Part shown: positions 1 to 64,000 of the stretch, piece after piece | Layout of the letters: every line of letters starts with the position of its first letter | Numbering within the stretch: position 1 is the stretch's first letter | The notes under the pieces: generated by a model | What the model saw: the letters and a program-made list of their open reading frames with translations, nothing else | Database searches by the model: none | What the model was told of the DNA's origin: nothing | IMG/VR virus record: IMGVR_UViG_3300014205_005221 | Span: 96,001 to 160,000 of that record | Direction: 5' to 3' (one strand) | DNA from: a virus | Taxonomy: Duplodnaviria; Caudoviricetes | DNA: 64,000 nt | Position numbers and translations under genes: made by a program

Positions 1-3000
1 TCATTGACATCCCTGCGGAGCTTTCGAAGCTCCTGTTCCTGCTCTCGACACACCTGCCACAAAAATCCCACAAAGTCCCGGATGTCGATGCCGAGACCAC
101 CCTCAATAGCAGGAGCATCCCTCACCAACTCAGGAAGAACAGCCTGCACATCCTCGGCAATCGGGAAAAAGTGCGGCTTGTGAATTGGCTCATCTAAAGC
201 GTCAGATTCTACAATTTCATATACAGGAGCCTTGGTCTCCACATCCAAGACAGGCATTCCCTTTTGATCCCGCTTGGCAATACGCTGACGAACTTTACGT
301 TTTGCGGGAACAGCTTCACCGGGAACACGCTCGTTCTTGTAATTCCACTGCTTAGACTCAACCGCCATAAGACCCTCGCGGGCGCTGGCAACATTTTCAA
401 AAGAAATCTTCTTCTCGTTCTTCTTGGAACCACGACCCGAAGGCGCATTCCAATATGCAGCATATCCACCGCGCAAAACCGAGTAGTTTTCGTTTCCGTA
501 CAAAAACATCTCAGTGTTGGTAGAAAGAAGAATACCAACGTTACCCGAAATACCATGTAAGAACGGGCCTGAAGTGGAAGGACGAACAATCAATGTTCCC
601 TGGCTGACAACAGCACCGCCAGAGGTGCGTCGAGAAAAACCGATAGTGCCGTTACCCGACACCTGCTGGCCTTCGAGGTTAACCTCACCACCCCAAATGT
701 TCATGTCATCACCGAACGCAGAACACGCAGTACGCGTAACACCGTTCAACTGATTAGCAATAAACGCCTCACCCGGGTAGCAACCCACAGCTCCCAGTCG
801 ACCACTAATGGTCTGCGAACGAATGATGCAAGACGCCCCGCTACCAATACCAGCAGGCTCAGCAGAAATAGTGCAGTAGTTTGTATTGTCCTGGTAAAAA
901 CGAATAGCGTCAGGAGCAGAGCTGCCAGGGTTAATAACAATACGAGTTCCTGTAGAAGCTGTTGTCAGCTCTCCCATAAAGAACGCGCTACCGTTAGTGG
1001 AGTTCAAAAAGAATGTACGAACACCAGCCGCAGTAAACGCCTGCAAGCCAGTACCCGCCGTCATTTCCACCCGAGCGCCGGTGGCAGCAGCACCCGCGAT
1101 GATTCGAGACGACAACACCAGGTCAGCCTGAAGCTTGTCCGCCGTGATCAGACGAGCCGTAAGGTTTGTAGTAGTAATTGTATCAGCGGCAATATTTGTA
1201 CCAGTAATAGTAGCAGCGGCGATTTCAGTAGCAGTCAGAGTCGCTGTCGCAATCTTATCCGCAAGAATAGATCGCGCAGTAATTGCATTACCATTAATGG
1301 TGTTCGCCAGAATCTGATCACCATTGATTTGATTACCCTCAATGATGTTACCGACGATCCGGCCACCTTGGATATACGTACCGAAGATGCGGCCTGCAAA
1401 GAACGATGCTGACGTCAGCGAACCGCCCACGATGGCACCCGACACCGCCGTACCTAACGTGGGCGAGATGCGCGTGACGATGGTGTCCTGCGCACGCACA
1501 GACGCCGATTTGGCCTCCAGGCCCTCCCAAGAGCAGCCCGGCTCACCGCCCGCACAGAACGGCGTGGCGATCTCACGATCCGCCTCCACCTGCACACCGG
1601 ACCACCAGATAGGTGACACCGTGATGCGATTCTGCCGAGCCTGATCTTTGGACGGGTTATGCAAGCGGACCTTGTCCATCACGCCGGTGCACTGCACCTG
1701 CACGCGGGTCCACTGATTCGGCACCACAGGCGTAGCCGACGATGTGCCGCGTCCGAGATTGAGCGTGGAGTCCCGGCCCTCGATCTGCACCCAGCACGCG
1801 ACATCCGACCACACGTAGATCGACAGCAGGTTGTCGAGGGTGTCCGGGATCGGAACCGGGATCAGCGACGACGTCGAGATGCCAGGAGAGCCATCCCACT
1901 GGTAGCCCTCGGAGTCGCCGTCGAAGAATGCGCGGATCGCGGATGTCTGCTCATACAGCACATCCGAAACCTGCAACGTGTCAGTATTGTTGAGCGTCGG
2001 AGCATAAATCTCCAGCTTGGCCGTCACCGCATTCGAGGGTGCGACCTTCACCAGTCCGATCTGCATGACACGGTTGGCGAACAGCGAGAACAGCGACGAC
2101 GAATCTGTCTGAATCACCTCGCTGGTGACGTCGAACCACACGATGCGCGCCTGAACGTACTGCGCCACCGACGCGCGGACCGAACACGAGAACGCCCACT
2201 GCGACAGCCCTGACACCGCGAGCGACGTCGCACGCATCGCAGCCGGGCCGGTGCTGGTCGCCTGCAGCTGCGCGGCGTGAGACTTCACAAAGCCGAGAAC
2301 GGACTCACGAGTGAAGTTCTGGTACGCCACGGGGGACTGCGGAGTGCTAATAGTAAACGTGACATTGTCAATCCAGACAGTGTCAGATCCACCAGTAGTC
2401 GCAGCGTTCTTGATGTAAGTAAATGTAATGTTCTGACCCGGGACCACGGCGTACGCAGCGGACTGGGTCCACACCGCCGATGTACCGGACGCCTGCATCT
2501 GCTGTACACCATTGACGGCAAAACGGAAGAAGTCGTTGACCTCGGACGAGACGCGATACCAGAACTGCACCTGCGTGGCGTTGGCGGGCACCACGAACGT
2601 CGCCACCGAGGACGCGCTGTTACCGATGGTCGACGCCTTGAAACACCACGACCCGGACTGCGGAGTGGTGTTCACCCGCGTCCACGGACCGCTGATCGTG
2701 GTCACATATGTGGTGTCTTCAAAGTCCTCGGTCAGCGACGTGATAACCGGCGGAACAGGGTACAGCGGGGACGACTGCTCCCACCCCGACAGCGTGGTGT
2801 CGAGACCTGGGTTCGTGCTCTTGTTGTAGCGAGTGGCCGCAGGAGAGGTGCCCGTGCCGACCGTGTTCTTGAACGGCACATCGACATACGACGGAGCCGC
2901 AGGGTTCGGGTTGGTGCCACGGAATTTGACCGCGTACTCACCCGCAAAAACATGGCGCTGATCGTCGTATGCCTCACCCGCAACCGCCGTCTCACACTCG

Positions 3001-4700
3001 GAGCTTCCGATGAAGCCCGGGTTGAACGCGAGGTTGCGGGTGGCGCCAGCGATGAACTGAATGCCGTCCTGGGAATTCAAGCTCATGCGAGCGCCGTCGA
3101 TGAGCGAGTCCAGCTGGAACTCACCGAGCGGGGACAAATAGCCGGTGCGCTCTCCGGTCAGTCCGAACAGCTCAATACCGTTCGCGGCATCGAACTCCAG
3201 GCGCTCACCCGTGTCACCGGTACGAAGGGTGAAGCCGCCAGGAGTGAACTCCGCCAACGGCGTGTTGAACGCGTTGTAGGAACGGATACCCGACGAGTCG
3301 ATCTGGATGCGCTCATCGAGAATCTCAGAGACGTCGGTCGGGCCGAGGTAGATGTGTCCAGACGGGCCCATGAAGACCTCGTCCGCATTGAGCGTGCCCG
3401 AGACCAGCTTGCCGACACCCAGCGATGCGACCACCCGGTCGATGACCGAGCCGTCGGCCAGCGCGACCTCACCGACCGCTCCCGCAGCGATAGCCGCAGC
3501 CACCACAGCACCCGGGCTCAGCTCGGTCGAGGTGATCGACGCGTTCTTGATGTTGTAGCCGTAGACGGTCTCCGCCGCGATGTTGCCCACGCCAGGACCG
3601 TTCCCGCCGGTGATCGTGTCATACGCGATCTGGGTGCCGATGAGACCGGACGCCGCCGAGGTCACCACGCGATCGGTGCCAATGTACATCCGGTCCGACT
3701 CTGCCAACGAGCCGCGCAACACCGGACCACCGGTACCGAGCTGCAGCTCCGCCTTGTTGACGTCGGAGACGCCCTCCAGGATCACCCGGTTGGGGTGCGC
3801 CGGAAGGTCGGTGCGGATGTGGGCGGCGCCGCCGAGCTTTGCTGTGTAGCTCGACGGGAACACCGGCTCCGCCGCGAACGTGGCGATACCCGAGACACCC
3901 AGCGCCGAGAGCAGGAACGAATCTCCGGCGACCTGAACGCCCGCCAGGAAGTTGCCCTGGTTCGTAACCGTGAGCGCACCCTGGATGGCCAGAGAGCCCG
4001 CTGTGCCAGAGTTACCAGCCAGGGACGAGATCGATCCGCCGAACGTAGCGTTGCCAGAGCCGTCGACGGAGAACAGCAGCTGACCGTTGGTCTTCTCCGC
4101 GAGGATCGCTCCACCGCCACCACGCAGACGCAGCACCGTGTCATTGCCAGCGGTCTGCATAGACACAGCGGAAGCCGCAAGATCCGTACCGATAGACACA
4201 TGCGTGCTGTCCACCCGGAACCGCTGCACGCCGTCTCGGAGAACGCGGAAAACATCGCCCGCATGATCGAAATCGACATCAAGCGTCAGAGCGGGAGATG
4301 CGGGAGAAGCTCCGTAAAGCTTCATCGACGTGATGGCATCGATGAAGTCCGCGAACTTCGACCCCGTCACCGCGCCAGCCGCCAGCTCCAGCTCGGTCAC
4401 CGAATTCGACGCCAGCTCATCGGTGGTGACGGTGTTGAGCATGAGCTTCTCGCCGGGGATGGAGCGATCATCGATCGACCCGCCATCACCGCCACCGGTG
4501 GGCTCCGCCGACGCGACGAGCAGCGTGGTCTCTTCGTCGACCTTGATGTACGCCTTCTTCTCATCCGTGCGAATCCACAGCAGACCGAGATCCGGAGCTG
4601 CAGGGTCGGATGAGAACCGAGGATTCAACGGCGTGCGCTGCGCGCCGGACTTCGCCAGCGACATGAGCCGCTTGATGGACTCAGCCTGCGGATCAATCAT
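1..4700 (-). CDS. Large tail spike/fibre (receptor-binding) protein with C-terminal intramolecular chaperone (peptidase S74-like); 3' end truncated by window edge
   Basis: Not in ORF track. ATG at 4700 overlaps upstream stop (ATGA) and the frame is open to position 1 (MIDPQAESIKRL...). Contains ITADK-type repeats, carbohydrate-binding-like segments (NQWTRVQV), and a C-terminal PSGRGSKKNE...FPIAEDVQAVLPELV...LWQVCREQEQELRKL resembling S74 chaperones. Confidence 0.85.
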   Translation of the reverse strand, partial: MIDPQAESIKRLMSLAKSGAQRTPLNPRFSSDPAAPDLGLLWIRTDEKKAYIKVDEETTLLVASAEPTGGGDGGSIDDRSIPGEKLMLNTVTTDELASNSVTELELAAGAVTGSKFADFIDAITSMKLYGASPASPALTLDVDFDHAGDVFRVLRDGVQRFRVDSTHVSIGTDLAASAVSMQTAGNDTVLRLRGGGGAILAEKTNGQLLFSVDGSGNATFGGSISSLAGNSGTAGSLAIQGALTVTNQGNFLAGVQVAGDSFLLSALGVSGIATFAAEPVFPSSYTAKLGGAAHIRTDLPAHPNRVILEGVSDVNKAELQLGTGGPVLRGSLAESDRMYIGTDRVVTSAASGLIGTQIAYDTITGGNGPGVGNIAAETVYGYNIKNASITSTELSPGAVVAAAIAAGAVGEVALADGSVIDRVVASLGVGKLVSGTLNADEVFMGPSGHIYLGPTDVSEILDERIQIDSSGIRSYNAFNTPLAEFTPGGFTLRTGDTGERLEFDAANGIELFGLTGERTGYLSPLGEFQLDSLIDGARMSLNSQDGIQFIAGATRNLAFNPGFIGSSECETAVAGEAYDDQRHVFAGEYAVKFRGTNPNPAAPSYVDVPFKNTVGTGTSPAATRYNKSTNPGLDTTLSGWEQSSPLYPVPPVITSLTEDFEDTTYVTTISGPWTRVNTTPQSGSWCFKASTIGNSASSVATFVVPANATQVQFWYRVSSEVNDFFRFAVNGVQQMQASGTSAVWTQSAAYAVVPGQNITFTYIKNAATTGGSDTVWIDNVTFTISTPQSPVAYQNFTRESVLGFVKSHAAQLQATSTGPAAMRATSLAVSGLSQWAFSCSVRASVAQYVQARIVWFDVTSEVIQTDSSSLFSLFANRVMQIGLVKVAPSNAVTAKLEIYAPTLNNTDTLQVSDVLYEQTSAIRAFFDGDSEGYQWDGSPGISTSSLIPVPIPDTLDNLLSIYVWSDVACWVQIEGRDSTLNLGRGTSSATPVVPNQWTRVQVQCTGVMDKVRLHNPSKDQARQNRITVSPIWWSGVQVEADREIATPFCAGGEPGCSWEGLEAKSASVRAQDTIVTRISPTLGTAVSGAIVGGSLTSASFFAGRIFGTYIQGGRIVGNIIEGNQINGDQILANTINGNAITARSILADKIATATLTATEIAAATITGTNIAADTITTTNLTARLITADKLQADLVLSSRIIAGAAATGARVEMTAGTGLQAFTAAGVRTFFLNSTNGSAFFMGELTTASTGTRIVINPGSSAPDAIRFYQDNTNYCTISAEPAGIGSGASCIIRSQTISGRLGAVGCYPGEAFIANQLNGVTRTACSAFGDDMNIWGGEVNLEGQQVSGNGTIGFSRRTSGGAVVSQGTLIVRPSTSGPFLHGISGNVGILLSTNTEMFLYGNENYSVLRGGYAAYWNAPSGRGSKKNEKKISFENVASAREGLMAVESKQWNYKNERVPGEAVPAKRKVRQRIAKRDQKGMPVLDVETKAPVYEIVESDALDEPIHKPHFFPIAEDVQAVLPELVRDAPAIEGGLGIDIRDFVGFLWQVCREQEQELRKLRRDVN

Positions 4701-5827
4701 GTTGTACTCACTGACGTGTCATCCAGCTTGGACTCGAAGTCAATCTTGACGGTCTCCGCGCCCGGCGAATCCGCCGAACCGTTGGGAACCGACACGGTGA
4801 TCTTTTCAACGCTGAAGTCACCATCTACGTGCACATAGCCGTCGTCGATCGAAACGTGACACTGATGCCCGGGGCGGAGCACACCGAGCACGGGATCGCT
4901 TCCCGCCTGCATGGTCACCGACGGCTGCGACGGCGAACCCGACAGCCGCTTGAGCTGGTTCACCGCCAGGTTGAGCACTCCCTCGTCACCGAGCAGCTCG
5001 CGGTTCTCGATGGACGACTCGATGCGCGGCTGTCGGGCCAGTGCGTCATCATTTTGAGCGGTGCGGCGCAGCATGGCCTCGTTGTCGAAGCCGCCGAAAC
5101 CATCGACGAAGTTCGGGGACGGAGACAGCGGAGTCCAGTCGTAGTCATCGACGTTGCCTCCATAAATGAGCCGATGCGGTGTCGGAATCGGGTGCACCGC
5201 GTCGATGACCAGCCGGAAGCCGAGAACGTTGCCCGGCTGCCACTCACCCTCGATGCGGAAAGAGAACGCCGGGTTCATCTTCAGCAGCGTCTCGGCGGTC
5301 TCCACCACGCCCTTGTTCTCCCACCACGGGACCTTGTAGGACTGTGGCGGGCCGCCGACGGTCTCAGAGCCGATGGACACGCCCAGATCCCCCGCCGGAC
5401 CCATCTGCGCGTATGTCAAAAGATTGCGGAGCATGAAACCGCGATCCTGGTTGATCCAGTCGAGAGTCTGTCGCACCCGGCGATGCCCGAAGATCGACCA
5501 GACCTCCTGCGCTACGACATTCAGATTCTTGCCCGAACGCGTGGGCTGCCACAGGAACCCGCACCAGAACGGCTTGCCCAGCCGCTCAACCACCAGGTAG
5601 GTCTCCTGCGCCTTGAGGTAGCGCGTATTCGGATCATAAAGATCTAAAGTAGCACCGAACTCGCCTGCGACATTGTTCTGAAACGTGTACCCAACGTCAG
5701 CAAACTTGAACTCATGTGTGATACGACGAGACGCAAAATCGACCGCGAGATACCGCGTTCCCCGGCTGCGGTTCTGCGCAGCCACACGTACGGCATACGG
5801 ATCGTCAATAATCGTAGAATCTGGCAT
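4697..5827 (-). CDS. Minor tail protein (tail-tip hub/Tal-like)
   Basis: 376 aa; position between Dit and spike; composition typical of actinophage hub proteins. Confidence 0.75.
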   Translation of the reverse strand: MPDSTIIDDPYAVRVAAQNRSRGTRYLAVDFASRRITHEFKFADVGYTFQNNVAGEFGATLDLYDPNTRYLKAQETYLVVERLGKPFWCGFLWQPTRSGKNLNVVAQEVWSIFGHRRVRQTLDWINQDRGFMLRNLLTYAQMGPAGDLGVSIGSETVGGPPQSYKVPWWENKGVVETAETLLKMNPAFSFRIEGEWQPGNVLGFRLVIDAVHPIPTPHRLIYGGNVDDYDWTPLSPSPNFVDGFGGFDNEAMLRRTAQNDDALARQPRIESSIENRELLGDEGVLNLAVNQLKRLSGSPSQPSVTMQAGSDPVLGVLRPGHQCHVSIDDGYVHVDGDFSVEKITVSVPNGSADSPGAETVKIDFESKLDDTSVSTT

Positions 5828-5846
5828 TAGATGCTCTCTACTCAGC

Positions 5847-6770
5847 TCAGGTGGGCTGCTCGTAAACTCGAATTTCGTGAGTCACTACACTCTGCTGGGT
5901 CTCAAAAGTCATTGCAGTAGTCTGAGAACCCACACGCTGCACCTGCAGCTGAGAGAATGGCGTAGTCAATGCAGGAAGAACGTATTCTCCGCTGACCAAG
6001 TAGTTGAACATTCCTGCGCTGTAAAGCTTCTGCGGAAACGGAACAGTCTTGCACTGATCGTCTCCCGACGAGTTGCCCAGAATGGCCCGCATCAACGCTT
6101 CACCGGCTGCGAGAATGCGCGCGGTCGAACTGATCTTGTGGTGGCAACGGTGACCACCGTGACGCGCCCAGAACGGCCAGTTGGGAAGAAAGAACCCATT
6201 AATGTTGATGTAAGTGTTCTGATTTACAACAACAGTGGTGTTCTGAACAATAGTAATCTGATTGACATACTCCCGAGGCTTTACCATCTCCCGACGATCC
6301 GTGATCTTCGAAGGAGAGGACGCGTTCGGATTGATCACAATGTCCGAGAGCAGCATCGAGCGATCCGGAAGGGCGGGCAACGGTGGGTTGTTGCTGGCCG
6401 AGTTCGCTCCAGGGACAACCTCGATGTTGAAAGAATTATCGCCGTCGCCGGATACCAGGGACGCATCGCGAACCCGGGCGATGATTGCGTCACGTCGGTA
6501 CTGAGTAGAAGACGCGGTACCGAGGTTGAGAACAGTGTCTTCATCCTGCGTACAGTGATAGCTGCCGTTGAAAGACACGTCCGAGTAGATGACGCCGCGA
6601 CCAGGACCGATCGTCACACTCATCGGCGTAGCACCGCCGCCAGTAGTGGTCCGGAACGAATCAGGCGTGACGATTCCGGTGGCCCCGGCGCCCCACTGAT
6701 CCTCGATCTGCAGGCGATCGGTGACCGCGTCGACGCCCACGGCCTGGGCGTATGCAAAACGCGCAGTCAT
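5847..6770 (-). CDS. Minor tail protein
   Basis: 307 aa; MSVTIGPGRG...RRDAIIARVRD...PALP...ITDRR motif typical of actinophage minor tail proteins. Confidence 0.75.
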   Translation of the reverse strand: MTARFAYAQAVGVDAVTDRLQIEDQWGAGATGIVTPDSFRTTTGGGATPMSVTIGPGRGVIYSDVSFNGSYHCTQDEDTVLNLGTASSTQYRRDAIIARVRDASLVSGDGDNSFNIEVVPGANSASNNPPLPALPDRSMLLSDIVINPNASSPSKITDRREMVKPREYVNQITIVQNTTVVVNQNTYININGFFLPNWPFWARHGGHRCHHKISSTARILAAGEALMRAILGNSSGDDQCKTVPFPQKLYSAGMFNYLVSGEYVLPALTTPFSQLQVQRVGSQTTAMTFETQQSVVTHEIRVYEQPT

Positions 6771-6785
6771 GTCAAATCCTTCCGA

Positions 6786-9296
6786 TCACAGGTACGCAGG
6801 CTCCCAGCGCCACACGACATAGCCCGACTCCGAATAGCCTTCGTGCGAGAACTGCAGTCGCTGGTAACCCGGGCGGGCATGCAGCCAGTCCGTAGTGCGG
6901 TCCAACCACCAGTACCGAGAACCCGTGCCGACCAGCTCAACTGTTCGCTCAGTGAAATCAATGCGGATAACGTCATCAGCAGACAAGTCAATATCGTTAA
7001 TGAGACGGAAACGCTCATTGGTGTCCATGTTGAAAAGAACTGGATTCACCAGATCTCCATGAAGCTCCGCTACCAGCCGAGCCTCATGTGTTCCGTCATT
7101 GAAAAGCGTGAAGATTCCGGTCGAGCCGAAGTTTCCGTACTCCAGCCGATACGTACGCGGGTAGCGCCGAAGCCCACCGGGGGTCCGCACGATCACCGGA
7201 TCCGAATGCTGCTCTTCAGCACGCCAGAACGGATCGTTCATCATCAGATCGACGGTGAACGTCGCGCGCATAGGACCCGTAGGGTTCAGGTCCATCTGCG
7301 ACATGGGCTCGACCCACGTCCGCATCTTCATGATTCCGTAGCGCGTCGGAACACGGCGGATCAACATGATCTGCCTGTCCCACACCGCAAAAAGCTGCTT
7401 CAGCTTGTTGTAGTGCTCCCAGAACTGAGTGCGCAAGTAAATGTCCTCGGGAATGTCTCCATTCACCGTGGTGCCCTGCACCCACATCGCCAGCGACAGC
7501 TGCTTCTGGTCCGGAGTCTTAGGGATCCAACGCCGACCCGGGCGCGACGAGATACGGATGTTCTCGGTGTCAGCCACCGGGATGCCCTCGCGACCTGCCA
7601 GCGTGGAGATGTTGAACGCCAGCGTGGCAAGCGAGACCGGAGAGTCGTAGACCCACTCTCCACGGACCAGGCGGCCGGGATCGACTTCCCAATACTCCTT
7701 AGTGGTGTAAAGGAGATGGCCGTCATCGTCGTAGCCGAACTGCTCCGAGTCCTCGGAGTAGACCTGACGGTCCGAACCCGGAAGGGGCTCGGCAGGCAGC
7801 ACAGACACGCCCGTGAACGCCGTGAGGCCCAGATCCGGCATGGTCGCGGTGATCGCCGCCGATCCCTCGCCCACGGCCGTCACGAGACCCGAGGAATTGA
7901 CCGTCGCGACCGACGGATCCGAGGTCGACCAGATCACGCTCACCGGAGATGCCGTAGCACCGCTGGAGTACTGGATCGTCGCGTACATCTGCTGCGTGAC
8001 GAGCGCGTGCTGGACCAGAGTCAGAACACCCTGGCGAGGCTCAACGTAGGTCGATGTGATGACCTCGCCGAACTCTTCATCCAGCGACATCCAGTGCTGA
8101 TGAATCCGGCCGTCATCGAGGTCGCGCGGGTAGACCGCGACCTCATCGAGGGTGGCTGCTACGTCATTGTTGGGAGCGAATACCAGAGCGCCGGACCCGA
8201 CACCATCATAGTTCGTGTCCGCAAAAGCAAGAATGTCCTCACCATCAACGTAAATGGTAAGAAGGCCATCGTTGTACGTAAAAGCGTAGTGATGCCACTG
8301 GTTATCCTGCCACGGCGCATTGACCTGAGCACCCGTGGAAGAACCGACCGGCATAAACCCGATCTGCGTCGTCCCGACCGTCGCGATCTTCCACTTATCC
8401 GTGGCGAACAGCGTGCCGCCAGTATCGGTGTCAAAACGCGCGAGGAACTCAAAGGTCCACTGGCCGAGCCCTACGGTGCCCAAATCCCAGGCGCCGTTGC
8501 CACCAACCACCGTGGCCGACCCGGCGGCAGCGAACTGCGACGCACCATCCCCGTCTTCCGGCCGAGACGTCACATTGTAAGTAACACCCGACGCGGAATA
8601 GTCGCCTCGGTAGATACCGTTTTCATCGACCATGTAACGGCGAGTGAATGTAGTATCCATACGAGACTGCGACTTGCCTACAGTTCCCAACCACACACAG
8701 TTGGCCGAGCCACCATCGAAATACGTCCCCAGCGTCGACGTCGCCTCGTAATGGACTCCGTCAACCTCCAGGCGATCAGTATTGGTAAGTGACTCCACCA
8801 CCGCGAGCGCGCGCAGCTTCACGCCGTTCGCCGGAACCGTGTGCACCTGCGAGACCCGGGTCCAGGTATTCGCGGGGATAGAGATCGGTGTGCCGACCAC
8901 CAGGCCGACCACGGAATCGTTGGAGCGCAGCGACTCCACGTTCACCGAGACGGTCTGCGCGCGGTTGACCCGAACCCAGTAGGACACCACGTACGACGTG
9001 CCCGCTGTAGCAGCGGTTGTCGGCATCGTGATCCACGACTTGAAAGACCAGTTCGCAGTTGCTGTCGCACGGTAATACGACGAGCCCTGCTGACCGCCGC
9101 TGGTCTGCCTGGATCCAGCGAAAGCCGCGTTATTGAGCGAGCTGCCATACCGCTGCGTGCTGTAACCCGTGGTGTCAACCTCGACCGACGGGTTGGGACA
9201 CAGGTTGAACCGCGAAATGACTTCGTCGAACGGTGCATCCGACATGCGCCAGTACGCCAGCGGGCCGTCCAGCAGGATCTCGGTGTAGAGGCTCAC
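6786..9296 (-). CDS. Extended distal tail (Dit)-like protein with CBM-like, LamG and Ig-like domains
   Basis: 836 aa directly after tape measure; PLAYWRM...QWHHYAFTY...LDEVAVYPRDL (LamG), NLCPNPSVE (CBM-like), WSTSDPSVATVNSSGLVTAVGEG (Big_2 Ig), C-terminal DPFW...W(EP)AYL Dit-like. Confidence 0.8.
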   Translation of the reverse strand: MSLYTEILLDGPLAYWRMSDAPFDEVISRFNLCPNPSVEVDTTGYSTQRYGSSLNNAAFAGSRQTSGGQQGSSYYRATATANWSFKSWITMPTTAATAGTSYVVSYWVRVNRAQTVSVNVESLRSNDSVVGLVVGTPISIPANTWTRVSQVHTVPANGVKLRALAVVESLTNTDRLEVDGVHYEATSTLGTYFDGGSANCVWLGTVGKSQSRMDTTFTRRYMVDENGIYRGDYSASGVTYNVTSRPEDGDGASQFAAAGSATVVGGNGAWDLGTVGLGQWTFEFLARFDTDTGGTLFATDKWKIATVGTTQIGFMPVGSSTGAQVNAPWQDNQWHHYAFTYNDGLLTIYVDGEDILAFADTNYDGVGSGALVFAPNNDVAATLDEVAVYPRDLDDGRIHQHWMSLDEEFGEVITSTYVEPRQGVLTLVQHALVTQQMYATIQYSSGATASPVSVIWSTSDPSVATVNSSGLVTAVGEGSAAITATMPDLGLTAFTGVSVLPAEPLPGSDRQVYSEDSEQFGYDDDGHLLYTTKEYWEVDPGRLVRGEWVYDSPVSLATLAFNISTLAGREGIPVADTENIRISSRPGRRWIPKTPDQKQLSLAMWVQGTTVNGDIPEDIYLRTQFWEHYNKLKQLFAVWDRQIMLIRRVPTRYGIMKMRTWVEPMSQMDLNPTGPMRATFTVDLMMNDPFWRAEEQHSDPVIVRTPGGLRRYPRTYRLEYGNFGSTGIFTLFNDGTHEARLVAELHGDLVNPVLFNMDTNERFRLINDIDLSADDVIRIDFTERTVELVGTGSRYWWLDRTTDWLHARPGYQRLQFSHEGYSESGYVVWRWEPAYL

Positions 9297-12200
9297 GAGA
9301 ACACCCCTGCGAAGTTCAGCTTCTGCATTGTGCCCTCGAACGAATCAGTAGAACGTTGCGGGGCTGGGTTCGTGATCTGAACAGCGCCCTCGGAGAACAC
9401 CACAGACTTACTATTCGTGTCGCCCGACGATGCCGAAGAAATAGCCTTGGCAAGCTTCTCCTGAACCGCACGCCCGATACGCGGACGCGACAGCGACGGA
9501 GAGCCGACAAAGCTGAACAGATCCGCTGCATCCAGCACCGGCCCGCCGTTGGCGAAGTGCTGCATCGGATTGTCGTTCAGCTCATGCAGAGCCTGCACGC
9601 CGATCTTGCGGACTGCGTCTTTGCGCAGCACAAACTCGCCCGGAGTAAGCATTGCCGGGACAGTGTCACCCACCCCGGTACCCGGGACACGGCCACCGCG
9701 AGCGAACGGAAGACCGCGCTTGTAGGCGTCCATGTTGGAGAGGAACTTGTCCTTGTTCGGCGACGGAAGCTGCGCGATCTGCGCCGCCACCTGAGCGTTC
9801 TCCATCATGGTGAAGATGTCCTTGGTATCGATCTTTGTCGCCGTCGATACCTCACGCACACCGAGCCCTGCAGTCTTGCGCAGCGCACCGATGACGGTCA
9901 GCGCGTTCTCCAAATTCGCGCCGATGACGTTCTTGGACTCTTCCAGGATCTTCTCGACCTTGGCCGCGTTCCCCGGAGACTTGACCGCCTCGCGAGACAG
10001 CGCCAGGCCGCCACCGTCGGTGGTGCCCGTGCCGAGCCCCATCTTCGCGAGCGCGATAGCCAGATCGTCGTAGCCCCAACCCGAAAGCTTCAGGAGGTTG
10101 GACTCGAACTCCTTGGTCTGCGCGGTGCTCTCAGCGATGCCCTTGGACCAGCTGTCCAGCGTCATCGGGGTGGTCGTGCCATCGCCGGTAGCCGGGGCGG
10201 TGGGATCCGGAGTCGGCGCAGGTGTGGTGGTGTCCGGTGTAGCACCCTTCTTCGGGTACGACAGCCAGGCGCCCGTGAAGATCTTGCCGGGGTCCTTGAT
10301 GTTGTTGATTCGAGCCAGCTCCGAGACCGTGGTCTCAAACCGCCGCGCGAGCGACCAGAGCGTGTCTCCGCGCTGAATCTGATAACGACCCATGTCGCCG
10401 GTGGTCGACTTCGCAGCCGCAGCAGGCGTAGGCGTGCGCGGCATGTTCAACCACTGACCGGTCAGAACCTTGTTGACGTTGGCGATCTTGTTAAGACGCT
10501 TCAGCTCATCAACAGTGGTTCCATACGCGCGAGCAATGCCCGACAGCGAGTCGCCGCGCTTGATCTGGTAGGCCAGGCCGTTGTTACGCTGCACGACGCC
10601 GCCGAGCGCCATGTACTGCGCCGCGTTGTCGGAGAACGCACCCGGGCGCATGGCGTTGAGGGCCGCGAGGTTCTGCGGGCCAAGCGACTCCGCCGCCGGG
10701 CGCGAGAGCACATACTCGCCAGGGGTGAGCATGGCAGGCTCGGTGTCGCCGTTGCCACGTCCAGGGACGTAACCGCCCTTGGCATACCAGTGCGGGGAAC
10801 GACTCGACCACATGCGGTACGCGGTGATCGGGTCGCCGTACTTGCCCTTGATGTAGTTCAGACCCCACTCGGCCTGACCCGCAGCTGTCGGCTCAACAGG
10901 TCCGTGGGTTCCGGTCAGCTTCTGGAACAGACCGCGCGCCGAGGACGTCGGGTTCGCCGCGTTCGGATTCCAGCTCGACTCACCCTGGACCAGAGCAGCC
11001 AGCGCATCCCACTGCGGGCCCTCGCCCCAGCCGTAGCGAGCCGCTACCGCCTTGACCGCAGCGATGACATCCGGAGACCCGGAGACGGCGCCCGCCAGCG
11101 GTCCGGCCATAGCGGTGGCCGCCATGACCTTGGCGAGGGCGGCCTCCTTGACCTTGTCCGCGCCCTGCTGAGCGATATCCGCCAACTGCTGTCCGTGCGG
11201 GCTCGGGTTACCCGCACGGAAGTCAGAAATCATCTTGTTGGCTTTGTCAAACTCTGCATTGACAATTGGTGTCGGATCGAACGCTACGCCGCCAACACCG
11301 CCAGAAACGAACGTACCGCCCACCTGCGGCAGTGAGTACTGCGCGGAGAACATGCCATCATTCGCGCCACGAGCACCTGGACCCATGATTACCGCAGGCG
11401 GCGTGGACTCAACATTGATTCCACCGAGCGTGCCCGCCATGTGCGAGCCCGGCAGAACACCGATTGAGAACGCCGACGACAGTCCAGGAACAAATCCTGC
11501 CGTAGCTCCACCCGCGAACGATGACGTGGTGTAGCGACGAACGTAAGGGTTACCCGTGGTCAAAGCACCATGGATAGCGCTCATGAAGCCCGAACAGTCG
11601 TAGCTGCCCGGTCCGGTAGCACCCCAGACGTACGGCTTGCCTACCTGAGAACGTGCAAACGCCAGACCGGCCTCGACCGGGCCACCCTCGGCCATGTGTG
11701 CCCAGCCCGGACCACCCGGATCCCCGCCCTGATCCATCTCTTGCATCGAACGGGTGTCGCCGCGACGCACTGCCTTGTGCCACGCATCAACGGCGCCCTG
11801 GCCGCCGAGCCGGTTAACAGCACGCTTGGAGAGCATGTACTCACCAGGCATACCCATAATCGGAATGCTGTCCTTGTTTGCTTCTCCGCCCTTCAGCGGA
11901 CCACCCTTGGCAAACCCAGGAACAACATCCGGAACATGCTTGTTCAGCGTAAACTGCGTGTCAAGCGCATTCCACGCAGCAATAATACCCTTGTTGAATG
12001 GGCCCTCAATAACAGCCCTGACAGGAACCGAAGCCGATTCCTGCATAGTAGCCATCTGAGTCTTAAACCACGCAGCAGTGTTACCCACCGACGTGTCAGT
12101 TGCGGTCAATCCAGCGCGCACCGCAGTCAACGCGGTATCAGCGCGAGTCTTGAAGTCTTCCGTCGACACCGACATTGCGGTTGTCGATGCCGCAGTGTGG

Positions 12201-15200
12201 GTCTGCGTCGTAGTCAGGTCCGTACGCAGCGGGAGCAACCCGGCGGTACGCACAGCCAACGTGGCCGCGTTCGACAGATCGCGATGCAGATTCATCGCGT
12301 TGGTCATTGCGGTCGTAGTGGTCTGCTCATGCACCTGAGTGGTGGTCAGGTCCGTACGAAGCGGGAGCAGCCCGGCAGTACGGATATTGAGCAGCGAAGT
12401 GTTCGCGGCAAGATCGTGCGTCTGCATCGCCAGCGTCATTGCCTGCGTCACAGCGTCTGTAGTGGTCTGCGTTGTAGTCAGGTCCGTACGCAGCGGGAGC
12501 AACCCGGTTGCCCGGAGATCCGCGAGCGCAGCGTTACCAGCGACGTGCGTCGCCTCGATCGCGGCAGAGATTGCCGTGCCCACCGTCTGCGACGTGAGCG
12601 AAGTCAGATCGAGGTCGGTACGCAGCGGCGCCAGGCCGCCGGTGGAGATCTGCTGCAGCGCCGGGAACGCCTTGGCTGTCAGCTCCGTAGCCATGGCGGT
12701 AGCCGCCACGGTGAAGGTGTTCAGCGCAGCGGCCGACTCCGCGATGGCAGCAGCATCGATCGGGGCAGGAGCCTCTGGTGCGTTGGTAGCGCCTACACCT
12801 GTCGATGCAGAAGCCTGTGCGACCGGACGCCTGCGGCCAACGATGCCTCCGCCTGCGTAAGCACCCGCACCGGTGGAACTGTTCCGGTTGGGCGAACGTC
12901 CAGAAGCTTCTCGGTTGGCCCGGAGAATGTTCTTGGCGCCGATCTTCTTGACCAACTCAGGAACGAGAACAGCTTCACCCGGAGAGAGAGTCGCCGGAAC
13001 AGTATCCTTGCCTGGAGCGTATCCAGGGACAATACCTCCACCCGCAAAATCATTCTTCAGGCGCGAATAATCCTCGCTAGTTGCCTGACCTGCGTCGAAC
13101 CGCATGCGAATCTCAGCAAGATCCTGAATCTTCTTAAGCTGAGACTCAACTTCACGAAGACGTGCGATTGTTTCTGGAGCGTTGTCAGAAAGCTTGATCT
13201 CTTTGCCACCAGGCAAAGTGATGACAGCGTGACCTGTCTCGTCAATACGGACCTTGGCGCCAGCAGCGGCGAACGCCGTACCGTCCATGCCCGTAATGAT
13301 CTTCTGCAGAGCTTCCGGCAACGGACCCTTATACGTCCCCGCAAGCTCCAGCGCAGCCGTAGACTGACCACGCAGCGCAGCAGTGTCAAGATCTGTCTCA
13401 CCGCGCAGCTTAGCCGCAGCAACTTCGGCGGTGCCAGCAGTTGTAATGTAGTTAAGAATGTCTTGCTGAAGTGCATTGCTGGCAGCTTGTGCTTCAGCAC
13501 TTGCCGCACCATTAGCAGCTACAGCATCATTATACGCCTTTTGCGACTCTTTAACACTGTCCAAAGACTGCTTTTTAGCAAGATCTCCGTTGAGAGAAGC
13601 CAAAAGCATATCATTATGATTGCGAGAAGCTTCAGTAGCCTTCTGCTGCTCAATAGTTACACCATTAAGAGCAGCTCGAACACCAAGCGCTTCGTACTGC
13701 TCACGAACGAATCCCTCACGAAGCTTATCAATCTCCGCAAGCAACTCACGAGCACCCTGCCCAGTAGCGTTATATTCTTTATTCCATGTCTCAATGTAGG
13801 TGCCTCCCTGAGCACCTCCCGAAACGTACCCACTCCTCGCCATGTAAGAGTTAGCTTCAGCGACATCGAGCAATCGCTGACGCAACGTATCCAGAGACTG
13901 CCCACCACTAGTGATAGCAGTAGTAACCTGCTCCTGACCAATCTTAAAGTCTTTAAGACCGTCAGTTACCAGTCGTCCAGAACGCGCCATAGTCTGATCA
14001 GAAACAGACTTAGCTACAGACTTACGAATTGATTCGTCAATGACGCCATTAGAAGAATCAATAGCAGAACGATAATTAGCAATTGCTTGATTGTTCTGCT
14101 CAATAGCATTGCGAGAATTAGCCGTCGCCGACCGAAACAGCGCAAAAAGCCCAATAGCACCGAGCATGGCAACCATGAACGGGCCACCAAGAGCACCCGA
14201 CAAGCCGCCTAACACCTTGCTGAAACCACCCGCAGCTGCACCAGCCGTGCCAGCAGCTCCCGCGAGCGCGCCTGCTCCACGAGCACCATTCGTTGCAGCC
14301 GTGGCGTACGACGTCATTCCGCCAGCCGCACCAGCCGCCAGCGTTCCCGAGCTACGCACCGCAGAACCCGCGCCAGTTGCTGCGGTGGCGTACGACGTCA
14401 TACGACGCTCAGAATCCGCAGCCGCAGTCCCAACAGCACGAATGTTGGTAGCCGCTGCCGTAGCAGCAGCGCCCACCCCACCAGTCATTGCGCGACCGGT
14501 GTTGTTTGCCGCAGTAGTAGCGTTGTTCAGCGAACTCGACGCAGAAGCGGCACTTGTCTCAACCGGCTTGAATACGCCGGTGAGCTTCGATGTCATCGAG
14601 CCAAACGCCGAGGACACCTTGCCCGCTGCGTTCGATGCAGCTGTAGCCGCTCCACCGAACGCAGTAGTAGCAGTCTTGGCAACAGGCGCAAACGCGCCCG
14701 AGACCGCCGCTCCCACCTTCGAGAACGCGGAACCGATCTTCGAGCCGGACGACGTCGCGGTCGATGCTGCACTGCTTGTTGCTGCAGCGGCTGCCGATGC
14801 CGCAGAACCGACTCCACGCAGCCCGGCAGACGCCGAATTGGCTCCAGCGCCGATCTTAGAAGATGCGGAGGCGACACCTGCAGCAGACTGCGAGAGCCCG
14901 GATGCAGACTTCCCAGCGGCTTGCGCGGCCGAACTCAGGCCGGAGACCGACTTCGTGGAACCCGCAGCAGACGTTCCCACACGCGAGAGCGAACTGGACG
15001 CTCCCGTAGCGGTCTGTCCGAACGCGCCGGTAGCCCTCGCAGCCGCCTGCGTGGCCGCGCTGTAGCCCGCCATCGCCTTGGTGGCAGCCGACAGGTTCGA
15101 CGTGTTGATCGGCTTCGGAGCAGCAGGAGCGGGAGCCGCCGTCGAACCGACACCGCGCGAGCCAGGAACATTGCCCGCTGGGCGTGTCTGGGCACCGCTC

Positions 15201-18200
15201 TGGTTGGTCACCTGACCGGCGTTGCGGCCCGTCAGAGCAACAGACTCGCCAGCCTTGAGGCGAATCGGAGCTGGCTTGGCGCCCGGTGCAGGGAGAGTCT
15301 GCGCGGGACGGCTTGGGTGGTTGAGATTGGTCTTGGCCGGGGTCGACGCCGACGGAGTGGCCGATCCGACCACCCGGACAGGCAAAGGCTTCGCCGGTGT
15401 AGCCAGCGGACGGGCACCAGCGGACGGACCCGGAGGCAAGGCCAACGGAGCACGACGCGCCGCTGAAGCACCCGCTGCAGTCTGACGCGCGCCAGTCGTT
15501 CCCGGAGTGATCGGAGGAACCCGACCGCCCGGAGGCGTCGCCACCGGAGATGGGACACGAGAAACAACCCCACCAGGCCCCGCTACAAACGAAGCTCGCG
15601 TAGGCGGCACAACATTGCCCGCACCAGGACCAGCGGTGAACTTGTACGGGTTACCCGCAGGAAGGGCGCGCGTGGTGCCCGGAGGCAGGGCACGGACCGT
15701 GCTCGGCTGTGTAACCGTGGGGGAGAATCGAGAAGTAGGAACAGCGCTGCCCGCGCGGTTGACCACCGGTGTGCCGACCGCCGACGCGCCCGCACGGAAC
15801 AGACCGCCCACAGCCTGACCAGCACGAGCGGTACCGGTCACCGGCTTGGTGTCCGCCGCCTTGCGTCCCGCCGTGAAACCACTGCCGAACGTCGATGCCG
15901 TCCTGGGCTGGTTGGCAGCAGCAGCCGCGCGGGCCGCCGATCCGCCCAGCGCCGCGTTGAGCTTGGAGGCACCCGGCAGGAACGCCATGACCTTGCCAAG
16001 CGCAGCGAACGCGATCGTCGCACCCTTGGCAGCCAGCATCATGCTGACCAGGAACGACACGATCGGAATCGACGTCAGGAAGTCGAGCAGCTCGACTGCC
16101 TTGCCGATGATCGAGACAAACGCGCTCAGGCCACCGCCAGACCCATTCTCGGAGAGGTTCGAGAAGAAGTCCATGAGGTTCGAGAGCAGCTCGATGATCT
16201 GCGGACCGAGCTTGTCGAACGCCGCACCGATGGCTTTGAACATGCGCTCCAGCGCAGGCCCCATGGTGTCGCGAATGGACAGCAACATCTTCGTTACTGT
16301 CTCACTAGCGCCCATATCAATGAACGCCTTGGCAATATCGCCAAGAATGCCCATTGTCAACTCAAGGTTGGGCTTAACCTTCTTGAAGTACTCCGCCATG
16401 GCATTTTTGCCCTCGGCGGTGCCCATCCATTTCCGCGTCTCAGCGGTGAGCTTCTCGAAGTCCTCCAGGATCCCGGTACCCGTCGGATCACCGGCCTTGA
16501 AGACCTCCTTGATGATGCCGCCGACGTTGAAAATGATCTTGCCGAGAAGCTCCAGGCGCGCGCGGACCTTCTCGAAGTACTTGACCAGCGACTCATCGCC
16601 ACGGCCGATCTCAGCTTCCTTCTTGTAATACTCAGAAAGCTGCAGTACAAGGTCGCCAATCCACTGCGCGAGCGGCTCGGCGGCAACACCGACGTCTTCC
16701 AGCGCGGAAGCAAAGTTGATGAACGCCTGACCGAACTTGTCGATCAGCGCCGGGCCGCCGCCGGTACCGAAGCGCTTAAGATCCTCTTCCCAGCTCTTGA
16801 CCTCTTCAGCCAGCTTGAAGCCGAGGTTGCCGAGCACCTCGCCGAACGCCTTGACCGCCGGTGTGGCGACCGTGTCCAGCATCGGGATGAGAAGCTGCAG
16901 ACCCTTGATCAGGCCCGGGAACATCGCGGTCTGCGCGGTGCGGCTCAGCTCGTCGAACTTCGGGGTCAGATTGCGGAGGATCTCCACCATCTGACGGCCC
17001 TCAGGTGAGAGCTTCGCAAGCGCAGCCGCAAGCTTGTTCGCCGCAGCCGACGCTCCACCCGACGACTTCGTCGCCTGATCTTGGGCCTCGGCGAGGCGCT
17101 GCATGGCGTCGGAGACACGCTCAGCCGCATCACGCTGACGCTTGGCCGAGTCTGTCTTCGCTTCCGCGAGATTGCGCTCCGCATCCGCAACCGACTGCGC
17201 AGAATCGCGCTGCTGCTTGGCCTGGGCCTGCTGGGCATCTCCGAGCGAGCGCGCCGCGCTCTGCTGGGCCTCCATCGCGGACTTGAGGGAATCCTGCGCC
17301 GAGACAACGCCCGGCATCCCCTCGACGCCGCCCTGCTGGGCCTCGTTGAGATCCGCCTGATCACGCGCAGCCTGGCGCGCTACATCGTTGATCCGGTCCT
17401 GGGCCTCAGCGACCCGCAACGCCGCTTCACGACGATCCAGCGACGACGCCGTGGCATCAGCGTTGACCTCAGCCAAACGCTCCTGAGCCCGGAGCAGGCT
17501 GATCTCCGCGCCCTCCTGGGTGAGCGCGCTGTCGTGAACCCGATCGGAGAGATCCTCCAAGTCGCGAATCGCCTGACGGCGCGCGTCGTGAAGATCCTCT
17601 TCCGCCCGGAGAACGTCTTCGTTGGCCCGGATCAGATCGCGGTTGGCGTCCTCGACACGGCGCGCCGCCTGCACAGCACCCTCGGCTGCGTCCTCGCGCG
17701 CACGCTCCACCGCACGTTGGGCATCAGCGACCTGTCGAGCGCCAGCAACCTCAGCGTCCTGCTGACCCTGAACGGCATCACGGACACCACGCTGGGCCGC
17801 GCCGATCGCCTTCGCTGCCGCCACCCGCTGCGCCGCAGCAGACGTAGCACCCGAAGCAGCCTGCTGATCCACAGCCTTGTACGCCGCGAGCGCATCACCG
17901 ACACCACGGAACGCCGATGCGATCGTGCCGACCGCTCCCGCCGCAGCGACGGCCATGGGGCCCAGAGCGGCGATGGCGTTCACCGCAGGACCAGCAGCCC
18001 CGACGATCGCCACAAGCCCGGAGACAAGCGATGAGAGCGCTCCTACGAGCAGCTGCACACCGGGGACCACGGCGGCGAAACCGAGCCCGAGCAGGATCGT
18101 CCGCAGACCGGCACCCGCAACACCCGTGCCGTTGAGCGTGGCCCGCAGCGGACTCATCACGCTGGCGAGCTGGCGGGCTCCGTTGGAGGAATCCCGCGAC

Positions 18201-19171
18201 GACGATCCGACACCGCGCAGCGACGAGGACAGCCGGTTCGCCGAGCTGTCACCCTCGCGCATCGCAGAGTTGCTGTCGCGCACCGAGCTGGCGTTTGACC
18301 GGTTGGCCGACGCCGCGCTCGATGCCGCCGGGCCGACCCGGAGCAGCGACGCGATCAACCCATCCTGATCGCTAGCTGCCGAGCGCGCCGCCGTGCCCGA
18401 CTCACGGTAAGACGACGAAGACGCCGACACCGAGTTGCGCGCGTTCGCCGCAGACGGTGTCAGACGGTCGAGCGCAGCTTTGAGCGCGTCATGGTCTACC
18501 GCCGACTGCTTGGCAGCGGTTCCCGACTCGCCGTGCGCGGTCGCCAAGTTTCGATGCGAGCTGACAGATTGATCCGCCGCGTCGCGCGACCTGTCAAGGG
18601 AATCCGCGTGATCTTTGGCTGAAGCCGCAGCCTTGTCGTCGGCTTCAGCGACCTTGCGGATCGACTCGGTGAGCTTGTCGATGACCGACGACTTGTCGCG
18701 AGCCGCGTTGCGCTCATCCGAGAGCGACTTCGCATGCTGCTGCGCCGACTTGGTCGCGCGCTCTTCCTGATCGGCCAACCCGCGCATCGATGTCGCCAGC
18801 GAGCCGACCTCGCCCTTGGCCGCAGACGCGCGATCCCGGAGGCGATCCTGCTCCGTCGCCAGCGACCCGGCGGACTTGCGGGCCCGCTCCTGGGTATCCG
18901 CCAGCCGAGCCATGGACTTCTCCAGCTGCGACGTAGCAGCTGTGCCCTTACCCAGCTTGGACTGCGCCGCAGCCAGCGAGTTGGTCTCGGTACGAAGATT
19001 CTTCTGCGCGGTTGTTGTCTTTTCCAGCGCAGAATTAAACTTATCAAAATCGCCGGTCTTACCAGACTGACGCTGAAGCTTCTCAATCTCCGCGCGAGTC
19101 TTCTTGACCTCGCGGTTAAGGGAGGCGAAATCGGCGACCGCCCGGAATACCGCAGTACTCGTAGGAGCCAC
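9293..19171 (-). CDS. Tape measure protein with NlpC/P60, lytic transglycosylase-like and two LysM domains
   Basis: 3292 aa after tail chaperones; Ala-rich coiled coil; GKPYVWGATGPGSYDCSG (NlpC/P60); ESSWNPNAANPTSSARGLFQ (SLT-like); YQIKRGDSLSGIA and YQIQRGDTLWSLA (LysM). Confidence 0.95.
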   Translation of the reverse strand: MAPTSTAVFRAVADFASLNREVKKTRAEIEKLQRQSGKTGDFDKFNSALEKTTTAQKNLRTETNSLAAAQSKLGKGTAATSQLEKSMARLADTQERARKSAGSLATEQDRLRDRASAAKGEVGSLATSMRGLADQEERATKSAQQHAKSLSDERNAARDKSSVIDKLTESIRKVAEADDKAAASAKDHADSLDRSRDAADQSVSSHRNLATAHGESGTAAKQSAVDHDALKAALDRLTPSAANARNSVSASSSSYRESGTAARSAASDQDGLIASLLRVGPAASSAASANRSNASSVRDSNSAMREGDSSANRLSSSLRGVGSSSRDSSNGARQLASVMSPLRATLNGTGVAGAGLRTILLGLGFAAVVPGVQLLVGALSSLVSGLVAIVGAAGPAVNAIAALGPMAVAAAGAVGTIASAFRGVGDALAAYKAVDQQAASGATSAAAQRVAAAKAIGAAQRGVRDAVQGQQDAEVAGARQVADAQRAVERAREDAAEGAVQAARRVEDANRDLIRANEDVLRAEEDLHDARRQAIRDLEDLSDRVHDSALTQEGAEISLLRAQERLAEVNADATASSLDRREAALRVAEAQDRINDVARQAARDQADLNEAQQGGVEGMPGVVSAQDSLKSAMEAQQSAARSLGDAQQAQAKQQRDSAQSVADAERNLAEAKTDSAKRQRDAAERVSDAMQRLAEAQDQATKSSGGASAAANKLAAALAKLSPEGRQMVEILRNLTPKFDELSRTAQTAMFPGLIKGLQLLIPMLDTVATPAVKAFGEVLGNLGFKLAEEVKSWEEDLKRFGTGGGPALIDKFGQAFINFASALEDVGVAAEPLAQWIGDLVLQLSEYYKKEAEIGRGDESLVKYFEKVRARLELLGKIIFNVGGIIKEVFKAGDPTGTGILEDFEKLTAETRKWMGTAEGKNAMAEYFKKVKPNLELTMGILGDIAKAFIDMGASETVTKMLLSIRDTMGPALERMFKAIGAAFDKLGPQIIELLSNLMDFFSNLSENGSGGGLSAFVSIIGKAVELLDFLTSIPIVSFLVSMMLAAKGATIAFAALGKVMAFLPGASKLNAALGGSAARAAAAANQPRTASTFGSGFTAGRKAADTKPVTGTARAGQAVGGLFRAGASAVGTPVVNRAGSAVPTSRFSPTVTQPSTVRALPPGTTRALPAGNPYKFTAGPGAGNVVPPTRASFVAGPGGVVSRVPSPVATPPGGRVPPITPGTTGARQTAAGASAARRAPLALPPGPSAGARPLATPAKPLPVRVVGSATPSASTPAKTNLNHPSRPAQTLPAPGAKPAPIRLKAGESVALTGRNAGQVTNQSGAQTRPAGNVPGSRGVGSTAAPAPAAPKPINTSNLSAATKAMAGYSAATQAAARATGAFGQTATGASSSLSRVGTSAAGSTKSVSGLSSAAQAAGKSASGLSQSAAGVASASSKIGAGANSASAGLRGVGSAASAAAAATSSAASTATSSGSKIGSAFSKVGAAVSGAFAPVAKTATTAFGGAATAASNAAGKVSSAFGSMTSKLTGVFKPVETSAASASSSLNNATTAANNTGRAMTGGVGAAATAAATNIRAVGTAAADSERRMTSYATAATGAGSAVRSSGTLAAGAAGGMTSYATAATNGARGAGALAGAAGTAGAAAGGFSKVLGGLSGALGGPFMVAMLGAIGLFALFRSATANSRNAIEQNNQAIANYRSAIDSSNGVIDESIRKSVAKSVSDQTMARSGRLVTDGLKDFKIGQEQVTTAITSGGQSLDTLRQRLLDVAEANSYMARSGYVSGGAQGGTYIETWNKEYNATGQGARELLAEIDKLREGFVREQYEALGVRAALNGVTIEQQKATEASRNHNDMLLASLNGDLAKKQSLDSVKESQKAYNDAVAANGAASAEAQAASNALQQDILNYITTAGTAEVAAAKLRGETDLDTAALRGQSTAALELAGTYKGPLPEALQKIITGMDGTAFAAAGAKVRIDETGHAVITLPGGKEIKLSDNAPETIARLREVESQLKKIQDLAEIRMRFDAGQATSEDYSRLKNDFAGGGIVPGYAPGKDTVPATLSPGEAVLVPELVKKIGAKNILRANREASGRSPNRNSSTGAGAYAGGGIVGRRRPVAQASASTGVGATNAPEAPAPIDAAAIAESAAALNTFTVAATAMATELTAKAFPALQQISTGGLAPLRTDLDLTSLTSQTVGTAISAAIEATHVAGNAALADLRATGLLPLRTDLTTTQTTTDAVTQAMTLAMQTHDLAANTSLLNIRTAGLLPLRTDLTTTQVHEQTTTTAMTNAMNLHRDLSNAATLAVRTAGLLPLRTDLTTTQTHTAASTTAMSVSTEDFKTRADTALTAVRAGLTATDTSVGNTAAWFKTQMATMQESASVPVRAVIEGPFNKGIIAAWNALDTQFTLNKHVPDVVPGFAKGGPLKGGEANKDSIPIMGMPGEYMLSKRAVNRLGGQGAVDAWHKAVRRGDTRSMQEMDQGGDPGGPGWAHMAEGGPVEAGLAFARSQVGKPYVWGATGPGSYDCSGFMSAIHGALTTGNPYVRRYTTSSFAGGATAGFVPGLSSAFSIGVLPGSHMAGTLGGINVESTPPAVIMGPGARGANDGMFSAQYSLPQVGGTFVSGGVGGVAFDPTPIVNAEFDKANKMISDFRAGNPSPHGQQLADIAQQGADKVKEAALAKVMAATAMAGPLAGAVSGSPDVIAAVKAVAARYGWGEGPQWDALAALVQGESSWNPNAANPTSSARGLFQKLTGTHGPVEPTAAGQAEWGLNYIKGKYGDPITAYRMWSSRSPHWYAKGGYVPGRGNGDTEPAMLTPGEYVLSRPAAESLGPQNLAALNAMRPGAFSDNAAQYMALGGVVQRNNGLAYQIKRGDSLSGIARAYGTTVDELKRLNKIANVNKVLTGQWLNMPRTPTPAAAAKSTTGDMGRYQIQRGDTLWSLARRFETTVSELARINNIKDPGKIFTGAWLSYPKKGATPDTTTPAPTPDPTAPATGDGTTTPMTLDSWSKGIAESTAQTKEFESNLLKLSGWGYDDLAIALAKMGLGTGTTDGGGLALSREAVKSPGNAAKVEKILEESKNVIGANLENALTVIGALRKTAGLGVREVSTATKIDTKDIFTMMENAQVAAQIAQLPSPNKDKFLSNMDAYKRGLPFARGGRVPGTGVGDTVPAMLTPGEFVLRKDAVRKIGVQALHELNDNPMQHFANGGPVLDAADLFSFVGSPSLSRPRIGRAVQEKLAKAISSASSGDTNSKSVVFSEGAVQITNPAPQRSTDSFEGTMQKLNFAGVFS
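12190..12660 (-). repeat. Four tandem 132-bp (44-aa) repeats in tape measure (GLLPLRTDLTTTQ)
   Basis: Aligned cores at 12213, 12345, 12477, 12609; exact 132-bp spacing. Confidence 0.85.
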
Positions 19172-19186
19172 CGATTTCCCCGTTCC

Positions 19187-20193
19187 TTACTCTTTTGGCT
19201 TAGGAGGAAGAATCATCCGTCCACCAAAGATTGCAGTGAGCTTCTCGAAGCTCCCCGCCTTGGGATCCGCCGAACTACCGACAGATTCCTCGTACGGGGC
19301 GTTGCCATTCTGTTTTGCTTTCTCCTCGGCAATGAGGTGATCAGCAGTGGGCTCTTTCGATTTACGCTTGTTAGACATAATCGAAAGCTCTGCTGCCGCC
19401 TTGCTCAGCTCCTTAGCTCCATCACTAGACATCGAAAGATTCGCTAAAAAGAATGCCAGCATCTTGGTCTGCCACTCGATGTAGGTACGTTCTCGATAAT
19501 CTGTAAGTGACTTTCGCTCGTTGATCGTCTCTACAATCTGCCTCAGTCGGCAGATTCGGAGGTCGAGGACTTCTTCGTCTTTCCAGCCGTACTCCGACGA
19601 GACGAGGTCTGCGGCTCGGGCGTAACTACCGACAATTCTGGGGTCGGCGAACCGGACTCCGGCTGGGAGTTCGAAGTCTGCGAGTTTGTCAATTGGCCGG
19701 TCTTCGTCATCATCGTGAAGGCCGCGCTCAGTCGTTTTCCCAGGGCCGCCAGGTCATTCTTCTCGCGCATGATGACGGCCTCGATGATCGAGATCGCGTC
19801 CTCAGGCTCGGGGTTGAACAGCTCCTCGGACAGCTTGCGACGCAGATCGTCGTTCGTCTCACGCTGCTTCTTGTCCGCACCCGGGGTCAGGCCATCGGGC
19901 TCGACCACCGACATGATGAACTCGACGGCCTCATCCTCTGCCTCGGGCAGCGCGATGAGCGCGATGGCGAGCAGCTGCGTACCGAACGCCTCCGCCCGCT
20001 CCTCATCACCGGAGATCGACATGGCCTCGCGCAACATCGGGATGTACGCGGCACCACCACGGGTGATGATGCGCAGCAGCCGGAACAGCTGGCGCAGCTT
20101 CAGCCGCTGAATCTCCACCTTGGAACCGGAGACAAGCTCAATCAGCTTGCCCTCCGGGTCCAGACGGTCGGTCTCAGAGTTCGGTAACGACAC
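19187..20193 (-). CDS. Tail assembly chaperone, long (gpGT-like) form via -1 programmed frameshift
   Basis: The -1 frame after GGGAAAA is open (TTERGLHDDD...SSEYGWKDEEVLDL...) and joins the 19187..19462 ORF. Confidence 0.85.
19543..20193 (-). CDS. Tail assembly chaperone, short (gpG-like) form
   Basis: 216 aa between major tail and tape measure. Confidence 0.85.
   Translation of the reverse strand: MSLPNSETDRLDPEGKLIELVSGSKVEIQRLKLRQLFRLLRIITRGGAAYIPMLREAMSISGDEERAEAFGTQLLAIALIALPEAEDEAVEFIMSVVEPDGLTPGADKKQRETNDDLRRKLSEELFNPEPEDAISIIEAVIMREKNDLAALGKRLSAAFTMMTKTGQLTNSQTSNSQPESGSPTPELSVVTPEPQTSSRRSTAGKTKKSSTSESAD
19735..19741 (-). promoter_or_regulatory. -1 ribosomal frameshift slippery heptamer G GGA AAA
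   Basis: CTG GGA AAA CGA (L-G-K-R); XXXYYYZ pattern matching the canonical actinophage chaperone slip site. Confidence 0.85.
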
Positions 20194-20229
20194 AGGTGCT
20201 CCTTGGCATCAGAAAACGACTAACAGGGA

Positions 20230-20775
20230 TCAGGTGACCGGCGAGTTCACCAGACGACCGATGGCCTTCTCGGGCAGAGGGTCGCCCTGCTCATCGACCG
20301 GGGACACAACCGCACGACCGGAGTAGTTCAGGACGAGACCGTCCTTGTAGGTCGGACCGTCGAAGCTGATCGGCATGAACTGCACGCGGAACAGCACGAT
20401 GTCCATCGTCCGCACCGCACCGGCCGAGTCCTTCGACGGAATGCGGATCAGAACCGGGCGCGGGGCCTGGTTCAGCGAGGACTGGGTCCACAGCGGCATG
20501 CTCCACTCGTCACCGGTGGAGGTGACAGGGGCTCCGGTCAGCAGCGAAATCACGTTGAACGGGACGTAGCCCGAGCTGATCGTGACCTCGGCGTAGTTGA
20601 ACCAGAACCAGTTCGACAGCACCGCGTCATCACCGGTGTTGTCGTAGCTGTCAGAGTCAACCGACACAGAGCCTTCACGAACACCGTAGATGTCCGCAAG
20701 CTCCGCACCAGTCTGACCATTCAAAATTGCTGCATGGCTGACCGAAAATGCTTCAAAGATCCCGGTTGCGGGCAT
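20230..20775 (-). CDS. Major tail (tube) protein
   Basis: ~181 aa immediately upstream of tail chaperones; beta-rich; GAAGGGA RBS. Confidence 0.8.
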   Translation of the reverse strand: MPATGIFEAFSVSHAAILNGQTGAELADIYGVREGSVSVDSDSYDNTGDDAVLSNWFWFNYAEVTISSGYVPFNVISLLTGAPVTSTGDEWSMPLWTQSSLNQAPRPVLIRIPSKDSAGAVRTMDIVLFRVQFMPISFDGPTYKDGLVLNYSGRAVVSPVDEQGDPLPEKAIGRLVNSPVT

Positions 20776-20843
20776 CAAAGATTCCCTTCATAAAATCCCG
20801 GGGCATCTCCGTGCTTCGTGGGATCGCTTCACTGGCTACGGGA

Positions 20844-20850
20844 ATCTTCG
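20844..20850 (-). promoter_or_regulatory. Putative late promoter motif variant (CGAAGAT)
   Basis: One-mismatch copy of CGAAGAC in the intergenic gap between HNH and major tail gene. Confidence 0.4.
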
Positions 20851-20857
20851 GCTGCCT

Positions 20858-21682
20858 CTACTCGGCAGAACCGCGCGCAGCCTTCCGGCGAGAAGCCGCG
20901 TAAAGACGGTTACACTCTCTGCAAGTGCCATTCTTAGACAAAGAGTTCTCTAAATCCAAAAAATGTCCGTCTTCGCATACAATTCTGTCCAAGCCCTGCT
21001 GATAGCAAATTTCAGCACGACGAACAAAAAAAGTATCACGAGACTTAATTACCTTGTCTCGCTCACACTGCTTGCACACAGCAGTGCCATTCTCATTAAT
21101 TCGAATACCAACTTCCGCAAGCACGTGTCCATGATTACAAGTCTCACGCTTGGTCAGCGACAACTTCACCCGGCCACGCCGAGCACTCTCTTCAGACGTG
21201 GTCCCATCCAGGTGCGCGGGATTCACGCACCGACGAATACCGCAAATGTCATTGAGATGGTCCACCACCTCACCCTCCTCAAGAGGGCGGTTGTAGAACT
21301 CGAAACTCCAGCGGTGCGCGCCGACCGTCTTGTACTTGCCGTCGACCTTGACCGAAAACCTGCCGTAACCCTGATGCGTCAGGTGACCGGTCCAATACCA
21401 ATGGCCGTCGCGGTCCTTCTCCACCCGGCGAAGGAACTTGGTCTCCAGGTCTTCATTACGCGGCCCGTACTCACGGCGGGGAACATGCTCGTACGCCACG
21501 GGCACCGCGTAGATGATCACCGAACCACGGGGAGTGCGGGCGACCTCCAGACGCGGAGACTTCAAGCCCGGCTCGGTGATCTGCTTGCGGCGCCCGTCCT
21601 CGTAGAAACGACGCGGCCTGGTCGGGATCCCCATCTGACGAATCAGAACGTCGCGCAGCGGGACGCCAGCGATCTCAATCAA
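20858..21682 (-). CDS. HNH homing endonuclease
   Basis: HWYWTG...GYGRF...AHRWSF...VDHL...CVNPAHL; C-terminal CNHGH...CKQC Zn motifs. Confidence 0.9.
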   Translation of the reverse strand: MIEIAGVPLRDVLIRQMGIPTRPRRFYEDGRRKQITEPGLKSPRLEVARTPRGSVIIYAVPVAYEHVPRREYGPRNEDLETKFLRRVEKDRDGHWYWTGHLTHQGYGRFSVKVDGKYKTVGAHRWSFEFYNRPLEEGEVVDHLNDICGIRRCVNPAHLDGTTSEESARRGRVKLSLTKRETCNHGHVLAEVGIRINENGTAVCKQCERDKVIKSRDTFFVRRAEICYQQGLDRIVCEDGHFLDLENSLSKNGTCRECNRLYAASRRKAARGSAE

Positions 21683-21725
21683 CTTACACTCCTCTAGGTA
21701 TGACTACTTTGTCGTACCCAAAAGA

Positions 21726-21995
21726 TCAGCTGTCGCGGTCGACTACCACAGATTCAATGAGGTCACCGGAGATGTCGAAACGGTGCAACACGAGGGCAAC
21801 GTCCTTGCCCTCGGAACGCATCCGGCGGCGGCAATCCTGGCACGCAAGCTCAATAAGATTGTCTGTGGTGACAGGAGCAGTCTGACCAGCAAGTCGGAGT
21901 TTGGCGAAAAGCTTCCGGGGGCCGGTGGGACACCGAAGCTCGACCTCGCGTGCGCTATCCACCGACATGCCCCAGACTTCGACCGAAGCCGTCAT
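21726..21995 (-). CDS. Small putative Zn-binding protein
   Basis: 89 aa; CP...CQDC; coupled to glycosyltransferase stop. Confidence 0.65.
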   Translation of the reverse strand: MTASVEVWGMSVDSAREVELRCPTGPRKLFAKLRLAGQTAPVTTDNLIELACQDCRRRMRSEGKDVALVLHRFDISGDLIESVVVDRDS

Positions 21996-23188
21996 GATGA
22001 CAATCCGTCTAAGGCGCCGCGACGCAGCATATCCTGGAACTGCGCTGACTCAGGCTTCTCCGGTTTGCGGCACATCCGCATACGTGTAGCGACCTCGACT
22101 CCTCGACTGCCCGCAACAGTTTCCAAGCGATCACAGAACCGCTCCAGGACCCGGGTCCAGCTCACCATGTTCGGGAGCGTGCGAGCGGCAACCTCGCCGC
22201 GACGCGCCGCCTCAGAACGATTGTTGTAGATACCGAGCATGATCTCCGCGAGATGGTCCTCATCCGCGATAGCCGCTCGCGCCTTGAGACCGGAGAACGT
22301 TTCCTTCATCTCGAACCGCAGCGGATAGGCGTACTGATCGCTCATCCACTGCGCGTGCCCGCCCACGTTGGTCGCCACGACCGCACCACCGGTGGAGGCG
22401 AACTCGATGGCCGGTCGGTTCTTTCCCTCGCCCCAGGACGGCGCCAGCAGCACGTGCGACTCACGGTAGAGCGCGTGAACGGCCTCGACCGACCACATCT
22501 CCCCGATGATCTTCAGACCCGAACACCAGGACTCCATGGCCGGATGCAGACCGGGATACGTGGTCTTGAGGACCAGCTGCGCATCTTGCAACTCGCCCGC
22601 GTCGCGCAGCTTCTTGAACGAATTGATCGACACCCACGGGTTCTTGCGTGACGACAGAGCGCCCAACATGAGAAAACGGAACGGGGACGCATTCCAGTCA
22701 CGCTGATGCGGAGGAAGTGTCGTCACCCCACCCTGAAGTACAGAAACTTTGTCGTGGTACGGGCTCAGAGCTGACTTGGACACTTCGTCGTAGGCGAACA
22801 CCGCGTCGAAGTGTGTCAAAGCCTTGCCCAGGTGATCGGTCACCCGAAACGCGTGCTCGCAGTTCGCCTGATTGACCTCATCGACGTTGTCGAGAGAATC
22901 CCACTCCCACATCGACCACGCCACCGACACCGTCGACACCGAGTACAACCCCGCCGACTCAGGAGAGCGCGCCAGCTCCTGGGGGCAGCGATGCGAAATC
23001 AACAAATCCACATGCTCGGGAATGGGCTTGGTGATTAGGGCCGCGACATCCGCCGGGAGCGGGGGATGAACACCGGAAGGGTGCAGATACACATCCGCGC
23101 CCCACGCCATCAGCGCCTGAGCAAGTTCAATACCATCTGTGCCGTAACCTGTTTGACTGTTCACCGGGCACGACAAAAGTACCTTCAA
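21992..23188 (-). CDS. Glycosyltransferase (GT-B, GT4-like)
   Basis: TTG start at 23188 with AAGGAG RBS; TGYG N-terminal motif, RKNP, and PSWGEGKNRPAIEFASTG (E-x7-E motif). Confidence 0.85.
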   Translation of the reverse strand: MKVLLSCPVNSQTGYGTDGIELAQALMAWGADVYLHPSGVHPPLPADVAALITKPIPEHVDLLISHRCPQELARSPESAGLYSVSTVSVAWSMWEWDSLDNVDEVNQANCEHAFRVTDHLGKALTHFDAVFAYDEVSKSALSPYHDKVSVLQGGVTTLPPHQRDWNASPFRFLMLGALSSRKNPWVSINSFKKLRDAGELQDAQLVLKTTYPGLHPAMESWCSGLKIIGEMWSVEAVHALYRESHVLLAPSWGEGKNRPAIEFASTGGAVVATNVGGHAQWMSDQYAYPLRFEMKETFSGLKARAAIADEDHLAEIMLGIYNNRSEAARRGEVAARTLPNMVSWTRVLERFCDRLETVAGSRGVEVATRMRMCRKPEKPESAQFQDMLRRGALDGLSS

Positions 23189-23201
23189 GGTATCTCCTTG
23201 C

Positions 23202-23726
23202 TCAACCTGTATTAAGCCCGTAATGGCATTGAAGACGTACGCCTTCCGGCCAGTCCGAGACCTCATAGACGTCGGGGAGCGACATCAGTTGCGAGCCCCA
23301 TACTCGCAATCCCGGATCTCCCGAAGCGCTGCCCCACACTTCGGAGAAACCATCAACCCGATGCAACACTGTCTGGAAATGCTCCCAGACCATACGAGCC
23401 CTAGATTCCGCATCATCTCGCAGCGGGGGCCCATTCAAGGACTCGCGCGAGCAATCCGCGTAAATCTCCAGCGACAGCCGTGGAAACCGAGCTGTGTTGT
23501 GCTGATTAGGACGTGTCCACGCGCCCTCTTCACGTAAAACTGCAGCGGCTTTCCCCGTTCCCTCCACCACTGCCTGAAGCTTGCGAACGAACAGCCAGAC
23601 TCCAACAGGCGCAGACCCCACGGGGGAGGCGAGCGCACTCACCACACCGGGAACGGTCGACAATTTGCGATGAGCGGCGACTGCGAGATCATTGCGCGCC
23701 AACAGAGGAAACAGCGAACTTGTCAC
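23202..23726 (-). CDS. Tail terminator-like protein
   Basis: 174 aa, last of four coupled connector genes; assigned by synteny. Confidence 0.6.
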   Translation of the reverse strand: MTSSLFPLLARNDLAVAAHRKLSTVPGVVSALASPVGSAPVGVWLFVRKLQAVVEGTGKAAAVLREEGAWTRPNQHNTARFPRLSLEIYADCSRESLNGPPLRDDAESRARMVWEHFQTVLHRVDGFSEVWGSASGDPGLRVWGSQLMSLPDVYEVSDWPEGVRLQCHYGLNTG

Positions 23727-24097
23727 TGCAACCTCGCACGGACTGTCGCACCCATAGCGTGCAAAAAATCATCGCGGAGCAGATCGAGGTTGCTCATCGC
23801 GTCGTGCTCCTCGCCGCGCCCGAACTCCTCTTTGGCGTACCTGACGATGGGGTGCGCGTAACCCGGGGCAGGCCCGCCATACGAGATCTCTCCCGACCAG
23901 CTGCTCTCATCTCGACGGTTCGAGACGCGACCTGAGCCCTTCAACGAGCCGGTGATGACGTGGACACGGGCCTGAGTCTCCTCAAAGCCCTTTGCCAGCA
24001 CCTGCGACAGCTCCGCCAGCGTCTCCACGCCGGGACCTTCGTGGGCGTCGAGAGCGTCGAGCCACTCCGACACATCGACATAGAGATAGACCGACAT
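23723..24097 (-). CDS. Tail completion/neck protein (HK97 gp10-like)
   Basis: VHVITGSLKGSG and YAKEEFG motifs. Confidence 0.7.
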   Translation of the reverse strand: MSVYLYVDVSEWLDALDAHEGPGVETLAELSQVLAKGFEETQARVHVITGSLKGSGRVSNRRDESSWSGEISYGGPAPGYAHPIVRYAKEEFGRGEEHDAMSNLDLLRDDFLHAMGATVRARLQ

Positions 24098-24495
24098 CAG
24101 AGATTCACCGCCACAGCACCCTGGGCCACAGAAGGGGCCACCTCGATCGCTTGTCCCTCAAGGTGATGGAAATTCCGCATGTTGATAGCGCGATCGGGAG
24201 CGGTGCGGACCTCCCAGGTGCCCACCACCGGACCCGCCACGCACTCCATGCGATCACCGGGACGCAGCTCGGTGCCCGGGGCACACCAGTATGTCGCCAC
24301 CCGATCGGGGGCACGACCGGCTTGCGCGGGCATGGGGACGTCCTTGCCGGGACGGTAGAAGCCGACCTCGATCCGGCACTGCACCCGCTCCATGCCCGCC
24401 ACCACGACCCAGCTGGTCGCGAGCACACCGTCGGTGAACACGCCCTGAGAACGTGTCACTCGCACGTATGTCGGCATAAGTCGATACGGGATCAC
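24097..24495 (-). CDS. Head-to-tail stopper
   Basis: 132 aa; LRPGDR...HHLEG motifs; synteny. Confidence 0.7.
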   Translation of the reverse strand: MIPYRLMPTYVRVTRSQGVFTDGVLATSWVVVAGMERVQCRIEVGFYRPGKDVPMPAQAGRAPDRVATYWCAPGTELRPGDRMECVAGPVVGTWEVRTAPDRAINMRNFHHLEGQAIEVAPSVAQGAVAVNL

Positions 24496-25031
24496 CGGTA
24501 CATGCCTCCACCGGACTCCAGCGGAGGACCCTGCCGGAAGTTCTCCGTATCCGCCGGACCCGTCAAGATCGGACGGCCACCGGCCCAGCCGATGTCACCA
24601 GGACGATCGAAGGCCGAGATGGACGCGTTGGAGATCGTCGACGTGAACGCGTCCGCCGCTGCATCGAGCAGCTTGGACACCGCGACGTCGAACCACGACA
24701 CACCCGACGGGATCCCGGCCAGCACATTCTGCTCAGCCAGGGTGTAGGAATACGAACCGATGTTCTCCGTCTTGAACGGAGAGAACCTCATGTCGCGATG
24801 GTTGTTGCCTTCAAAGATGGCCTCCGCCATCGCCAACACGCCGCGACGAGCAGTGCGCCCGAGCAGCGTGTTGGCCGGTGGCAGCTCCGTGATGGAGACA
24901 GACGACAGCGCAAGCTCCAGCAGATCACCAGCCTGCGCCAGAGCCTCCATCACGAACGGACGGTCGTAGTGCTCCGGGCTTTGACCGGTGAAGTTGGAAA
25001 GATCAATTTCCGTAAGCCCGGTATCCACCAC
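24492..25031 (-). CDS. Head-to-tail adaptor
   Basis: 179 aa; TENIGSYSYT motif. Confidence 0.75.
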   Translation of the reverse strand: MVDTGLTEIDLSNFTGQSPEHYDRPFVMEALAQAGDLLELALSSVSITELPPANTLLGRTARRGVLAMAEAIFEGNNHRDMRFSPFKTENIGSYSYTLAEQNVLAGIPSGVSWFDVAVSKLLDAAADAFTSTISNASISAFDRPGDIGWAGGRPILTGPADTENFRQGPPLESGGGMYR

Positions 25032-25040
25032 AACCTCCGA

Positions 25041-25799
25041 TTAGGTCAGCTTGGTCTTCAAGGTCGCCAGCTGCTGAATCGGACGTGCAACGCGGTTGCG
25101 ATTACGCTCGCGATCCGCTGCAGCGCCGTCCTTCCACGGCAAACCCGGCCATGGTCCATGTCCGAACTTGACCTGACCCCAACGGCGAAGCTGCTCACCA
25201 TCGGTCAGCAGCACCCACGACTTACCGGTGCGATCACAGGTGTCGCGCCACGCTGGAGTGCCCACCTCGAACTCGATCTCCTGGCCGACATACCAGACCT
25301 GACCGTTGGAAGTGAACCCGTCCTCGCGGACGTGAATGATCACCGTGTCGCCGGGAGCCGGGTCGATCGGAGGCGGGCCCACAGCCCACGACGCGACCTC
25401 CGCACCAGAGCCGGACAGAGCGGCCCGTGCTGCCGCCAGTTCGGCTTCCAGACGCAGCACCAGCTCGGTCTGGGCGGTGTTAGGGACCGGACCCGCCGGG
25501 AGGTTGTCCGAGCCAACGGTGTCGTTCGCCAAATTCTCCACATTGGTGTTGGAGATGACCACAGACTCCGACACATTCGAAGTAGTGACCGGCGGGACGT
25601 TGATGCCCGGGGTCGCATCGATCACCGGCTCGGGGTCCGGCGGAACGATGTAGGCGGACAGATCATCATCGGGCTCAGCCGACGCCACCTCATCGGGGGC
25701 ATCCGCAGGAGGGATCGCTCCCTTGGTCTTAGGAGTGCGCCCCGATGGGGGTGGCGGGCTGGACCGACGGATAGCAGGCTTCTCGTCTTCAGATGGCAT
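25041..25799 (-). CDS. Hypothetical protein (Pro/acidic N-terminus)
   Basis: 252 aa; AAGGAG RBS. Confidence 0.7.
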   Translation of the reverse strand: MPSEDEKPAIRRSSPPPPSGRTPKTKGAIPPADAPDEVASAEPDDDLSAYIVPPDPEPVIDATPGINVPPVTTSNVSESVVISNTNVENLANDTVGSDNLPAGPVPNTAQTELVLRLEAELAAARAALSGSGAEVASWAVGPPPIDPAPGDTVIIHVREDGFTSNGQVWYVGQEIEFEVGTPAWRDTCDRTGKSWVLLTDGEQLRRWGQVKFGHGPWPGLPWKDGAAADRERNRNRVARPIQQLATLKTKLT

Positions 25800-25819
25800 T
25801 GAATGCTCCTTGAGCTAAC

Positions 25820-26176
25820 TCAGACCTCAGCGATGTTGGTGTCGTCGTACGACACCGTCTGGCCACGGTTGGGGATGGCGTAGACGCCGACAGCACCGGC
25901 TGCAGCGATGAGCATCTGAATCAGCTCGACCGTCTGGATGCCGCCGACGATGGCCGACGCCAGCACGGTCAAAATCGCCGCGAGTGCCGACACGATGAAC
26001 TTGGTGTACTTCGCTCCCGGGATGTTCGGTGCGGTGAACACGGCAGCGGCACCGACGCCGATGATGGCGACGTTGACCCACTCCACAGAGTCCACAACGT
26101 TGTCACCCGCAAGCGCCGCCACCAGAGCAGCGGCGATCGTGACAACCACCTGCATGACGAGCTTTGCGTACTTCAT
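25820..26176 (-). CDS. Holin-like membrane protein
   Basis: 118 aa, four hydrophobic segments in two internal repeats; GVYAIPN motif. Confidence 0.65.
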   Translation of the reverse strand: MKYAKLVMQVVVTIAAALVAALAGDNVVDSVEWVNVAIIGVGAAAVFTAPNIPGAKYTKFIVSALAAILTVLASAIVGGIQTVELIQMLIAAAGAVGVYAIPNRGQTVSYDDTNIAEV

Positions 26177-26223
26177 GACAACCCTCCTCAGGAAGCGCAG
26201 CAGGAAAGCCGTGCTTCTCCGAG

Positions 26224-26230
26224 GTCTTCG
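26224..26230 (-). promoter_or_regulatory. Putative late promoter CGAAGAC
   Basis: Intergenic, upstream of the holin-like gene. Confidence 0.5.
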
Positions 26231-26242
26231 ACCTGGTGTCGG

Positions 26243-26425
26243 TTAAACTCCTCGACCCCGTACAAGTCCCAGGATCGCCAGAATGAACAGGACCACGGCG
26301 GCGATGTAGCCGATGATCATGACAATGGAGCCGCCCGGGGCAGGGATGTAGGGCGGAACGAAGATGGCGATGAGCAGGCAGATGACTGCGCCGATGAGGC
26401 AGCCGATCCAATTTGTACGCACCAT
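26243..26425 (-). CDS. Small two-TM membrane protein
   Basis: 60 aa hydrophobic; no SD, preceded by CGAAGAC-N6-ATG. Confidence 0.7.
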   Translation of the reverse strand: MVRTNWIGCLIGAVICLLIAIFVPPYIPAPGGSIVMIIGYIAAVVLFILAILGLVRGRGV

Positions 26426-26438
26426 GTAAGTGTCTTCG
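26423..26438 (-). promoter_or_regulatory. Putative leaderless late promoter CGAAGAC-N6-ATG
   Basis: GGTCGAAGACACTTACATG directly after a terminator. Confidence 0.55.
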
Positions 26439-26449
26439 ACCTAGAACGC

Positions 26450-26479
26450 AAAAAAGGGACCGGATTCGTCCGGTCCCTT
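26450..26479 (-). terminator. Intrinsic terminator ending the accessory island
   Basis: AAGGGACCGGA-4nt-TCCGGTCCCTT perfect stem followed by a U-tract on the minus strand. Confidence 0.85.
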
Positions 26480-26480
26480 C

Positions 26481-26717
26481 TCAGCTGGCCTCCGCATCCG
26501 GGACCAACCCCGTCGCCTGCCAGTGCGCCAACTGACCCTCGGTCCAGCCGAGCCACACGTGCAGCGGCTCACCGATGGTCTTCTTACAACGACGCCATTC
26601 TCGTTCTAGAAGTCTGACTTCCTCCGCGTTCAACTGACGAACCGGATAATTCTTCTCATGAACGGAATTGAGTCTACGTGCTACTTCCTGCGGAGTTTCC
26701 GGGGGAAGAAAACTCAT
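26481..26717 (-). CDS. Hypothetical protein
   Basis: ATG 26717 overlaps upstream TGA. Confidence 0.6.
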   Translation of the reverse strand: MSFLPPETPQEVARRLNSVHEKNYPVRQLNAEEVRLLEREWRRCKKTIGEPLHVWLGWTEGQLAHWQATGLVPDAEAS

Positions 26718-26797
26718 CCGCACTTACAAAAAAGGTAAGGACGTCCACACTTTGTGCAGTTACCGCGCTGAGGCGGACGGTAGAAATACCAGAACAT
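26714..26797 (-). CDS. 27-aa Cys-rich microprotein (MFWYFYRPPQRGNCTKCGRPYLFCKCG)
   Basis: Not in ORF track; AAAGGAG RBS; fills the gap; stop coupled (ATGA) to next gene. Confidence 0.6.
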   Translation of the reverse strand: MFWYFYRPPQRGNCTKCGRPYLFCKCG

Positions 26798-26806
26798 GAC
26801 TCTCCT

Positions 26807-27061
26807 TTAGTAGGGAGGATAGTAGCCACAATTCATACCAATGTTAAACATGCACTTACAGCAAAGATACCGCGTCAGTTCGTGAAAATGCCGAGGGCCT
26901 GATTGATCACCAATCTTGTGTGTAGCCGGGCCTCCGCACACGCAGATTTCTTCTACCGCCGAGATCGAGATGGAATGGGGAGCGTAGTCCACATTGACCC
27001 GATCCGGTTCCGCCCACGGCTGGCCCAACGAAGCCAACAAATCATCCATCTCACCCGGCAC
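26807..27061 (-). CDS. Hypothetical Cys-rich protein
   Basis: 84 aa; CVCG...CCKC; AAGGAG RBS. Confidence 0.6.
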   Translation of the reverse strand: MPGEMDDLLASLGQPWAEPDRVNVDYAPHSISISAVEEICVCGGPATHKIGDQSGPRHFHELTRYLCCKCMFNIGMNCGYYPPY

Positions 27062-27072
27062 GATGCGCTCCT

Positions 27073-27258
27073 TTAGTCTGTCCGACCATCAAGAGGCTGA
27101 TGCACTTCCTGCCACTCGATGGATCCGTCAGGACTGACTTCGCCTTCAGAAACCGGACCACACTGACAGTCATTCACAGGATCAACATCATGCTCTACAA
27201 GATCGTCCAACGGCACGATATGCACCCCGTGGATGGGATCATCTACTCGCGCCCACAT
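27073..27258 (-). CDS. Hypothetical protein (His/Cys motif)
   Basis: ATG 27258 coupled to upstream stop; HIVPLDD...H...CQCGP...H.PLDGR. Confidence 0.6.
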   Translation of the reverse strand: MWARVDDPIHGVHIVPLDDLVEHDVDPVNDCQCGPVSEGEVSPDGSIEWQEVHQPLDGRTD

Positions 27259-27635
27259 CAGGACGGTCCCAGCAGAAGCGAGATCGCATCTCGAAGCTCC
27301 GGGCACCCGGTCATCTCAGAAGACGCGCTCAACTTCTTGCCGTCCGTGACCTCGATACCCCGACCATACTTGCAGTCGCAGGTACGGTTCCCGAACGACC
27401 GGTACGCGCACACCTCCCGACGTACCGCCTCCAGCGACGCCGCCAGTTCCACGCGCCTATCGTATTCCGGCGCGAGCACATGCTGGGCCATCAACGGAGC
27501 CCATTCGGGATGTCCAGCACGCTGCATCTCGTAGAGAGCGACGTTCAGCGCCCGCTTCGCGTCATCGACCTCAACGTTGGTCTTCAGATAGACCCGCTGC
27601 AGGTTGGCCCGCGCTTCCTCAACCGACATCGACAT
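27258..27635 (-). CDS. Hypothetical protein
   Basis: 125 aa; CAY...CDCKY...GCPE; GGAGG RBS. Confidence 0.65.
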   Translation of the reverse strand: MSMSVEEARANLQRVYLKTNVEVDDAKRALNVALYEMQRAGHPEWAPLMAQHVLAPEYDRRVELAASLEAVRREVCAYRSFGNRTCDCKYGRGIEVTDGKKLSASSEMTGCPELRDAISLLLGPS

Positions 27636-27999
27636 TCGAATCCTCCCAACCCGGAGACATGCACGTCGTCCACGACGCCTTGGTCAACGACCCGTCCTTA
27701 GAACGCCGGACCAGAGAATCCCGGCCGTTCCACGTCACGCACGGCTCGACTACCACGCACCGATCACCAGAGCAGATGGTCACCACCTCGTTGCGCACCG
27801 GCATCCAGTACTCAGACTCGACGTCGCCCCGATGCAGCAACCACTGCAGGCGCCACCAGTACTCCAACAGCGGGAGAACGATGCCTCGGCGCCAGAACAG
27901 ATACACCAGCATGAACGGAACGCGAACGGCCCAGAACCGCGTCGACACCGAGCCGTCCGTAGGCTTCTTGATGTACAAACGAATCGTCGAAAGTTCCAT
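27619..27999 (-). CDS. Hypothetical protein
   Basis: 126 aa; TGATG coupling to DUF397 gene. Confidence 0.5.
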   Translation of the reverse strand: MELSTIRLYIKKPTDGSVSTRFWAVRVPFMLVYLFWRRGIVLPLLEYWWRLQWLLHRGDVESEYWMPVRNEVVTICSGDRCVVVEPCVTWNGRDSLVRRSKDGSLTKASWTTCMSPGWEDSNVDVG

Positions 28000-28196
28000 C
28001 AGATGACCGGATCAAACTCTTCCGGATCGAACTCACCCAGCTTCACGCCACGAATGAATGCGCTCCACTCGCTCCGGGTAAATCGCAACTTCGGGCCGTC
28101 CGACTCCTTGGTGTCGCTGATGAGGAACACAGCGTCCTCGCGCGAGAACTCGACGTCGACACAGTCACCGGACGGGTTCGAAAAGGACGACTTCAC
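27999..28196 (-). CDS. DUF397 family protein
   Basis: KSSFS...GDCVDV...SDTK...LRFTRSEWSAFIRGVKLGEFD; GTG at 28196 overlaps upstream stop. Confidence 0.85.
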   Translation of the reverse strand: MKSSFSNPSGDCVDVEFSREDAVFLISDTKESDGPKLRFTRSEWSAFIRGVKLGEFDPEEFDPVI

Positions 28197-28405
28197 GGCT
28201 TGGTGCGCTCCTTCCATGCCTTCTTGAACAGATCCCAGTTCACCCGCTGCCGATCGATCCATGGCGCCGCGTCCCAGGCGTCCACGATCTGCTCGTACAA
28301 CTCTTCACACGAGTTCAGATCTTCAGCTCGCTCTGCGGCGTCGTACTTCTCATTCAACTCCAGCCACTCCTGCAGAGACGGCGGGACTGCCAAATCAGCG
28401 CTCAT
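28193..28405 (-). CDS. Hypothetical protein
   Basis: 70 aa; starts at an 18-bp motif. Confidence 0.65.
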   Translation of the reverse strand: MSADLAVPPSLQEWLELNEKYDAAERAEDLNSCEELYEQIVDAWDAAPWIDRQRVNWDLFKKAWKERTKP

Positions 28406-28420
28406 GCAGGTGTTCTACCC
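28403..28420 (-). repeat. Start-associated 18-bp motif GGGTAGAACACCTGCATG
   Basis: TAG is the upstream stop; ATG is the downstream start. Confidence 0.75.
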
Positions 28421-28621
28421 GCTAGTGAGCTGCCAGAGCCCCCACAAAGACAGGCCAAAGGCCACCACCGTGATCACCGGCAGCAAAACCCACGCCCACT
28501 GCCCCGCCTCATCCGAGATGCAGAACAGAATCACCCACAACATCCACACGAGGAACGCCGCAGCGACCGCACCAAAAAAGACTCCGAGCAACTCCAAAAA
28601 CGGAGGAAGCGTGATCGTCAC
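28415..28621 (-). CDS. Small membrane protein
   Basis: 68 aa, two TM segments. Confidence 0.65.
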   Translation of the reverse strand: MTITLPPFLELLGVFFGAVAAAFLVWMLWVILFCISDEAGQWAWVLLPVITVVAFGLSLWGLWQLTSG

Positions 28622-29280
28622 GTCCGGATCACCACGGTATTGCGCACCTCAACACTGTTAGTGCGGCCACGTTGCGCGCGAGAATCCGCCTTGACCGACG
28701 ACGACTGTGTCTGAGTCTCCGAAGGGAAACGACCGGACAGCAGATCCATCATTTTCTCGACATTGTTCTCAACAATGTGAGTGTAATCCACACCATCCAA
28801 AACCAGCAGAATGGCAAGCTTGCCGTCACGAAGTGCGTAGATCAGCTCTACAGAGTCGGTGAACAGACTCAGAGCCCAATAGCCGCGCTCGTGACCCACT
28901 TCAAGAGACTCGCCAAACCCGGCCGACAGATGCTCATACGCCTTCTGAATGAGCTTGGGGGCATCTTCGATATTTGCGCCAGTCGGAAAGTCGCGAGGAA
29001 GACTTTGACGGTAAGTAGGGTCGCGCCACAACTTACCGAAATCGTCATCCAGCCACACAGTAGGACGCTGCTTACCATCAACAGACAGCTTCACGTTCTT
29101 GAGGAACGTGCGTCCGCTCGGACTGACCTTGAAAAACGCCTCGTTGCGGACCCGGCCGTTATTGGCGATCAGCGTCCAGCCGCGCGTCACCTTAATGACC
29201 TCGGGGACCTCCCCCGTCTGTGCAACAACACGTTCGATGTATTCCTGCACAGACGGGGGATAGATCGAAACATCAGCCAC
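28618..29280 (-). CDS. Hypothetical protein
   Basis: 220 aa, coupled. Confidence 0.7.
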   Translation of the reverse strand: MADVSIYPPSVQEYIERVVAQTGEVPEVIKVTRGWTLIANNGRVRNEAFFKVSPSGRTFLKNVKLSVDGKQRPTVWLDDDFGKLWRDPTYRQSLPRDFPTGANIEDAPKLIQKAYEHLSAGFGESLEVGHERGYWALSLFTDSVELIYALRDGKLAILLVLDGVDYTHIVENNVEKMMDLLSGRFPSETQTQSSSVKADSRAQRGRTNSVEVRNTVVIRT

Positions 29281-30093
29281 TCAGCACCAGCCCCAGTACT
29301 TCTTCAGCGTGTCGATGACCCACGCATCGATCTTCTGGTAGTCCGGCTTCTCCGGGAGCGGACCGGCACCGGACTTCATCAGATCAAAGATCTCCGCTTC
29401 CAGCGCTTCCGCGCGACCCAGAGCTTCCTGCTTGGTGTACTTACCCACACGAAGGTCCCGGATCCAGGTGAGATCCGGTTCCGGGATCGGAAGCGTGATC
29501 GAACCGGTCTTGAGCAGCTCCACGCCCTGCACGCCGAGACGCACCATGTGCCCCGCGAACTTCGTATCGAAACCGTACTGCTCCCTGATATCCGCACGGC
29601 CCTGGTTGCGAGTACCGCCCGAGCGCAGGCCCAGCAGACCCTCACGCTGCGAACGCAGATATCCCGCGTACTTGAACCCGTTGCTCCGCGAAAGAAAAAG
29701 ATGCCGGTTCTCTCGCAGCGAGCGGCCCCACTGATTTGCAAACAGCACATGCTCCTGGGGGACAAACAGCGGAAGCTGCATTGTCGGATTCCCCTGTGCC
29801 ACCAGATCGACATAATGCCGAAGATTGTAAGCAACAAAGTCCAGGTCACCCGGACCGGAGCACACACCCTCGGGCTTGGTGCGCCAGGTGTACGTCTTGG
29901 TGTTCACCGACCCCAGAACCTGACGAGGGTGCTCCAGCCACACACCCATCTCATCGCGGTCGTCGGTTCCCTCGATCGACGTGCCATGCACACCCGAGCC
30001 CGCCAGCACGCGCAGGATCATGCCCTCGCGTGCGACCTTCTGGCGCGGGCTGTCCGGAAGGATCGGAATAACTTCGTTGAATTTAGCGCTCAC
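29281..30093 (-). CDS. Predicted nucleotidyltransferase (Pol-beta superfamily, YcgL/RlaP-like)
   Basis: GSGVHGTS...DDRDEMGV, GNPT, GFDTKFAGHMVRL, LPEKPD motifs. Confidence 0.85.
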   Translation of the reverse strand: MSAKFNEVIPILPDSPRQKVAREGMILRVLAGSGVHGTSIEGTDDRDEMGVWLEHPRQVLGSVNTKTYTWRTKPEGVCSGPGDLDFVAYNLRHYVDLVAQGNPTMQLPLFVPQEHVLFANQWGRSLRENRHLFLSRSNGFKYAGYLRSQREGLLGLRSGGTRNQGRADIREQYGFDTKFAGHMVRLGVQGVELLKTGSITLPIPEPDLTWIRDLRVGKYTKQEALGRAEALEAEIFDLMKSGAGPLPEKPDYQKIDAWVIDTLKKYWGWC

Positions 30094-30106
30094 GTAAATC
30101 TTCTAC

Positions 30107-30571
30107 TCATTCCTTAGGAGGATCGCAGAACTCCGGAGGCGGGTCCGTCACCCACGCCGGAGTGATATCCCGGTCCTCGAACTGAGGATTGCGCGTCCAC
30201 ACGCCGCCGGGCTTACGCTCCCACGCCTGCTCGATGTAGCACCCGACCGACGACATCGACTCGCCCGCACCACGACACTCATGCCACGGCGGATCACCGT
30301 AGCGGAAGTTCTCCGTCAGGTAATCGAGGTTCCACTCCGGCGGAAGCTCATCGCCTTCACGGAAGCTCCGGTACCGGTCATAGCGTGTCCAGCCCTCACC
30401 GACCGACATGCGCAGAGCACACGCCTGACACTCGATGCGAGCCAGCACGGCCCACGTGTCGTAGACGCCCAGCATCCGAGGATGGAAAGCCGCGTAACGC
30501 GGAACCCCGTAGCCATCGTGCCACAACGGGGTTCCGGCAATCTCGCGAATATCCTGATAGTCAGGAAGCAT
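30107..30571 (-). CDS. Hypothetical protein
   Basis: 154 aa; CQAC, YGDPPWHEC; starts at motif. Confidence 0.7.
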   Translation of the reverse strand: MLPDYQDIREIAGTPLWHDGYGVPRYAAFHPRMLGVYDTWAVLARIECQACALRMSVGEGWTRYDRYRSFREGDELPPEWNLDYLTENFRYGDPPWHECRGAGESMSSVGCYIEQAWERKPGGVWTRNPQFEDRDITPAWVTDPPPEFCDPPKE

Positions 30572-30586
30572 GTCAGAGTCCTACCC
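30569..30586 (-). repeat. Start-associated 18-bp motif GGGTAGGACTCTGACATG
   Basis: Gene junction; TAG is the upstream stop. Confidence 0.85.
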
Positions 30587-31021
30587 CGGGAGAAGACGCC
30601 TTGAGAACAAGTCCTTCAGCTCAAGGCGCGCCTGCGCTTTCCACTGCTCCTCGGTGCACGGGGAATACTCACCCCACACCTTCTGACCGAGCAGCCGACA
30701 ATCGTAGTCCGCCTCGGTGGGATCGTTGTCGATCGAATAGCCCTCCCGCTCCTGATAGCTCGGAGCGGGATCCCGGAACGGGCAGTCAGGACAGAACGAA
30801 CCCGGACCGTAGTCCGGGGACATCGTCGAACCGTTGAGCAGCCACTGCAAAGCCGGATAGAAATGCTCGTCAGCAGAGTCCGCCATCTCAGCGAGAGTAT
30901 CGCCGTAGAGAGACAGCGTGCACTCAGAGCACGACAGTCCCCAAAACACCTGACCGGTGTAACGGCGGTAGGAACGCAGCTTCGAGCGGTGCACCAACGG
31001 CATCGCCCCGCGCTCAGACAT
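30581..31021 (-). CDS. Hypothetical Cys-rich protein
   Basis: 146 aa; CSEC, CPDC. Confidence 0.6.
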   Translation of the reverse strand: MSERGAMPLVHRSKLRSYRRYTGQVFWGLSCSECTLSLYGDTLAEMADSADEHFYPALQWLLNGSTMSPDYGPGSFCPDCPFRDPAPSYQEREGYSIDNDPTEADYDCRLLGQKVWGEYSPCTEEQWKAQARLELKDLFSRRLLPG

Positions 31022-31214
31022 CAGAAAGTCCCGGAACCTTTACGCCCCAGCACCTAGCTACCTTGCGAAGCACCGTCGTCGCATAAATGACGGACTCCTG
31101 CGTGTTGTACCCCGCCTGCGAGTAAATACGAATCAGATGATGAACTGCCTCGTGGAGAGCGTCTTCATCCACCGAAACCGGCAGACACACCATGACATCC
31201 TCGACGTTCTCCAC
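31014..31214 (-). CDS. Hypothetical protein
   Basis: GTG 31214 with GGAGG RBS. Confidence 0.5.
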   Translation of the reverse strand: MENVEDVMVCLPVSVDEDALHEAVHHLIRIYSQAGYNTQESVIYATTVLRKVARCWGVKVPGLSDV

Positions 31215-31216
31215 GA

Positions 31217-31420
31217 CTACACCTCCGGAGGGAACGCCACGTCCCAACACGACGGGCAGATACCTGACATCAGCTGCTCACGACGGTCCACACTCAGATC
31301 ACTCAGAGCTTCCTGAATATGTGCACCGTGCTTCCACCGGTTGTACCCGATCTGATCGACCTCGAACTCGTCGACCTTGTGACACGTCGGGCACTCGGAA
31401 CTTACCAACAATACGGACAT
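31217..31420 (-). CDS. Small Zn-ribbon protein
   Basis: CPTC...IQEAL..LS.D.REQLMSGICPSCWD. Confidence 0.7.
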   Translation of the reverse strand: MSVLLVSSECPTCHKVDEFEVDQIGYNRWKHGAHIQEALSDLSVDRREQLMSGICPSCWDVAFPPEV

Positions 31421-31421
31421 G

Positions 31422-31751
31422 TCACTTACCCACCGGACGCTTGCCTCCGCAAAACTGATCCCACTCGGTCATCCGCAGCAGCGGCGTCGCGCCACCACCG
31501 CTGTCGCTACGGCCCGACGACGGCGTGGCGAAACCCAGGCCATCGACACACACCTTGGCGATGTTCGGGTACAGGTCTGCGTTGCGATACACCTCGATGT
31601 AGTCCACGTCGCTAACCACATCGACCGGAGAGCCCTCGTGGCCGCCCCGGTCACCGAGCTGCTCCGCACACCCGGTCAGCAGCGCGAGCGACAGCCCAGC
31701 GCCGACCAGAACACCCACAACACGCTTAGTCCTCACGGGGATCCCTTTCAC
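31422..31751 (-). CDS. Putative lipoprotein
   Basis: Basic N-terminus, hydrophobic core, LTGC lipobox. Confidence 0.7.
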   Translation of the reverse strand: MKGIPVRTKRVVGVLVGAGLSLALLTGCAEQLGDRGGHEGSPVDVVSDVDYIEVYRNADLYPNIAKVCVDGLGFATPSSGRSDSGGGATPLLRMTEWDQFCGGKRPVGK

Positions 31752-31760
31752 AACGAAGTT

Positions 31761-31916
31761 CTACCGGGGACGACGCTTCTTGCGGTCGACCACAACAGGC
31801 TTAGCAATGCTCAAAATATGCTCAGAAAACTCGCACCCGGGACGGGCGCAGTACCGCATGCTGCGCTGGGTCAGAAACTTGCCGTGACCACACTCAGGGC
31901 ATTTCCATGCGCTCAC
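31761..31916 (-). CDS. Small Zn-finger protein (51 aa)
   Basis: GTG 31916 with GAGGAG RBS; CPEC...CARPGC. Confidence 0.6.
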   Translation of the reverse strand: MSAWKCPECGHGKFLTQRSMRYCARPGCEFSEHILSIAKPVVVDRKKRRPR

Positions 31917-31926
31917 GGCACACTCC

Positions 31927-32430
31927 TCAGCGGTCGCCTTCGAGCAGCCGCTCGAACGCCTCGACGTTGCCCTTCGCATCGTTGACCGGGTTATGGTCAT
32001 GCGGGGTCCGACGGTACTTCTTCCATCCCTGCGTGTTCGGGAAGTTGTCCTTGAGCCCGGCGTAGTAGTCCGAGATCCGACGGCCCGAGTGCCCGAACGG
32101 GTTGTCCCGATCAGCACGGTCGAACATGCCCGCGATCCACATGAAGTCGTAGGCAGGGTTGTCCGACACCAGCACCGCACGCGAACCCTCGGGAAGCACG
32201 TTCAGCAGCCACAAGCCGAGATCGATCGACACCTCCTCGTCGGAGGCGACGCGCTCACCCACCACGGGAATCGCCGGATTCTCCGGATCCGGGTACGACT
32301 CGAACAGCCGACCGTGGAAAGTCTCTCGCGAGGTGAAGTGCACACACCCGAACTCGGTCAGCGTGCCGTTCACCGGAGACCGGCCCCGCGCTTCGCAGTC
32401 TACGAAAATCAGCTTGTCCAGGTATGCCAT
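31927..32430 (-). CDS. DEDD 3'-5' exonuclease (RNase AS/Rv2179c-like)
   Basis: FVDCE, DNPAYDF, NPFGHS, HNPVNDA (DEDDh) motifs. Confidence 0.8.
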   Translation of the reverse strand: MAYLDKLIFVDCEARGRSPVNGTLTEFGCVHFTSRETFHGRLFESYPDPENPAIPVVGERVASDEEVSIDLGLWLLNVLPEGSRAVLVSDNPAYDFMWIAGMFDRADRDNPFGHSGRRISDYYAGLKDNFPNTQGWKKYRRTPHDHNPVNDAKGNVEAFERLLEGDR

Positions 32431-32445
32431 GTCAGTGTTCTACCC
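32428..32445 (-). repeat. Start-associated 18-bp motif GGGTAGAACACTGACATG
   Basis: Intergenic, ends in the start ATG. Confidence 0.85.
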
Positions 32446-32446
32446 G

Positions 32447-32719
32447 TCAGAAAAGAACTTTGATGATCCGGGCCAGACACACACCCGGAGGCGGCGAGGG
32501 GTTCAGCACGACCACGCGGGCCTCAGACGGGTTGTGCCGGAACGAATTCGCGGGCACCAGCACCCAATTGCCCACTCGCGTCGACGTGGGCGCCAGGTAG
32601 GTGTAAACCCGGCCCAGCGGGTCGAACTGCACACCGACGGTGAAGTCTTCCTCCGCCGACGCCATGAACGACACGATCTCCGTATCAGAGATCGTCAGCT
32701 CTTCAACGTTGGTAACCAT
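32447..32719 (-). CDS. Hypothetical protein
   Basis: 90 aa; VGVQF...YTY...VGNWVLVP. Confidence 0.65.
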   Translation of the reverse strand: MVTNVEELTISDTEIVSFMASAEEDFTVGVQFDPLGRVYTYLAPTSTRVGNWVLVPANSFRHNPSEARVVVLNPSPPPGVCLARIIKVLF

Positions 32720-32734
32720 GTAGGTGTCCTACCC
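32717..32734 (-). repeat. Start-associated 18-bp motif GGGTAGGACACCTACATG
   Basis: Intergenic, ends in the start ATG. Confidence 0.8.
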
Positions 32735-32736
32735 GG

Positions 32737-32970
32737 TCAGTACGCAGTGCCCTGGATGTCCAGCCGATGGTCCTCCAGCAGCCGCACACGCTCGCGGAAC
32801 GAATCGATCGCCGCCTCCACGGTCAGCTCCACCTCGTCAGCGACCAGGGCGTCCGCAATCTCCTGCAGCTCCCAGCACTCGACGATGATGTCCCACCCAT
32901 CCTCGTGGTAGCGATGCTCGGCGTAGGCGTAGACAAACTTCGCCAGCTCCATGGGGGTGTGCTCAGCCAC
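32737..32970 (-). CDS. Hypothetical protein
   Basis: 77 aa; YHEDGWDIIVECW; GAGGA RBS. Confidence 0.7.
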   Translation of the reverse strand: MAEHTPMELAKFVYAYAEHRYHEDGWDIIVECWELQEIADALVADEVELTVEAAIDSFRERVRLLEDHRLDIQGTAY

Positions 32971-33217
32971 GATTCCTCTTCACCCTGTGCGAATCCAACA
33001 TTTCGCGGTGCTGCTCAGTCCACCAAGCGCGGAACTCACGTGACACCCGCAGAGTCTCGCCGGTAAAGGCGAAATACCTAGCCTGCTCCCACGTCGGAAA
33101 AGCCCAGCCCCGAGACGAACCAACCGGCCGCACGTGCCAAGGCCACGCAGCCGCCTCCGGAGTGCCGTAACCCTTCTGACCCGGGCGAATCTTGAAAACC
33201 TCACACCGCCTAGTCAC
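32963..33217 (-). CDS. Hypothetical protein
   Basis: 84 aa, overlapping coupling at both ends. Confidence 0.55.
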   Translation of the reverse strand: MTRRCEVFKIRPGQKGYGTPEAAAWPWHVRPVGSSRGWAFPTWEQARYFAFTGETLRVSREFRAWWTEQHREMLDSHRVKRNRG

Positions 33218-33446
33218 GACGATCCACCTTGTACGTGAAACGCTGCGTCGTACGGAAATACGCCACAGCCTTCATCATCTCCAGCGCCTGATCCAGATCA
33301 ACGTGAGCACCCTCCCAGAACGGAGTGCCCATCTGCTCCAGGAGCATCTCGTCCTCCCCCTCGGGCAGCGGCCACACCCGGAACCGGCCCTCGCGGTCCA
33401 CGAGCATCATTGCCGCCGCAGGAACAGGAAACGACTGCTCCGCCAT
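33210..33446 (-). CDS. Hypothetical protein (MAEQSFPV...)
   Basis: ATG 33446 coupled to a TGA in another frame. Confidence 0.55.
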   Translation of the reverse strand: MAEQSFPVPAAAMMLVDREGRFRVWPLPEGEDEMLLEQMGTPFWEGAHVDLDQALEMMKAVAYFRTTQRFTYKVDRRD

Positions 33447-33686
33447 CACGCACTCTCCCGAGAGGTGCGCACCAGATCCCGCGTCGCCAACTTGCCCACG
33501 CCCAGCGCCAGCAACAGCCCACCCAGAAACACCGAAACCACCCAGAACGTCAGCCCGAAGTCCAGCAACGCCCCCGATGAGCGCCACCGCGAACAGCCCC
33601 ACCCGGATCACCAGACGCAGCACCAGCGTGACCAGCTCATCGAGCGAACGCAGCAGCGCCTCTTCGCCACTCACCTCAGGCATCAT
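33446..33686 (-). pseudogene. Membrane protein apparently frameshifted at a G5 run (or sequence error)
   Basis: Removing one G at 33571-33575 gives ...LIGALLDFGLTFWVVSVFLGGLLLALGVGK...RESA* ending in TGATG coupling. Confidence 0.45.
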
Positions 33687-33889
33687 GCACTCCCGAACTG
33701 GAACGAAATGAAGCACTCGTCCTCACCGGGAATGAATCCCAGCTCATCGAGCCGAGCCAACTCCTCAGAAGAGAACAGGCCCGGATCCACGCACACGGTC
33801 AGCACGTCATGCTCGCAATGCGTAGGCGACGAAGGGTTAGCGCGCGTACGCATCAGCAGCAGGATCCCAAGAAGCGCAAGATCGATCAT
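33683..33889 (-). CDS. Hypothetical protein
   Basis: PTHCEHDVL...ELARLDELGF...FGSA. Confidence 0.65.
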   Translation of the reverse strand: MIDLALLGILLLMRTRANPSSPTHCEHDVLTVCVDPGLFSSEELARLDELGFIPGEDECFISFQFGSA

Positions 33890-33895
33890 CCATCA

Positions 33896-34111
33896 CTACA
33901 CCCCAAAGATCATGGTCGTCGCCGGAACACCGGTCAGACCCGTCACGACCAGCGCAACCGCGACCGAGCCGATCAACAGCAGCCCGACCGCAGGAAGACA
34001 CCCGATCTCGCCACCGGAGTCGCGGCGGGCCAGCAGGAAAATCACCGCCACTTCGGCCAGCGCGAGCACTACACCGCAGATCAGCGCGGTCAACTGGATA
34101 GCAGGACTCAT
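33896..34111 (-). CDS. Small two-TM membrane protein
   Basis: 71 aa; starts at motif. Confidence 0.65.
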   Translation of the reverse strand: MSPAIQLTALICGVVLALAEVAVIFLLARRDSGGEIGCLPAVGLLLIGSVAVALVVTGLTGVPATTMIFGV

Positions 34112-34126
34112 GTAGCACTCCTACCC
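34109..34126 (-). repeat. Start-associated 18-bp motif GGGTAGGAGTGCTACATG
   Basis: TAG is the stop of the 52-aa upstream ORF. Confidence 0.7.
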
Positions 34127-34279
34127 GAGCAACTTGATCAGTCCCTGCTCAATCAACTCATCGAGCAGTGCATCCGCAGACTGCAGGCGCAGATCCGCAG
34201 TCAGGTAATCCGGCGGGAAGTAGCTCTCGATCAACGCCACCGCGCATTCACGAACCGTAAAACCCGAGTAATCAGACAT
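34121..34279 (-). CDS. 52-aa hypothetical protein (MSDYSGFTVRECAVALIESYF...KLLG)
   Basis: Not in ORF track; runs exactly from the ATG of one motif to the TAG of the next. Confidence 0.65.
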   Translation of the reverse strand: MSDYSGFTVRECAVALIESYFPPDYLTADLRLQSADALLDELIEQGLIKLLG

Positions 34280-34460
34280 GTCGGTGTCCTACCCGGTAAA
34301 GGTCGGGAACGGCCTGATGGAACCCGCGCCACTTCCGGCACCGCGCCGGGAGATGCTCCACCCAGATACCCGGACCAAAAAACTCCCAAAGAACTCCATC
34401 CAGCACGAACACCAGACGGGTGCAGTTCTCGCACGGATCGCAATCATCGAAGTTGCTCAC
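34272..34460 (-). CDS. Hypothetical Cys-containing protein
   Basis: 62 aa; GTGA coupling. Confidence 0.5.
   Translation of the reverse strand: MSNFDDCDPCENCTRLVFVLDGVLWEFFGPGIWVEHLPARCRKWRGFHQAVPDLYRVGHRHV
34277..34294 (-). repeat. Start-associated 18-bp motif GGGTAGGACACCGACATG
   Basis: Ends in the ATG of the 52-aa ORF. Confidence 0.8.
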
Positions 34461-34657
34461 TTGCCGAACACCTTTCGATACAACCGCGCCGCCATGTCAG
34501 AGACATTGACGTAAATCAACGCCTGGGCGTAGTCGGTATTCTGCGACGCCGGGCGGGTGAGCAGATCCTCCGGGATGGGCTGATCCGACAGCTCCTGCGC
34601 GTACACCTCGTGGATGTCAGACTCATCGACCAGCTGCAGCAGCCACTTGTATCCCAT
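34457..34657 (-). CDS. Hypothetical protein
   Basis: 66 aa; starts at motif. Confidence 0.65.
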   Translation of the reverse strand: MGYKWLLQLVDESDIHEVYAQELSDQPIPEDLLTRPASQNTDYAQALIYVNVSDMAARLYRKVFGK

Positions 34658-34672
34658 GTCAGGGTTCTACCC
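34655..34672 (-). repeat. Start-associated 18-bp motif GGGTAGAACCCTGACATG
   Basis: TAG is the upstream stop. Confidence 0.85.
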
Positions 34673-34849
34673 CTCCGACGCCTCTTCCCACTCTGCGTAG
34701 GAATCGAACAGCGACGGACCCTCACCCGGGAAATCCAGGCCGATGACCGGACCCTCCACCGAACCATCCGGGCGGATGATGCGCACAATCGTGTACCAGC
34801 GATGCACGTCGAACTCGACACGGTCAATCGGACCCTCAATAATCTTCAT
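34667..34849 (-). CDS. Hypothetical protein
   Basis: 60 aa, runs motif to motif. Confidence 0.65.
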   Translation of the reverse strand: MKIIEGPIDRVEFDVHRWYTIVRIIRPDGSVEGPVIGLDFPGEGPSLFDSYAEWEEASEG

Positions 34850-34864
34850 GTCAGAGTTCTACCC
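34847..34864 (-). repeat. Start-associated 18-bp motif GGGTAGAACTCTGACATG
   Basis: Upstream gene stops at the internal TGA. Confidence 0.85.
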
Positions 34865-35186
34865 TAGAGGTGTAGCGATACGCCTGACGCATACGAACTT
34901 CCACATTCAGTCGAATGTCAATACGCTGCTGCATAGACGGATAAGAATACTTACCGCTCATGCCTCTAAAAGTAGTCATCGCAACAGACTGCACCGGAGA
35001 GGGGCCCGGAGTAGCGGCCTCCAAATAATTTCCCTTGCGGCTCACGACAGCGTCGAGCTTCTTACTCCTAGTGACGGCCCAGTCCAAGGCGTCCGCAGCC
35101 TCATCAACGCTGACCTGCCACAACACCGCAGCCGCGACCAGTAGGTCACAGGTGCGGGCAACACGCTCATCTCCCCAACGAGTCAT
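34851..35186 (-). CDS. Hypothetical protein
   Basis: 111 aa, runs motif to motif. Confidence 0.6.
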   Translation of the reverse strand: MTRWGDERVARTCDLLVAAAVLWQVSVDEAADALDWAVTRSKKLDAVVSRKGNYLEAATPGPSPVQSVAMTTFRGMSGKYSYPSMQQRIDIRLNVEVRMRQAYRYTSRVEL

Positions 35187-35201
35187 GTCAGGGTCCTACC
35201 C
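35184..35201 (-). repeat. Start-associated 18-bp motif GGGTAGGACCCTGACATG
   Basis: TAG is the stop of the EndoVII-like gene. Confidence 0.85.
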
Positions 35202-36029
35202 GTCCAGCGAGGACCGCGCGTGGCGGAGGATGTACTCGTCGAACGCCGCTCCGGAAATGTTCATAGTCTCCAACCGACCTAATGTGGTGTTACAGCTGAA
35301 ACACAGCAGCTGACGAAGACACAAACCGCAGGACTGCCGACCCGGACAACACGCGTGGTCGTGATCCACAGCCAACCGACGATCACCCGGCGAAGCCCCA
35401 CAAATGGCACAAACCCACCCCTGAGCATCCGCCATACGTTCATAATCTTCAACAGTAAGTTTATACAAAAACCAAATTCTACTTACCCAAACCTGATCTA
35501 AATAAAGCTCACGCTGATCGTCAGTCATAGAGTCATAACGAACTTTACGTTCAATTTTACGACAAACTCGGCATACGACCTGATATCCAGATTCGACCGT
35601 CTGGTCTTCATAAAAACTAAGCACAGGCTTGCTCTCACCACAGGTAAGACACACCCGGACGCCATCGACAACCGGGTTTTCCTGATCCTTGATCGAAGGA
35701 AGTACATAGTCCGGACCACGCCACTTCTCCGCCTGCTTGGCGTTGGCCTTGCGCTGCAGCGCGCGGGCACACGGGAGACAGCGTCCGGTAAGACGCCTAC
35801 CCTCACCGCGATTCTTCTTCACCAGCTGCGCCAGCTCCATCGGAAGCTTCTCCCGGCACTGCGTGCAGGTGAACTCCGGATCCTCAGGCGTGAGGCCACG
35901 GTTGGGCTGACGCTCAGACGGCGTCTGCTTCATGCCAGGGCGGGGGATACCCGGGCGCCCGGACCCGGGACGAGGAACTCCCTTCCCACCCTTAGACGGC
36001 GGACTGCCAACAAAAACTGCGTCTTCCAC
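35196..36029 (-). CDS. Endonuclease VII-family nuclease (likely homing endonuclease)
   Basis: YKLTVEDYERM..AQGWVCAIC...LAVDHDH...LLCFSCNTTLG; extra N-terminal CxxC Zn fingers. Confidence 0.85.
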   Translation of the reverse strand: MEDAVFVGSPPSKGGKGVPRPGSGRPGIPRPGMKQTPSERQPNRGLTPEDPEFTCTQCREKLPMELAQLVKKNRGEGRRLTGRCLPCARALQRKANAKQAEKWRGPDYVLPSIKDQENPVVDGVRVCLTCGESKPVLSFYEDQTVESGYQVVCRVCRKIERKVRYDSMTDDQRELYLDQVWVSRIWFLYKLTVEDYERMADAQGWVCAICGASPGDRRLAVDHDHACCPGRQSCGLCLRQLLCFSCNTTLGRLETMNISGAAFDEYILRHARSSLDG

Positions 36030-36046
36030 AAAACCTCCAGAAACGA

Positions 36047-36089
36047 CTGAGAGGGCAGAACCCCTTTCACAGGAGTCCTACCCTCTCAG
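36047..36089 (-). terminator. 19-bp hairpin (probable terminator) after major capsid gene
   Basis: CUGAGAGGGUAGGACUCCU-GUGAA-AGGGGUUCUGCCCUCUCAG pairs fully (3 G.U) only on minus-strand RNA; followed by UCGUUUCU. Confidence 0.75.
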
Positions 36090-36158
36090 AGGCTAGAAGA
36101 TTTTGCCAGTGTTTTATTTTGGCCTTCTAGATGACCTTCAGATCAACGTTTCCGCAGG

Positions 36159-37151
36159 TCAGTTGGCGACGCGGGCGACGAGCACCTGCTCGGGGCGATA
36201 GATCACCGGGAGGAAGTGTTGTTCGATGAGATACTGGCGACTGGAAGGGTCTTTCTCCTTCCAGGTCTTAGCAAATCGACCTGTAAAGCCACGAGGGGCC
36301 TCATCGTCGGCAGTCGGGCCAAGCATGAACTCCATGGGACGGTTGTCCGAGAGGTTGGCAAAAATAATCTTGCCGTCACCCAGGAACATCGTCTCATTAC
36401 CAGCCGCGTCCTCGTAGACCGACTCGGTGGTCGTCCAGTTGAGGCCCATGAAGCCCGGCATGGTGCCCGACGAGTAGTACTCGTCCTTCATGCGGTCCGA
36501 CATCAGGCCAGCGGCGTTACCGTCGGTGGCGAAGGCGTCGAAGATCAGCGACAGCGTCTGCTCGGTGCAGAACGCCTCGCGGACCGGGACCTGACCATCA
36601 CGCTGGATCAGGCGCTTCCACGCCCGGATGTCAGCGATGATCTGCGAAGCCGATGCGCTGGCCCAGAGGGTCGACGCGGTGGGCTTGTGCGAAGCCGAGA
36701 ACTTGTAGTCGATCGACGCCTGAACGTCGTCGTAGTCGAACACCAGCTGACCCTGGAGAGCCTGCCACGCGCAGTACTCCATGAAGTTGTCAAAGCGGGT
36801 GTTCAGGTCGTTGATCTCACGGAGAACAGCGGCCTCGGCGTTCTTGGCGGCAAGCGACCCTGGCTCACGGATCCAGTGGATCGTGGTCGGCTCGAATACC
36901 TTCTTCTCGCGAAGGTAGACGAACGCGGCGCTTTCCTGGCTCCGACCGAGCCGAGGCACGATGTGCGCCTCGGAGTTCGGAACGTTGGGCTTCGCCACGC
37001 TCCGGGAACCCTTGATCACGTCCCACTTCGCCACCGGGTAAGGCCACGGCTGCTTGGAGAGACGGTTGACCAGGATCAGGTTCTCCGGAGCCTTCATCTT
37101 CTCGACCACGCCCATAAGCACGGTCGGCTCCAGCAAACTGATGTCCGGCAA
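36159..37151 (-). CDS. Major capsid protein (lambda gpE-like)
   Basis: ~330 aa after protease/scaffold and decoration genes; probable TTG start at 37151 after GAAAGGTG (track starts at 37181); TWKEKDPS...LPVIYRPE C-terminus. Confidence 0.88.
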   Translation of the reverse strand: MPDISLLEPTVLMGVVEKMKAPENLILVNRLSKQPWPYPVAKWDVIKGSRSVAKPNVPNSEAHIVPRLGRSQESAAFVYLREKKVFEPTTIHWIREPGSLAAKNAEAAVLREINDLNTRFDNFMEYCAWQALQGQLVFDYDDVQASIDYKFSASHKPTASTLWASASASQIIADIRAWKRLIQRDGQVPVREAFCTEQTLSLIFDAFATDGNAAGLMSDRMKDEYYSSGTMPGFMGLNWTTTESVYEDAAGNETMFLGDGKIIFANLSDNRPMEFMLGPTADDEAPRGFTGRFAKTWKEKDPSSRQYLIEQHFLPVIYRPEQVLVARVAN

Positions 37152-37303
37152 CTCTGTCACCTTTCTCGCTGACGCAGTCACCGGAATTATGCTGGGACTG
37201 CTATGTACATCTGATTCGTCAGCGAGTCCGATATTTAAATCGAACCCCGGCCTGCGCCACGCTGGTTAAAGCGTCATCCGGCTGGCCTACGTGCTAATGC
37301 TTA

Positions 37304-37708
37304 TCAGAAGGTAAGCGTGTCGAAACTGTCATCGAGACGAGCGTTGAGGTCAGCGATGGCGGCGGAGTCGAGTCCGACGACCAGCTGGCTCTTCAAGATG
37401 CCCGAGATGACGATGTTGCCCTGGTAGGTGTGACCCTGGGCGTCCGTACCGGTGTCAACGCCACGACGCAGGACACCGCGAGCAACACCCGCGCCATCCG
37501 AGCCGCCGTTGTCGTACTTGACCCACTTCTTATCCGTGGTGCGCTGCGCAAGCACAGTGCCCAGCGGGAGAATGCCCTGGCCAGCCGCGAGGGTGACACC
37601 CTTCTGGGTGAACCGCGCGTAGCTGTAGAGCAGCTCGGGGTCGTAAGAGGTGTTGCCCTTCCAAAAGCCCGGGGAAGGGATGATGTTGCCGACGTACTCC
37701 ACTGCCAT
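37304..37708 (-). CDS. Head decoration protein (lambda gpD-like)
   Basis: VTLAAGQGILPLGTVLA...Y.NG.SDG...ARGVL. Confidence 0.8.
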   Translation of the reverse strand: MAVEYVGNIIPSPGFWKGNTSYDPELLYSYARFTQKGVTLAAGQGILPLGTVLAQRTTDKKWVKYDNGGSDGAGVARGVLRRGVDTGTDAQGHTYQGNIVISGILKSQLVVGLDSAAIADLNARLDDSFDTLTF

Positions 37709-37754
37709 GTCTAATGCTCCTCAGGAAAAGTCGCTGCCGCCGCGATCAGCCGAA

Positions 37755-38954
37755 TCAGGAAGTCAGGTACTGCGCGGCAGGACCGTCAGACGCGGTGAGA
37801 CGAGCAAGCTCGGCCTCGACGTCGATCTCCTGCTTCTGGTGAGCCTCAGCGTCAGGAGCGACACCCTTCTCGACCGACAGAGCCACGATCGGCTCCTCGG
37901 GGAGCAGGGCGTCGAAGGTCTCCCGGTTCGACAGGGCCAGGTTCAGGTACGTCTCACGCTTGGCCGGGACGATGAAGCCCCGGTCGATGAGACCGTCGAT
38001 CTCGGTCTCGACGTTGCGCTTCTCCAGAGCGAGAATCCGCTCACCGGCAGCGTCGAAGTTGCTCGACAACTTGACGTTCTGCTGAGCAAGCTCAGACACA
38101 GCGTCAACGAGCGTGTCGGTGTCGATTTCGCCATCCTTGTTCGAGAGAGCGACCTCGGCGTCGGTACCGGTCAGAGCAGCCTTGACCTTGGCGGCCAGCT
38201 CCTCGACGTCCGGCTTCGCGGCCAGCTCCTCCTGGGCGGCAGACAGCGCAGTCTCGGCAGTCTCCGTCTTGGTCTTGAAGGTCGCCAGCTGCTCCTGCAG
38301 CGCGGTGACATCCAGCTCGTGCTCGGCCTTCAACTCGGCCAGAATCTCATCCAGCGTGCGGGGCACCGCAGCCTCCCTCTGATCGCTTGTCGCACTCATC
38401 TCAAGGAGCGCGGGGCTGCCTTCGTATTCGGACGACGCCGCAACGATCTCCTCATAGGGATCCAGCTGGGTCACGTATGGACGGTTCGTGACAGCTACGT
38501 GTAAAAGCGTCGGACCAACCTTCTGGTTGGTAGTTGTGTCGGTGTAGTTCAAATGCATGAACGCCGACGCACCCAAAAGGGTCTTACCGAAATCATCGGC
38601 ACTCTTACGCGCATCTACGTGTGCGTAGATCTTGCCGTTCTTATCATCGACCTCGATGTCGAGAACTTCACCGAGATTTGCACCAGGATTCTCGACATGC
38701 TCATTCTGGTCATTGGCAAGAGGGACCTGAACAATGGGACAGACATTGGCGTCAAAGTTGCCCTTAAGAGCATCGCCAAATGCCTTGTCAATCTTAATCT
38801 TGGTCTTGGTGACCGGATGAATCAACTCTCCATAGGAGAGGATGTGCTTCCGGAACACCCGTCCCTGCTTCTGGCGGGACAGAGCGACAGAGTCGTTCAT
38901 CTCTGTCCAGTCCGCATCCGGTGACGGCGCAATTACCGTATACAGATCGCCCAT
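37755..38954 (-). CDS. Capsid maturation protease/scaffold (Mu gpI-like)
   Basis: GPTLLHVAVTNRPYV motif; coiled-coil scaffold C-terminus. Confidence 0.85.
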   Translation of the reverse strand: MGDLYTVIAPSPDADWTEMNDSVALSRQKQGRVFRKHILSYGELIHPVTKTKIKIDKAFGDALKGNFDANVCPIVQVPLANDQNEHVENPGANLGEVLDIEVDDKNGKIYAHVDARKSADDFGKTLLGASAFMHLNYTDTTTNQKVGPTLLHVAVTNRPYVTQLDPYEEIVAASSEYEGSPALLEMSATSDQREAAVPRTLDEILAELKAEHELDVTALQEQLATFKTKTETAETALSAAQEELAAKPDVEELAAKVKAALTGTDAEVALSNKDGEIDTDTLVDAVSELAQQNVKLSSNFDAAGERILALEKRNVETEIDGLIDRGFIVPAKRETYLNLALSNRETFDALLPEEPIVALSVEKGVAPDAEAHQKQEIDVEAELARLTASDGPAAQYLTS

Positions 38955-38968
38955 GTCCGAGGTCTTCG
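38952..38968 (-). promoter_or_regulatory. Putative leaderless late promoter CGAAGAC-N7-ATG
   Basis: GCCGAAGACCTCGGACATG, no SD, just after a terminator. Confidence 0.55.
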
Positions 38969-38991
38969 GCAGCTACCAGATTCCAAACATG

Positions 38992-39028
38992 AAAAAGCGC
39001 CCGGGATCGTCATGAACCCGGGCGCTTT
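38992..39028 (-). terminator. Intrinsic terminator after MuF locus
   Basis: AAAGCGCCCGGG...CCCGGGCGCTTT stem with U-tract on the minus strand. Confidence 0.85.
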
Positions 39029-39040
39029 GACAACGCTGCA

Positions 39041-39349
39041 CTACTGAGGTGACCGCTTGCGGTTCTCCACCGCCTCCAGCGCTACCGCGCGGGCGAGAAC
39101 GTGCCGTGGCTCTTCACCTGTCTTACGTGGGATGGCTCGCCACAACGCCACCGTGGGAGTGCGCTGGGCAAGATGGCGCGCCCACTCGTCCCATGTCGGA
39201 GCTGAACCTCGGGACTCCATGATGGACGCCCCGAGTGTCCGAGCCTCGCCTCCGTCCTTGGTGCGAAGGTATGCCGACGATGTCGGGGACAGCCACACAC
39301 CGAGAACCTTGTTCGAATCTGGGTGCACATGCACCAGCGCTAGAGGCAT
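39041..39349 (-). CDS. Hypothetical protein, candidate immunity/accessory to MuF effector
   Basis: 102 aa; AAGGAG RBS; position. Confidence 0.6.
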   Translation of the reverse strand: MPLALVHVHPDSNKVLGVWLSPTSSAYLRTKDGGEARTLGASIMESRGSAPTWDEWARHLAQRTPTVALWRAIPRKTGEEPRHVLARAVALEAVENRKRSPQ

Positions 39350-39359
39350 CCCGAACTCC

Positions 39360-39929
39360 TTACGAAGACCGGGTCAAGGATACAACCTCGGGCACCGTTC
39401 CCGACGGCGCACTCAAGGCCACACCGCCCACATGCGGATTAACGTATGCCAGCTCCATCGACTCGGTATCGATGTCCGAAGAACTCTGCACGACCAGCTC
39501 ACCAGCCGGGCCCGCAAACTGCGCCTGATCCATGAGAACCCGACGCAGCTTTTCCCTGTGCGGGGCCAGGAACTCCGCCAAACCCTCGGAGAACCACGAG
39601 TTCAGCTCCCACAACCCGGAGCGAGCACTGTCCAAGGGCAACAGCTGCGTGCGAACCACGTAGTGCCCGTCTCGGTCGATTTCCTCCCAGGAGTTGATGT
39701 ACATCAGCACATCCTGGTCGCCATCGAACGACATCAGCACCGGCCACTCGCCGCGCATCTGCATCACGACCAGCACCGGGAAGTTGAACCGGCCATCCGG
39801 GTCGAGACGGCCGTCCGCCATCACCTGCGAGAACGTGGCCCCCTGAGGGAAGCTCTCATCGAGAAACACCTGCCACGCTGCCGCCGCTTCGACAGCAGAA
39901 CTGAACTGCTGCTCCGTCGGGTTGTTCAC
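39360..39929 (-). CDS. Hypothetical protein, candidate immunity protein
   Basis: 189 aa starting 2 nt after the MuF stop. Confidence 0.6.
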   Translation of the reverse strand: MNNPTEQQFSSAVEAAAAWQVFLDESFPQGATFSQVMADGRLDPDGRFNFPVLVVMQMRGEWPVLMSFDGDQDVLMYINSWEEIDRDGHYVVRTQLLPLDSARSGLWELNSWFSEGLAEFLAPHREKLRRVLMDQAQFAGPAGELVVQSSSDIDTESMELAYVNPHVGGVALSAPSGTVPEVVSLTRSS

Positions 39930-39931
39930 GA

Positions 39932-42900
39932 TCAGTCATCCTCCTCATCAGGGTTCCACGCGAGCGCTGCCGCCTTGACCTTAGCCAAAGCTTCCGCCTT
40001 GCCCGCAGCTACCACGAACCTATCTTCAATCGTCAAACCACGGATGTTTGTTACACCCTTGCTCTTCAGGTAGTCGATGAACGCCTGACGTTCCGACTGA
40101 CTGTTAAACACAGCAAGTTCGATGTCATCCAACACCGAGATTCCATGCTTAATCATGGTCTCGTTATGGTCTTGAATGCTGGTAGCTTTCTCTAAGCTAA
40201 AATCAGACTTAATTTTACGATTGTCAATTTTACCCCAACCATCGCCCTTAAAGGAATAGTTGGTAGTTTTTGCCAACACACGCGGGTTTACATAAATTTG
40301 AGAGTAATCAAAGTTATTGCCGGTCTGATTAGTGCGAACAAAGTTAAAATGTCCAGCGCCGTTAGTAATGTCCGGCGGAGAAGACTGACCTTCAATAACC
40401 TTGCCCATCATACGAGGACGCGCTTCGTTCGACCACAGACCGCCCGTACGAAGAATCGTACGCATATCACCCATACCGATGGAGTGCGTAGCAAAAGGCT
40501 TGTTCTTGAGGTACTCCCAGTCCGCATCAAAACGATCCCAGTACGGGTTGCCGCCGACTACCTCAGGACGCGCCACGTTCGGATGCGAGAACTTCGGCAT
40601 GTACTTCTGCTTATCTACAAACTCTTTAACTTGCTCTTTGCTGGTCAATCGAGACCACGCCTCGCGCCAACGCTCCAGCTCTTCTTTAGCCTGAAGCGCA
40701 GGAGTGCCCTCCGTGCCGCCCGGCAAATTGTCCCGGACGTAATCCACCACGTCTTTGTGCTTACCCTGCCCCTGGTCCCTGCGATCCGTGAGCACGCCGT
40801 ACAGGTGGCGCCAGTAGAACAGCTCCATGTCGGTATCCTCCGCAGCAGACAGGTCCAATCCCATCTGCTGCAGCGCAGTCATAGCTGCCTCGGTTCCCGT
40901 ATGCGTGCCGTCGTAGTTGCGCACCTTGATCTTCAGACCGCCCTGCTGAGACCGCCGCACGCCATCTTCGTCGTGCCACGACCGGTACTCGATTTCTGTA
41001 CCGTCAGGGAGTTCCACAACATACGTTGTACCCGACTGAAGAATTTGGCTATTCCAGCCCGATGGCTTAGATCCATTCAGAACCATATTGCCGTCATCGT
41101 CGATCGAGCCCTGCTCGTAGTAGGACACAACCTTCTTGACCTTGAAACCGTCCGACGGAGCTGCAATCTCCGGCGTGATAGCTGGCCTCTTCGGAGGCTC
41201 GAACGGGAACGGGTCAAAATCACCGTGCTTAGACTGACCGCCAAAATCGATTAAACGCTGTACGTCTTTGATTTTGCCATCGTAGTACGACAGCAAATTC
41301 TTGTACGTTTCCTTGGCTTCTGTCCAGTCAGCAAACTGTGATGGATAAATACCCGATTCGACCTCAGCAAGCTTCTTCTCAACATCCGCTTTCATGGTAT
41401 TAAAATTAGCCATGTGCGACGAGTTGAAGTTTTGATCTCCTAACCCGTTGTGATGAGAAACAGTCTTAGCAGCAGCAAGCGAGAACTGCGAATAGCTAGT
41501 AGCTCCCGCGTTACTCAAAAACTCAGTCTTTTGATAACTGTCTGAAACATCTCCTACTGTAACCGTATTGCCAGCGCGAGCCACAAGCCACTTGCGCAAC
41601 TCCTTGTCCGCCTGCTTACGGACCAGCGCAGTCATATGCAGCTCGGTACCACCCTGCGACGTCTTCACCTCTTGCGCCAGAACGTAGTTCTCCTCCAGCG
41701 CATTGCCGCCAAAGAAAGTAGAAGCTCCCGCATGTCCGGCTTCCTTCACCCGGGTGAGATGGTCCTCCGAAAACCCGGAGAACACATGCTTGCCGAGGCT
41801 CTGGCTCTTGGCTGGCTTCTCGCGACCCAGCTGCGAGTAAATACCGTCCCAGAACTTCTCAAAATCCTCGGACAATGCGTTCTTACGCGCCAGCGCCTGC
41901 GACACCAGGTCAGGCAGATCCTTGGCAGACGTCCATCCAAAGTTGGTGCGGTTCTGTAATCCCTCAGTGATTGTCGAACCCCAGGACGCATCCGATACCG
42001 ACGACGTCTTCCGTGCCTGCGCCATAGATGCGAGGTACAACGAGTCCACATCCGCGTCGGAATACTTTCCTGACAACGCAGCCTTGTAGACCTTGTCGTA
42101 GTAAGGGGTGGTCCAGTCGGACAACTGCCCGACCTTCAGCTGCATAGAGCCCGGCTTGCCGAAACGCACGAAGGAACGGGCGATGTCGATCGGCATCACG
42201 CGCTTGCCATCGGGCATCAACAGGAAGTTGTTGCCGTGAGCGTCATCGTTTGCTGTGGCCCAGTCCTGCACGTGCGCGGCCATCAGATCCTTGAGTGCCG
42301 AGATGGGCAGGTCAACAGGATCAGTGTTCATCAAGGTTCCCTGGCTGGGGACCTTGGCCTGGAACTGGCCGAACTTGCCATTAAACGTTCCCAGCTCCGA
42401 CGCGGCAACCCGGAATCCCGCAAGCTCCGCCAACTTGTGGCTGGCGTGCTCGATCTCAGCGCGGAACTTCTCAGGAGCGACCTTGAACAGGAACGGGTTG
42501 CCCTGCTCATCGGTCAGCTGCCAGATCTCCGAAGACGAGCCACCACCGAGCGGAGGCTGCTCCGCATTCATGGTGTAAGTCTTCTTCTCAAGCTTCAACG
42601 CATCATGCACAAAGCCCAGCAGTGCAGGAACGTTGTAGTGTGAATCCTCGTAAATCTTGCCCAGCAAATCCTGCATCTGCTGCTTGGCAAAAGCCGGGCT
42701 CTTGAACGTGGCAGAACCTTCAGGGGCCGCAGCTACCGCGTGCAGCGCGACCAGCTGTGCCTTTACCTCGGGCGTCTGACTAGTCAAGAACTCAACAGAC
42801 TTGTCACTGACACCAACATGGTTCAAATAAGTATCAAGCTGACTGTTGTTCCATCCCTGCACCGCAACCTTGGAATAATCCATTTCAGGAAAACCTTCGG

Positions 42901-45900
42901 GCAACGGGACTGCATAGCCGGGAGCGTACTTCTCCACTGACGGAAGAATAGGCGAAGAATGAATGTCGCCCTCGTTGACATTTTTCTGTCCAAGATACGA
43001 GAGAGAATCAGTTCCCAGCTTGTTCCCTGAAGCGTGTGCGATTGCCCAAGAACGCTTTTGGCTACTGCTTAACCCTGTAGGATGCTGCATGTTTGCGGCA
43101 AGCAAATACGCATCTACAGTCTCACTCTGCCAAAGATGCCAAGAGTCAGTGTTGGGCCACGATCCGTCAACTTTGATTCCAGCAGGAATCTCGCCTGAGA
43201 CTAACGGCGGCATCTTCTTCTTGACGAAGCCGGACGCGTTCACCGGGTTTTCAGGAGAACCCGGGTGCACCTTGCGCTTACCGTGCTGCTGAACCTTCTT
43301 GGACTCGATCTCGTAAGCCTTGTCCCACTCACCGTTGGCCCACGCGTACATCCACGCGACCAAGTCTTCCTTCTTGGTCGAGCTGTTCAGATGCTTGGCT
43401 GCAATGTTCTCGAACCCGGAATCCTTGGCCCACTTCTTCGCAGACGCCAACAGCACCGGCTTCTCGACCCAGTCCGGCCTGATGTGCCCCGCCACCATGA
43501 ACGGCTGCAACACCGGGGCGTCCGCATCGAACATGTGCGACGGCGTAGACGCGACCGGAGAGTTCTGCGGTGGCACCCAGAACATGTCACCGGACTCCAC
43601 GGCGTTCATGAACTCATCGATGTCCATGTTTGGGCCACTGGCGTCCAGCGTGACGTGCATTCCCTCGCCGTCGGTCCAGGTGCCCAGCTGCACCCCATTC
43701 CAATAACCGTCCGGCGAGACCTCATCGGGCGCGTCCGGGGTGTTGGGGACCGGGTCGACCGCAGGAGCCACCGATGGGCCGTCGTAGACGCTGTCGAGCT
43801 TGGAGACCAGCTCTTCCGGGCTGTAGACCTTCAGCACCGAGCCATCGGCATCGATCTTCTGGACGAGACCGTCAGGATCGAACTTGTAGTGCGCCACCTG
43901 CGGGGCAGCACCCGTAGACAGCAGGTTCCCCTGGCCCAGGCCAGTCAGATACACAAATTGGTTATTCTTCGCAGCAGTCTGGAAAGCCTGCGAGAACGGC
44001 GTGGTAGTCGGCGCCCACGCGTCCTGCATAGAAGCGTTGCCTGCTTTGGCTACCAGGTCGCCCAGGTACGGAGACTGCAACGCAGCGCCCGCCTGATCCT
44101 CCAAAGACGGGGGCCCGGAATCCTCCAGATCTCCCTGGAACACCGCCGTATGCGTCTGGAATGACAGAGTGTCATCCATCAGGTTCATGGCAAAAAACGA
44201 TGGTGAAATGCCCTCAGGCCCGTTCTCGCCTACCTTGAAAACGTTTCCGTTGTACTGATGCTTGTAATCGCCGATCAGGAACCCGTTAGGGTCCTTGAGC
44301 GCCTCGGTCATCCAAGAGTCCGGACTCACCTGCAACGCCGTGGGAGCAATACCCTCGCTGGTGAGATAGGGCTTCACCACATCAATATGCGCCATTGACT
44401 CACCGGATGGCGTCGCAATGAGCACCGAGCCGTCCGGGTACACGCTGTAAGTAGAAGTCCCTGAAGCGTAGTGACCGACCTGCACTCGATTCACGTAGAC
44501 AGCATTAGGATCCGTCGGAAGATCCGACAGCTTATCCCAAGTACCTAACTCAAGCATACTCTTGACAAGATCAGAATCTGTCATATGAACAGTCTGACCA
44601 GAAGACGTGTTAATGCTGTGCGCTGTTCCGTCCGGGTAGACCTTGAGCGCCATACCACCCGGAGAGGTGTAGAACCCGACCTCAGGCAACTCCGAACCCG
44701 CAAGATCCGTGCCTAATCCGGAGGTCTGGAACTTGTCACCAATCTTGTCGGCGATCTGTGCAGAACTCAAATTCTTGAAATCTCCATCGTTGATTTCAAC
44801 AACAGAGTTCTCTTCAGGATTGATCTCGAAGTAAGTTCCGCCCTCGAAATAACCATCATCGGTGTCGATGTACCCGGAAGAACTCCAGAAATGGGTTTCA
44901 CCAGTCTTGTGCGCCTGCTGGAACGCGTCCGCAAAAGAATTGTCAAAAATGCCATCCGTGTCCTTGGCATTTTTGACCAATTCCTGCAGCGAAAGAGAAC
45001 CGCCCGACACGTTGGTGGTCGGCGGACCACTGAAGAAATCTTCCACCGGGTCCGGCGCGCCCACATCTACAGGAGTGACATCCGGATCCGAATCAGGTCC
45101 AGTCACAGGCGTCGGGTTGGACGCCATGTTGTCGGCCTTGCCCTGCAGGACAGCGATAACCGCTTCCTTGAGCTTGCCGTAGTGAACCTTGCCGTTACCG
45201 CCCTTAAACGGAGCAGACAGCGGGTCCGCCTCGATGAAGGTCTTGAGATCCGCCTTGGCGAGCGGAGAGTCAATCGCCTTGAGCGGCGCCTTCACGCTAG
45301 TAGAGCTGGAATTCTTCACCGCATCGATAGCGTCGAGAATTTCCTGCTTGGTAACGCTCTTCCCTGCAACGGACACCGTAGACGGAGCAGTCGGCGCTTC
45401 CGGCGGATTGTTGAGCTGCAGAACAGCATCGTCCATGTGCTTCTGCAGCGCATCCGACACGGCCTGCTTCCACGGCGCCGAGTCCAAATGCGAATCGACA
45501 CCGAGGCTTGCTCCGAACCCGTTCTGGCCCATTCCCTTGAACGGATGTCCCGCAGGGAGATGGCCCATCAACGTGTAGAACTGACCATCCGGGTCCAATC
45601 CCAGCGGCGGGCCATCCCACAAGCTCTTGAGCAACTGCAGCTCGTTGACGCTGGCCTCGACAGTACCCAGCTGCACCTTGGGAGAATCATCCGGACCGGG
45701 CGTCTCGACAGGACCATTCTGACCTGGACGTGTCTTCACATTCAGATAGTCATTCAACCCATCGAACAGCACCTTGTTCATCTCATGAGCCGGAGTACGG
45801 CCCACGAACTCGCTCCAGTCCACGCCATACGCGAGCGGGTTATGCCCTACTTGCGCCAGCTTGCCGGACATCGTTTCACCCTGATCAAAATCGATGTCGG

Positions 45901-48900
45901 CAAAAAAGTCCTGCATCTCCTTGATCTGCGCCTGCGACGCCAGCACACCCTGGATACCCGGGCTGGCGTGCGGAACCTCGGGCAGATCCGCAGCCGGGTT
46001 CGGAACAGGAGGGTGATCTGTCTGGTGCTTATCCAGAGCATCCTGCAGCAGCGCGATCACAGCAGGCTTGAGCTTGCCGTAATGAACCTTGCCGTTGCCT
46101 CCCTTGAAAGAATCAGTCAACGGAGACGTGTTGGCGTGTCCCTGCAGGTCGACACCCGACAGCGGGGAACCAATAGCCTTGAGCGGCTTCTTCACACCGG
46201 TCTCAGACTTAGGCGACTTCTGCAGCGCGTCAAGCGCTTCCGCCACCGCCTGCGGGGTGACCGGAACACCGCCGAACGAAATGAAACCCGGAGACGCAGG
46301 CGCGTGCGTGTGTCCAGAGCCCTGCGGATCCACCGCGTGCAGCGCAGCGTGGATCGCTTCATGATCAGAAAGCCCGAGCGAGGACTGATGCTCTTCGAGA
46401 CCGTGCGACTCCTGCAGGTGCGCCACGGCGGGAGCGGCATCCAACGGCGTAGCACCGGTCTGCTGATGCGCCTTCTGCAACGCGGCAATCAGAGCAGGCT
46501 TGGTCTTGTTGTTGTAGTACGCCTTGTACGGCGCGGCTACCTCGTGGAACTTGCCTGCCGCCAGCGGGGATCCCACGCGCTTGAGGTCCGCCGCGACGTT
46601 GCCCGACGGGTTCGCAGACAGAGCGTTGATCGCCTGCTCCAGCTGCGTCGACGTCATCTCGAACCCACCGACCAACGCCTTCCCCGAACCCGGGAGAGGC
46701 TGGGTGTTCTGGATCGACACGCCCTCGTCAGTGACGTTGTTGAGGCCCGAAAGCAGCTGCGCGCGAGCAGCCGGATTGTCCGCGCCGCCGACCTTCTTCG
46801 CCTGCACACCCGCGCCCTGCGGGTTGTACTTGATCAGATCACCATCGGGCTGCAGGACGTAGAGCGTGTCCTTGGACTTGCCCGACTTGTAGACCTGCGA
46901 GCCCTCCTCCATCTGCACGGAGTGCGCGCCGACCGAAAACAACGACGGACCGTTCTTGACCACACCGCCAGGACCGCCCTCGGGCGCTTCAGGCTGGCTG
47001 AACTTCGGACGCACCGGAGCGGACATATCCTCGACGACATCACCGGTCTCAGGGTCCGTCACCGGCTCGGCATCCGCCGGGACAGCAGGCGCGCGACCGT
47101 CGAGACCGAACTCCTTGATGTCTTTTAGAATTCGCTTGTCACGGTTGACATTCAGGAGACTCTCGGCTTCCTCCACAGAGACCTTCTTGACCGAAGCAGT
47201 CTCCGAGCCTCCCGGCTCGTACGGAGAAGCGTCATCGGGCAGCGGCTGACCGCCGGTCCGCTTTCCGACGTACATGCGGACCTTGCCGCCGCCGGAGCGC
47301 TTGAAGTCGCCAAGATATCCGGTGATGTCTCCTTCGAGACCGGTCTCTTCCCACAGCTCCTTATGTGCGTTCTGCTGCGGAGAAAGATTGGCTTCGATAC
47401 CGCCCTTGGGAAACGTGTGCTCGTAACCTGCGTAGTGATCCTTGGGCTCGTAAATCCAGATGTAACCGTCAGGCTCGATCAGCGCGATGCCCGTAGCCAT
47501 CCGGCCCTCGGTGTCCGGCAACGCAGGCTCACCCGGGATCGCGACATCCGGCTTGGCCGTGAAGTCCGGCATCTTCTGACCGTTGGCGTTCTTCTTGGAC
47601 TGCGGACGATCGCCAGGCTCGGAAGTGTTCTGCGATCCCGAGGATCCCGAAGCGTTCTGCTGTCCAAGGACATTCTGCTGCTCTGGGGCCGGGATTCCCT
47701 TGGGGACAGCCTTGCCACGATCGCCGGGCTCGGCCTGATTTGGAATCGACGGAGCTTCAGGAGCAGAGCCCCCGCCCGCCTTAGACGCGTTGAACTTGCG
47801 CTGCCAATCCTCATTGAAATCGTCGTCTTCAACTTCGTCGACATCACCGAGGCTGCCGTTTGCAATCTGCTTTACCGCCACCTGTTGCAGCGGAAAACTC
47901 TTCTTAAAGTCAGACTTGTAAATTTCACCAGTTCCGTCTGGATTAACCTTTACTCCACCCCAGTTGGAATTATCAGTGAAAACGTAAGAACCCTCTGGGA
48001 GCGTTCCATTCTTCTTCAGATCCTCATTCATTTCCATGAGCGGACCCGGACCATCGGGATCCGGAACATCAGGATCGTCAGAAATTTTTGTTACTGTTCC
48101 GTACTGCTTGTGCAGAGAAAGGAACTGAGCTGTCTTAGCTTTATCGCTATCGACAGTCTCACCCTTGTGAATAGAAGTAGAAGAACCATCCTGGTGAACA
48201 ATAACCTGAGTATCTTCATCACCAGGCATGTCAACTTTATAAGTGCCTGGCTTCCAGTTCAGGTCGATAGAACCGCCCTTGGGCGTGGCCTTATCCGCCG
48301 CCTTCTGAGCCTTGTTGATGGCCTTAGCCTGCTTAGCAGAAACCTGCTTCACATTTGGCGAAGGCAGTGCTCCACCAACATCCGGAATCTTCATTCCAGT
48401 CTTAGTGTCGTAGTAATAGCCCGACACGTGCTGAAGATGACCGTTGACCATTCGCGTGTACGCCTTCACGTGCACGATCGTGGCCGCAATATAGTCGTCT
48501 CGATCTTCAGGAGACACAGTCATCGCCCACTTGGCGTACGCCTGCATTCCCTGCGCGGTCAGTCCGACCGTCGGCGCGCTAGCCGGGAAGTAGATCACCA
48601 GCGAGCAGCGACAGTTTGGGTGACGCGGAGGCGTACTCAACACCTTGGTGTAGGGAACCGGCTCAGAATCAGGAACCTCGAACGGCTCTCCGAGCGGCAC
48701 GTGCTGACCGTGCAAACGAGTACACATGGGGCACGGAGGGTTCACCAAATCGAAGCGAGCCACCCACAGCTTGTGTGCTGTCTCAGAAAGCAGCTCCGCC
48801 AACGCTTGCAGGAACTGCTCGGTAGCCGCACCACGACCCGCCTGCACCGCCGAGACAACCGCCAGCTCCGCGCGGCGCAGCATCTCCGCGAGCGCCTTAG

Positions 48901-49297
48901 CCTTGTCCTTGGCACCCTTGGCTACCGCAACCTGGCCAGCCAGGAAATCCGTGACCAGCTGCGTGCCCAGCTCCTCGCTGGAGAACACCACCGTGTCCAT
49001 GAGCGCGGTCGGCAGATCCAACGCCTCCGCCTGCGCCCGGCCGAACCGAGCACCCTCATCGACACCCGCCGACAGCGCACGACGGATGAGCGCCACCGAA
49101 CCCGCGAGCAACGCAGTGGTGACCAGCGGAGAGCCATCTTCCTCTGACTGCGCGTCGGTCAACCGCTGGCCGTAGAGCACCCGCATGTCCGCCACAAACT
49201 GCTGCTCCGCCGCAGCCGCGAACGTGCGCGAGGTATCCACCAGACCCAGCAGCTCTACGAGATCCTGCTCGATCGGCGTCAAAGCCGGGGTGGTCAC
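39932..49297 (-). CDS. Giant MuF (minor head) fusion: MuF + Nudix + internal repeats + HipA/PI3K-like kinase + probable ADP-ribosyltransferase-like domain
   Basis: 3121 aa right after portal; CPMCTRLHG...PPRHPNCRC (MuF); GGIEANLSPQQNAHKELWEETGL (Nudix box); FLFK...E...DWATANDDAHGNNFLL...IDIARSF (atypical kinase); ATHS...ILRTGGLWS...NETMIK (ART-like, weaker). Confidence 0.85.
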   Translation of the reverse strand: MTTPALTPIEQDLVELLGLVDTSRTFAAAAEQQFVADMRVLYGQRLTDAQSEEDGSPLVTTALLAGSVALIRRALSAGVDEGARFGRAQAEALDLPTALMDTVVFSSEELGTQLVTDFLAGQVAVAKGAKDKAKALAEMLRRAELAVVSAVQAGRGAATEQFLQALAELLSETAHKLWVARFDLVNPPCPMCTRLHGQHVPLGEPFEVPDSEPVPYTKVLSTPPRHPNCRCSLVIYFPASAPTVGLTAQGMQAYAKWAMTVSPEDRDDYIAATIVHVKAYTRMVNGHLQHVSGYYYDTKTGMKIPDVGGALPSPNVKQVSAKQAKAINKAQKAADKATPKGGSIDLNWKPGTYKVDMPGDEDTQVIVHQDGSSTSIHKGETVDSDKAKTAQFLSLHKQYGTVTKISDDPDVPDPDGPGPLMEMNEDLKKNGTLPEGSYVFTDNSNWGGVKVNPDGTGEIYKSDFKKSFPLQQVAVKQIANGSLGDVDEVEDDDFNEDWQRKFNASKAGGGSAPEAPSIPNQAEPGDRGKAVPKGIPAPEQQNVLGQQNASGSSGSQNTSEPGDRPQSKKNANGQKMPDFTAKPDVAIPGEPALPDTEGRMATGIALIEPDGYIWIYEPKDHYAGYEHTFPKGGIEANLSPQQNAHKELWEETGLEGDITGYLGDFKRSGGGKVRMYVGKRTGGQPLPDDASPYEPGGSETASVKKVSVEEAESLLNVNRDKRILKDIKEFGLDGRAPAVPADAEPVTDPETGDVVEDMSAPVRPKFSQPEAPEGGPGGVVKNGPSLFSVGAHSVQMEEGSQVYKSGKSKDTLYVLQPDGDLIKYNPQGAGVQAKKVGGADNPAARAQLLSGLNNVTDEGVSIQNTQPLPGSGKALVGGFEMTSTQLEQAINALSANPSGNVAADLKRVGSPLAAGKFHEVAAPYKAYYNNKTKPALIAALQKAHQQTGATPLDAAPAVAHLQESHGLEEHQSSLGLSDHEAIHAALHAVDPQGSGHTHAPASPGFISFGGVPVTPQAVAEALDALQKSPKSETGVKKPLKAIGSPLSGVDLQGHANTSPLTDSFKGGNGKVHYGKLKPAVIALLQDALDKHQTDHPPVPNPAADLPEVPHASPGIQGVLASQAQIKEMQDFFADIDFDQGETMSGKLAQVGHNPLAYGVDWSEFVGRTPAHEMNKVLFDGLNDYLNVKTRPGQNGPVETPGPDDSPKVQLGTVEASVNELQLLKSLWDGPPLGLDPDGQFYTLMGHLPAGHPFKGMGQNGFGASLGVDSHLDSAPWKQAVSDALQKHMDDAVLQLNNPPEAPTAPSTVSVAGKSVTKQEILDAIDAVKNSSSTSVKAPLKAIDSPLAKADLKTFIEADPLSAPFKGGNGKVHYGKLKEAVIAVLQGKADNMASNPTPVTGPDSDPDVTPVDVGAPDPVEDFFSGPPTTNVSGGSLSLQELVKNAKDTDGIFDNSFADAFQQAHKTGETHFWSSSGYIDTDDGYFEGGTYFEINPEENSVVEINDGDFKNLSSAQIADKIGDKFQTSGLGTDLAGSELPEVGFYTSPGGMALKVYPDGTAHSINTSSGQTVHMTDSDLVKSMLELGTWDKLSDLPTDPNAVYVNRVQVGHYASGTSTYSVYPDGSVLIATPSGESMAHIDVVKPYLTSEGIAPTALQVSPDSWMTEALKDPNGFLIGDYKHQYNGNVFKVGENGPEGISPSFFAMNLMDDTLSFQTHTAVFQGDLEDSGPPSLEDQAGAALQSPYLGDLVAKAGNASMQDAWAPTTTPFSQAFQTAAKNNQFVYLTGLGQGNLLSTGAAPQVAHYKFDPDGLVQKIDADGSVLKVYSPEELVSKLDSVYDGPSVAPAVDPVPNTPDAPDEVSPDGYWNGVQLGTWTDGEGMHVTLDASGPNMDIDEFMNAVESGDMFWVPPQNSPVASTPSHMFDADAPVLQPFMVAGHIRPDWVEKPVLLASAKKWAKDSGFENIAAKHLNSSTKKEDLVAWMYAWANGEWDKAYEIESKKVQQHGKRKVHPGSPENPVNASGFVKKKMPPLVSGEIPAGIKVDGSWPNTDSWHLWQSETVDAYLLAANMQHPTGLSSSQKRSWAIAHASGNKLGTDSLSYLGQKNVNEGDIHSSPILPSVEKYAPGYAVPLPEGFPEMDYSKVAVQGWNNSQLDTYLNHVGVSDKSVEFLTSQTPEVKAQLVALHAVAAAPEGSATFKSPAFAKQQMQDLLGKIYEDSHYNVPALLGFVHDALKLEKKTYTMNAEQPPLGGGSSSEIWQLTDEQGNPFLFKVAPEKFRAEIEHASHKLAELAGFRVAASELGTFNGKFGQFQAKVPSQGTLMNTDPVDLPISALKDLMAAHVQDWATANDDAHGNNFLLMPDGKRVMPIDIARSFVRFGKPGSMQLKVGQLSDWTTPYYDKVYKAALSGKYSDADVDSLYLASMAQARKTSSVSDASWGSTITEGLQNRTNFGWTSAKDLPDLVSQALARKNALSEDFEKFWDGIYSQLGREKPAKSQSLGKHVFSGFSEDHLTRVKEAGHAGASTFFGGNALEENYVLAQEVKTSQGGTELHMTALVRKQADKELRKWLVARAGNTVTVGDVSDSYQKTEFLSNAGATSYSQFSLAAAKTVSHHNGLGDQNFNSSHMANFNTMKADVEKKLAEVESGIYPSQFADWTEAKETYKNLLSYYDGKIKDVQRLIDFGGQSKHGDFDPFPFEPPKRPAITPEIAAPSDGFKVKKVVSYYEQGSIDDDGNMVLNGSKPSGWNSQILQSGTTYVVELPDGTEIEYRSWHDEDGVRRSQQGGLKIKVRNYDGTHTGTEAAMTALQQMGLDLSAAEDTDMELFYWRHLYGVLTDRRDQGQGKHKDVVDYVRDNLPGGTEGTPALQAKEELERWREAWSRLTSKEQVKEFVDKQKYMPKFSHPNVARPEVVGGNPYWDRFDADWEYLKNKPFATHSIGMGDMRTILRTGGLWSNEARPRMMGKVIEGQSSPPDITNGAGHFNFVRTNQTGNNFDYSQIYVNPRVLAKTTNYSFKGDGWGKIDNRKIKSDFSLEKATSIQDHNETMIKHGISVLDDIELAVFNSQSERQAFIDYLKSKGVTNIRGLTIEDRFVVAAGKAEALAKVKAAALAWNPDEEDD

Positions 49298-50922
49298 TAC
49301 GCACCTGCCATCGCGCTCAAGGCGCTGTCGATCGCGTCACGGTCAGTGTTGTCGAGAGCGACGAACTCGGGAGCGAGATACGTCGAAGCCGACGGAAGGC
49401 CCTCAGAAGACAGCTGAGAGGGCAATGCGGGCAGCTGAGGCGTAGGCGCGGGAGCACCCCCCGGAAGCGCAGCCTGACCCGGCATTCCCATGGGCTGGTT
49501 ACCCGGGATGAACTGCTGCTGCGGGGCCACACCCGGCTGCTGATCTGCAGGCACCGTAGGGATGGGCTGGAACGGCGGCTCCATCGGAGGGGCTCCGACA
49601 CCGGCCATGAAGTGCTTCACGGTCTCATCGGTCTGCTTCTTCAGCAGCTCATCGAGCTTCTCGTACTCGATGTCAAGGCCCATCTCACCCGCCATGTACT
49701 TCTCCAGCTCCAGCATGAACCGGCGAGTCACGTTGGCGCCCTGGCCAGCAGAAGAAAGCTTGTCAAACGTGTTCTTGATGGCCTCTTTTTGCTCTTCAGA
49801 AAACGGGCCAAACTTCAGCTTTGGATACTTGTCGTTCTTAAAGTTCCAGTCAATGAATCGCGGAGTGAGCCAATCGTTAAAAATAGTTTCTAACTCGTTA
49901 ATAATGACATTGACCAGCACCAAATACATCGAGTCGTTAGGGCCGCCGAACGACACCAACGGAGAACCGCCACCCTGCTGATCGTCCAGGAACGGCGCCA
50001 ACACCGACTTACTCATCTGGCTGTTGTGGTGATTGATGAAATCCATGAACGGGAACTCACCCGGGGAACGGCCGAGATCCTCCACCGACCAGCCAATATC
50101 CGGAACCGTCACCGACTGCGCAAGGCCGAAGTCCTGCAACGCCATGCGGAACTGGCTGATCTCCTTGGGAGAGGCCGACGTCGGGTACTTGCCCAGACGC
50201 GACCCCACCGCACGGTGCTGCGCCGCGAGGTGCGCCAAGTAGTACAGCTTGATCTTCTTATCGTAGTGATAAAAAGCAGCGTTAAAGTAAGAAACTCCGT
50301 AGAACGGATTCTCTTCCTCGGAGCACGCGTAATAGATCGAGTTCTTGGCTTCGATCTTCTCGTCGATGACTCGGCCATTCGGAGTCACGGTGCGCTGACG
50401 GAACCCGTCGTACTCACCCTGCTCATCGACCGCGAACGACACAGTATCCGAAGGACGATACGCGATCTTGTCGAGCGTGTACTTACCCTCCAGCGGACCC
50501 TTGCGCGGGCGCGTGTAGACCAGCTCGAAAGGCGCAAACCCGTCCACCGTCGCCAGCAGCATCTGCGAGACAACTCGATTGAACGGCGTACGCATACCGC
50601 CATTCACCGCAGGCAAGGTGTAGAGATTCGTGATGAACTCCGCCTCCTTGTCCCCGCCATCCGCCGGAACCCAGGACGCACGCTTCGCCGCCGCGCGGGC
50701 GGGCATGGTGAGCAGCCGGTACAGCGCACGCGCCTGGCCATCTTGGCGACGCATCTCTGTCAGCTGCTTCACCGTGGGAACGTCGTTGCGCCCCAGCAGG
50801 TACGAACCCTTGGAGTCGAAGCCCTCGGCGAACGGCATACCCGCCAGCCGAATACCCATCTCCTCATTAAGCTCAGAGTTTTTGGGCTTGACCATTTCGG
50901 TGACATTGTCGGGCTTTGCCAC
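49297..50922 (-). CDS. Portal protein (Mu gp29/DUF935-like)
   Basis: 541 aa after terminase; GFAPFELVY, ENPFYGVS, INHHNSQMSKSVLA. Confidence 0.9.
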   Translation of the reverse strand: MAKPDNVTEMVKPKNSELNEEMGIRLAGMPFAEGFDSKGSYLLGRNDVPTVKQLTEMRRQDGQARALYRLLTMPARAAAKRASWVPADGGDKEAEFITNLYTLPAVNGGMRTPFNRVVSQMLLATVDGFAPFELVYTRPRKGPLEGKYTLDKIAYRPSDTVSFAVDEQGEYDGFRQRTVTPNGRVIDEKIEAKNSIYYACSEEENPFYGVSYFNAAFYHYDKKIKLYYLAHLAAQHRAVGSRLGKYPTSASPKEISQFRMALQDFGLAQSVTVPDIGWSVEDLGRSPGEFPFMDFINHHNSQMSKSVLAPFLDDQQGGGSPLVSFGGPNDSMYLVLVNVIINELETIFNDWLTPRFIDWNFKNDKYPKLKFGPFSEEQKEAIKNTFDKLSSAGQGANVTRRFMLELEKYMAGEMGLDIEYEKLDELLKKQTDETVKHFMAGVGAPPMEPPFQPIPTVPADQQPGVAPQQQFIPGNQPMGMPGQAALPGGAPAPTPQLPALPSQLSSEGLPSASTYLAPEFVALDNTDRDAIDSALSAMAGA

Positions 50923-50938
50923 CGACTACCTCCAAAGA

Positions 50939-52834
50939 TTACAGTCCGGGCAACTTAAAGCTGTTGCCTGTCTGCATGCCGCGCCACACATCCTCCGCTC
51001 CAACAGGAGCATCACCGGCCGCGCTCGACACCCAAAACAGGTCTTGGGGGTCTTCGTCTGGATCCGTCGTCTCCTCGGCCCCGCCCGTCGTCACGGCGGT
51101 GATGACCGCGCCGCAGACAGCATCGGATAAATCCTTAGACCCGCCCGGAGGATGATCGATCTTGCGCTTCTTGGGATCCTGCTGAAGATGCAGCAGCTCA
51201 TTGCGCAGCAGACGGCTGTAGGGAATCTCAACCCGACCCTCTTCGACCAGGCTGCGGAACTGCCGGTACGGCTCATCGGTGCGGTCCATCGACAACAGCG
51301 GAGCCTCAATGCCGCCGACCTGAAGGATCTGTCGGTTGTCGACGCTCTGCCATCCGTCCATCGACGCCGCGCGGATCGGGAAGCCTCGCTGCTGCAGCTC
51401 GAACACCAACTGTCGATAGAAGCGAAGCTGGATCTCGCGGGGAGGATCCGATTCCAGGTCCGCCTCCAGAGCAATTGCGGTGTCCACCTTCACCACCGGG
51501 CGCTCATCCCAGACGAGCTGACCGTTGTACTCCGGATCCTTGCGTGCGAACTTGTCCCAGCTCACGACGTGCGCCATGGCGAACCCGGCACGATCACCGT
51601 TAAGCGCAAGGTCGCAGTGAGTGGCATACGTAGCGCCGGGGATAGGCTTCAGCGACTGCGGAATGACAAAGCGAGGGTGCCATCCACCCTGCGCGAACTC
51701 CCAGTGGACCTCGATCTCGGGAGTGTCGACCATCGCCGAGTCGACCGAATTCTCGGAACGGAAATACGGCGGGAGCATGGTGCGCTCGGGCATGCACAGA
51801 TACGCCGCGCGAGCCCATTCCGGTTCCGCCTCGAAGTCCGCCACCAGCTCTTCAGGAACCGGGACCGGAGAGATCTCCTTCTCCAGCTCCACGAATGTCG
51901 TGCGCGCCAGCAGCGGATTGAACTCCCACGACGGCATAGGGCCGACGATGAAGTGCTTAGAATCCGCACCCTTGCGCTCGATGTCTTGCTTAGACTCAGC
52001 ATGCAGCTGCAGAATCGGCGATCCGTGATACCGGGGATACGAAATGCGAACGTTCTTGAATGTTCGTGGAAAACGAGTCACCGCCGAGGAACGCAGCATC
52101 TTGATGATGCCCTCCGCAGAACGCATCGGGGTGCGGGTACCGCCGCTTCCCGTGCGGGCGATGTCATCAGCAGTGCGGAACGCATCGATCTCGTCCGCCA
52201 CACCGAGAATCAGGTTCAGACCCTCCTGGGTCTCTGCATCCGAGGATCCAGACACCGACTCCAGGCCACGCGCCCACTCGATCGTATTCTTCTTAGGATC
52301 ACACTTGTCCGCAAACCACCCCTTGCGGACAATTCGAGTCATAGGCTCGAAATACGCACGGCGTGCCTGATCCTTGGTAGAAGCCACGTTGAGCATGTGG
52401 ATCGACTCCGAGGACGGCATGCCGAAGTAATCACGCGGGTCCTTGAGACACAGCAGCAGATACGAGATGCGCAACGCCATCAGGCGAGCAATCAAGTCCT
52501 TGCCGCCACCCTTGCCGACCAGCAACGTCAGGAAGTTCGCCATCGGAATCGGCGCCCAGTAATCACCGAACTCCGCCTGCATGTGCGGGTACAGCTCCGG
52601 GTAATAGACCCGTTCCGCAGCCCGGAGCGCCGTAGCCTGCGGGACAGACAACGGAGACATGCCGATGTAATGCTTGTCCGAGATGAAGACGTCCAGCGGG
52701 ACAGGCTCTTCCGCGAACAAATCATCGCAGACGCCCCGCGCCGTCGACAGACGCTCTTCCGAACCGAGCTGGCGCAGCCATTGAGCCGGAGTCAGAGCGT
52801 CATTCTGCTCAACGGCACGTAGACGAGGGGGCAT
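50939..52834 (-). CDS. terL: Terminase large subunit
   Basis: GKGGGKD Walker A, VADEID Walker B, HCDLA and DHPPGGSKDLSDA nuclease motifs. Confidence 0.93.
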   Translation of the reverse strand: MPPRLRAVEQNDALTPAQWLRQLGSEERLSTARGVCDDLFAEEPVPLDVFISDKHYIGMSPLSVPQATALRAAERVYYPELYPHMQAEFGDYWAPIPMANFLTLLVGKGGGKDLIARLMALRISYLLLCLKDPRDYFGMPSSESIHMLNVASTKDQARRAYFEPMTRIVRKGWFADKCDPKKNTIEWARGLESVSGSSDAETQEGLNLILGVADEIDAFRTADDIARTGSGGTRTPMRSAEGIIKMLRSSAVTRFPRTFKNVRISYPRYHGSPILQLHAESKQDIERKGADSKHFIVGPMPSWEFNPLLARTTFVELEKEISPVPVPEELVADFEAEPEWARAAYLCMPERTMLPPYFRSENSVDSAMVDTPEIEVHWEFAQGGWHPRFVIPQSLKPIPGATYATHCDLALNGDRAGFAMAHVVSWDKFARKDPEYNGQLVWDERPVVKVDTAIALEADLESDPPREIQLRFYRQLVFELQQRGFPIRAASMDGWQSVDNRQILQVGGIEAPLLSMDRTDEPYRQFRSLVEEGRVEIPYSRLLRNELLHLQQDPKKRKIDHPPGGSKDLSDAVCGAVITAVTTGGAEETTDPDEDPQDLFWVSSAAGDAPVGAEDVWRGMQTGNSFKLPGL

Positions 52835-52847
52835 ATCCCAGTCTTCG
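52832..52847 (-). promoter_or_regulatory. Putative leaderless late promoter CGAAGAC-N6-ATG
   Basis: CACGAAGACTGGGATATG at terminase start. Confidence 0.55.
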
Positions 52848-52858
52848 TGCAGTCCGTG

Positions 52859-53518
52859 CTAAGCGGTCATCGCGTAGTAGTCCAGAGGACCCGGAATCCA
52901 CAGCTCCGATGCCAGCCGGTACAACTCACGGCTGAACGAATCCGACGCAGCTCCGTACTTCTCGCAAAACACAAACCCCTCGGCCAACAGCTCCGGGATG
53001 CTCATCGAAGCACGCTGCGAGTACTTCCGAGCAGCCGCAGCGCCCGAGATCCCCGACGCCTTCTCCAAGCGTCGCAACACCGCCTGATACCCCGCCTCCA
53101 GCGAACTCGGGTACCGACGATGGATGGGCACCTGGAACAGCAGGTGCCCCCACTCGTGCGTAAGAATGTCTTCCCAACAATCTCCTACGAGAGCGTTGGT
53201 TTCACGCAGTCCTAGAAGCTCGACCTCAGACAACGGGTTCAGCAGTTTGCGCTTGTTGATCTGCAAAACTCCCTCAACGGTAGTCATGCAGAAGGTAGAA
53301 GCATGCGCGTAGTCGTCGCCTAGATCTTTAGCGTGAACCTTCTTAATGCCTGCGGCCAAGTACGGCCACGCTTCACTCAAGTCGTACAGGTGCTGACGAA
53401 GCTGAGGAAGACGCGAGTACTTCCGCAACTGCCAGCTAAACGGGATGAGCAACTCATGCCCGGGAGGACGCGCCGCGCTCGCAATCGGCTTCACCGACGG
53501 AAGCAACGACATAGACAT
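52859..53518 (-). CDS. HExxH zincin-like metalloprotein
   Basis: ILTHEWGHLL...YS.RA...ELLAEGF. Confidence 0.7.
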   Translation of the reverse strand: MSMSLLPSVKPIASAARPPGHELLIPFSWQLRKYSRLPQLRQHLYDLSEAWPYLAAGIKKVHAKDLGDDYAHASTFCMTTVEGVLQINKRKLLNPLSEVELLGLRETNALVGDCWEDILTHEWGHLLFQVPIHRRYPSSLEAGYQAVLRRLEKASGISGAAAARKYSQRASMSIPELLAEGFVFCEKYGAASDSFSRELYRLASELWIPGPLDYYAMTA

Positions 53519-53541
53519 GCGCCCGTTATACCGTACCTACC

Positions 53542-54135
53542 TCATTGTTGTGCAAGTTTCGCCCATACAATTACGTTCGAGAGGTAACGATGGGCTGCGC
53601 GATCCAGCGTTCCGCCGCACGTGATCAAGCGCAGCTCGGCACCAGAAGTGTTCTGGTACACATCAGCTGTGGGAAATTCATTCTTGTCAATAGTTGACGT
53701 TCGGTACACCTCGAACGCCGCGACAGTCCCATCCTCGCGCTGAACCTCAATGCGATCACCCTCGACCACGCTCTTGAGGTTGGCGAAGATTCCCTGCTCA
53801 CCGCCACCGTTGACGTGCCCCAAGATGACGGCCGGTCCCTTAGCGCCCGGACGAGGGCCAAGGTTGTACCAGGACGCCAGCATGGGCTGCTCGACCGGAG
53901 GCTCCAAATGTCCGCCCCGAGCATCGAGTCCCAGCCCGTCAACCATGACAGGACCATCGATGTTGCGCGCGAACACCGATACATTCACCGGACGCGGCTG
54001 CACACCAGGCAGAACATCAGCAGGCGCAGACTGCGCGGGCGTGCTCGGCGCGTCCGGAGCCGCTGCAGTCCCACACCCAGCCAGGACTGCAGCGAACACC
54101 AGAACAGAGGCCAAAAGCCCCGCTACACGACTCAC
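53542..54135 (-). CDS. Class F sortase, lipoprotein
   Basis: LAGC lipobox; WY.LGPRPG.KG.AVILGHV; LRLITCGG...YLSNVIV. Confidence 0.9.
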   Translation of the reverse strand: MSRVAGLLASVLVFAAVLAGCGTAAAPDAPSTPAQSAPADVLPGVQPRPVNVSVFARNIDGPVMVDGLGLDARGGHLEPPVEQPMLASWYNLGPRPGAKGPAVILGHVNGGGEQGIFANLKSVVEGDRIEVQREDGTVAAFEVYRTSTIDKNEFPTADVYQNTSGAELRLITCGGTLDRAAHRYLSNVIVWAKLAQQ

Positions 54136-54737
54136 TCCGTCGAACCGTCCCCGGTCTCAGGCGCATCGTTGGGAACCACGACAACATCCGAGCCGCCTGG
54201 AACCACCGTGACCGTAGTCAGAGGCGGAGCTGTGGTGGTCGGGGTGACAGTCACAGTGGTCGGCGGAGCCGGAGCGCACGCCTTCAACTTGTCATCGATC
54301 AGTAGATTGAGCTTGGCCTGCGCGTCTGCCAGAACCTTCTTCAGCTCCGTCAAAGGCGTGGTGCTTGCAGCATTGATAAACGCCGTCACCGCAGCAACGA
54401 AATCACCCTGAGCCTTGGTCAGCTTGGTCTGCAGGTCCAACAGAACCGCAACCGACGCCTTCGCTGCAACCGCCGAAGCGTACGCATCTCCAGCCTTCGC
54501 AAGCACATCCTGCTTCAAAAGAACCTGCGTCTGCAAACCCGCGAGCGCGGTATCCGCGTCAGCCAACTTGTCGGAAGCGTCGACTACCACCTGAGCCTGA
54601 GCCACCACACGAACTGTCGCGGTCACACACCCAGCAGAGTCCGGGCCAACGGCAGGTGCTGCTGCCGCCAGCGGAGCAAACACTGACAGCGAAGCGGCTA
54701 CCAAGCCGCTCACCACCAGCAAACGGAACTGCTTCAT
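54132..54737 (-). CDS. Secreted coiled-coil protein with Pro/Thr stalk and APETG motif (candidate sortase substrate)
   Basis: Signal peptide (AAA|AP); PAPPTTVTVTPTTTAPP; C-terminal VPNDAPETGDGSTE. Confidence 0.75.
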   Translation of the reverse strand: MKQFRLLVVSGLVAASLSVFAPLAAAAPAVGPDSAGCVTATVRVVAQAQVVVDASDKLADADTALAGLQTQVLLKQDVLAKAGDAYASAVAAKASVAVLLDLQTKLTKAQGDFVAAVTAFINAASTTPLTELKKVLADAQAKLNLLIDDKLKACAPAPPTTVTVTPTTTAPPLTTVTVVPGGSDVVVVPNDAPETGDGSTE

Positions 54738-54785
54738 CTCACGGTCTCCTTGATCGGGGATGAGACCTTACGGGTAGCTATTCGG

Positions 54786-55469
54786 CTATGCAGTCTCACT
54801 TACACAAGTGTAAGTAGGAAAGCTGTCGTCCGCGTTTGATCGTGTGCAGCGGATGTTTTCCAACGGGCTAGAACTAGGAAAAATGAACTCCGCTGGCGGC
54901 TGACCCGGAGCACCCGCAGGTCCCTGCGCCCCAGGCGGACCCGTGTCGCCCTGCGCCCCCTGCACGCCCTGAGGACCCTGCACGCCCTGGATACCCTGCG
55001 CGCCAGCGGTGCCCGGCTCACCCGGAGTACCGGCCGTACCTGGCTCACCAGGCGTACCCGCGATACCCGGCTCACCAGGAACACCCTGCGGGCCCGTAGC
55101 ACCGGGGATGCCCGGAATGGGGGCGATCTTGACCCGCTCAGCCTGCGAACACAGACCGGACGGCAGAGAACTCTTGGCATCGGAGTCCGCGCACGCTTCA
55201 GAGATTTGGCTCGCCAGCGTCTTAGCCTGCCCAGCGGTGGCATCGCGCTGCTGCACCACCAAATCCTTCTGGGTGGTGACATTTTCGACCTGGCGGTTGC
55301 TGGTCTTCACGGACAACACCAACGCCGTAGCCGCAACGATGAGAGCAACCCCGACCAGCACCGGCCACAGACGCTTGAGCAGCGAAAGAAAATCCGGACG
55401 GTTATGTCGAGAACGATTTTTGGGACGGTTCGCGGGTACGCCCGCAGGCATCGGGAACGCTCGGGTCAT
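54786..55469 (-). CDS. Membrane-anchored collagen-like protein
   Basis: One TM segment, coiled coil with Cys pair, (GXY)n tract. Confidence 0.8.
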
Positions 55470-55915
55470 GTCAAGTCACCACAGTTCGGAGGCGGTGGCA
55501 GAGGTGCGGCTGCCCGAACCCTCTCCAATTCACGGATTGCAGAAATATACTTCTGAGTCTCACGAGCAGCCGCTTCACGATCACCAGCCAGCGTGGCGGT
55601 CAACAGCTCCACCTGAGCCTGCGTCTCCACGCGCTGAGCTTCACTGCGATCAGTCAGCGCCTGAGAAACAGCTTTATTGTATGTAATCTGGCAGGAAGTA
55701 GTTCGATAGTAACTAATTCCGGAAAGAACAACTAAGATGAGGATGGCTAATCCAACAAACGAACGGAAAAGCTCAAACTTGGTAGCCCTCACCCTCTTAC
55801 CTCCGGTCGTTGTTGCATCAGCCTGGGCAGACCGAATGGCCAGCCAACATGTAGCCCAACCCAGCACAAAGCCGCCACCAGACCACAGCAGTGCGGAGTA
55901 CAGGGAAGGAGCCAT
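55466..55915 (-). CDS. Membrane protein
   Basis: 149 aa, two TM segments plus coiled coil. Confidence 0.7.
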
Positions 55916-56151
55916 TAGTCGACCTTTGCCGGTTCCGGATCTTCCTCTTCTTTATCCTCTTCAGGATTGCCGTTCTTGTCCTTGTTGGACCTACGCGACA
56001 GGGCTAACGCTCCACCAACAATAGCCATAAAAATACCATTGATAGCAACGTCCGGACTGTAGTCCTCAACAATGAACTGCGCCGCAAAATTAATGGCCCA
56101 GACCACAGTGACGACAACAATGATCGCCGTCGCCAGTGGCTTAGGGATCAC
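55915..56151 (-). CDS. Small two-TM membrane protein (holin-like)
   Basis: 78 aa; charged C-terminal tail. Confidence 0.65.
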   Translation of the reverse strand: MIPKPLATAIIVVVTVVWAINFAAQFIVEDYSPDVAINGIFMAIVGGALALSRRSNKDKNGNPEEDKEEEDPEPAKVD

Positions 56152-56525
56152 TCTTTCGTCCTATGCTCAGGCCGATTAACCGGCGGAACCTCATACCGAA
56201 GTCGCCACGCTCCCCACAGCATCAGACTGACGCCGATCAAGCTGAGAGCAAGGCGATAATGAGCATGATCGCCAATGTGGTCAACTTCAGTACCGATCAC
56301 GATCATGGCAAACAAACACTGAGCAGTCAGTCGAGCCTGCTGTCCTGAAGCTCGGGCATTCAGCACTAACCGTGGTGTCCACACGATTAACGCAAGTCCC
56401 AACAACATCGTGATTACTCGTACAATGTCGACCCAAAAAACAAGAGGCCAGGCAAACGGGGTGCCAGGTCCATCAGGAGCACAGAGTGCGTAGCAATCCC
56501 TTGCGTATAAGATTGTCGGTAACAC
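56148..56525 (-). CDS. Membrane protein
   Basis: 125 aa, three TM segments. Confidence 0.6.
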   Translation of the reverse strand: MLPTILYARDCYALCAPDGPGTPFAWPLVFWVDIVRVITMLLGLALIVWTPRLVLNARASGQQARLTAQCLFAMIVIGTEVDHIGDHAHYRLALSLIGVSLMLWGAWRLRYEVPPVNRPEHRTKE

Positions 56526-56528
56526 AGC

Positions 56529-56556
56529 TTGAACCCCCGCTCAAGCGGAAGCTCAA
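56529..56556 (-). terminator. Hairpin, possible terminator
   Basis: UUGAGCUUCCGC-UUGA-GCGGGGGUUCAA pairs with G.U on minus-strand RNA just after the stop at 56558; weak U tract. Confidence 0.5.
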
Positions 56557-56557
56557 A

Positions 56558-56821
56558 TTAGGATTTATTGAGCTTCTTGGACATGCCAAACTGCTTTAAA
56601 GCTGCCTGAGGCGAATCAAACTTCTGCTTGTAATTGTCCCAGGATCCAGACCACTTGTCGCCAATACGCTTCACCACGGCCACCTTCGCGCCCTTGGCAT
56701 CCACGATCTGGCGCTGGCCCGGAGGAAGCGTCGGGTTGGACGCAAACCGATAGCCACTCGACGTTGTGGAATCCGCCGAGCTGTCCTTCTTCTTGTTCAC
56801 CCACGGAGGTGCGGCGCCCAT
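56558..56821 (-). CDS. Hypothetical basic protein
   Basis: 87 aa, coupled. Confidence 0.6.
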   Translation of the reverse strand: MGAAPPWVNKKKDSSADSTTSSGYRFASNPTLPPGQRQIVDAKGAKVAVVKRIGDKWSGSWDNYKQKFDSPQAALKQFGMSKKLNKS

Positions 56822-57699
56822 CAGCCGTTGCCCTTCGATTTGGGCGCCTTGGCCGGGTTCTTGATCGGCCCCTGCGCGATGTACTGCCGATAGAGACGCT
56901 TCACAGAGGCGGGAACCATCGCCGTAAGCCCGAGAGCCTGCGCCGCCTTCACCACCTCAGCTGCAGCAGCCCCACGCTTGCCATCCGGCAACCGCTCAAT
57001 CTGTCCGAGAGCGCTTTTCAGCTTTCCCTCATTGCCGATGTCCCCAAAAACCTTGCCGCCCTTGTACGTCTTCTCTCGGGCAACGTCTTTGAGCGAGGAA
57101 CGAAGCTTGTCCGCAGTGGCCTTAGCCCCTGCCGAACTACCTGTCTTCGCTACGGTCTTCAGAGCATCGCCACCAGGGGCACCCTGACCCAGCTGCGTGC
57201 CGATCGGCTTCCGATACCGACGAGCACCCGCCATCGTGCGAACCCGAGCCAGCGCGATCTCTTCGCTGTCACCGGTAGACGCCTTGCGCAATTCGAGAAC
57301 GCCCGACAACGCGCCCGCACGGCGTGACGCTGACGCGGCCACGAACTCCATACGAACCTTCTGCGGCGCGCCGAACTTCACATCGTCAACCGACGTGCCC
57401 GGAGCAGCCACGGTGTAGGGAATCCGCAAGAATCCCTCAGATTCGGAGTCATCACACGAAACAATGACGTGATCAGTCCACAACTCTTTAATGTACGCAT
57501 GCATCAAAGGGTCGCGAACAACTCGCTCTGGCTCAATCTCATCTGAGACAGCATGCAAGGTGGACTTATACGCTTCCCTGCGACGCTGCCTCAGTGCATA
57601 CCACGCAGACCGCACCAACTCAGTGTTAAACCGAGAAACTGGTGCGGCCTGCGCCGCAGCAACTTTCTGCAGCGCCGTTAAATCCGACGCCTCAGACAT
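56821..57699 (-). CDS. Hypothetical protein, possibly head-associated
   Basis: 292 aa; RVRTMAGARRYRKPIG motif. Confidence 0.65.
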   Translation of the reverse strand: MSEASDLTALQKVAAAQAAPVSRFNTELVRSAWYALRQRRREAYKSTLHAVSDEIEPERVVRDPLMHAYIKELWTDHVIVSCDDSESEGFLRIPYTVAAPGTSVDDVKFGAPQKVRMEFVAASASRRAGALSGVLELRKASTGDSEEIALARVRTMAGARRYRKPIGTQLGQGAPGGDALKTVAKTGSSAGAKATADKLRSSLKDVAREKTYKGGKVFGDIGNEGKLKSALGQIERLPDGKRGAAAAEVVKAAQALGLTAMVPASVKRLYRQYIAQGPIKNPAKAPKSKGNG

Positions 57700-57702
57700 G
57701 TG

Positions 57703-58032
57703 TCAGCTCTTGCCCGGGAGGCGAGTAGCGCCAGCCTTGGTAGTGGACTCACTGGAGTGGGTCAACTCACCGGTGTCACGATCCAGCGTGTGCTGCTGAA
57801 CGCGGTCGCCGGGGCGCGGGTTGTCGGTCATGACGGTCACCCAGTCATCGCCAACCTTGCGCTCCACGAGAACCGAGCCCTCATAGCGAGTGTGGCCCGC
57901 GAACTCGCCATCCTCAGAGACGTTGTCGCCCTCCTGCGGGAAATCCCCGGAGACGACCTTGTCGCCGCTGTGAACAGCCTTAGTGGCGGAGCCAGCCTTC
58001 TGAGCTGGGGTCCTCTTGTCATCGTCGGCCAT
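57703..58032 (-). CDS. Hypothetical protein
   Basis: 109 aa; AGGAG RBS. Confidence 0.6.
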   Translation of the reverse strand: MADDDKRTPAQKAGSATKAVHSGDKVVSGDFPQEGDNVSEDGEFAGHTRYEGSVLVERKVGDDWVTVMTDNPRPGDRVQQHTLDRDTGELTHSSESTTKAGATRLPGKS

Positions 58033-58094
58033 CAGGCACTCCTAGTCGATCTAGAAAACTCGACACCCGAGCAGGCGGATGCCGTGGCACTGAA

Positions 58095-58101
58095 GTCTTC
58101 G
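58095..58101 (-). promoter_or_regulatory. Putative late promoter CGAAGAC
   Basis: Intergenic, upstream of the gene starting at 58032. Confidence 0.5.
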
Positions 58102-58144
58102 ACGCGAAGGACAGATCCATGACAAAGTCAGCAATGACTGACTA

Positions 58145-58819
58145 TCAGAAGCCCATCAGGAAAAAGTCACCGGTGATTTCTGTAGCAGCGACGGGAGTGG
58201 GATCGAGCGCGAACCGCATGTTGGCCCACACCGCACCAGAAGCAGATGTCATGTTTGTAGTTCCGGTAGATCCTGCAGAACCGATTACCTTACACGCAGC
58301 TCCGTGACTCGCATCGTTACCAACGATAGAGTCGTAGTTAGAGCCACCGTACATAATGGTTGCAGAGTTTGTAACTGTGCTGTTTACACCATTGTCAAAC
58401 TGACTCCACAACCACACGGCCATTGAGCCCGGGTCAGTAATAGTCATTGCGGCACCGGTCATCGTGACGCCCGAACCGTTTGTTGCGCTAGGCGCCACTT
58501 CAAACGGATTTGCACGGACGGGGACACCCGAGAACGCCGACAAAATGCCCCAGCCTCCCGCAGTGTTCGTGGTTACCGCAGGAGAAGTCTGCCCAGACGC
58601 GGCAAACTTCCAAAACATTGCAGTTCTATATGTATTAGCAGTGTTAGCAATAGTTACGCCAGCATTCCAACCTGAAGGCGTAGCAATTGTCGCAGATGAG
58701 CTATGTGTAATATGCGCGCACAGAAAATCATTGATCTGCCACCCGGAAGGCATAGCCGGAGTAGTGGTTCCCGACGTGCCCTCAAATCGAGCACTCGCAG
58801 AACGAAACGCGATAGCCAT
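58145..58819 (-). CDS. Virion fibre-tip/minor structural protein
   Basis: MAIAFRSA...PSGW...D.L...TPSGW; Ser/Thr-rich beta protein. Confidence 0.65.
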   Translation of the reverse strand: MAIAFRSASARFEGTSGTTTPAMPSGWQINDFLCAHITHSSSATIATPSGWNAGVTIANTANTYRTAMFWKFAASGQTSPAVTTNTAGGWGILSAFSGVPVRANPFEVAPSATNGSGVTMTGAAMTITDPGSMAVWLWSQFDNGVNSTVTNSATIMYGGSNYDSIVGNDASHGAACKVIGSAGSTGTTNMTSASGAVWANMRFALDPTPVAATEITGDFFLMGF

Positions 58820-58822
58820 CTG

Positions 58823-60991
58823 TCAGCTCTGAATCTGAGCGGCCAGCACGAACCATCCGGTACCCGATCGGTTCCGTAGTCCGAGGAACAGTCGCTTGTT
58901 GATGGGGACGGCAATCGGAGTAGCGATGCCAGACGTCAGCAGCAACGAACCATTCAAAGTCAACGTGAGCGCGGCGTTGGCGGTGATTTCGTAGTTAATC
59001 TGATCACCATCAATTCCCTGAGTGGGAACTGCCAATGTAGCAGTGGCACCAGTGGTAGTTACTCGATACACAGTGGCAATAGTGGAATCTACGTTAATAG
59101 TTCCACCGTTAGCAACGTTAGAAAGAGTGGTAATTACCGGCTCTACACGACCGCCAACAATATGCCAGTTTGCACCGTCTGAAATAACCTCACGGAACCC
59201 ACCAGACATTGAAATTACTTCAGTAAGCTGTCCGTCAATAGTTTCGGTGCCGTTAGGGTCGATAGTCAACGCATTCGCGACACTACCGGCCAACTTCTTG
59301 ATGATGAACCGACGACCCGTACGGCCAGCCGCCGTAGGAAGGGTCGCAGTCATTGCGGCAGATGCTGTGTTGAAAACAACTACGCCATCAGTATCTACAA
59401 GAGTATAGCTAGCAGTCTTAACCGAGTACGGGCCTAAAATCAGCTGATAGTTTGTGTGATCGTTAGCAGCTGGATTAACGTGATCATCAAAAGTGACTTT
59501 AGGCGTGTAATACGAAACCAACGAGTCCGGCTGACCCGGGGAATGCGAAAACGCGTGTGTCGTAGGAACACGTGCGTTGGTCATACGAGAGTCATCACCG
59601 GCAGCCACGGTGCTCGCCGCCGTGCCCACCGGAAGGTTTCCGTAGGGAACCTTGGACGACCCATCCAACGGCGCGTACCCCGACGCCGCACCACGAGCCG
59701 ACAAATCCTGCTTCAGGTTCAAAGCGGTCTGTTCCGCTGTAGAAATTGGCTTGTTAGCATCAGAAGTATTGTCGACGTTACCCAGTCCCACATCGCCCTT
59801 GGCAAGGGCAAGAGTGGCTTTCAGCTGCGCAGGAGTACGCGACGACCATGCACCCGCAACGGACTGAACAACATTATCTGTTGTGGCAGTAAGCGCTGCA
59901 ATCGCCGTAAGATCAGCATCAAGAGGCTGCTTACCATCCAAAGCAGTCTGCTGTGCAGACGATACCGGCTTATTGGCATCTGAGGTGTTGTCAACGTTTC
60001 CAAGACCAACATGAGTCTTGGTAATTCCCGTAGGCGTACCGGTAAACGCAGGTGACGCCAGCGGAGCCTTCAAGTCCAAAGCGCTCTGCGTAGCCGAAGA
60101 AACAGGCTTGGACGAATCCGAAGTGTTGTCGACGTTTCCAAGGCCGACGTCCGCCTTGACCAGACCAAGAGCAGTCTTGAACTGCGCGTAAGTCTTCTTA
60201 ATCCACCCGGCGCCGTCCGATGCAATTGCGCCAGCCGTAGACGCGTCGAGAGCAGCAATGGTTGTCAGATCAGAGTCTGACGCCTGCTTACCGTCCAGCG
60301 CGGTCTGCGTAGCAGAGCTGATCGGCTTATTTGCGTCAGACGTATTATCTACGTTACCCAGACCAACGTGTGTCTTGGTGATTCCCGTCGGAGTACCCGT
60401 GAATGCGGGAGAGGCAAGAGGCGCCTTCAAATCCAGCGCACTCTGCTGTGCGGACGACACCGGCTTCGAAGCGTCAGCCGTGTTGTCAACGTTTGCGAGT
60501 CCCACATCAGACTTGGACAACGCCAGCGACGTCTTCAGCTGAGCCGGAGTCCGAGACGCCCACGCAGAACCGACTGACTGAATTACGTTATCAGTAGTGG
60601 CTGTGAGTCCAGCAATAGTGGTCAAGTCAGAATCTAACGGCTGCTTGCCGTCTAAAGCGGTCTGCTGCGCAGAAGATACAGGCTTAGCAGAGTCCGCCGT
60701 ATTATCCACATTGCCAAGGCCAACATCGCTCTTGACCAAACCCAGCGTCGCTTTGAGCTGAGCAGGCGTACGTGACGCCCACGAAGAACCGACTGACTGC
60801 AGCACATTGTTCGTGGTCGCAGTCAGTCCGGCGATAGTCGTCAGGTCAGAATCGAGAGCCTGCTTACCGTCAAGAGCGGTCTGTGTAGCAGAAGATACGG
60901 GCTTGTTGGCGTCAGAAGTATTATCTACGTTCCCTAACCCAACATCAGACTTATTCGGCAGCTCGTACTGAGCCTTCTTCAGCTTAGTCAT
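58823..60991 (-). CDS. Fibre protein with seven VGL(G/A)NVDNT repeats
   Basis: 722 aa; 7x K.xVGL(G/A)NVDNT.D..KP.S.A.Q.AL; C-terminal TLPTAAG...TIDPNGTETIDG. Confidence 0.85.
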   Translation of the reverse strand: MTKLKKAQYELPNKSDVGLGNVDNTSDANKPVSSATQTALDGKQALDSDLTTIAGLTATTNNVLQSVGSSWASRTPAQLKATLGLVKSDVGLGNVDNTADSAKPVSSAQQTALDGKQPLDSDLTTIAGLTATTDNVIQSVGSAWASRTPAQLKTSLALSKSDVGLANVDNTADASKPVSSAQQSALDLKAPLASPAFTGTPTGITKTHVGLGNVDNTSDANKPISSATQTALDGKQASDSDLTTIAALDASTAGAIASDGAGWIKKTYAQFKTALGLVKADVGLGNVDNTSDSSKPVSSATQSALDLKAPLASPAFTGTPTGITKTHVGLGNVDNTSDANKPVSSAQQTALDGKQPLDADLTAIAALTATTDNVVQSVAGAWSSRTPAQLKATLALAKGDVGLGNVDNTSDANKPISTAEQTALNLKQDLSARGAASGYAPLDGSSKVPYGNLPVGTAASTVAAGDDSRMTNARVPTTHAFSHSPGQPDSLVSYYTPKVTFDDHVNPAANDHTNYQLILGPYSVKTASYTLVDTDGVVVFNTASAAMTATLPTAAGRTGRRFIIKKLAGSVANALTIDPNGTETIDGQLTEVISMSGGFREVISDGANWHIVGGRVEPVITTLSNVANGGTINVDSTIATVYRVTTTGATATLAVPTQGIDGDQINYEITANAALTLTLNGSLLLTSGIATPIAVPINKRLFLGLRNRSGTGWFVLAAQIQS

Positions 60992-60999
60992 GCCGCTCC

Positions 61000-61602
61000 T
61001 TACAGCGCGTACATATTCAGAACGGCATCAGTCAGCGTTGGGCGCTCATTTCCGCTCAAGGCTGTGACGAGCGCACCCACCAGTCCGCTCAACAGGCCCT
61101 GTCCACTCATTCGGTACGCAGTAGACTTGATCTGCAACTGCGCGCCGTACTGGCGAACTGGTGCCGAGGAATACACCGGGTACTCGAAATGCACCGCTCC
61201 GTTGGGAGACACCACCTGATCCGGCATGTCCACCCGGCCCAAGGAATCCGGCAGCGGAAAATAGATAGGGGAGCCCGGGACAGGGCACATGAAACGAACC
61301 GACAGCTTCACGTACGTATTCTGAGTATTCAGAGCCATGGCAAGATCTAGGGAAATGCTATAGCTCTGTTCAGCAGTCATACTCTGATTCGGCCAAATAA
61401 GCTGATTTGTGTAATCATATCTAGAGACCGGAAACGTGTTCATGTCACGCGTAGACGCACCCGATGCAAACGGGATGACCTGCCAATCGCCAGTAAGCGT
61501 CAGCGGCGAAGCACGGTTCATCGAGACACGCTGTCGAGGTGTAGCCGGGAGCATGTCTTTCGCACGGTCCTGACTTGACACATATAAACGCATGTCAGCC
61601 AT
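61000..61602 (-). CDS. Hypothetical protein in fibre cluster
   Basis: 200 aa, coupled. Confidence 0.65.
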   Translation of the reverse strand: MADMRLYVSSQDRAKDMLPATPRQRVSMNRASPLTLTGDWQVIPFASGASTRDMNTFPVSRYDYTNQLIWPNQSMTAEQSYSISLDLAMALNTQNTYVKLSVRFMCPVPGSPIYFPLPDSLGRVDMPDQVVSPNGAVHFEYPVYSSAPVRQYGAQLQIKSTAYRMSGQGLLSGLVGALVTALSGNERPTLTDAVLNMYAL

Positions 61603-62525
61603 TACGCTGTCTCCGTTCCGAGCACACCGCCCGACATGAACAAGCGGTAATTCACTCCGCTAACGCGGTCCTTGAGGACCACACCTTTAGTTGCGTCCGT
61701 TACAGCAATGTCCTCGCTAAAAGACCCGGCAAACACAGCAGCCTTGGAATAGACGATCACGACCTTGTCGCCCGACACGAACGCACCCTCAGCGGGAGTG
61801 ACCTCTACCGTGGTCGATGTAGGCAATGTGTATTCCGACGTTTGCAACTGCTGACCATTCAGAAATACAAGCTGAACGCCGTAATTTGTCTGCGCAAGAG
61901 TAAAAGTTTTTGGAGTACCCGCAGTTGGTGAAAACGTCTCTACAGCATACGGCTGAAACGTATTGACCGTGTATGCACCAGCAGTTGCTGAAATAACAAT
62001 TTTATCAGTAGCATCGTTAGGCGCAATAGTGACGTTGGCTCCCGCCTCCAACGCCGCTCCCAGCGCATCTCGGGCACGCTCATCCGCGTCCGAGATGTTC
62101 AGCTTCAAATCAAAAGCAGTCTGCTGCGCAGTGCTTACCGGCTTATTGGCATCAGAAGTATTATCAACATTGCCGAGACCAACATCGCCCTTGGCAAGCG
62201 CCAGCGTGGCCTTAAGTTGCGCTGGCGTTCGACTAGCCCACGCCGACCCCACCGATTGAATAACATTACTTGTTGTAGCAGTGAGGCCAGCAATGGTTGT
62301 TAAATCAGAATCAACAGGCTGAGCACCAATATCGGCAGGACTCAACGCATCAGGACCGCCAATGGCGTGCGTTGATTTGTGAGCTTTGGGATCACGCGTA
62401 TCCGAAAGACGGGGATCATTGCCCTCTGCTGCCGTCCCGGCGGTAGATCCAAACGTCACCGATGCATCTGAACCATCCTCACCCGGAGGACCCTTCAGAT
62501 TCCCGCGTGCAGTCCACGTAGCCAC
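61602..62525 (-). CDS. Fibre-like protein
   Basis: GNDPRLSD, HKSTHAIGGPD, one DVGLGNVDNT repeat. Confidence 0.75.
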   Translation of the reverse strand: MATWTARGNLKGPPGEDGSDASVTFGSTAGTAAEGNDPRLSDTRDPKAHKSTHAIGGPDALSPADIGAQPVDSDLTTIAGLTATTSNVIQSVGSAWASRTPAQLKATLALAKGDVGLGNVDNTSDANKPVSTAQQTAFDLKLNISDADERARDALGAALEAGANVTIAPNDATDKIVISATAGAYTVNTFQPYAVETFSPTAGTPKTFTLAQTNYGVQLVFLNGQQLQTSEYTLPTSTTVEVTPAEGAFVSGDKVVIVYSKAAVFAGSFSEDIAVTDATKGVVLKDRVSGVNYRLFMSGGVLGTETA

Positions 62526-62554
62526 GTACTACTCCAGGTATCAGTAACTACGAA

Positions 62555-63121
62555 TCAGGGAGTGCGCTCGTAGTATGTTCCGGTAACAGAATCCAGATAC
62601 CAGTCGCCTACAGCCTGACCAGAGATGGTGCCCGGAACGCCAGCATCGGAATACCACTGAGACCCACGAACACCCGCAGATCCCGTATCACCGGTGTCAC
62701 CCTTCACACCCTGAATACCCTGGATTCCCTGATCACCCTGATCGCCCTTGGGGCCTGTAGCGCCGGTGTTACCTGGCACGCCCTGGATACCCTGCGCACC
62801 CGTGGCACCCGTGGAGCCCTGCACACCCTGAGGACCCTGTGGGCCTCGAAAGGCCACACCAGAACCGTCAGCCGGGAAGCTGGTGCCGCCCCAGACGTAG
62901 AGCTTGCCGTCCGCCTCTACCAGGTAGCCCTTACCGCGATCAGCAAGAGTGTCTTCCAGGTCATCCGGAAGATCCGCATACGTGGGAACCGTTCCGGCAA
63001 TGGCGACACCCGCGCCATCCTCACCCGGAACACCCTGGATACCTTGAATACCCTGGGCTCCCTGAGGACCCTGATCTCCTTGCGGTCCCTTGATGTTACC
63101 GCGCTGAGTCCACGTGGCCAT
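62555..63121 (-). CDS. Collagen-like fibre protein
   Basis: Two GXY tracts; GDWYLDSVTG. Confidence 0.8.
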   Translation of the reverse strand: MATWTQRGNIKGPQGDQGPQGAQGIQGIQGVPGEDGAGVAIAGTVPTYADLPDDLEDTLADRGKGYLVEADGKLYVWGGTSFPADGSGVAFRGPQGPQGVQGSTGATGAQGIQGVPGNTGATGPKGDQGDQGIQGIQGVKGDTGDTGSAGVRGSQWYSDAGVPGTISGQAVGDWYLDSVTGTYYERTP

Positions 63122-63124
63122 GAA

Positions 63125-63361
63125 CTACACTCCCTCATTCAATTCAAACACGTCGCCAGTAATTGTGTCCCAGTAGAAATCGCCTACCTGGGCACCAATA
63201 ATCAAATCCGGAGGCGGGCCCTCACCCTGCCACCAACGCTCTCCATATCGAGTACCGGTGCCGCTGTTGACAGGAACTACAGCGACAGAGTCGTGACTAT
63301 TAATTCGGACAACGGTCGTAGGTGACCGCTCTCCTACGCGGATGATCTGAATATGGCTCAT
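63125..63361 (-). CDS. Small fibre-associated protein
   Basis: WWQGEGPP...GDFYWDTITGDVF. Confidence 0.7.
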   Translation of the reverse strand: MSHIQIIRVGERSPTTVVRINSHDSVAVVPVNSGTGTRYGERWWQGEGPPPDLIIGAQVGDFYWDTITGDVFELNEGV

Positions 63362-63765
63362 GCGCGGGTGACGTCCCGCGTGCCCGTGATCCGGCCCGAG
63401 ACCAAAGTGTGCCGTTCCACGTTTGTGCCGGAGCCGCGCTCGATTTCAATATCGAAATCCGCCGAAAACGGATCCCAGCTTTGCGACGCGGACGCTGTAT
63501 GGACAAGCTGCACGGTCGACGTTTCACCAGTAGATCCGTCATTGCCGTACACAACCTGAGCGCGCCCGAGAATTACGCGCTGATTCCCGGTACTCCATTC
63601 CTGGACCGGAGAGCTATCCGTGGGAAGCCGCTTGGCCTGGCAACGGACGACCCACCCGCCAACACCGAGATCGACAGGAAGATCGTCAATAAGCACCGCC
63701 CACACGGGAGAACTCCACGTGTCACCCAACCGGAAACTAAGTTTAATGTTTTCCAAAGTTGACAC
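63358..63765 (-). CDS. Fibre attachment/baseplate-upper-like protein
   Basis: GTG 63765 with AGGGAG RBS; GDTW...PVDL...FDIEI...TLVSG.I...DVTR. Confidence 0.6.
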   Translation of the reverse strand: MSTLENIKLSFRLGDTWSSPVWAVLIDDLPVDLGVGGWVVRCQAKRLPTDSSPVQEWSTGNQRVILGRAQVVYGNDGSTGETSTVQLVHTASASQSWDPFSADFDIEIERGSGTNVERHTLVSGRITGTRDVTRA

Positions 63766-63791
63766 TAGATACTCCCTGATCGCTCGCCAAA

Positions 63792-63798
63792 GTCTTCG
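63792..63798 (-). promoter_or_regulatory. Putative late promoter CGAAGAC
   Basis: Immediately after the upstream stop, at the head of the fibre cluster. Confidence 0.5.
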
Positions 63799-63799
63799 A

Positions 63800-64000
63800 C
63801 TATGCGAGCTTTTTAGCAGGGCTGCTAGGAGGGGCAAACGCCCGCCGACGCATCTCCGCGCGCTCCCTACTCATCCAGCGGTCGGGATCGAAACCCCACT
63901 TTTCCGCGTCCCACTCAGTAGCTCGATGCTGAATGTCCCACCATTGATCCAGCAAACTATCTATAACGTCGGGACGAGTTGCGTCTTTGATCTGATCAGC
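63800..64000 (-). CDS. 3' end of hypothetical protein (partial)
   Basis: Open frame ADQIKDATRPDVIDSLLDQWW...KKLA* not in track. Confidence 0.55.
   Translation of the reverse strand, partial: ADQIKDATRPDVIDSLLDQWWDIQHRATEWDAEKWGFDPDRWMSRERAEMRRRAFAPPSSPAKKLA

Follow-up and report, generated by a model that had tools for sequence, protein, structure and literature searches.

A repeated stop/start junction in an uncultured actinobacterial phage as a candidate one-piece promoter abutting start codons

An array of small genes in an uncultured actinobacterial phage is punctuated by an 18-bp element that we read, with a probability of about two in three, as a phage-specific, one-piece '-10 only' promoter that abuts the start codon, would give rise to leaderless mRNAs and is probably recognised by a phage-encoded sigma factor. 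This reading is supported by the strand-specific, genome-wide spread of the motif, its canonical promoter geometry, copies in front of tRNA genes and of SD-led leaders, a pyrimidine at -1, co-occurrence with a sigma gene, and the lack of a shared -35. The window, the whole 64,000-nucleotide stretch of DNA that was analysed, is part of a 186-kb contig (C1) whose bin holds another 2.7 Mb; coordinates are those of the window unless marked C1.

Re-reading of the sequence confirmed the nine 18-mer copies described in the initial annotation, each ending in ATG and five of them supplying a TAG. All nine lie on the minus strand, and the ORFs that start at these ATGs all have good codon statistics. At exactly five of the nine junctions (35184, 34655, 34109, 30569 and 28403), the motif itself contains the in-frame TAG that ends the upstream gene; at the remaining four, the upstream gene ends at the TGA of CTGAC (34851) in one case, reads through in the third frame (34460-34272) in another, and stops 1-2 nt before the motif in two. 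A pattern search allowing up to two mismatches returned 7 matches in the window versus 0 in 100 shuffles, and no copies are expected there by chance. The degenerate copies at ~31418 and ~31749 also proved to be real: the TAG of the latter serves as a stop, while the former retains TGACATG only. A tenth good core, at 36083-36075, had been missed. The features, all on the minus strand, are as follows.

36159..37181 (-): major capsid protein (Phage_cap_E); its gene is the conserved flank on the upstream side of the variable array
36047..36089 (-): hairpin with a 19-bp stem, directly after the major capsid gene (dG -38.4 kcal/mol, z -5.65)
35196..36029 (-): 277-aa nuclease of the endonuclease VII type, encoded by the first gene of the array; in many relatives, too, this gene type comes after the capsid gene
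35184..35201 (-): junction GGGTAGGACCCTGACATG; TAG stops the Endo VII gene, ATG opens a 111-aa gene
34847..34864 (-): junction GGGTAGAACTCTGACATG; the internal TGA is the upstream stop, ATG opens a 60-aa gene
34655..34672 (-): junction GGGTAGAACCCTGACATG; TAG is the upstream stop, ATG opens a 66-aa gene
34277..34294 (-): junction GGGTAGGACACCGACATG; a 62-aa upstream ORF (34460-34272) runs through in the third frame, ATG opens a 52-aa gene
34109..34126 (-): junction GGGTAGGAGTGCTACATG; TAG is the upstream stop, ATG opens a 71-aa membrane-like gene
32717..32734 (-): junction GGGTAGGACACCTACATG; the upstream gene ends in TGA 2 nt ahead of the motif, ATG opens a 90-aa gene
32428..32445 (-): junction GGGTAGAACACTGACATG; the upstream gene ends in TGA 1 nt ahead of the motif, ATG opens a 167-aa gene
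31749..31766 (-): variant motif CGGTAGAACTTCGTTGTG; TAG is the upstream stop, GTG opens a 109-aa lipoprotein-like gene
31418..31435 (-): degenerate junction CGGTGGGTAAGTGACATG; TGACATG alone is kept, with no -10 core; probably a coupled stop/start without a promoter
30569..30586 (-): junction GGGTAGGACTCTGACATG; TAG is the upstream stop, ATG opens a 154-aa gene (phrog_27600)
29281..30093 (-): nucleotidyltransferase, RlaP/Pol-beta-type, 270 aa, within the array, without a motif at its start
28403..28420 (-): junction GGGTAGAACACCTGCATG; TAG is the upstream stop, ATG opens a 70-aa gene
53516..53533 (-): class II site outside the array, CGGTATAACgggcgcATG, preceding a 219-aa gene; the orthologous site in the relative G001 is GGGTAGTACagcagcATG

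The core GGGTAGGAC (36083-36075, class II) forms the 5' arm of the 36047..36089 hairpin, which looks like a terminator of the capsid transcript overlapping the first array promoter. The leader after this core is 39 nt long, with a predicted +1 near 36068, an SD sequence (GGAGG) at 36038-36034 and a GTG start at 36029. The same design is seen in G001, and a second relative, L038, carries a variant core in the hairpin arm. No terminators were found between the array genes, where terminator-like sites are not above chance except at this first junction (36089-36047). The 167-aa gene behind the 32428 junction has a weak match to an Rv2179c-like exoribonuclease.

The whole-genome motif scan proposed in the initial annotation revealed that the motif is not confined to the array, a spread that could not be seen from the window. 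With the consensus core of the 186-kb contig, (G/C)GGTA(G/T)(A/G)A(C/G), we found 93 sites on the gene strand versus 5 on the opposite strand (about 14 expected), 88 of the 93 lying in gene junctions or intergenic DNA and about 80 copies lying outside any array. The core followed by six nucleotides and a start codon occurs 53 times on the gene strand, never on the opposite strand, and 6 times in the bin's other 2.7 Mb. Consistently, the most enriched 6-mer upstream of ORF starts is GGGTAG with a spacer of 9 (33 observed versus 1.6 expected). Nine copies of the core precede tRNA genes by 5-94 nt, and others stand 22-40 nt ahead of genes that have a strong SD (e.g., C1 93484, 73853 and 46177, and window 36083). 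Of the 53 motif-start sites, 51 have a pyrimidine at -1; A or G occupies +1. At the purine position of the core, A is present in 44 of 93 sites, and the relative G003 often has T there.

The geometry of these sites is that of a -10 element. TA occupies -12/-11 counted from the A of the start codon, with exactly 6 nt from hexamer to start at 53 sites; therefore, transcription would begin at the start codon and produce a leaderless mRNA. In G003 the corresponding spacing is 5 nt at 35 sites and 6 nt at 11. The phage also carries host-type promoters of the form TTGnnn-N17-TAnnnT, in 37 copies, with an ATG 6 or 7 nt further on; these and the motif class have the TAG of the -10 in common and place the -10 equally far from ATG. 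As the initial annotation had noted, there is no consistent -35: across the motif sites of the contig every upstream column stays at or below about 0.3 bit, with a weak T five bases before GGG and nothing else. The likeness of GGGTA to a SigB/SigF-type -10 holds in part, since GGGTA is invariant in the motif while the GTTT-like -35 of such promoters (GTTT-N15-17-GGGTA) is missing upstream. Nor is the sigma-28 consensus TAAA-N15-GCCGATAA matched by GGGTA(G/T)RA(C/G), which has no -35. Where a listed copy of the GGG/CGG type is followed by a start, its hexamer ends in C or G, and T at this last position (-7) is restricted to host-type promoters with TGG before the hexamer. The C/G ending, where a sigma-70-type -10 has a conserved T, counts against the promoter reading.

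A divergent FliA/WhiG-like sigma gene is located at C1 88154-88957, about 7 kb before the window. Its product matches the NCBIfam families FliA_WhiG (5.9e-17) and SigBFG (1.5e-7); the best family, TIGR02479, scores 62 bits, far below the curated cut-off of 189.6, and the best solved structure is FliA (6pmi_F, E 2e-8). The Pfam region 2 and region 4 models gave no match, and the protein retains a region-4-like C-terminus. Orthologues accompany the motif in G001 (70% identical; motif-starts 20 versus 0), G003 (52%; 46 versus 2) and G002 (46%; 21 versus 0), and the motif is not enriched in G004 or Microbacterium phage Magritte, whose sigma orthologues are 30% identical. Individual sites are conserved as well: window 53533 corresponds to G001 64555, and C1 168555 to G001 84931. 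Because the motif fits neither a sigma-28 nor a full SigB/F promoter, the pairing of sigma and motif is drawn only from co-occurrence in a handful of related genomes; on this evidence, the reader is most probably the phage's own FliA/WhiG-like sigma acting on host core polymerase. With respect to timing, small genes at the contig ends have the separate host-type -35/-10 class, and the GGGTA class precedes DNA-metabolism genes, tRNAs and the sigma operon, which suggests that it is probably a second-wave (middle) rather than an early class. Thus, of the leaderless early promoters envisaged in the initial annotation, the leaderless promoter finds support in several independent sequence arguments, and 'early' is probably wrong.

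Based on these findings, we propose a plausible mechanism. The conserved part of the promoter would be GGG-TA(G/T)(A/G)A(C/G), and phage sigma with host core polymerase would read class II after the host-type -35/-10 early promoters. The leaderless mRNAs would be translated by actinobacterial ribosomes without an SD. Since the motif holds a TAG in the frame of the ATG (in the array, often also a TGA in a second frame), an upstream gene can end inside the next promoter, and the outcome would be 18-bp stop/promoter/start junctions with zero intergenic DNA. The array forms a fast-changing island of mostly orphan small genes, flanked by the capsid-gene terminator and the next structural operon, in which each gene block would receive a motif promoter.

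The proposed system is reminiscent of T4 late promoters (TATAAATA), which are read by the phage sigma gp55, and of the phage sigma cascades of SPO1. The likeness lies in a short, -10-centred element without a -35, present in dozens of copies in one orientation, in the use of host core polymerase with a divergent phage sigma, and in a later class that, as proposed here, follows host-type early promoters. Unlike in those phages, the element reads GGGTA(G/T)RA(C/G), a FliA/WhiG-type (group 3) sigma with a region-4-like C-terminus is the candidate, and the promoter abuts the start codon, which would make its transcripts leaderless, and contains the stop codon of the upstream gene. Many middle and late transcripts of Thermus phage P23-45 are leaderless, as Berdygulova et al. 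reportedly found in 2011. The middle/late promoters of that phage are likewise -35-independent, with an extended -10, and follow host-type early promoters (PMC7403470); they differ in using a TGn-type extension and host sigma A, with gp39 and gp76 as small inhibitors, whereas in the present motif the -10 ends in a base other than T and is probably read by a phage sigma.

The junctions could instead serve mainly as crossover points, with shared promoter motifs guiding recombination and expression being secondary, as in the PeSL cassettes of T4-type phages. Comparison with relatives provides some material for this view. Behind the capsid gene, G001 and L038 both have an array punctuated by the motif, lying between conserved flanks but made up of unrelated genes; two shared genes have swapped order between relatives; L038 has a near-identical junction (GGGTAGAACTCTGATATG); and an Endo VII nuclease gene heads the array. 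Spacers at array junctions are 55% identical in pairwise comparison versus 32% for other copies (permutation p about 1e-4), and no such excess is seen in the flanks. The turnover of array genes within a kept architecture, the swapped gene order and the uniform junction spacers are consistent with the cassette and shuffling idea of the initial annotation, which is thus only partly supported on sequence grounds. Against it, homology is limited to 18 bp, since self-BLAST found no longer repeats at the array junctions; the exact 18-mer was not found in arrays elsewhere in IMG/VR; and the closest relatives, at 87-89% capsid identity and with unalignable array DNA, are too distant for breakpoints to be mapped. 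In addition, homologues of the widely spread 167-aa gene in other phages carry the motif in 0 of 30 cases, suggesting that the motif was added within the lineage rather than travelling with the gene, and about 80 copies lie away from any array. We therefore regard recombination as the main role as unlikely. PeSL recombination and mini-circles have been shown experimentally (PMC2839356, PMC4122927), whereas here recombination would be a prediction. Both systems have repeated promoter motifs punctuating hyperplastic regions of small orphan genes, and the first array junction is, like a PeSL, a composite of promoter and terminator hairpin; yet each PeSL combines a host sigma-70 early promoter with a stem-loop (PMC2839356, PMC4122927), and here one junction only has a hairpin. 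A combined version, in which the junction joins a stop, a complete promoter and a start and also acts as a crossover site that captures and reshuffles orphan genes in the phage lineage, is rather unlikely. If true, an ORF that recombined into the space between two copies would immediately come under the phage's own sigma and be expressed, making the array an actinophage counterpart of PeSL cassettes.

The remaining alternatives take the motif as a protein-binding site or as an RNA signal. Stoperators are known in L5 and Cluster A mycobacteriophages, and an asymmetric motif with a single orientation to transcription, present in dozens of copies at gene junctions, follows the L5 pattern; a phage DNA-binding protein bound there could block or tune transcription through the junctions. 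This is highly improbable: an operator has no need of an exact 6-nt distance to the start codon, TA and its spacing look like those of a -10 element, tRNA clusters have the motif in front of them, and a search of the contig for tyrosine integrases found none and so gave no hint of lysogeny. Cutting before start codons by an endoribonuclease of host or phage, which would create leaderless mRNAs post-transcriptionally, would suit the strand specificity, the fixed start distance and the lack of terminators between array genes. We consider it very unlikely, because a cut would serve no purpose at copies that precede tRNAs by a few to 94 nt, and the canonical -10 geometry and the co-occurring sigma would be coincidences. 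Finally, the element may act at the RNA level as a conserved ribosome-binding or reinitiation signal for small genes translated from long polycistronic mRNAs, like the SAS of Cluster K (GGGATAGGAGCCC; PMC3203893) and of Cluster EF Microbacterium phages (consensus GGGAAAGGACCCC; PMC7302621). The SAS of Cluster K, which have been contrasted with stoperators, contain TAG, can hold the upstream stop and have one orientation (PMC3203893). Both elements are asymmetric, GGG...TAGGA-like, lineage-specific motifs of single orientation that lie a few bases before the ATG of non-structural genes, can include an upstream stop and are absent from the host (PMC3203893, PMC7302621). In the phage studied here, AGGA(C/G) lies 6-7 nt from ATG in half of the motif copies, and a TAG 9 nt before ATG, at 28 of 53 junctions, permits termination-reinitiation. 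However, SAS keep the SD core AGGAG at a variable spacing of 3-7 nt (PMC3203893) and are reported only at start codons, whereas in this phage the SD-core bases are the variable ones and nothing in the 16S 3' end is complementary to the invariant GGGTA..A. The spacing, fixed to 1 nt, is also tighter than that of an SD, and copies also front the nine tRNA sites and the several genes with SDs of their own. A translation signal as the primary function is thus improbable. As a corollary of the combined promoter and crossover reading, the long-unexplained SAS motifs (Cluster K/EF) could themselves be promoters of this sort and not signals for translation. Under the leaderless-promoter reading, the AGGA 7 nt from ATG in half of the copies and the TAG 9 nt upstream make an added role in SD-led initiation or termination-reinitiation possible. 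Eleven promoters in 8 kb without terminators between them would also give nested transcripts, in which the motif is present as RNA.

The window occupies positions 96001–160000 of a 186,050-bp contig (C1), by far the largest member of a 2.9-Mb bin of 398 contigs. About 94% of the predicted C1 genes lie on the minus strand. C1 encodes a major capsid protein (Phage_cap_E, window 36159–37181), a portal protein and 40 tRNAs, and its nearest cultured relative is Microbacterium phage Magritte (portal identity 47%), which together indicate an uncultured large actinobacterial phage. No tyrosine integrase was found on C1, and a nucleotide search with the array, the run of small minus-strand genes after the capsid gene (window ~28403–36029), gave no match among GenBank phages.

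The initial annotation had named nine copies of an 18-bp stop/start element in the array. All nine are present on the minus strand with correct coordinates, with none expected in shuffled sequence; each ends, as described, in an ATG opening an ORF with gene-like codon statistics, and exactly the claimed five give the preceding gene its in-frame TAG stop. By the same statistics, long plus-strand ORFs over the region score as shadows. Within the 18-mer, the TAG is in frame with the ATG, and in copies with a CTGAC spacer a TGA is added in the second frame. This spacer TGA is used by the upstream gene ending at 34851, while the ORF at 34460–34272 passes through its junction motif in the third frame, and two upstream genes terminate 1–2 nt ahead of the motif. 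Contig-wide, the motif TAG ends an ORF of at least 40 codons at 28 of 53 junctions, against a chance expectation of one third. A further good core at 36083–36075 had been overlooked. Stop-codon read-through or a suppressor tRNA, considered because TAG and ATG share a frame, was rejected, as none of the 40 tRNAs called by aragorn reads TAG. Within the array, approximately five small genes (window 32737–33889) are linked by overlapping stop/start codons (ATGA/GTGA) without the motif, so that the array is a mix of promoter and coupled junctions. The feature is real and coherent, and its anatomy, 18-bp stop/promoter/start junctions in a quickly turning-over gene island, is confirmed.

The motif is genome-wide and phage-only. 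A scan of the whole contig for the core, (G/C)GGTA(G/T)(A/G)A(C/G) (hereafter, the class II motif), gave 93 matches on the gene strand and 5 on the opposite strand, with ~14 expected from base composition; of the 93, 88 fall at gene junctions or within intergenic DNA. Followed by ATG or GTG at exactly 6 nt, the core occurs 53 times on the gene strand and never on the opposite one; the rest of the bin (2.7 Mb) has six core matches with a start codon at that distance. In an unbiased scan of 6-mers preceding ORF starts, GGGTAG at a spacer of 9 was the most enriched (33 observed versus 1.6 expected), exceeding every SD-like word. Host use of the motif was rejected, as the other 2.7 Mb of the bin showed no ATG peak 15 nt after GGGTA.

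Judged from its sequence context, the motif behaves like a promoter rather than a ribosome site. Nine copies lie 5–94 nt upstream of tRNA genes, in the three tRNA clusters, and others lie 22–40 nt ahead of long genes with a strong SD of their own:

C1 93484, heading an operon of SNF2 helicase, class II ribonucleotide reductase and sigma genes
C1 73853, before an SD-led gene
C1 46177, before an SD-led gene
Window 36083, fronting the endonuclease VII-type (Endo VII) gene

Moreover, the bases needed for an SD are the variable ones, and the 3' end of 16S rRNA offers no complement to the invariant GGGTA..A. C1 also carries a canonical, host-type promoter class of 37 copies, in which ATGACSA follows TTGnnn-N17-TAnnnT after 6 or 7 nt; most of these copies are at the contig ends. 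The –10 hexamer of this class, often TAGTCT, is as far from the ATG as the TAGRAC of the class II motif. What distinguishes the two classes is the 3' half of the hexamer, the three bases preceding the hexamer, and the –35. The reported absence of a consistent –35 was borne out by a column-by-column information scan of the 93 sites, in which no upstream column rose above ~0.3 bit; T-rich stretches spotted by eye had no fixed position and were rejected as a –35. A pyrimidine occupies position –1 in 51 of 53 copies and a purine follows at +1, as is usual at transcription start sites. Actinobacteria commonly translate leaderless mRNAs.

A single sigma-like ORF, the candidate reader of the motif, was identified on C1 (88154–88957, 267 aa; detected only by TIGR02937 at a relaxed threshold). 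Among NCBIfam models, FliA/WhiG ranked nearest (5.9e-17, 62 bits, far under the cut-off), followed by SigB/F/G (1.5e-7), and the best solved relative is E. coli FliA (holoenzyme structure 6pmi); Pfam models did not match the ORF, and those for sigma regions 2 and 4 had no match on the contig. The stop codon of the gene is the TAG of a class II motif, and the orthologues in two related phages, G001 and G003, likewise finish with glycine and then stop. The operon containing the sigma gene is headed by a class II site, and positive feedback on this operon is suggested.

Sigma identity to C1 and motif-plus-start counts (gene strand versus other strand) in related phages
G001: sigma 70% identical; 20 versus 0
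G003 (IMGVR_UViG_3300049434_000014): sigma 52%; 46 versus 2, mostly with 5-nt spacing
G002: sigma 46%; 21 versus 0
G004: sigma 30%; no enrichment of the motif
Magritte: sigma 30%, annotated 'DNA binding protein'; no enriched fixed-spacing motif in the first 80 kb

The co-occurrence of sigma and motif in these few related genomes is suggestive of a pairing. Motif sites are kept at orthologous genes, with drift in their variable bases (window 53533 and C1 168555 match G001 64555 and G001 84931, respectively). Across the whole G003 record, the spacer to the start codon is 5 nt in 35 cases and 6 nt in 11, and it is almost exclusively 6 nt in C1 and G001; the preferred start distance seems to have shifted together with the sigma orthologue. 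A 242-aa protein (locus L034:10952–11680, equal to C1 94952–95680) was rejected as an ECF-like candidate, having no NCBIfam or Pfam match. A 58-bp repeat, 84% identical between C1 3490–3546 and 88103–88159, begins in both copies exactly at a class II motif, in one copy at the stop codon of the sigma gene, and may represent a small RNA from class II promoters.

The array itself forms a variable island. On both of its flanks, C1 aligns collinearly with G001 (~70% nucleotide identity), and nothing aligns between the capsid gene and window 26238. Protein homologues in G001 were limited to those of the Endo VII gene and two small genes, the latter in swapped order; G001 carries 9–11 motif-started small genes at the equivalent place. 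The same layout with different genes is seen in L038, a 5-kb contig (capsid identity 89%), where one junction reads GGGTAGAACTCTGATATG. In 71 further loci with more distant capsid-gene relatives, the surroundings of the capsid gene hold no more than one motif copy and no array; in G003, four consecutive motif-started small genes lie elsewhere (75.6–77.2 kb). Two array genes (90 aa and 154 aa) have no homologues in IMG/VR. The Endo VII gene (window 35196–36029) is directly downstream of the capsid gene also in many distant relatives (L041–L045, L053, L059 and L086), and may encode a free-standing nuclease seeding local gene turnover.

The idea that the array 18-mers are recombination sites for gene exchange, likewise read from sequence, fits the turnover and reordering of array genes between C1 and its relatives. 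It also fits the 6-nt spacers of the ten array junctions, which share 55% pairwise identity versus 32% among other copies (permutation p about 1e-4), with no greater likeness in the 20 nt on either side. However, the shared homology is just 18 bp, self-BLAST found no longer repeats at the junctions, and the exact 18-mer has four single matches in IMG/VR and forms no arrays elsewhere. In addition, the motif is found at none of the gene starts (0/30) in the 30 closest of 96 relatives of the widespread array gene (167 aa, weak Rv2179c-like match), which argues that the lineage equips acquired genes with its own signal. In C1 the gene at 33217 is translationally coupled, whereas its homologue in G001 is motif-started; a given gene can gain or lose the motif. 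Breakpoint mapping against L038 and G001 found the array DNA not alignable, no relative being close enough (closest capsid homologues, 84%–87% identity; L038, 89%).

All three close phages (C1, G001 and L038) have a strong hairpin just 3' of the capsid gene (dG –34 to –39 kcal/mol, z about –5), and its 5' arm contains GGGTAG. The arm is formed by the class II core in C1 and G001; in L038 it carries the variant GGGTAGGCC, with a proper motif ~100 nt downstream. Capsid transcripts would fold the hairpin and stop, and transcripts from the embedded promoter would be without the 5' arm and continue.

Promoters that consist of a –10 element alone and are read by phage sigmas are well known in T4 (late) and SPO1, and to our knowledge phage-specific promoter classes read by a phage sigma have hardly been described for actinobacterial phages. 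The T4 late and SPO1 promoters are the nearest in function to the class II motif, as are the extended –10 middle/late promoters of Thermus phage P23-45 (PMC7403470). Nearest in appearance are the start-associated sequences (SAS) of Cluster K and EF actinophages, defined by a conserved SD core and restriction to start codons (PMC3203893, PMC7302621), and the class II motif has neither feature. In genome dynamics, the promoter/stem-loop (PeSL) cassettes of T4-type phages are nearest (PMC2839356); their promoter-plus-hairpin build is shared by the first array junction only. In C1 the entire regulon is readable from sequence: ~90 putative one-piece promoters, mostly fused to start codons and many holding the previous stop, would amount to extreme compaction reliant on leaderless translation. 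One sigma gene and a 9-bp element form a clear testable pair that might find use as an orthogonal expression switch for Actinobacteria. These data suggest a transcriptional reading for the look-alike SAS, whose function has been open since 2011, and the array shows a way to keep a fast-changing island of orphan genes expressed within structural operons.

As to timing, the host-type promoter class would fire first. We infer that the GGGTA class is middle rather than early, because it depends on something absent from the host and precedes DNA-metabolism genes, tRNAs and the sigma operon. Of the earlier proposal of leaderless early promoters, the promoter part is supported (tRNA-front copies, shared geometry and start context), and "early" probably gives way to middle. 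Large structural genes are mostly without the GGGTA class. A third word, CGAAGAC-N6-ATG, with the same geometry as both other classes, is found on the minus strand at ATG starts lacking an SD:

Window 52841, minus strand, before a 631-aa gene just upstream of the portal gene
Window 38962, minus strand, before a 399-aa gene
Window 26432, minus strand, before a 60-aa gene after the array

This word may mark a late promoter class. The copy at 26432, preceded by a T-rich stretch that resembles a terminator, delimits the array on its downstream side, and the start of the 242-aa protein gene also bears the word. Among the structural genes, a 722-aa gene (window 58823–60991) contains internal direct repeats of ~290–660 bp with 67%–74% identity at 59707–60952 (C1 155707–156952), and a further related copy lies at window 62102–62321; the protein appears to be made of repeated modules.

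Follow-up and report, generated by a model that had tools for sequence, protein, structure and literature searches.

The locus analysed here raises the question of what a single giant phage head gene carrying several enzyme domains does, and whether such a gene is one of a kind. It lies in a window (the whole stretch of DNA that was analysed) of 64,000 nucleotides. The first minutes of an infection hinge on effectors packaged in the head, yet only a handful of these has been studied (T4 Alt, P1 Dar, N4 vRNAP). A preliminary description of the locus had proposed an injected protein combining a MuF domain with three enzymes.

The giant gene and its place in the head module

The gene, which encodes the protein called P0001 hereafter, and its neighbours are as follows.

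39932..49297, minus strand: giant gene P0001, 3121 aa, GTG start
49297..50922, minus strand: Mu-type portal gene (PF06074), directly upstream, overlapping the start of P0001
39360..39929, minus strand: 189-aa ORF, starting 2 nt past the P0001 stop
39041..39349, minus strand: 102-aa ORF, relatives' copies 73% and 56% identical
37755..38954, minus strand: prohead protease/scaffold gene, homologues of which in relatives have PF10123 (Mu-like prohead protease)

ORF analysis gave a reading frame of 3121 aa with no internal stop. A collinear homologue of the same length, P0004 (3121 aa, 50% identity to P0001), comes from a separate assembly, which excludes a frameshift or an assembly artefact. The source is an uncultured phage contig of ~186 kb that carries 40 tRNAs, is not flanked by bacterial sequence and exceeds in length every other contig of its fragmented MAG; the possibility that it is a prophage was rejected in view of its length, its tRNAs and its rank in the MAG.

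Both the start and the stop codon of P0001 are coupled to adjacent genes. The portal stop and the GTG start overlap by one base (TAGTG), P0001 being translationally coupled to the portal gene, and the prohead protease, decoration and capsid genes lie downstream. This context argues strongly for the earlier claim that P0001 is a head protein. The slot order is terminase, Portal_Mu, MuF, big protein, protease, HDPD decoration protein and capsid E, and this synteny was found in ~30 IMG/VR contigs and 3 further assemblies. The two small ORFs that follow P0001 are conserved head-slot genes: in relatives the 102-aa ORF has diverged less than the giant protein has, and the 189-aa ORF is homologous to the first ~200 aa of a Zeta-toxin/AAA_33 protein that occupies the same slot in a relative. 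The giant gp17 of Magritte, also in this slot, has no significant similarity to P0001.

From N to C-terminal, P0001 consists of MuF, Nudix, a ~1,200-residue repeat-containing spacer and a conserved enzyme core, itself made of a region termed preK, a kinase and an ADP-ribosyltransferase (ART)-fold domain. More than half of the protein (residues ~250-590 and 760-2230) carries no enzyme signature, and the non-enzyme regions are repeat-rich, with high Pro, Gly, Ser, Asp and Glu content. When seven segments were searched against Pfam, there was no match for residues 240-600, 760-1930, 1930-2230, 2500-2720 and 2700-3121. NCBIfam returned no match apart from weak Nudix ones. For the kinase, the C-terminal domain and the complete core, PDB sequences searched with single sequences and with profiles yielded nothing above noise.

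Domains of P0001

The following features were delineated within the protein.

48578..48958, minus strand: MuF (head morphogenesis) domain, residues ~114-240, Cys/His motif at 48605-48733
47759..48550, minus strand: post-MuF region, residues ~250-513, kept only in MuF-fused relatives
47123..47500, minus strand: Nudix hydrolase domain, residues 600-725, box at 632-654
45956..46426, minus strand: copy 1 of a ~150-aa internal duplication, residues 958-1114
45059..45568, minus strand: copy 2 of the duplication, residues 1244-1413
42608..43510, minus strand: preK region, residues 1930-2230
41828..42592, minus strand: atypical protein-kinase domain, residues ~2236-2490, CtkA/PI4K-II/PI3K/HipA clade
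41603..41800, minus strand: small domain rich in beta structure, past the kinase, residues ~2500-2565, modelled with confidence
40598..41143, minus strand: beta plus helical accessory subdomain, residues ~2719-2900, preceding the ART fold
39995..40549, minus strand: predicted DarT-like ADP-ribosyltransferase-fold domain, residues ~2917-3101

The MuF Cys/His motifs noticed earlier are present. They read PCxxC...LHG...PPxHPxCxC (C189, C192, H196, H226, C229 and C231) and are invariant in 13 homologues, both fused and stand-alone; a C-terminal CxxC ... HPxCxC motif is characteristic of MuF. PHROG head-morphogenesis/MuF families match P0001 at E 3e-9 to 5.7e-5. Against Phage_Mu_F (PF04233) P0001 scores 20.8 bits, under the 29.6 cutoff, and the homologous N-termini of P0013 (31.9 bits) and Pan1 gp15 (36.7 bits) score above it. 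Moreover, P0001 directly follows the portal gene, the position that MuF holds in relatives. In most of these MuF is a separate gene upstream of the cargo protein, the fusion being specific to the P0001 subclade. It recurs in seven further relatives (P0003-P0006, P0008, P0011 and P0013), among which gene context was read for P0004 and P0008; since all seven lie on other contigs, an assembly artefact was rejected as the origin of the fusion. The post-MuF region matches no known family.

The Nudix box described at ~47.3-47.4 kb lies in a domain that reaches 41.6 bits against PF00293 (cutoff 21.1, E 1.5e-10). The box (window 47336-47404) reads G-x5-L-x7-K-E-L-W-E-E-T-G-L and keeps the metal-binding E-x2-E-E, with two departures from the consensus, E to L and R to K. 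The Lys variant is also present in P0003, P0004 and P0010, where the first-Glu position is L, Y and M. Nucleotide signals or ADP-ribose had been put forward as substrates. The Nudix assignment stands, but the domain, which matches an Ap4A hydrolase (3i7u, E 3.8e-8), resembles Ap4A hydrolase/RppH types more closely than ADP-ribose pyrophosphatases. It co-occurs repeatedly with the kinase and ART core, at differing positions, and is an optional cassette of the family, flanked by low-complexity linkers. In the spacer that follows, the two copies of the duplication share 45-50% identity (E down to 8e-28).

Of 152 homologues, 99 retain preK alongside the kinase, and a language-model feature search of a protein atlas gave no usable match for it. 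In the kinase itself the active site is intact: K2272, E2283, D2352-x-H-x-x-N2357 and D2371 (window ~42185-42484) are all present, and K2272, E2283, D2352, N2357 and D2371 are each kept in 136-149 of 153 homologues. The structure model (pLDDT 92.3) has at least 500 kinase matches by Foldseek, and the predicted fold is nearest to the PI3K/PI4K/HipA/CtkA clade. Thus the motifs on which the kinase had been proposed (Lys, Glu, DxHxxN and ID) are borne out by both conservation and fold. With HipA_C (PF07804) the best score of P0001 is 24.2 bits, below the cutoff of 30.5, and sub-threshold matches occur in 22 of 32 homologues (best E 3.5e-7). Unlike HipA, CtkA and PI4K type II proteins, the P0001 kinase stays below the Pfam gathering threshold; it lacks the HipA N-terminal domain and a HipB/HipS partner, and forms part of a phage head protein. 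No identity could be given to the small beta-rich domain that follows, the Foldseek matches to the kinase model spanning model residues 1-267 only.

At the C-terminus, R2960, R2962, S2972, D2976, R2988, Y3014, D3019 and N3045-E3046 are conserved, and the pattern H2938...ILRTGGL...E3046, from which a DarT-like enzyme had been suspected, is located at window ~40160-40486. The model of this region (pLDDT 89.1) matches a DarT cluster of the ESM Atlas with a TM of 0.65 over 174 residues (rmsd 3.6), so that the modelled C-terminal domain has an ART fold with DarT as the closest structural match. Checked domain by domain, Foldseek and Atlas comparisons thus return a kinase fold and an ART fold. E3046 is kept in 148 of 151 homologues and aligns with the Glu of the DarT catalytic AEFL strand, whereas the beta-1 His position, H2938, varies among the same 151 (H 47, S 34, R 15); the conserved Y3014 and S2972 could each supply the middle residue of the triad (H-Y-E or R-S-E).

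DarT (PF14487), the toxin of DarTG systems, is an ADP-ribosyltransferase that acts on ssDNA, with structures of E. coli C7 DarT1 (8baq) and Thermus DarT (7omv). In DarT1 the catalytic Glu is E152 and the Arg pair R35 and R52, together with D54, holds NAD+; P0001 has the conserved R2960, R2962, R2988 and D2976. For the suspected DarT relation the fold held up, but the sequence-level tests failed. PF14487 was absent by Pfam from P0001 and 31 homologues and negative in a six-frame search of the genome, and hhalign of the ART family with 13 DarTs was not significant (probability 1.5%, P 0.034). The domain fits none of Pfam's ART families, ART-PolyVal included, and its model found nothing in BFVD at E <= 1e-3. 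Furthermore, it ends a giant head protein, whereas DarT is a toxin of ~200 aa, and no DarG/Macro partner (PF01661) was matched in the 80%-complete assembly. A word-seeded search, thus of limited sensitivity, returned no stand-alone ART-like proteins of 122-389 aa.

A family of head-slot proteins with a conserved C-terminal core

The unit formed by preK, the kinase and the ART-like domain occurs in ~650 protein clusters at 50% identity and sits at the C-terminus of nearly all its carriers, which measure 1,050-4,200 aa. The carriers belong to uncultured phages, where the unit occupies a fixed head slot, and the C-terminus is the conserved rather than the variable part of the protein. Megablast of the P0001 gene against 50,697 phage genomes gave no match; the full core had one weak match in this set and is present in no cultured phage, and among 185,579 representative bacterial genomes it had 2 matches, both MAGs. 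Across relatives, the cargo cassettes of the head slot comprise Nudix, classical ART, RNA ligase, Zeta-type kinase and GNAT. In P0010 a classical PF03496/PF01129 ART takes the same C-terminal slot, behind a homologous kinase N-lobe and Nudix.

Iyer, Burroughs, Anand, de Souza and Aravind (2017, PMC5512222) have described polyvalent proteins, giant multi-effector polypeptides of phages and conjugative elements, and virion-packaged ART, Nudix and Macro proteins have been surveyed as well (PMC9503650). P0001 is a rich member of this known "polyvalent" class: encoded between the genes for the portal and the prohead protease, it carries a Nudix domain, a kinase and an ART fold behind MuF. As in polyvalent proteins, several effector-type enzyme domains thus share one polypeptide whose gene lies amid those for portal, MuF and capsid; these proteins share the MuF head anchor and recurrent ART and Nudix domains, and are predicted to be packaged and injected. 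The kinase of PMC5512222, however, is a Ser/Thr/Tyr kinase without C-lobe from Verrucomicrobia and Bacteroidetes phages, whereas that of P0001 belongs to the CtkA/PI4K-II/HipA clade. The suggestion that three nucleotide-using enzymes in tandem are exceptional does not hold, given the ~650 clusters with the core and the multi-enzyme MuF/polyvalent proteins already published. The kinase and ART core nevertheless defines a large family, and neither the fixed unit with preK nor its phage lineage was found described in the literature searched.

P0001 is hence a well-defined entry into a large unnamed family that is almost missing from cultured phages and in which an atypical kinase always goes together with a DarT-like ART. 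The family shows one head slot swapping cargo cassettes, which helps to annotate giant 'hypothetical' head genes in metagenomic phages.

A probable packaged effector and other possible roles

P0001 is probably a MuF-anchored polyvalent head protein, and from its context we infer that it is packaged and injected. It would be synthesized alongside the portal, protease and capsid proteins, and its MuF domain would bring it into the procapsid, in the manner of SPP1 gp7, which binds its portal; the Mu-like prohead protease may trim it, and it would leave the capsid with the DNA upon infection. The kinase would then phosphorylate proteins of the new host, and the ART domain would transfer ADP-ribose from NAD+ to one of its macromolecules; the DarT/Tpt1-like fold and the several conserved arginines favour a target that is a nucleic acid or bears phosphate. 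Candidate targets for cleavage by the Nudix domain are dinucleotide-type molecules, among them ApnA and NAD/NDP-capped RNAs or signals. The anti-defence role proposed in the preliminary description may also apply. Fusion to MuF would hard-wire an association that gene order, with the cargo directly after MuF, implies in most relatives. Several points speak against this reading: the MuF and HipA_C scores of P0001 itself are sub-threshold, its Nudix box deviates at two positions, no cultured phage has the full core, and a 335-kDa protein would need to unfold for tail passage, for which P1 DarB and N4 vRNAP are precedents.

Only tentatively do we consider a more specific proposal, which has a minor chance of being correct: that preK, the CtkA/HipA-clade kinase and the DarT-like ART form a coupled machine, injected by a lineage of uncultured 60-190-kb phages and ADP-ribosylating host DNA or RNA, with the kinase regulating or complementing the ART and Nudix clearing NAD-derived by-products or alarm nucleotides. 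Should nucleic acids be what the ART modifies, phages would wield the chemistry that bacteria direct at them in DarTG; a kinase acting in the manner of HipA would be a switch of translation or growth delivered by injection. DarT/Tpt1-type chemistry is otherwise known from bacterial anti-phage toxins, and a coupled machine would amount to its offensive use by a phage.

It is unlikely that the enzymes work without injection, either inside the cell that produces the phage or within the capsid during its assembly. Expressed late and localised by MuF to the packaging vertex, they could there modify, for instance, the DNA of the phage, its capsid or portal proteins, or factors of the host. The portal-coupled position of P0001 in the late head module would suit such a role, as would the modification of DNA by DarT-type enzymes (PMC11543638) and the lack of a Macro partner or a Pfam DarT in the genome; with no ADP-ribose-removing partner found, self-modification is not obviously prevented. 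However, head-module MuF fusions and T4 Alt have been read as packaged and injected (PMC5512222, PMC9503650), the capsid interior would hold little or no NAD+ or ATP, and the variable cassettes (Nudix, RNA ligase, Zeta-type kinase, classical ART) resemble conflict effectors rather than assembly factors.

Quite improbable is a mainly structural role, as an internal-head or ejection protein (spacer, inner body or conduit) whose enzyme-like folds are vestigial or serve as binding modules. The extent and composition of the regions without enzyme signature and the wide size range of the relatives speak for it, and a fold is by itself no proof of ART activity; yet the five catalytic residues of the kinase, the ART Glu and the metal-binding Glu of Nudix are kept in relatives of 27-50% identity, which argues for selection on catalysis.

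We regard as very unlikely that P0001 is a polymorphic toxin for interbacterial competition, of the MuF prophage type reportedly described by Jamet et al. in 2017, with the two small downstream ORFs as immunity proteins: the N-terminal MuF, the toxin-type domains at the C-terminus, the tight coupling of the two ORFs and the swapped C-terminal ART type of one relative would agree, but the element is 186 kb long with 40 tRNAs and no bacterial flanks, the core is nearly missing from representative bacterial genomes, the C-terminus does not vary, the 102-aa ORF is more conserved than its supposed toxin and the 189-aa ORF has its homology with the N-terminal part of a different enzyme fusion.

As for the packaged effector that we favour, the nearest comparisons are MuF-fused ARTs, T4 Alt and Pan1 gp15, in which an ADP-ribosyltransferase-type domain is likewise attached to or packaged with head proteins. 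These are single enzymes of 300-930 residues, whereas P0001 adds Nudix, the kinase and ~1,500 unassigned residues. ART and Nudix are also joined in one delivered effector in HopAG1 of Pseudomonas syringae (PMC9963460), although this is a eukaryote-targeting type III (T3SS) effector with a domain order unlike that of P0001; the cited paper confirms its ART and Nudix domains but not a kinase. In gp15 of the cultured Pseudanabaena phage Pan1, the homologous ART-like domain directly follows a bona fide MuF. Virion mass-spectrometry data exist for this phage.

Gene integrity and the head module

The window spans positions 96001-160000 of a contig of 186,050 bp (60% GC), by far the largest of a fragmented 2.9 Mb MAG whose next contig measures 49 kb. 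Outside the window the contig carries 40 clustered tRNA genes (G000:C1 8988-27310 and 170051-175117), and the assembly shows no terminal overlap for it. The closest deposited phage is the 133-kb Microbacterium phage Magritte (capsid protein identity 58%), and the element is a large tailed phage, probably with an actinobacterial host; a prophage reading was rejected. In the head module, a 631-aa probable terminase and a portal of Mu type (PF06074) precede the giant ORF, and behind it come, after two small ORFs, a prohead protease/scaffold (PF10123 was found in relatives' versions), a lambda-D-type decoration protein and an E-type major capsid protein.

39932-49297, minus strand: giant ORF, GTG start, unbroken reading frame, 3121 aa
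39360-39929, minus strand: 189-aa ORF, one of the two small ORFs

The start of the giant gene overlaps the stop of the upstream gene by one base (TAGTG), while the 189-aa ORF starts 2 nt past its own stop. An independent NCBI assembly encodes a collinear homologue of 3121 aa with 50% identity, and other relatives (2005-3568 aa) have long blocks in common with the protein, so the gene is real and results from neither a frameshift nor a misassembly. Both GC and GC3 differ strongly along the gene, with GC3 amounting to 0.77 in the MuF and 0.75 in the kinase and to 0.53-0.57 in the post-MuF segment, the linker and the ART-like part, and similar dips are seen at the linker and C-terminal segments of the 50%-identical relative. 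Such mosaic composition is consistent with modular assembly, without being proof of it.

MuF, Nudix and kinase domains

The MuF domain with Cys/His motifs proposed in the preliminary description can be accepted. Several families in PHROG for head morphogenesis/MuF match residues ~114-240 (E 3e-9 to 5.7e-5), and none of the 13 aligned sequences departs from the motif PCxxC...LHG...PPxHPxCxC, even though the protein's own Pfam Phage_Mu_F score (20.8 bits) lies below the cutoff of 29.6. That cutoff is passed by P0013, a fused, more distant relative (31.9 bits), and by Pan1 gp15 (36.7 bits). The region is also homologous to the stand-alone gp15 of Magritte (265 aa, E 1e-13) and to small post-portal genes of syntenic uncultured phages, one of which reaches 27.9 bits with Pfam MuF.

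The Nudix box noticed earlier belongs to a domain that scores above the PF00293 cutoff (residues 600-725, E 1.5e-10), with the metal ligands E-x2-E-E kept though the box deviates at two positions (first Glu to Leu, Arg to Lys); the Lys is common to the relatives, in which the first Glu is likewise absent. The nearest solved relative is the Aquifex Ap4A hydrolase (3i7u, E 3.8e-8), followed by DDP1, and weak NCBIfam matches tend toward RppH-type RNA pyrophosphohydrolases. The segment ~514-768, Nudix included, is absent from the relatives P0005, P0006 and P0008, and in five other family members Nudix follows the kinase and precedes the C-terminal domain, which marks it as a cassette that recurs but changes position. 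In the big head proteins of two IMG/VR phages, Nudix is inserted after the kinase and ahead of the ART-like domain, at a point that differs from that in the giant protein:

L011:4706-15199
L019:5018-13465

The kinase was modelled over residues 2225-2565 from a 37-sequence alignment (pLDDT 92.3, pTM 0.81). In line with the HipA/PI3K-like kinase suggested before, this model matched at least 500 kinases in Foldseek, 22 of 32 homologues show sub-threshold HipA_C Pfam matches, and K2272, E2283, D2352, N2357 and D2371 are all present, each being kept in 136-149 of 153 homologues. The domain is predicted to be an active atypical kinase; a small beta-rich domain (residues ~2500-2565) comes after it. 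No recognisable family was found for residues ~250-590 and ~760-2230. The protein further contains an internal duplication (958-1114 versus 1244-1413, E down to 8e-28) and seven short 'PDG' hairpin-like motifs.

The C-terminal ART-like domain and the family core

Foldseek had been put forward as a check on each domain, and beside the many kinases found for the kinase model, the C-terminal model (residues 2700-3121, 36 sequences; pLDDT 89.1, pTM 0.87) gave no match at E <= 1e-3 and only weak matches, among which DarT1, three other DarTs, SopF, PARP-1 and OspC3 recurred. The clusters returned by the ESM Atlas include one of DarT (174 residues, rmsd 3.6, TM 0.65 by the DarT model), one of PARP and one labelled 'phage head morphogenesis protein' (947 aa). 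An ART fold at residues ~2917-3101 is therefore well supported. The ART part of the DarT-like assignment stands, and DarT membership by sequence does not: no Pfam match appeared in the giant protein or any family member examined, and hhalign of the family against 13 DarTs gave a probability of 1.5%, pairing solely the family N-E-x-M-V-K with the DarT catalytic A-E-F-L strand. Of the H...E pattern, E3046 is kept in 148 of 151 homologues, and H2938, present in only 47, is not conserved. The conserved set (R2960, R2962, S2972, D2976, R2988, Y3014, D3019, G3022 and N3045-E3046) is alike in kind to R35, R52, D54, S63 and E152 of DarT1 (PMC11543638). Macro or Pfam-DarT genes were not found in the assembly (80% complete). 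The ART reading is strengthened by two relatives: P0010, with homologous Nudix and kinase N-lobe, yet a classical R-S-E ART (PF03496/PF01129) at the terminal position, and the cultured cyanophage Pan1, in which a bona fide MuF is joined directly to a homologue of the ART-like domain.

HMMER, run exhaustively with residues 1930-3121, comprising the conserved region before the kinase (1930-2230), the kinase and the ART-like domain, matched 650 representative clusters, 228 of them at E < 1e-30. With few exceptions the members are 1,050-4,200 aa long and match at their C-terminus; the kinase and ART-like parts occur together in 150-152 of 152 matches, and the pre-kinase region in 99. On 33 IMG/VR contigs of up to 143 kb the big gene occupies a fixed slot (terminase, portal, MuF, big protein, protease/scaffold, decoration, capsid), and wherever MuF can be seen, an ORF of its own upstream of the big gene encodes it; MuF fusion is limited to the window's subclade (P0003-P0006, P0008, P0011 and P0013). 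This core is hardly found among 50,697 deposited phage genomes, and scanning 185,579 representative prokaryote genomes with a few peptide patterns gave only 2 matches, both MAG contigs.

A proposed packaged effector and its neighbouring genes

The combination had been regarded as exceptional, which is not borne out: its core recurs in hundreds of clusters and the protein fits the definition of polyvalent, MuF-anchored head effectors, a published concept (PMC5512222, PMC9503650), so this kind of protein was already known. Our literature search found no description of a CtkA/HipA-clade kinase in fixed combination with a DarT-like ART fold, of the core's spread through an uncultured phage lineage, or of MuF being separate in some members and fused in others.

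Domain content, intact catalytic residues, head-module position and gene coupling can be read directly, and the four assignments alone (MuF, Nudix, kinase, ART fold) are very probably correct. Analogy with SPP1 gp7/MuF, T4 Alt and the polyvalent-protein concept suggests that the giant protein would enter the procapsid via MuF, possibly be trimmed by the Mu-like protease, and be ejected along with the DNA; early on, the kinase would then act on host proteins, with the ART domain targeting a host macromolecule and Nudix a dinucleotide-type molecule. We moderately favour this full reading as a packaged, ejected effector. A nucleic-acid target of the ART domain is plausible given its DarT/Tpt1-like fold and conserved arginines, but this specific reading is considered unlikely.

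Downstream, the 102-aa protein shows 73% and 56% identity in two relatives, above the giant protein's own values. The 189-aa protein has a 152-aa homologue in one relative; in another (L064), a 490-aa Zeta_toxin/AAA_33 protein that fills the equivalent slot is homologous to it over the N-terminal ~200 aa (31% identity, E 1.6e-15). From these similarities, conserved head-slot or adaptor roles appear to fit both ORFs better than rapidly evolving immunity proteins, and the 189-aa ORF may represent an adaptor or targeting domain that head cargo has in common, instead of an immunity protein. In relatives, the interval from the giant gene to the prohead protease gathers other enzymes:

L063:14823-15452: RNA ligase (PF09414)
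L064:15147-16619: Zeta-toxin-type kinase (the 490-aa protein)
L001:11926-17901: Magritte slot protein, 1991 aa, unrelated, weak GNAT match

An endonuclease VII/HNH-type gene (PF02945, E 1e-16; 35196-36029, minus strand) lies directly after the major capsid gene and is kept at the equivalent place in the relative locus L063. A second giant ORF (9293-19171, minus strand; 3292 aa) carries two LysM domains (E 6e-24) and weak SLT and NlpC/P60 matches close to its C-terminus, and its probable role is that of a tape-measure or ejection protein equipped with cell-wall hydrolase modules.

What the first reader, a model, noticed from the sequence alone, without database searches (positions are those of the whole stretch)
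53542..54737. Phage-encoded class F sortase with a coupled candidate substrate
Seen: an intact lipoprotein sortase (His, TC, Asn motifs) translationally coupled (GTGA) to a secreted coiled-coil protein with a Pro/Thr stalk ending in APETG-DGSTE. The substrate lacks the hydrophobic and basic tail of canonical sorting signals. Known: sortases covalently link LPxTG-like proteins to peptidoglycan or other proteins and are bacterial enzymes, not standard phage genes. Inference: a phage surface-display system (receptor masking, superinfection exclusion, envelope remodelling) or a protein-ligation system using a non-canonical tail-less signal.
Basis: partly seen in the sequence, partly recalled or inferred. 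Interest (0 to 1): 0.8.

Follow-up and report, generated by a model that had tools for sequence, protein, structure and literature searches.

The report
Phage sortase with tail-less partner
A large phage of actinobacteria carries its own cell-wall "stapling" enzyme (a class F sortase), coupled to a secreted coiled-coil protein that keeps the enzyme's recognition tag but has lost the usual membrane-retention tail; this tail-less layout is the usual one in other phage copies of the cassette.

Summary
At 53542-54135(-) lies an intact, lipobox-bearing class F-type sortase. Its GTG start overlaps (GTGA) the stop of a 201-aa secreted protein at 54132-54737(-) that ends ...VVPNDAPETGDGSTE.

The contig is a 186-kb phage genome with 40 tRNAs and no integrase. 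The same pair sits upstream of terminase and portal in at least five independent metagenomic relatives. In those relatives the partner ends with the same PNDAPETGDGST motif followed by a hydrophobic segment and a basic tail. So APETG is a genuine sorting motif, and the window copy lost exactly the tail through a clean in-frame deletion of about 96 nt.

The motif generalises to P-x5-T-G-[GD]-G next to class F sortases. Loci in bacterial genomes and unsorted metagenome contigs mostly keep the full signal (14 full to 1 tail-less, and 28 to 5). Viral loci in IMG/VR are mostly tail-less (22 of 24 distinct loci with a readable partner end). The tail-less form is therefore a stable natural state, not simply decay.

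Function is untested. The most likely one is covalent display of a disulfide-stapled helical hairpin on the infected cell's wall. Phage sortases were first reported in an October 2026 preprint (class B only). This scan has noted class F tail-less pairs on other DNA before.

The parts
54132..54737 (-). Partner (candidate substrate), 201 aa. It has a cleavable Sec signal peptide (about residues 1-27), a long helical hairpin (residues 35-154) bounded by C37 and C154, a Pro/Thr-rich stalk (155-188) and a C-terminal sorting motif, with no hydrophobic or basic tail.
   Evidence: ORF and translation; homologues P0002-P0004; alignment A2 with invariant C37, C154, P189 and T195; AF2 model with pLDDT 82.
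54135..54173 (-). Sorting motif PNDAPETGDGSTE (P189-E201), an instance of the class F motif P-x5-T-G-[GD]-G. The predicted cleavage site is between T195 and G196.
   Evidence: The motif is conserved in L004, L006, L007, L010 and P0004, where it is followed by a transmembrane segment and a basic tail. The same motif type stands next to class F sortases in bacterial, viral and metagenome loci.
54132..54135 (-). GTGA stop/start overlap that couples partner and sortase. It is also the junction of the roughly 96-nt in-frame deletion that removed the hydrophobic and basic tail.
   Evidence: Sequence; nucleotide alignment with four relatives.
54746..54751 (-). Shine-Dalgarno-like AAGGAG, 8 nt upstream of the partner's ATG.
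   Evidence: Read from the sequence.
53542..54135 (-). Lipoprotein class F-type sortase, 197 aa. Key residues: lipobox LAGC (C21, nt 54073-54084), H107 (53815-53817), R169 (53629-53631), C173 (53617-53619) and N187 (53575-53577).
   Evidence: Pfam and NCBIfam matches; invariant columns in A1; AF2 model and Foldseek matches to sortases. A public gene call starts it at V45 (153 aa, P0005), but relatives conserve the lipobox-bearing N-terminus.
54786..55469 (-). Membrane-anchored collagen-like protein of 227 aa (N-terminal transmembrane segment, coiled coil, G-x-y repeats), directly upstream of the partner. It is conserved in the clade.
   Evidence: PF01391 E 9.7e-16; tblastn matches in L004, L006, L007, L010 and L013.
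55466..56525 (-). Three overlapping small membrane-protein genes (149, 78 and 125 aa). The 78-aa protein, with two transmembrane segments and a charged C-terminus, is holin-like and 68-83% identical in relatives. With the genes above they form a conserved envelope block that ends with the sortase.
   Evidence: ORFs; weak PHROG membrane-protein hit for the 149-aa protein; synteny and identity in L007, L010 and L013. The holin assignment is an inference from topology only.
49297..52834 (-). Portal (49297-50922) and terminase large subunit (50939-52834), downstream of the sortase. They serve as phage context markers.
   Evidence: Portal_Mu E 1.6e-27; terminase 40% identical to that of Microbacterium phage Magritte.

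Best explanation
This is a working two-gene envelope cassette of a large, apparently lytic actinophage.

Proposed mechanism:
1. The partner is exported by Sec and its signal peptide is removed.
2. The sortase is a lipoprotein held on the outer face of the membrane.
3. The sortase recognises the partner's C-terminal P-x5-T-G-[GD]-G motif (PNDAPETGDGSTE), cleaves between T195 and G196 with C173, and passes the protein to an amine acceptor. That acceptor is most probably the peptidoglycan precursor or the wall.
4. As a result, a disulfide-stapled helical hairpin on a Pro/Thr stalk is fixed covalently to the infected cell's surface.

In this phage the membrane-retention part of the signal (hydrophobic segment plus basic tail) was deleted in frame while the whole recognition motif and the coupling were kept. 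The same tail-less layout is stable in many other viral class F cassettes, and it also occurs in a bacterial chromosome. I therefore infer that class F pairs can work without retention.

Status of each step:
- Shown: the genes, motifs, homology, synteny, the deletion, and the distribution of tail states.
- Inferred: cleavage, the acceptor, and the benefit to the phage. The likely benefit is surface remodelling such as exclusion of further phages or protection of progeny from adsorbing to debris.
For: - The sortase is intact and keeps every invariant column of its family, and it has a confident sortase fold.
- The pair lies in the same position, upstream of terminase, portal and a giant NUDIX protein, in independent assemblies L006, L007/L008, L009 (sortase at the contig edge, partner not seen), L010/L011 and L013.
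- Partners in L004, L006, L007, L010 and P0004 end with V(V/I)P(N/S)D(A/P)P(E/D)TGDGST followed by a transmembrane segment and a basic tail.
- The window differs by a clean in-frame deletion of just that tail. The deletion keeps GTGA and the complete conserved motif.
- P189 and T195 are invariant and G196 is at least 90% conserved across 15 partners that share only 20-43% identity.
- The same motif precedes class F sortases in bacterial genomes and in metagenome contigs.
- 22 IMG/VR viral loci have tail-less partners ending 1-10 residues after TG (TD in one, L023). These loci fall in several sortase clades and have endolysin, terminase or portal genes adjacent.
- A tail-less pair also sits in an Actinomycetospora chromosome (L075).
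- Sortases in the clade are 46-62% identical while the passenger domains are swapped, as expected for an enzyme-plus-tag cassette with variable cargo.
Against: - Nothing here shows expression, cleavage or anchoring.
- Established work on S. aureus protein A (Schneewind and colleagues, 1992-93; from my own knowledge, not re-read here) found that removing the hydrophobic domain or charged tail releases the protein instead of anchoring it.
- In the window's own clade, six of the seven loci with a readable partner end keep the tail. The window copy could therefore be a recent loss of function not yet purged.
- The NCBIfam class F score is 3.7 bits under the cut-off.
- The family has Asn where other sortases have the catalytic Arg, and no enzyme of this Asn type has been characterised in the papers I could read.
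- I could not check reads across the deletion junction.
Confidence: 0.55

Rival explanations
1. The cassette is cognate but newly crippled in this phage. Loss of the hydrophobic and basic tail means the partner is simply secreted and is processed little or not at all, so the pair is on its way to decay or has only a soluble-protein role.
For: The window is the only tail-less member of its well-supported clade. The classical requirement for the retention tail is established knowledge for class A systems. No other protein with a sorting signal is encoded on the 186-kb contig, so the sortase would have no other phage client.
Against: The deletion is in frame, ends exactly after the conserved motif and preserves the GTGA coupling. 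Both ORFs are intact, and the sortase retains all invariant residues. Tail-less partners persist across diverse viral lineages and in a bacterial chromosome, which is not expected for a dead state.
Confidence: 0.25
2. The sortase does act on the tag, but the product is not a wall-anchored protein. Tail-less partners might be ligated to another protein, for example the membrane-anchored collagen-like protein encoded directly upstream. They might stay as a long-lived acyl-enzyme on the lipoprotein sortase. Or they might merely be trimmed by hydrolysis.
For: There is one-to-one translational coupling, and the conserved gene block consists of membrane proteins. Class C sortases are known to ligate protein to protein (established knowledge). 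Without retention, lipid II capture would be less favoured.
Against: No pilin-like lysine motif or acceptor was identified. Cellular relatives with complete signals look like ordinary wall-anchoring substrates.
Confidence: 0.15
3. The pair is bacterial DNA that was mis-assembled or mis-binned into a phage contig, or the ORFs are chance.
For: The contig comes from a fragmented MAG of 398 contigs. No cultured phage among 50,697 records has a match.
Against: The same pair has the same phage neighbours in at least five independent assemblies. The contig is uniformly phage-like: 40 tRNAs on one strand, plus terminase, portal and giant virion-type proteins. The rest of the MAG and a same-genus genome have no class F sortase.
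Confidence: 0.03

Closest known systems
Cellular class F sortase loci of Actinomycetota (NCBIfam NF033748 / InterPro IPR042001; for example the five S. coelicolor and four Actinoplanes missouriensis SrtF genes)
   Same: The catalytic domain is the same, with GH(V/I)NGG, LRLITCGG and Y-x-x-N motifs, at 44-49% identity to named Pseudonocardiales enzymes. The operon layout is also the same: a partner directly upstream ending in P-x5-T-G-[GD]-G.
   Different: This copy is phage-borne. It is anchored by a lipobox, whereas I detected a lipobox in few of the sampled cellular loci (crude regex). Its partner lacks the transmembrane segment and basic tail that most cellular partners keep. The physiological role of cellular class F enzymes is itself unknown; a quadruple knockout in A. 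missouriensis had no phenotype (PMC13251363).
Sortase B plus substrate modules of gut huge phages (Yuan & Chen, bioRxiv 10.64898/2026.10.24.761521, Oct 2026)
   Same: A phage-encoded sortase stands with a signal-peptide-bearing partner immediately upstream that carries a PxTG-type motif. The proposed role is display of phage proteins on the host wall.
   Different: Those modules are class B, have His-Cys-Arg, occur in phages of Bacillota from animal guts, and have complete sorting signals. This one is class F-type, has Asn at the Arg position, belongs to a 186-kb phage of actinobacteria, and is tail-less.
Canonical tripartite cell-wall sorting signal (S. aureus protein A / SrtA paradigm)
   Same: [quoted passage not shown]
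   Different: The motif is P-x5-T-G rather than LPXTG. The hydrophobic domain and the charged tail, both defining parts of the signal, are absent.
Propionibacterium (Cutibacterium) acnes SrtF, the only class F sortase characterised biochemically (Di Girolamo et al. 2019, cited in PMC8225981 and PMC13251363)
   Same: Same nominal class.
   Different: That enzyme is reported as a housekeeping sortase that recognises LPXTG.

Membership tests
Sortase superfamily (PF04203) | Significant match to the sortase domain profile | tested here: met
   E 4.9e-20, 72 bits against a cut-off of 26.6.
Sortase superfamily (PF04203) | Eight-stranded sortase beta-barrel fold | tested here: met
   AF2 model with pLDDT 87.5. 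The top Foldseek PDB hits are all sortases, E about 3e-8 and TM about 0.55.
Sortase superfamily (PF04203) | Catalytic His and Cys (TLxTC-type motif) | tested here: met
   H107 in LGHVNGG and C173 in LRLITCGG. Both are invariant in 25 sequences.
Sortase superfamily (PF04203) | Catalytic Arg at the start of strand beta-8 | tested here: not met
   The start of beta-8 (residues 186-194 in the model) carries the invariant N187. The only invariant Arg is R169, four residues before the Cys. Alignment to the MAG's own class E sortase places its Arg opposite a non-conserved column. This is a trait of the whole class F family, not a lesion of this copy. The structural equivalence is inferred from the model's secondary structure, not from a superposition.
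Class F sortase (NCBIfam NF033748) | Score at or above the curated cut-off (166 bits) | tested here: inconclusive
   162.3 bits, E 6.4e-48, covering profile positions 9-154 of 155. The next best class scores 28 bits. The nearest named relatives are annotated as class F sortases.
Class F sortase (NCBIfam NF033748) | Extracytoplasmic, membrane-tethered enzyme | tested here: met
   N-terminal signal with lipobox L-A-G-C at residues 18-21, conserved as L(A/V)GC in relatives. This rests on sequence only.
Class F sortase (NCBIfam NF033748) | Transpeptidase activity on its partner | not testable with these tools
   Needs biochemistry.
Sortase substrate with tripartite cell-wall sorting signal | N-terminal secretion signal | tested here: met
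   Basic n-region, hydrophobic core and an Ala-rich cleavage region within residues 1-27, aligned with the signal peptides of 14 relatives.
Sortase substrate with tripartite cell-wall sorting signal | Conserved sorting motif near the C-terminus | tested here: met
   PNDAPETG. P189 and T195 are invariant and G196 is at least 90% conserved. The motif is homologous to that of full signals in relatives.
Sortase substrate with tripartite cell-wall sorting signal | Hydrophobic segment after the motif | tested here: not met
   Only five residues (DGSTE) follow TG before the stop. The segment is deleted relative to four relatives.
Sortase substrate with tripartite cell-wall sorting signal | Positively charged C-terminal tail | tested here: not met
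   Absent. The C-terminus is acidic.
Phage sortase-substrate module (as defined in the 2026 preprint) | Sortase gene on a bona fide phage genome with the candidate substrate immediately upstream | tested here: met
   Phage context; adjacency and coupling; recurrence in related phage contigs.
Phage sortase-substrate module (as defined in the 2026 preprint) | Class B sortase with a His-Cys-Arg triad | tested here: not met
   The best class is F. Class B does not appear among the NCBIfam hits.

The most novel reading that the evidence does not exclude
Class F sortases read an extended tag, P-x5-T-G-[GD]-G, and can process it on freely secreted proteins with no membrane-retention tail. Actinophages have repeatedly adopted this minimal form as a portable module: a lipoprotein enzyme plus a tagged, swappable cargo, independent of the host's own class E system. 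With it they fix proteins of their own onto the infected cell's envelope. If true, this would give the orphan sortase class its first cognate signal and physiological context. It would also offer a second, independent tag-and-enzyme pair for protein ligation.
Probability: 0.4. Interest if true: 0.75.

Novelty: new variant of a known kind. Interest (0 to 1): 0.62.

Why it matters
Sortases were thought of as cellular enzymes, and the first report of them in phages is a one-month-old preprint limited to class B in gut phages. This is a different class, in phages of actinobacteria.

Two further points follow from the comparison:
1. Class F is the one sortase class whose signal and role are still unassigned in actinomycetes. 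The conserved gene pairs point to a cognate tag, P-x5-T-G-[GD]-G, that can now be tested directly.
2. Most viral copies dispense with the hydrophobic and basic tail that textbook models treat as essential. Either class F works differently, or phages use the enzyme for something other than classical wall anchoring.

The cargo is swapped between close relatives while the enzyme and the tag are kept. That pattern is typical of surfaces under an arms race.

Tried and rejected
- Complex prediction of the sortase domain with the partner's last 42 residues gave no verdict (score 0.26, mark 0.32). It counts neither for nor against binding.
- phmmer of the sortase against PDB sequences found nothing at E <= 0.01, so no class F structure was available for residue-level comparison.
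- Fold searches with the partner's hairpin returned only generic helical hairpins: efflux-pump adaptors, colicin receptor-binding domains, and RipA/PcsB-type coiled coils. None reached E <= 0.001, so no function could be drawn from them.
- I considered a -1 frameshift at the GTGA that would fuse the partner to the sortase, so that the sortase's signal peptide served as the missing hydrophobic tail. I rejected it: there is no slippery heptamer, relatives with full tails have the same overlap, and a fusion would leave the catalytic domain in the cytoplasm.
- I searched the whole contig and the MAG for other proteins with the ETGDGS tag or a generic sorting signal. None lies on the phage contig.
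- tblastn of the sortase against 50,697 cultured-phage records gave no match, and there was no PHROG match.
- The look-up of P0086 found nothing on record.
- The first regex for the motif (P-x4-TG) was wrong by one residue and found almost nothing. It was corrected to P-x5-TG.
- The automatic tail classifier mislabelled L031-33 and L046 as tail-less. I corrected these by eye (L031-33; L046).

Full report
WHAT IS THERE

On the - strand, a 201-aa ORF (54132-54737) and a 197-aa ORF (53542-54135) overlap by GTGA.

The downstream protein matches the Pfam sortase domain (E 4.9e-20). Its best NCBIfam match is class_F_sortase at 162.3 bits, just under the 166-bit cut-off, and all other classes score below 30 bits. 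It starts with a basic and hydrophobic signal ending in the lipobox L-A-G-C. It carries GHVNGG (H107), LRLITCGG (R169, C173) and Y-L-S-N (N187). All of these are invariant columns in an alignment with 24 relatives.

An AlphaFold model (pLDDT 87.5) is a sortase barrel, and all of its top PDB matches are sortases.

N187 stands where other sortases carry the catalytic Arg, at the start of beta-8. This is a family-wide trait and not damage to this copy.

A public gene call starts the sortase at V45 and would remove the signal peptide (P0005). The conserved lipobox-bearing N-termini of relatives argue for the GTG at 54135 instead.

The upstream protein has a Sec signal peptide. It then forms a confidently predicted long helical hairpin (residues 35-154) closed by two invariant cysteines, followed by a Pro/Thr stalk and the C-terminus VVPNDAPETGDGSTE, after which comes the stop.

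CONTEXT

The window is part of the 186-kb contig C1 of a fragmented MAG; the next largest contig is 49 kb.
- C1 carries 40 tRNA genes, all on the same strand.
- It has a terminase 40% identical to that of Microbacterium phage Magritte and related to the roughly 130-kb Streptomyces phages.
- It has a Mu-type portal and giant ORFs of more than 3,000 residues.
- No tyrosine integrase or serine recombinase lies on C1.

It is therefore a large, apparently non-temperate actinophage genome and not a prophage.

The rest of the MAG has only one other sortase, on C305, which I read as class E from its motifs (not scored against the class models). A 98%-complete genome of the same genus has no class F match. 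Phage-to-MAG binning is not proof of host.

THE PAIR IS A CONSERVED PHAGE MODULE

The closest sortase homologues (55-68% identity) lie on metagenomic contigs from different samples. They share one gene order: small membrane proteins, a collagen-like membrane protein, the partner, the sortase, terminase, portal, and a giant NUDIX-bearing protein.

tblastn shows that the block of eight genes ending with the sortase is syntenic in L007, L010 and L013, and partly in L004 and L006. Its 78-aa two-transmembrane protein is 68-83% identical in L007, L010 and L013.

Within this clade the sortases are 46-62% identical, while the partners' passenger domains range from 39% identity to no detectable similarity. 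The passengers are a hairpin alone, a hairpin plus an Excalibur domain, or other folds plus Excalibur. Enzyme and tag are kept; the cargo is exchanged.

APETG IS A REAL SORTING MOTIF, AND THE WINDOW LOST THE TAIL

Partners in L004, L006, L007, L010 and P0004 end with V(V/I)P(N/S)D(A/P)P(E/D)TGDGST, followed by about 20 hydrophobic residues and a basic tail. That is a complete sorting signal.

A nucleotide alignment shows that the window matches them up to ...TCGACGGAG and resumes at the TGA/GTG of the sortase start. Roughly 96 nt encoding exactly the hydrophobic and basic tail are missing. The deletion is in frame, and both the whole conserved motif and the coupling are retained.

On a sortase tree the window's clade is strongly supported, and every other member with a known state has the full signal. 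The loss is therefore recent and specific to this lineage.

THE WIDER PATTERN

A scan of IMG/VR found 32 viral loci with class F-type sortases.
- In 22 of them the ORF that ends at the sortase start stops 1-10 residues after a TG in a shared context (TD in one, L023). Examples are VPVGGVETGGGPAA-stop, VPVGPAETGGM-stop and VPVGAVDTGLA-stop.
- Only two distinct loci carry full signals: L012/13, which belongs to the window's clade, and L031-33.
- Genes next to the tail-less cassettes include endolysins (L019, L028, L041), a terminase (L029), a portal (L022) and an exonuclease (L021), which confirms viral context.

In bacterial genomes of the same class, the upstream ORF carries the same motif type followed by a transmembrane segment and an Arg-rich tail in 14 loci. 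It is tail-less in one, L073. One of the 14, L061, comes from G006, a genome flagged as unpublished. L051 and L055 (G042, G029) were uninformative. The 52-of-121 tally of genomes with class F sortases also includes the flagged genomes.

Two further chromosomal examples gave one full signal (L074) and one tail-less (L075, Actinomycetospora). Among 80 unsorted metagenome loci, 28 were full and 5 tail-less; 1 more was ambiguous, and the other 46 gave no call (no motif found, a contig edge, or no sortase motif recognised by my script).

Two conclusions follow:
1. P-x5-T-G-[GD]-G is the tag that travels with class F sortases. P189 and T195 are invariant and G196 nearly so, across 15 partners with 20-43% identity.
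2. The tail-less version is a persistent natural state, strongly enriched in viral copies.

These counts are not phylogenetically independent and the samples were chosen by sortase similarity, so I give them as a pattern and not as a test.

MECHANISM, AND WHAT IS INFERRED

The mechanism proposed is:
- Sec export of both proteins.
- Lipoprotein tethering of the enzyme.
- Recognition of the extended tag and thioacyl formation at C173 after cleavage of T195-G196.
- Transfer to an amine, most plausibly on the peptidoglycan precursor.

This follows from established sortase chemistry; none of it was shown here.

The classical view from S. aureus protein A is that the hydrophobic and charged tail is needed for anchoring. 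On that view the window's partner would be secreted (rival 1). Against this stand the precise in-frame deletion, the intact enzyme and the persistence of tail-less pairs elsewhere. Ligation to another acceptor, or a stoichiometric acyl-enzyme complex, remains possible (rival 2).

The position of the cassette suggests an envelope function tied to the infection cycle. It lies at the end of a conserved block of membrane proteins that includes a holin-like gene, and in other phages it sits beside endolysins. The specific benefit (exclusion, masking, lysis timing) is open.

An earlier unverified scan note proposed SGGTANRA-N7-ATG phage promoters. One such match (53526-53533, - strand) sits exactly 7 nt before the ATG of the next gene. 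If real, a new transcription unit would start just after the sortase, and the pair would belong with the upstream membrane genes.

COMPARISON WITH THE LITERATURE

Reviews and recent papers assign signals to classes A-E. They leave class F without a role, apart from the LPXTG-recognising P. acnes enzyme. A quadruple srtF deletion in Actinoplanes missouriensis had no phenotype.

A bioRxiv preprint of 24 October 2026 reports sortase B with upstream full-signal substrates in 24 gut huge phages. It states that sortases had not been documented in viruses. I found no paper linking sortases with actinobacteriophages, and no cultured phage record matches this sortase.

Earlier notes of this scan describe the same kind of class F tail-less pair on other genomes (e1-5326838, e1-5744311). 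I reached the pattern independently here, but it is not new to the scan.

VERDICT

The feature is real and well supported as a cognate phage sortase cassette. Its activity and purpose are untested. It is a new variant of a kind that has only just been described: a different sortase class, a different host phylum and a non-canonical tail-less signal.

Noticed in passing
window 52859-53518 (-): The 219-aa ORF between the sortase and the terminase contains an HExxH motif (THEWGH) and has no signal peptide. It has no Pfam or PHROG hit, but ESM Atlas neighbours are phage 'Pro-Pro endopeptidase' / lethal-factor-like zinc peptidase clusters and MuF-fused domains. Homologues follow the sortase in L012/L013. 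It is probably a head-associated metallopeptidase and not part of the sortase module.
   Followed up: partly
window 53526-53533 (-): CGGTATAA lies exactly 7 nt upstream of the ATG of the 219-aa gene. This fits the SGGTANRA-N7-ATG pattern that another first-stage note proposed as a phage promoter. There are 30 matches in the window against 14.7 expected, most on the - strand between 21 and 41 kb.
   Followed up: partly
window 54786-56525 (-) and 56558-57699 (-): A conserved run of six genes precedes the partner gene, making an eight-gene block that ends with the sortase: 292 aa, 87 aa, then three small membrane proteins and a collagen-like membrane protein. The 78-aa protein with two transmembrane segments is 68-83% identical in relatives and looks like a holin. 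No endolysin was recognised nearby in this window.
   Followed up: partly
window 39932-49297 (-) and 9293-19171 (-): Two giant ORFs of 3,121 and 3,292 aa. Relatives of the first carry a NUDIX domain and follow the portal gene, like polyvalent MuF-type head proteins.
   Followed up: no
G000:C1 8988-9813, 25659-27310, 170051-175117 (outside the window): 40 tRNA genes in three clusters, all on the - strand of the 186-kb phage contig.
   Followed up: no
window 53542-54003 (-), protein P0005: The public protein set holds this sortase as a 153-aa product starting at V45, without its signal peptide and lipobox. This is probably a mis-called start.
   Followed up: yes
L019, L028, L041 (IMG/VR loci), ORFs 100-300 nt after the sortase: In three viral loci with tail-less partners, the gene after the sortase is an endolysin (PHROG 880 and others). 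In L005 a Peptidase_M15_4 gene follows within about 1.1 kb. This is a recurrent link between class F cassettes and lysis modules.
   Followed up: partly
L075 8001-8633 and 7243-7998: An Actinomycetospora chromosome carries a transmembrane-anchored class F sortase with no lipobox. Its upstream Thr/Gly-rich partner ends HVPSGGVDTGN-stop, a tail-less pair in a clearly cellular context.
   Followed up: partly
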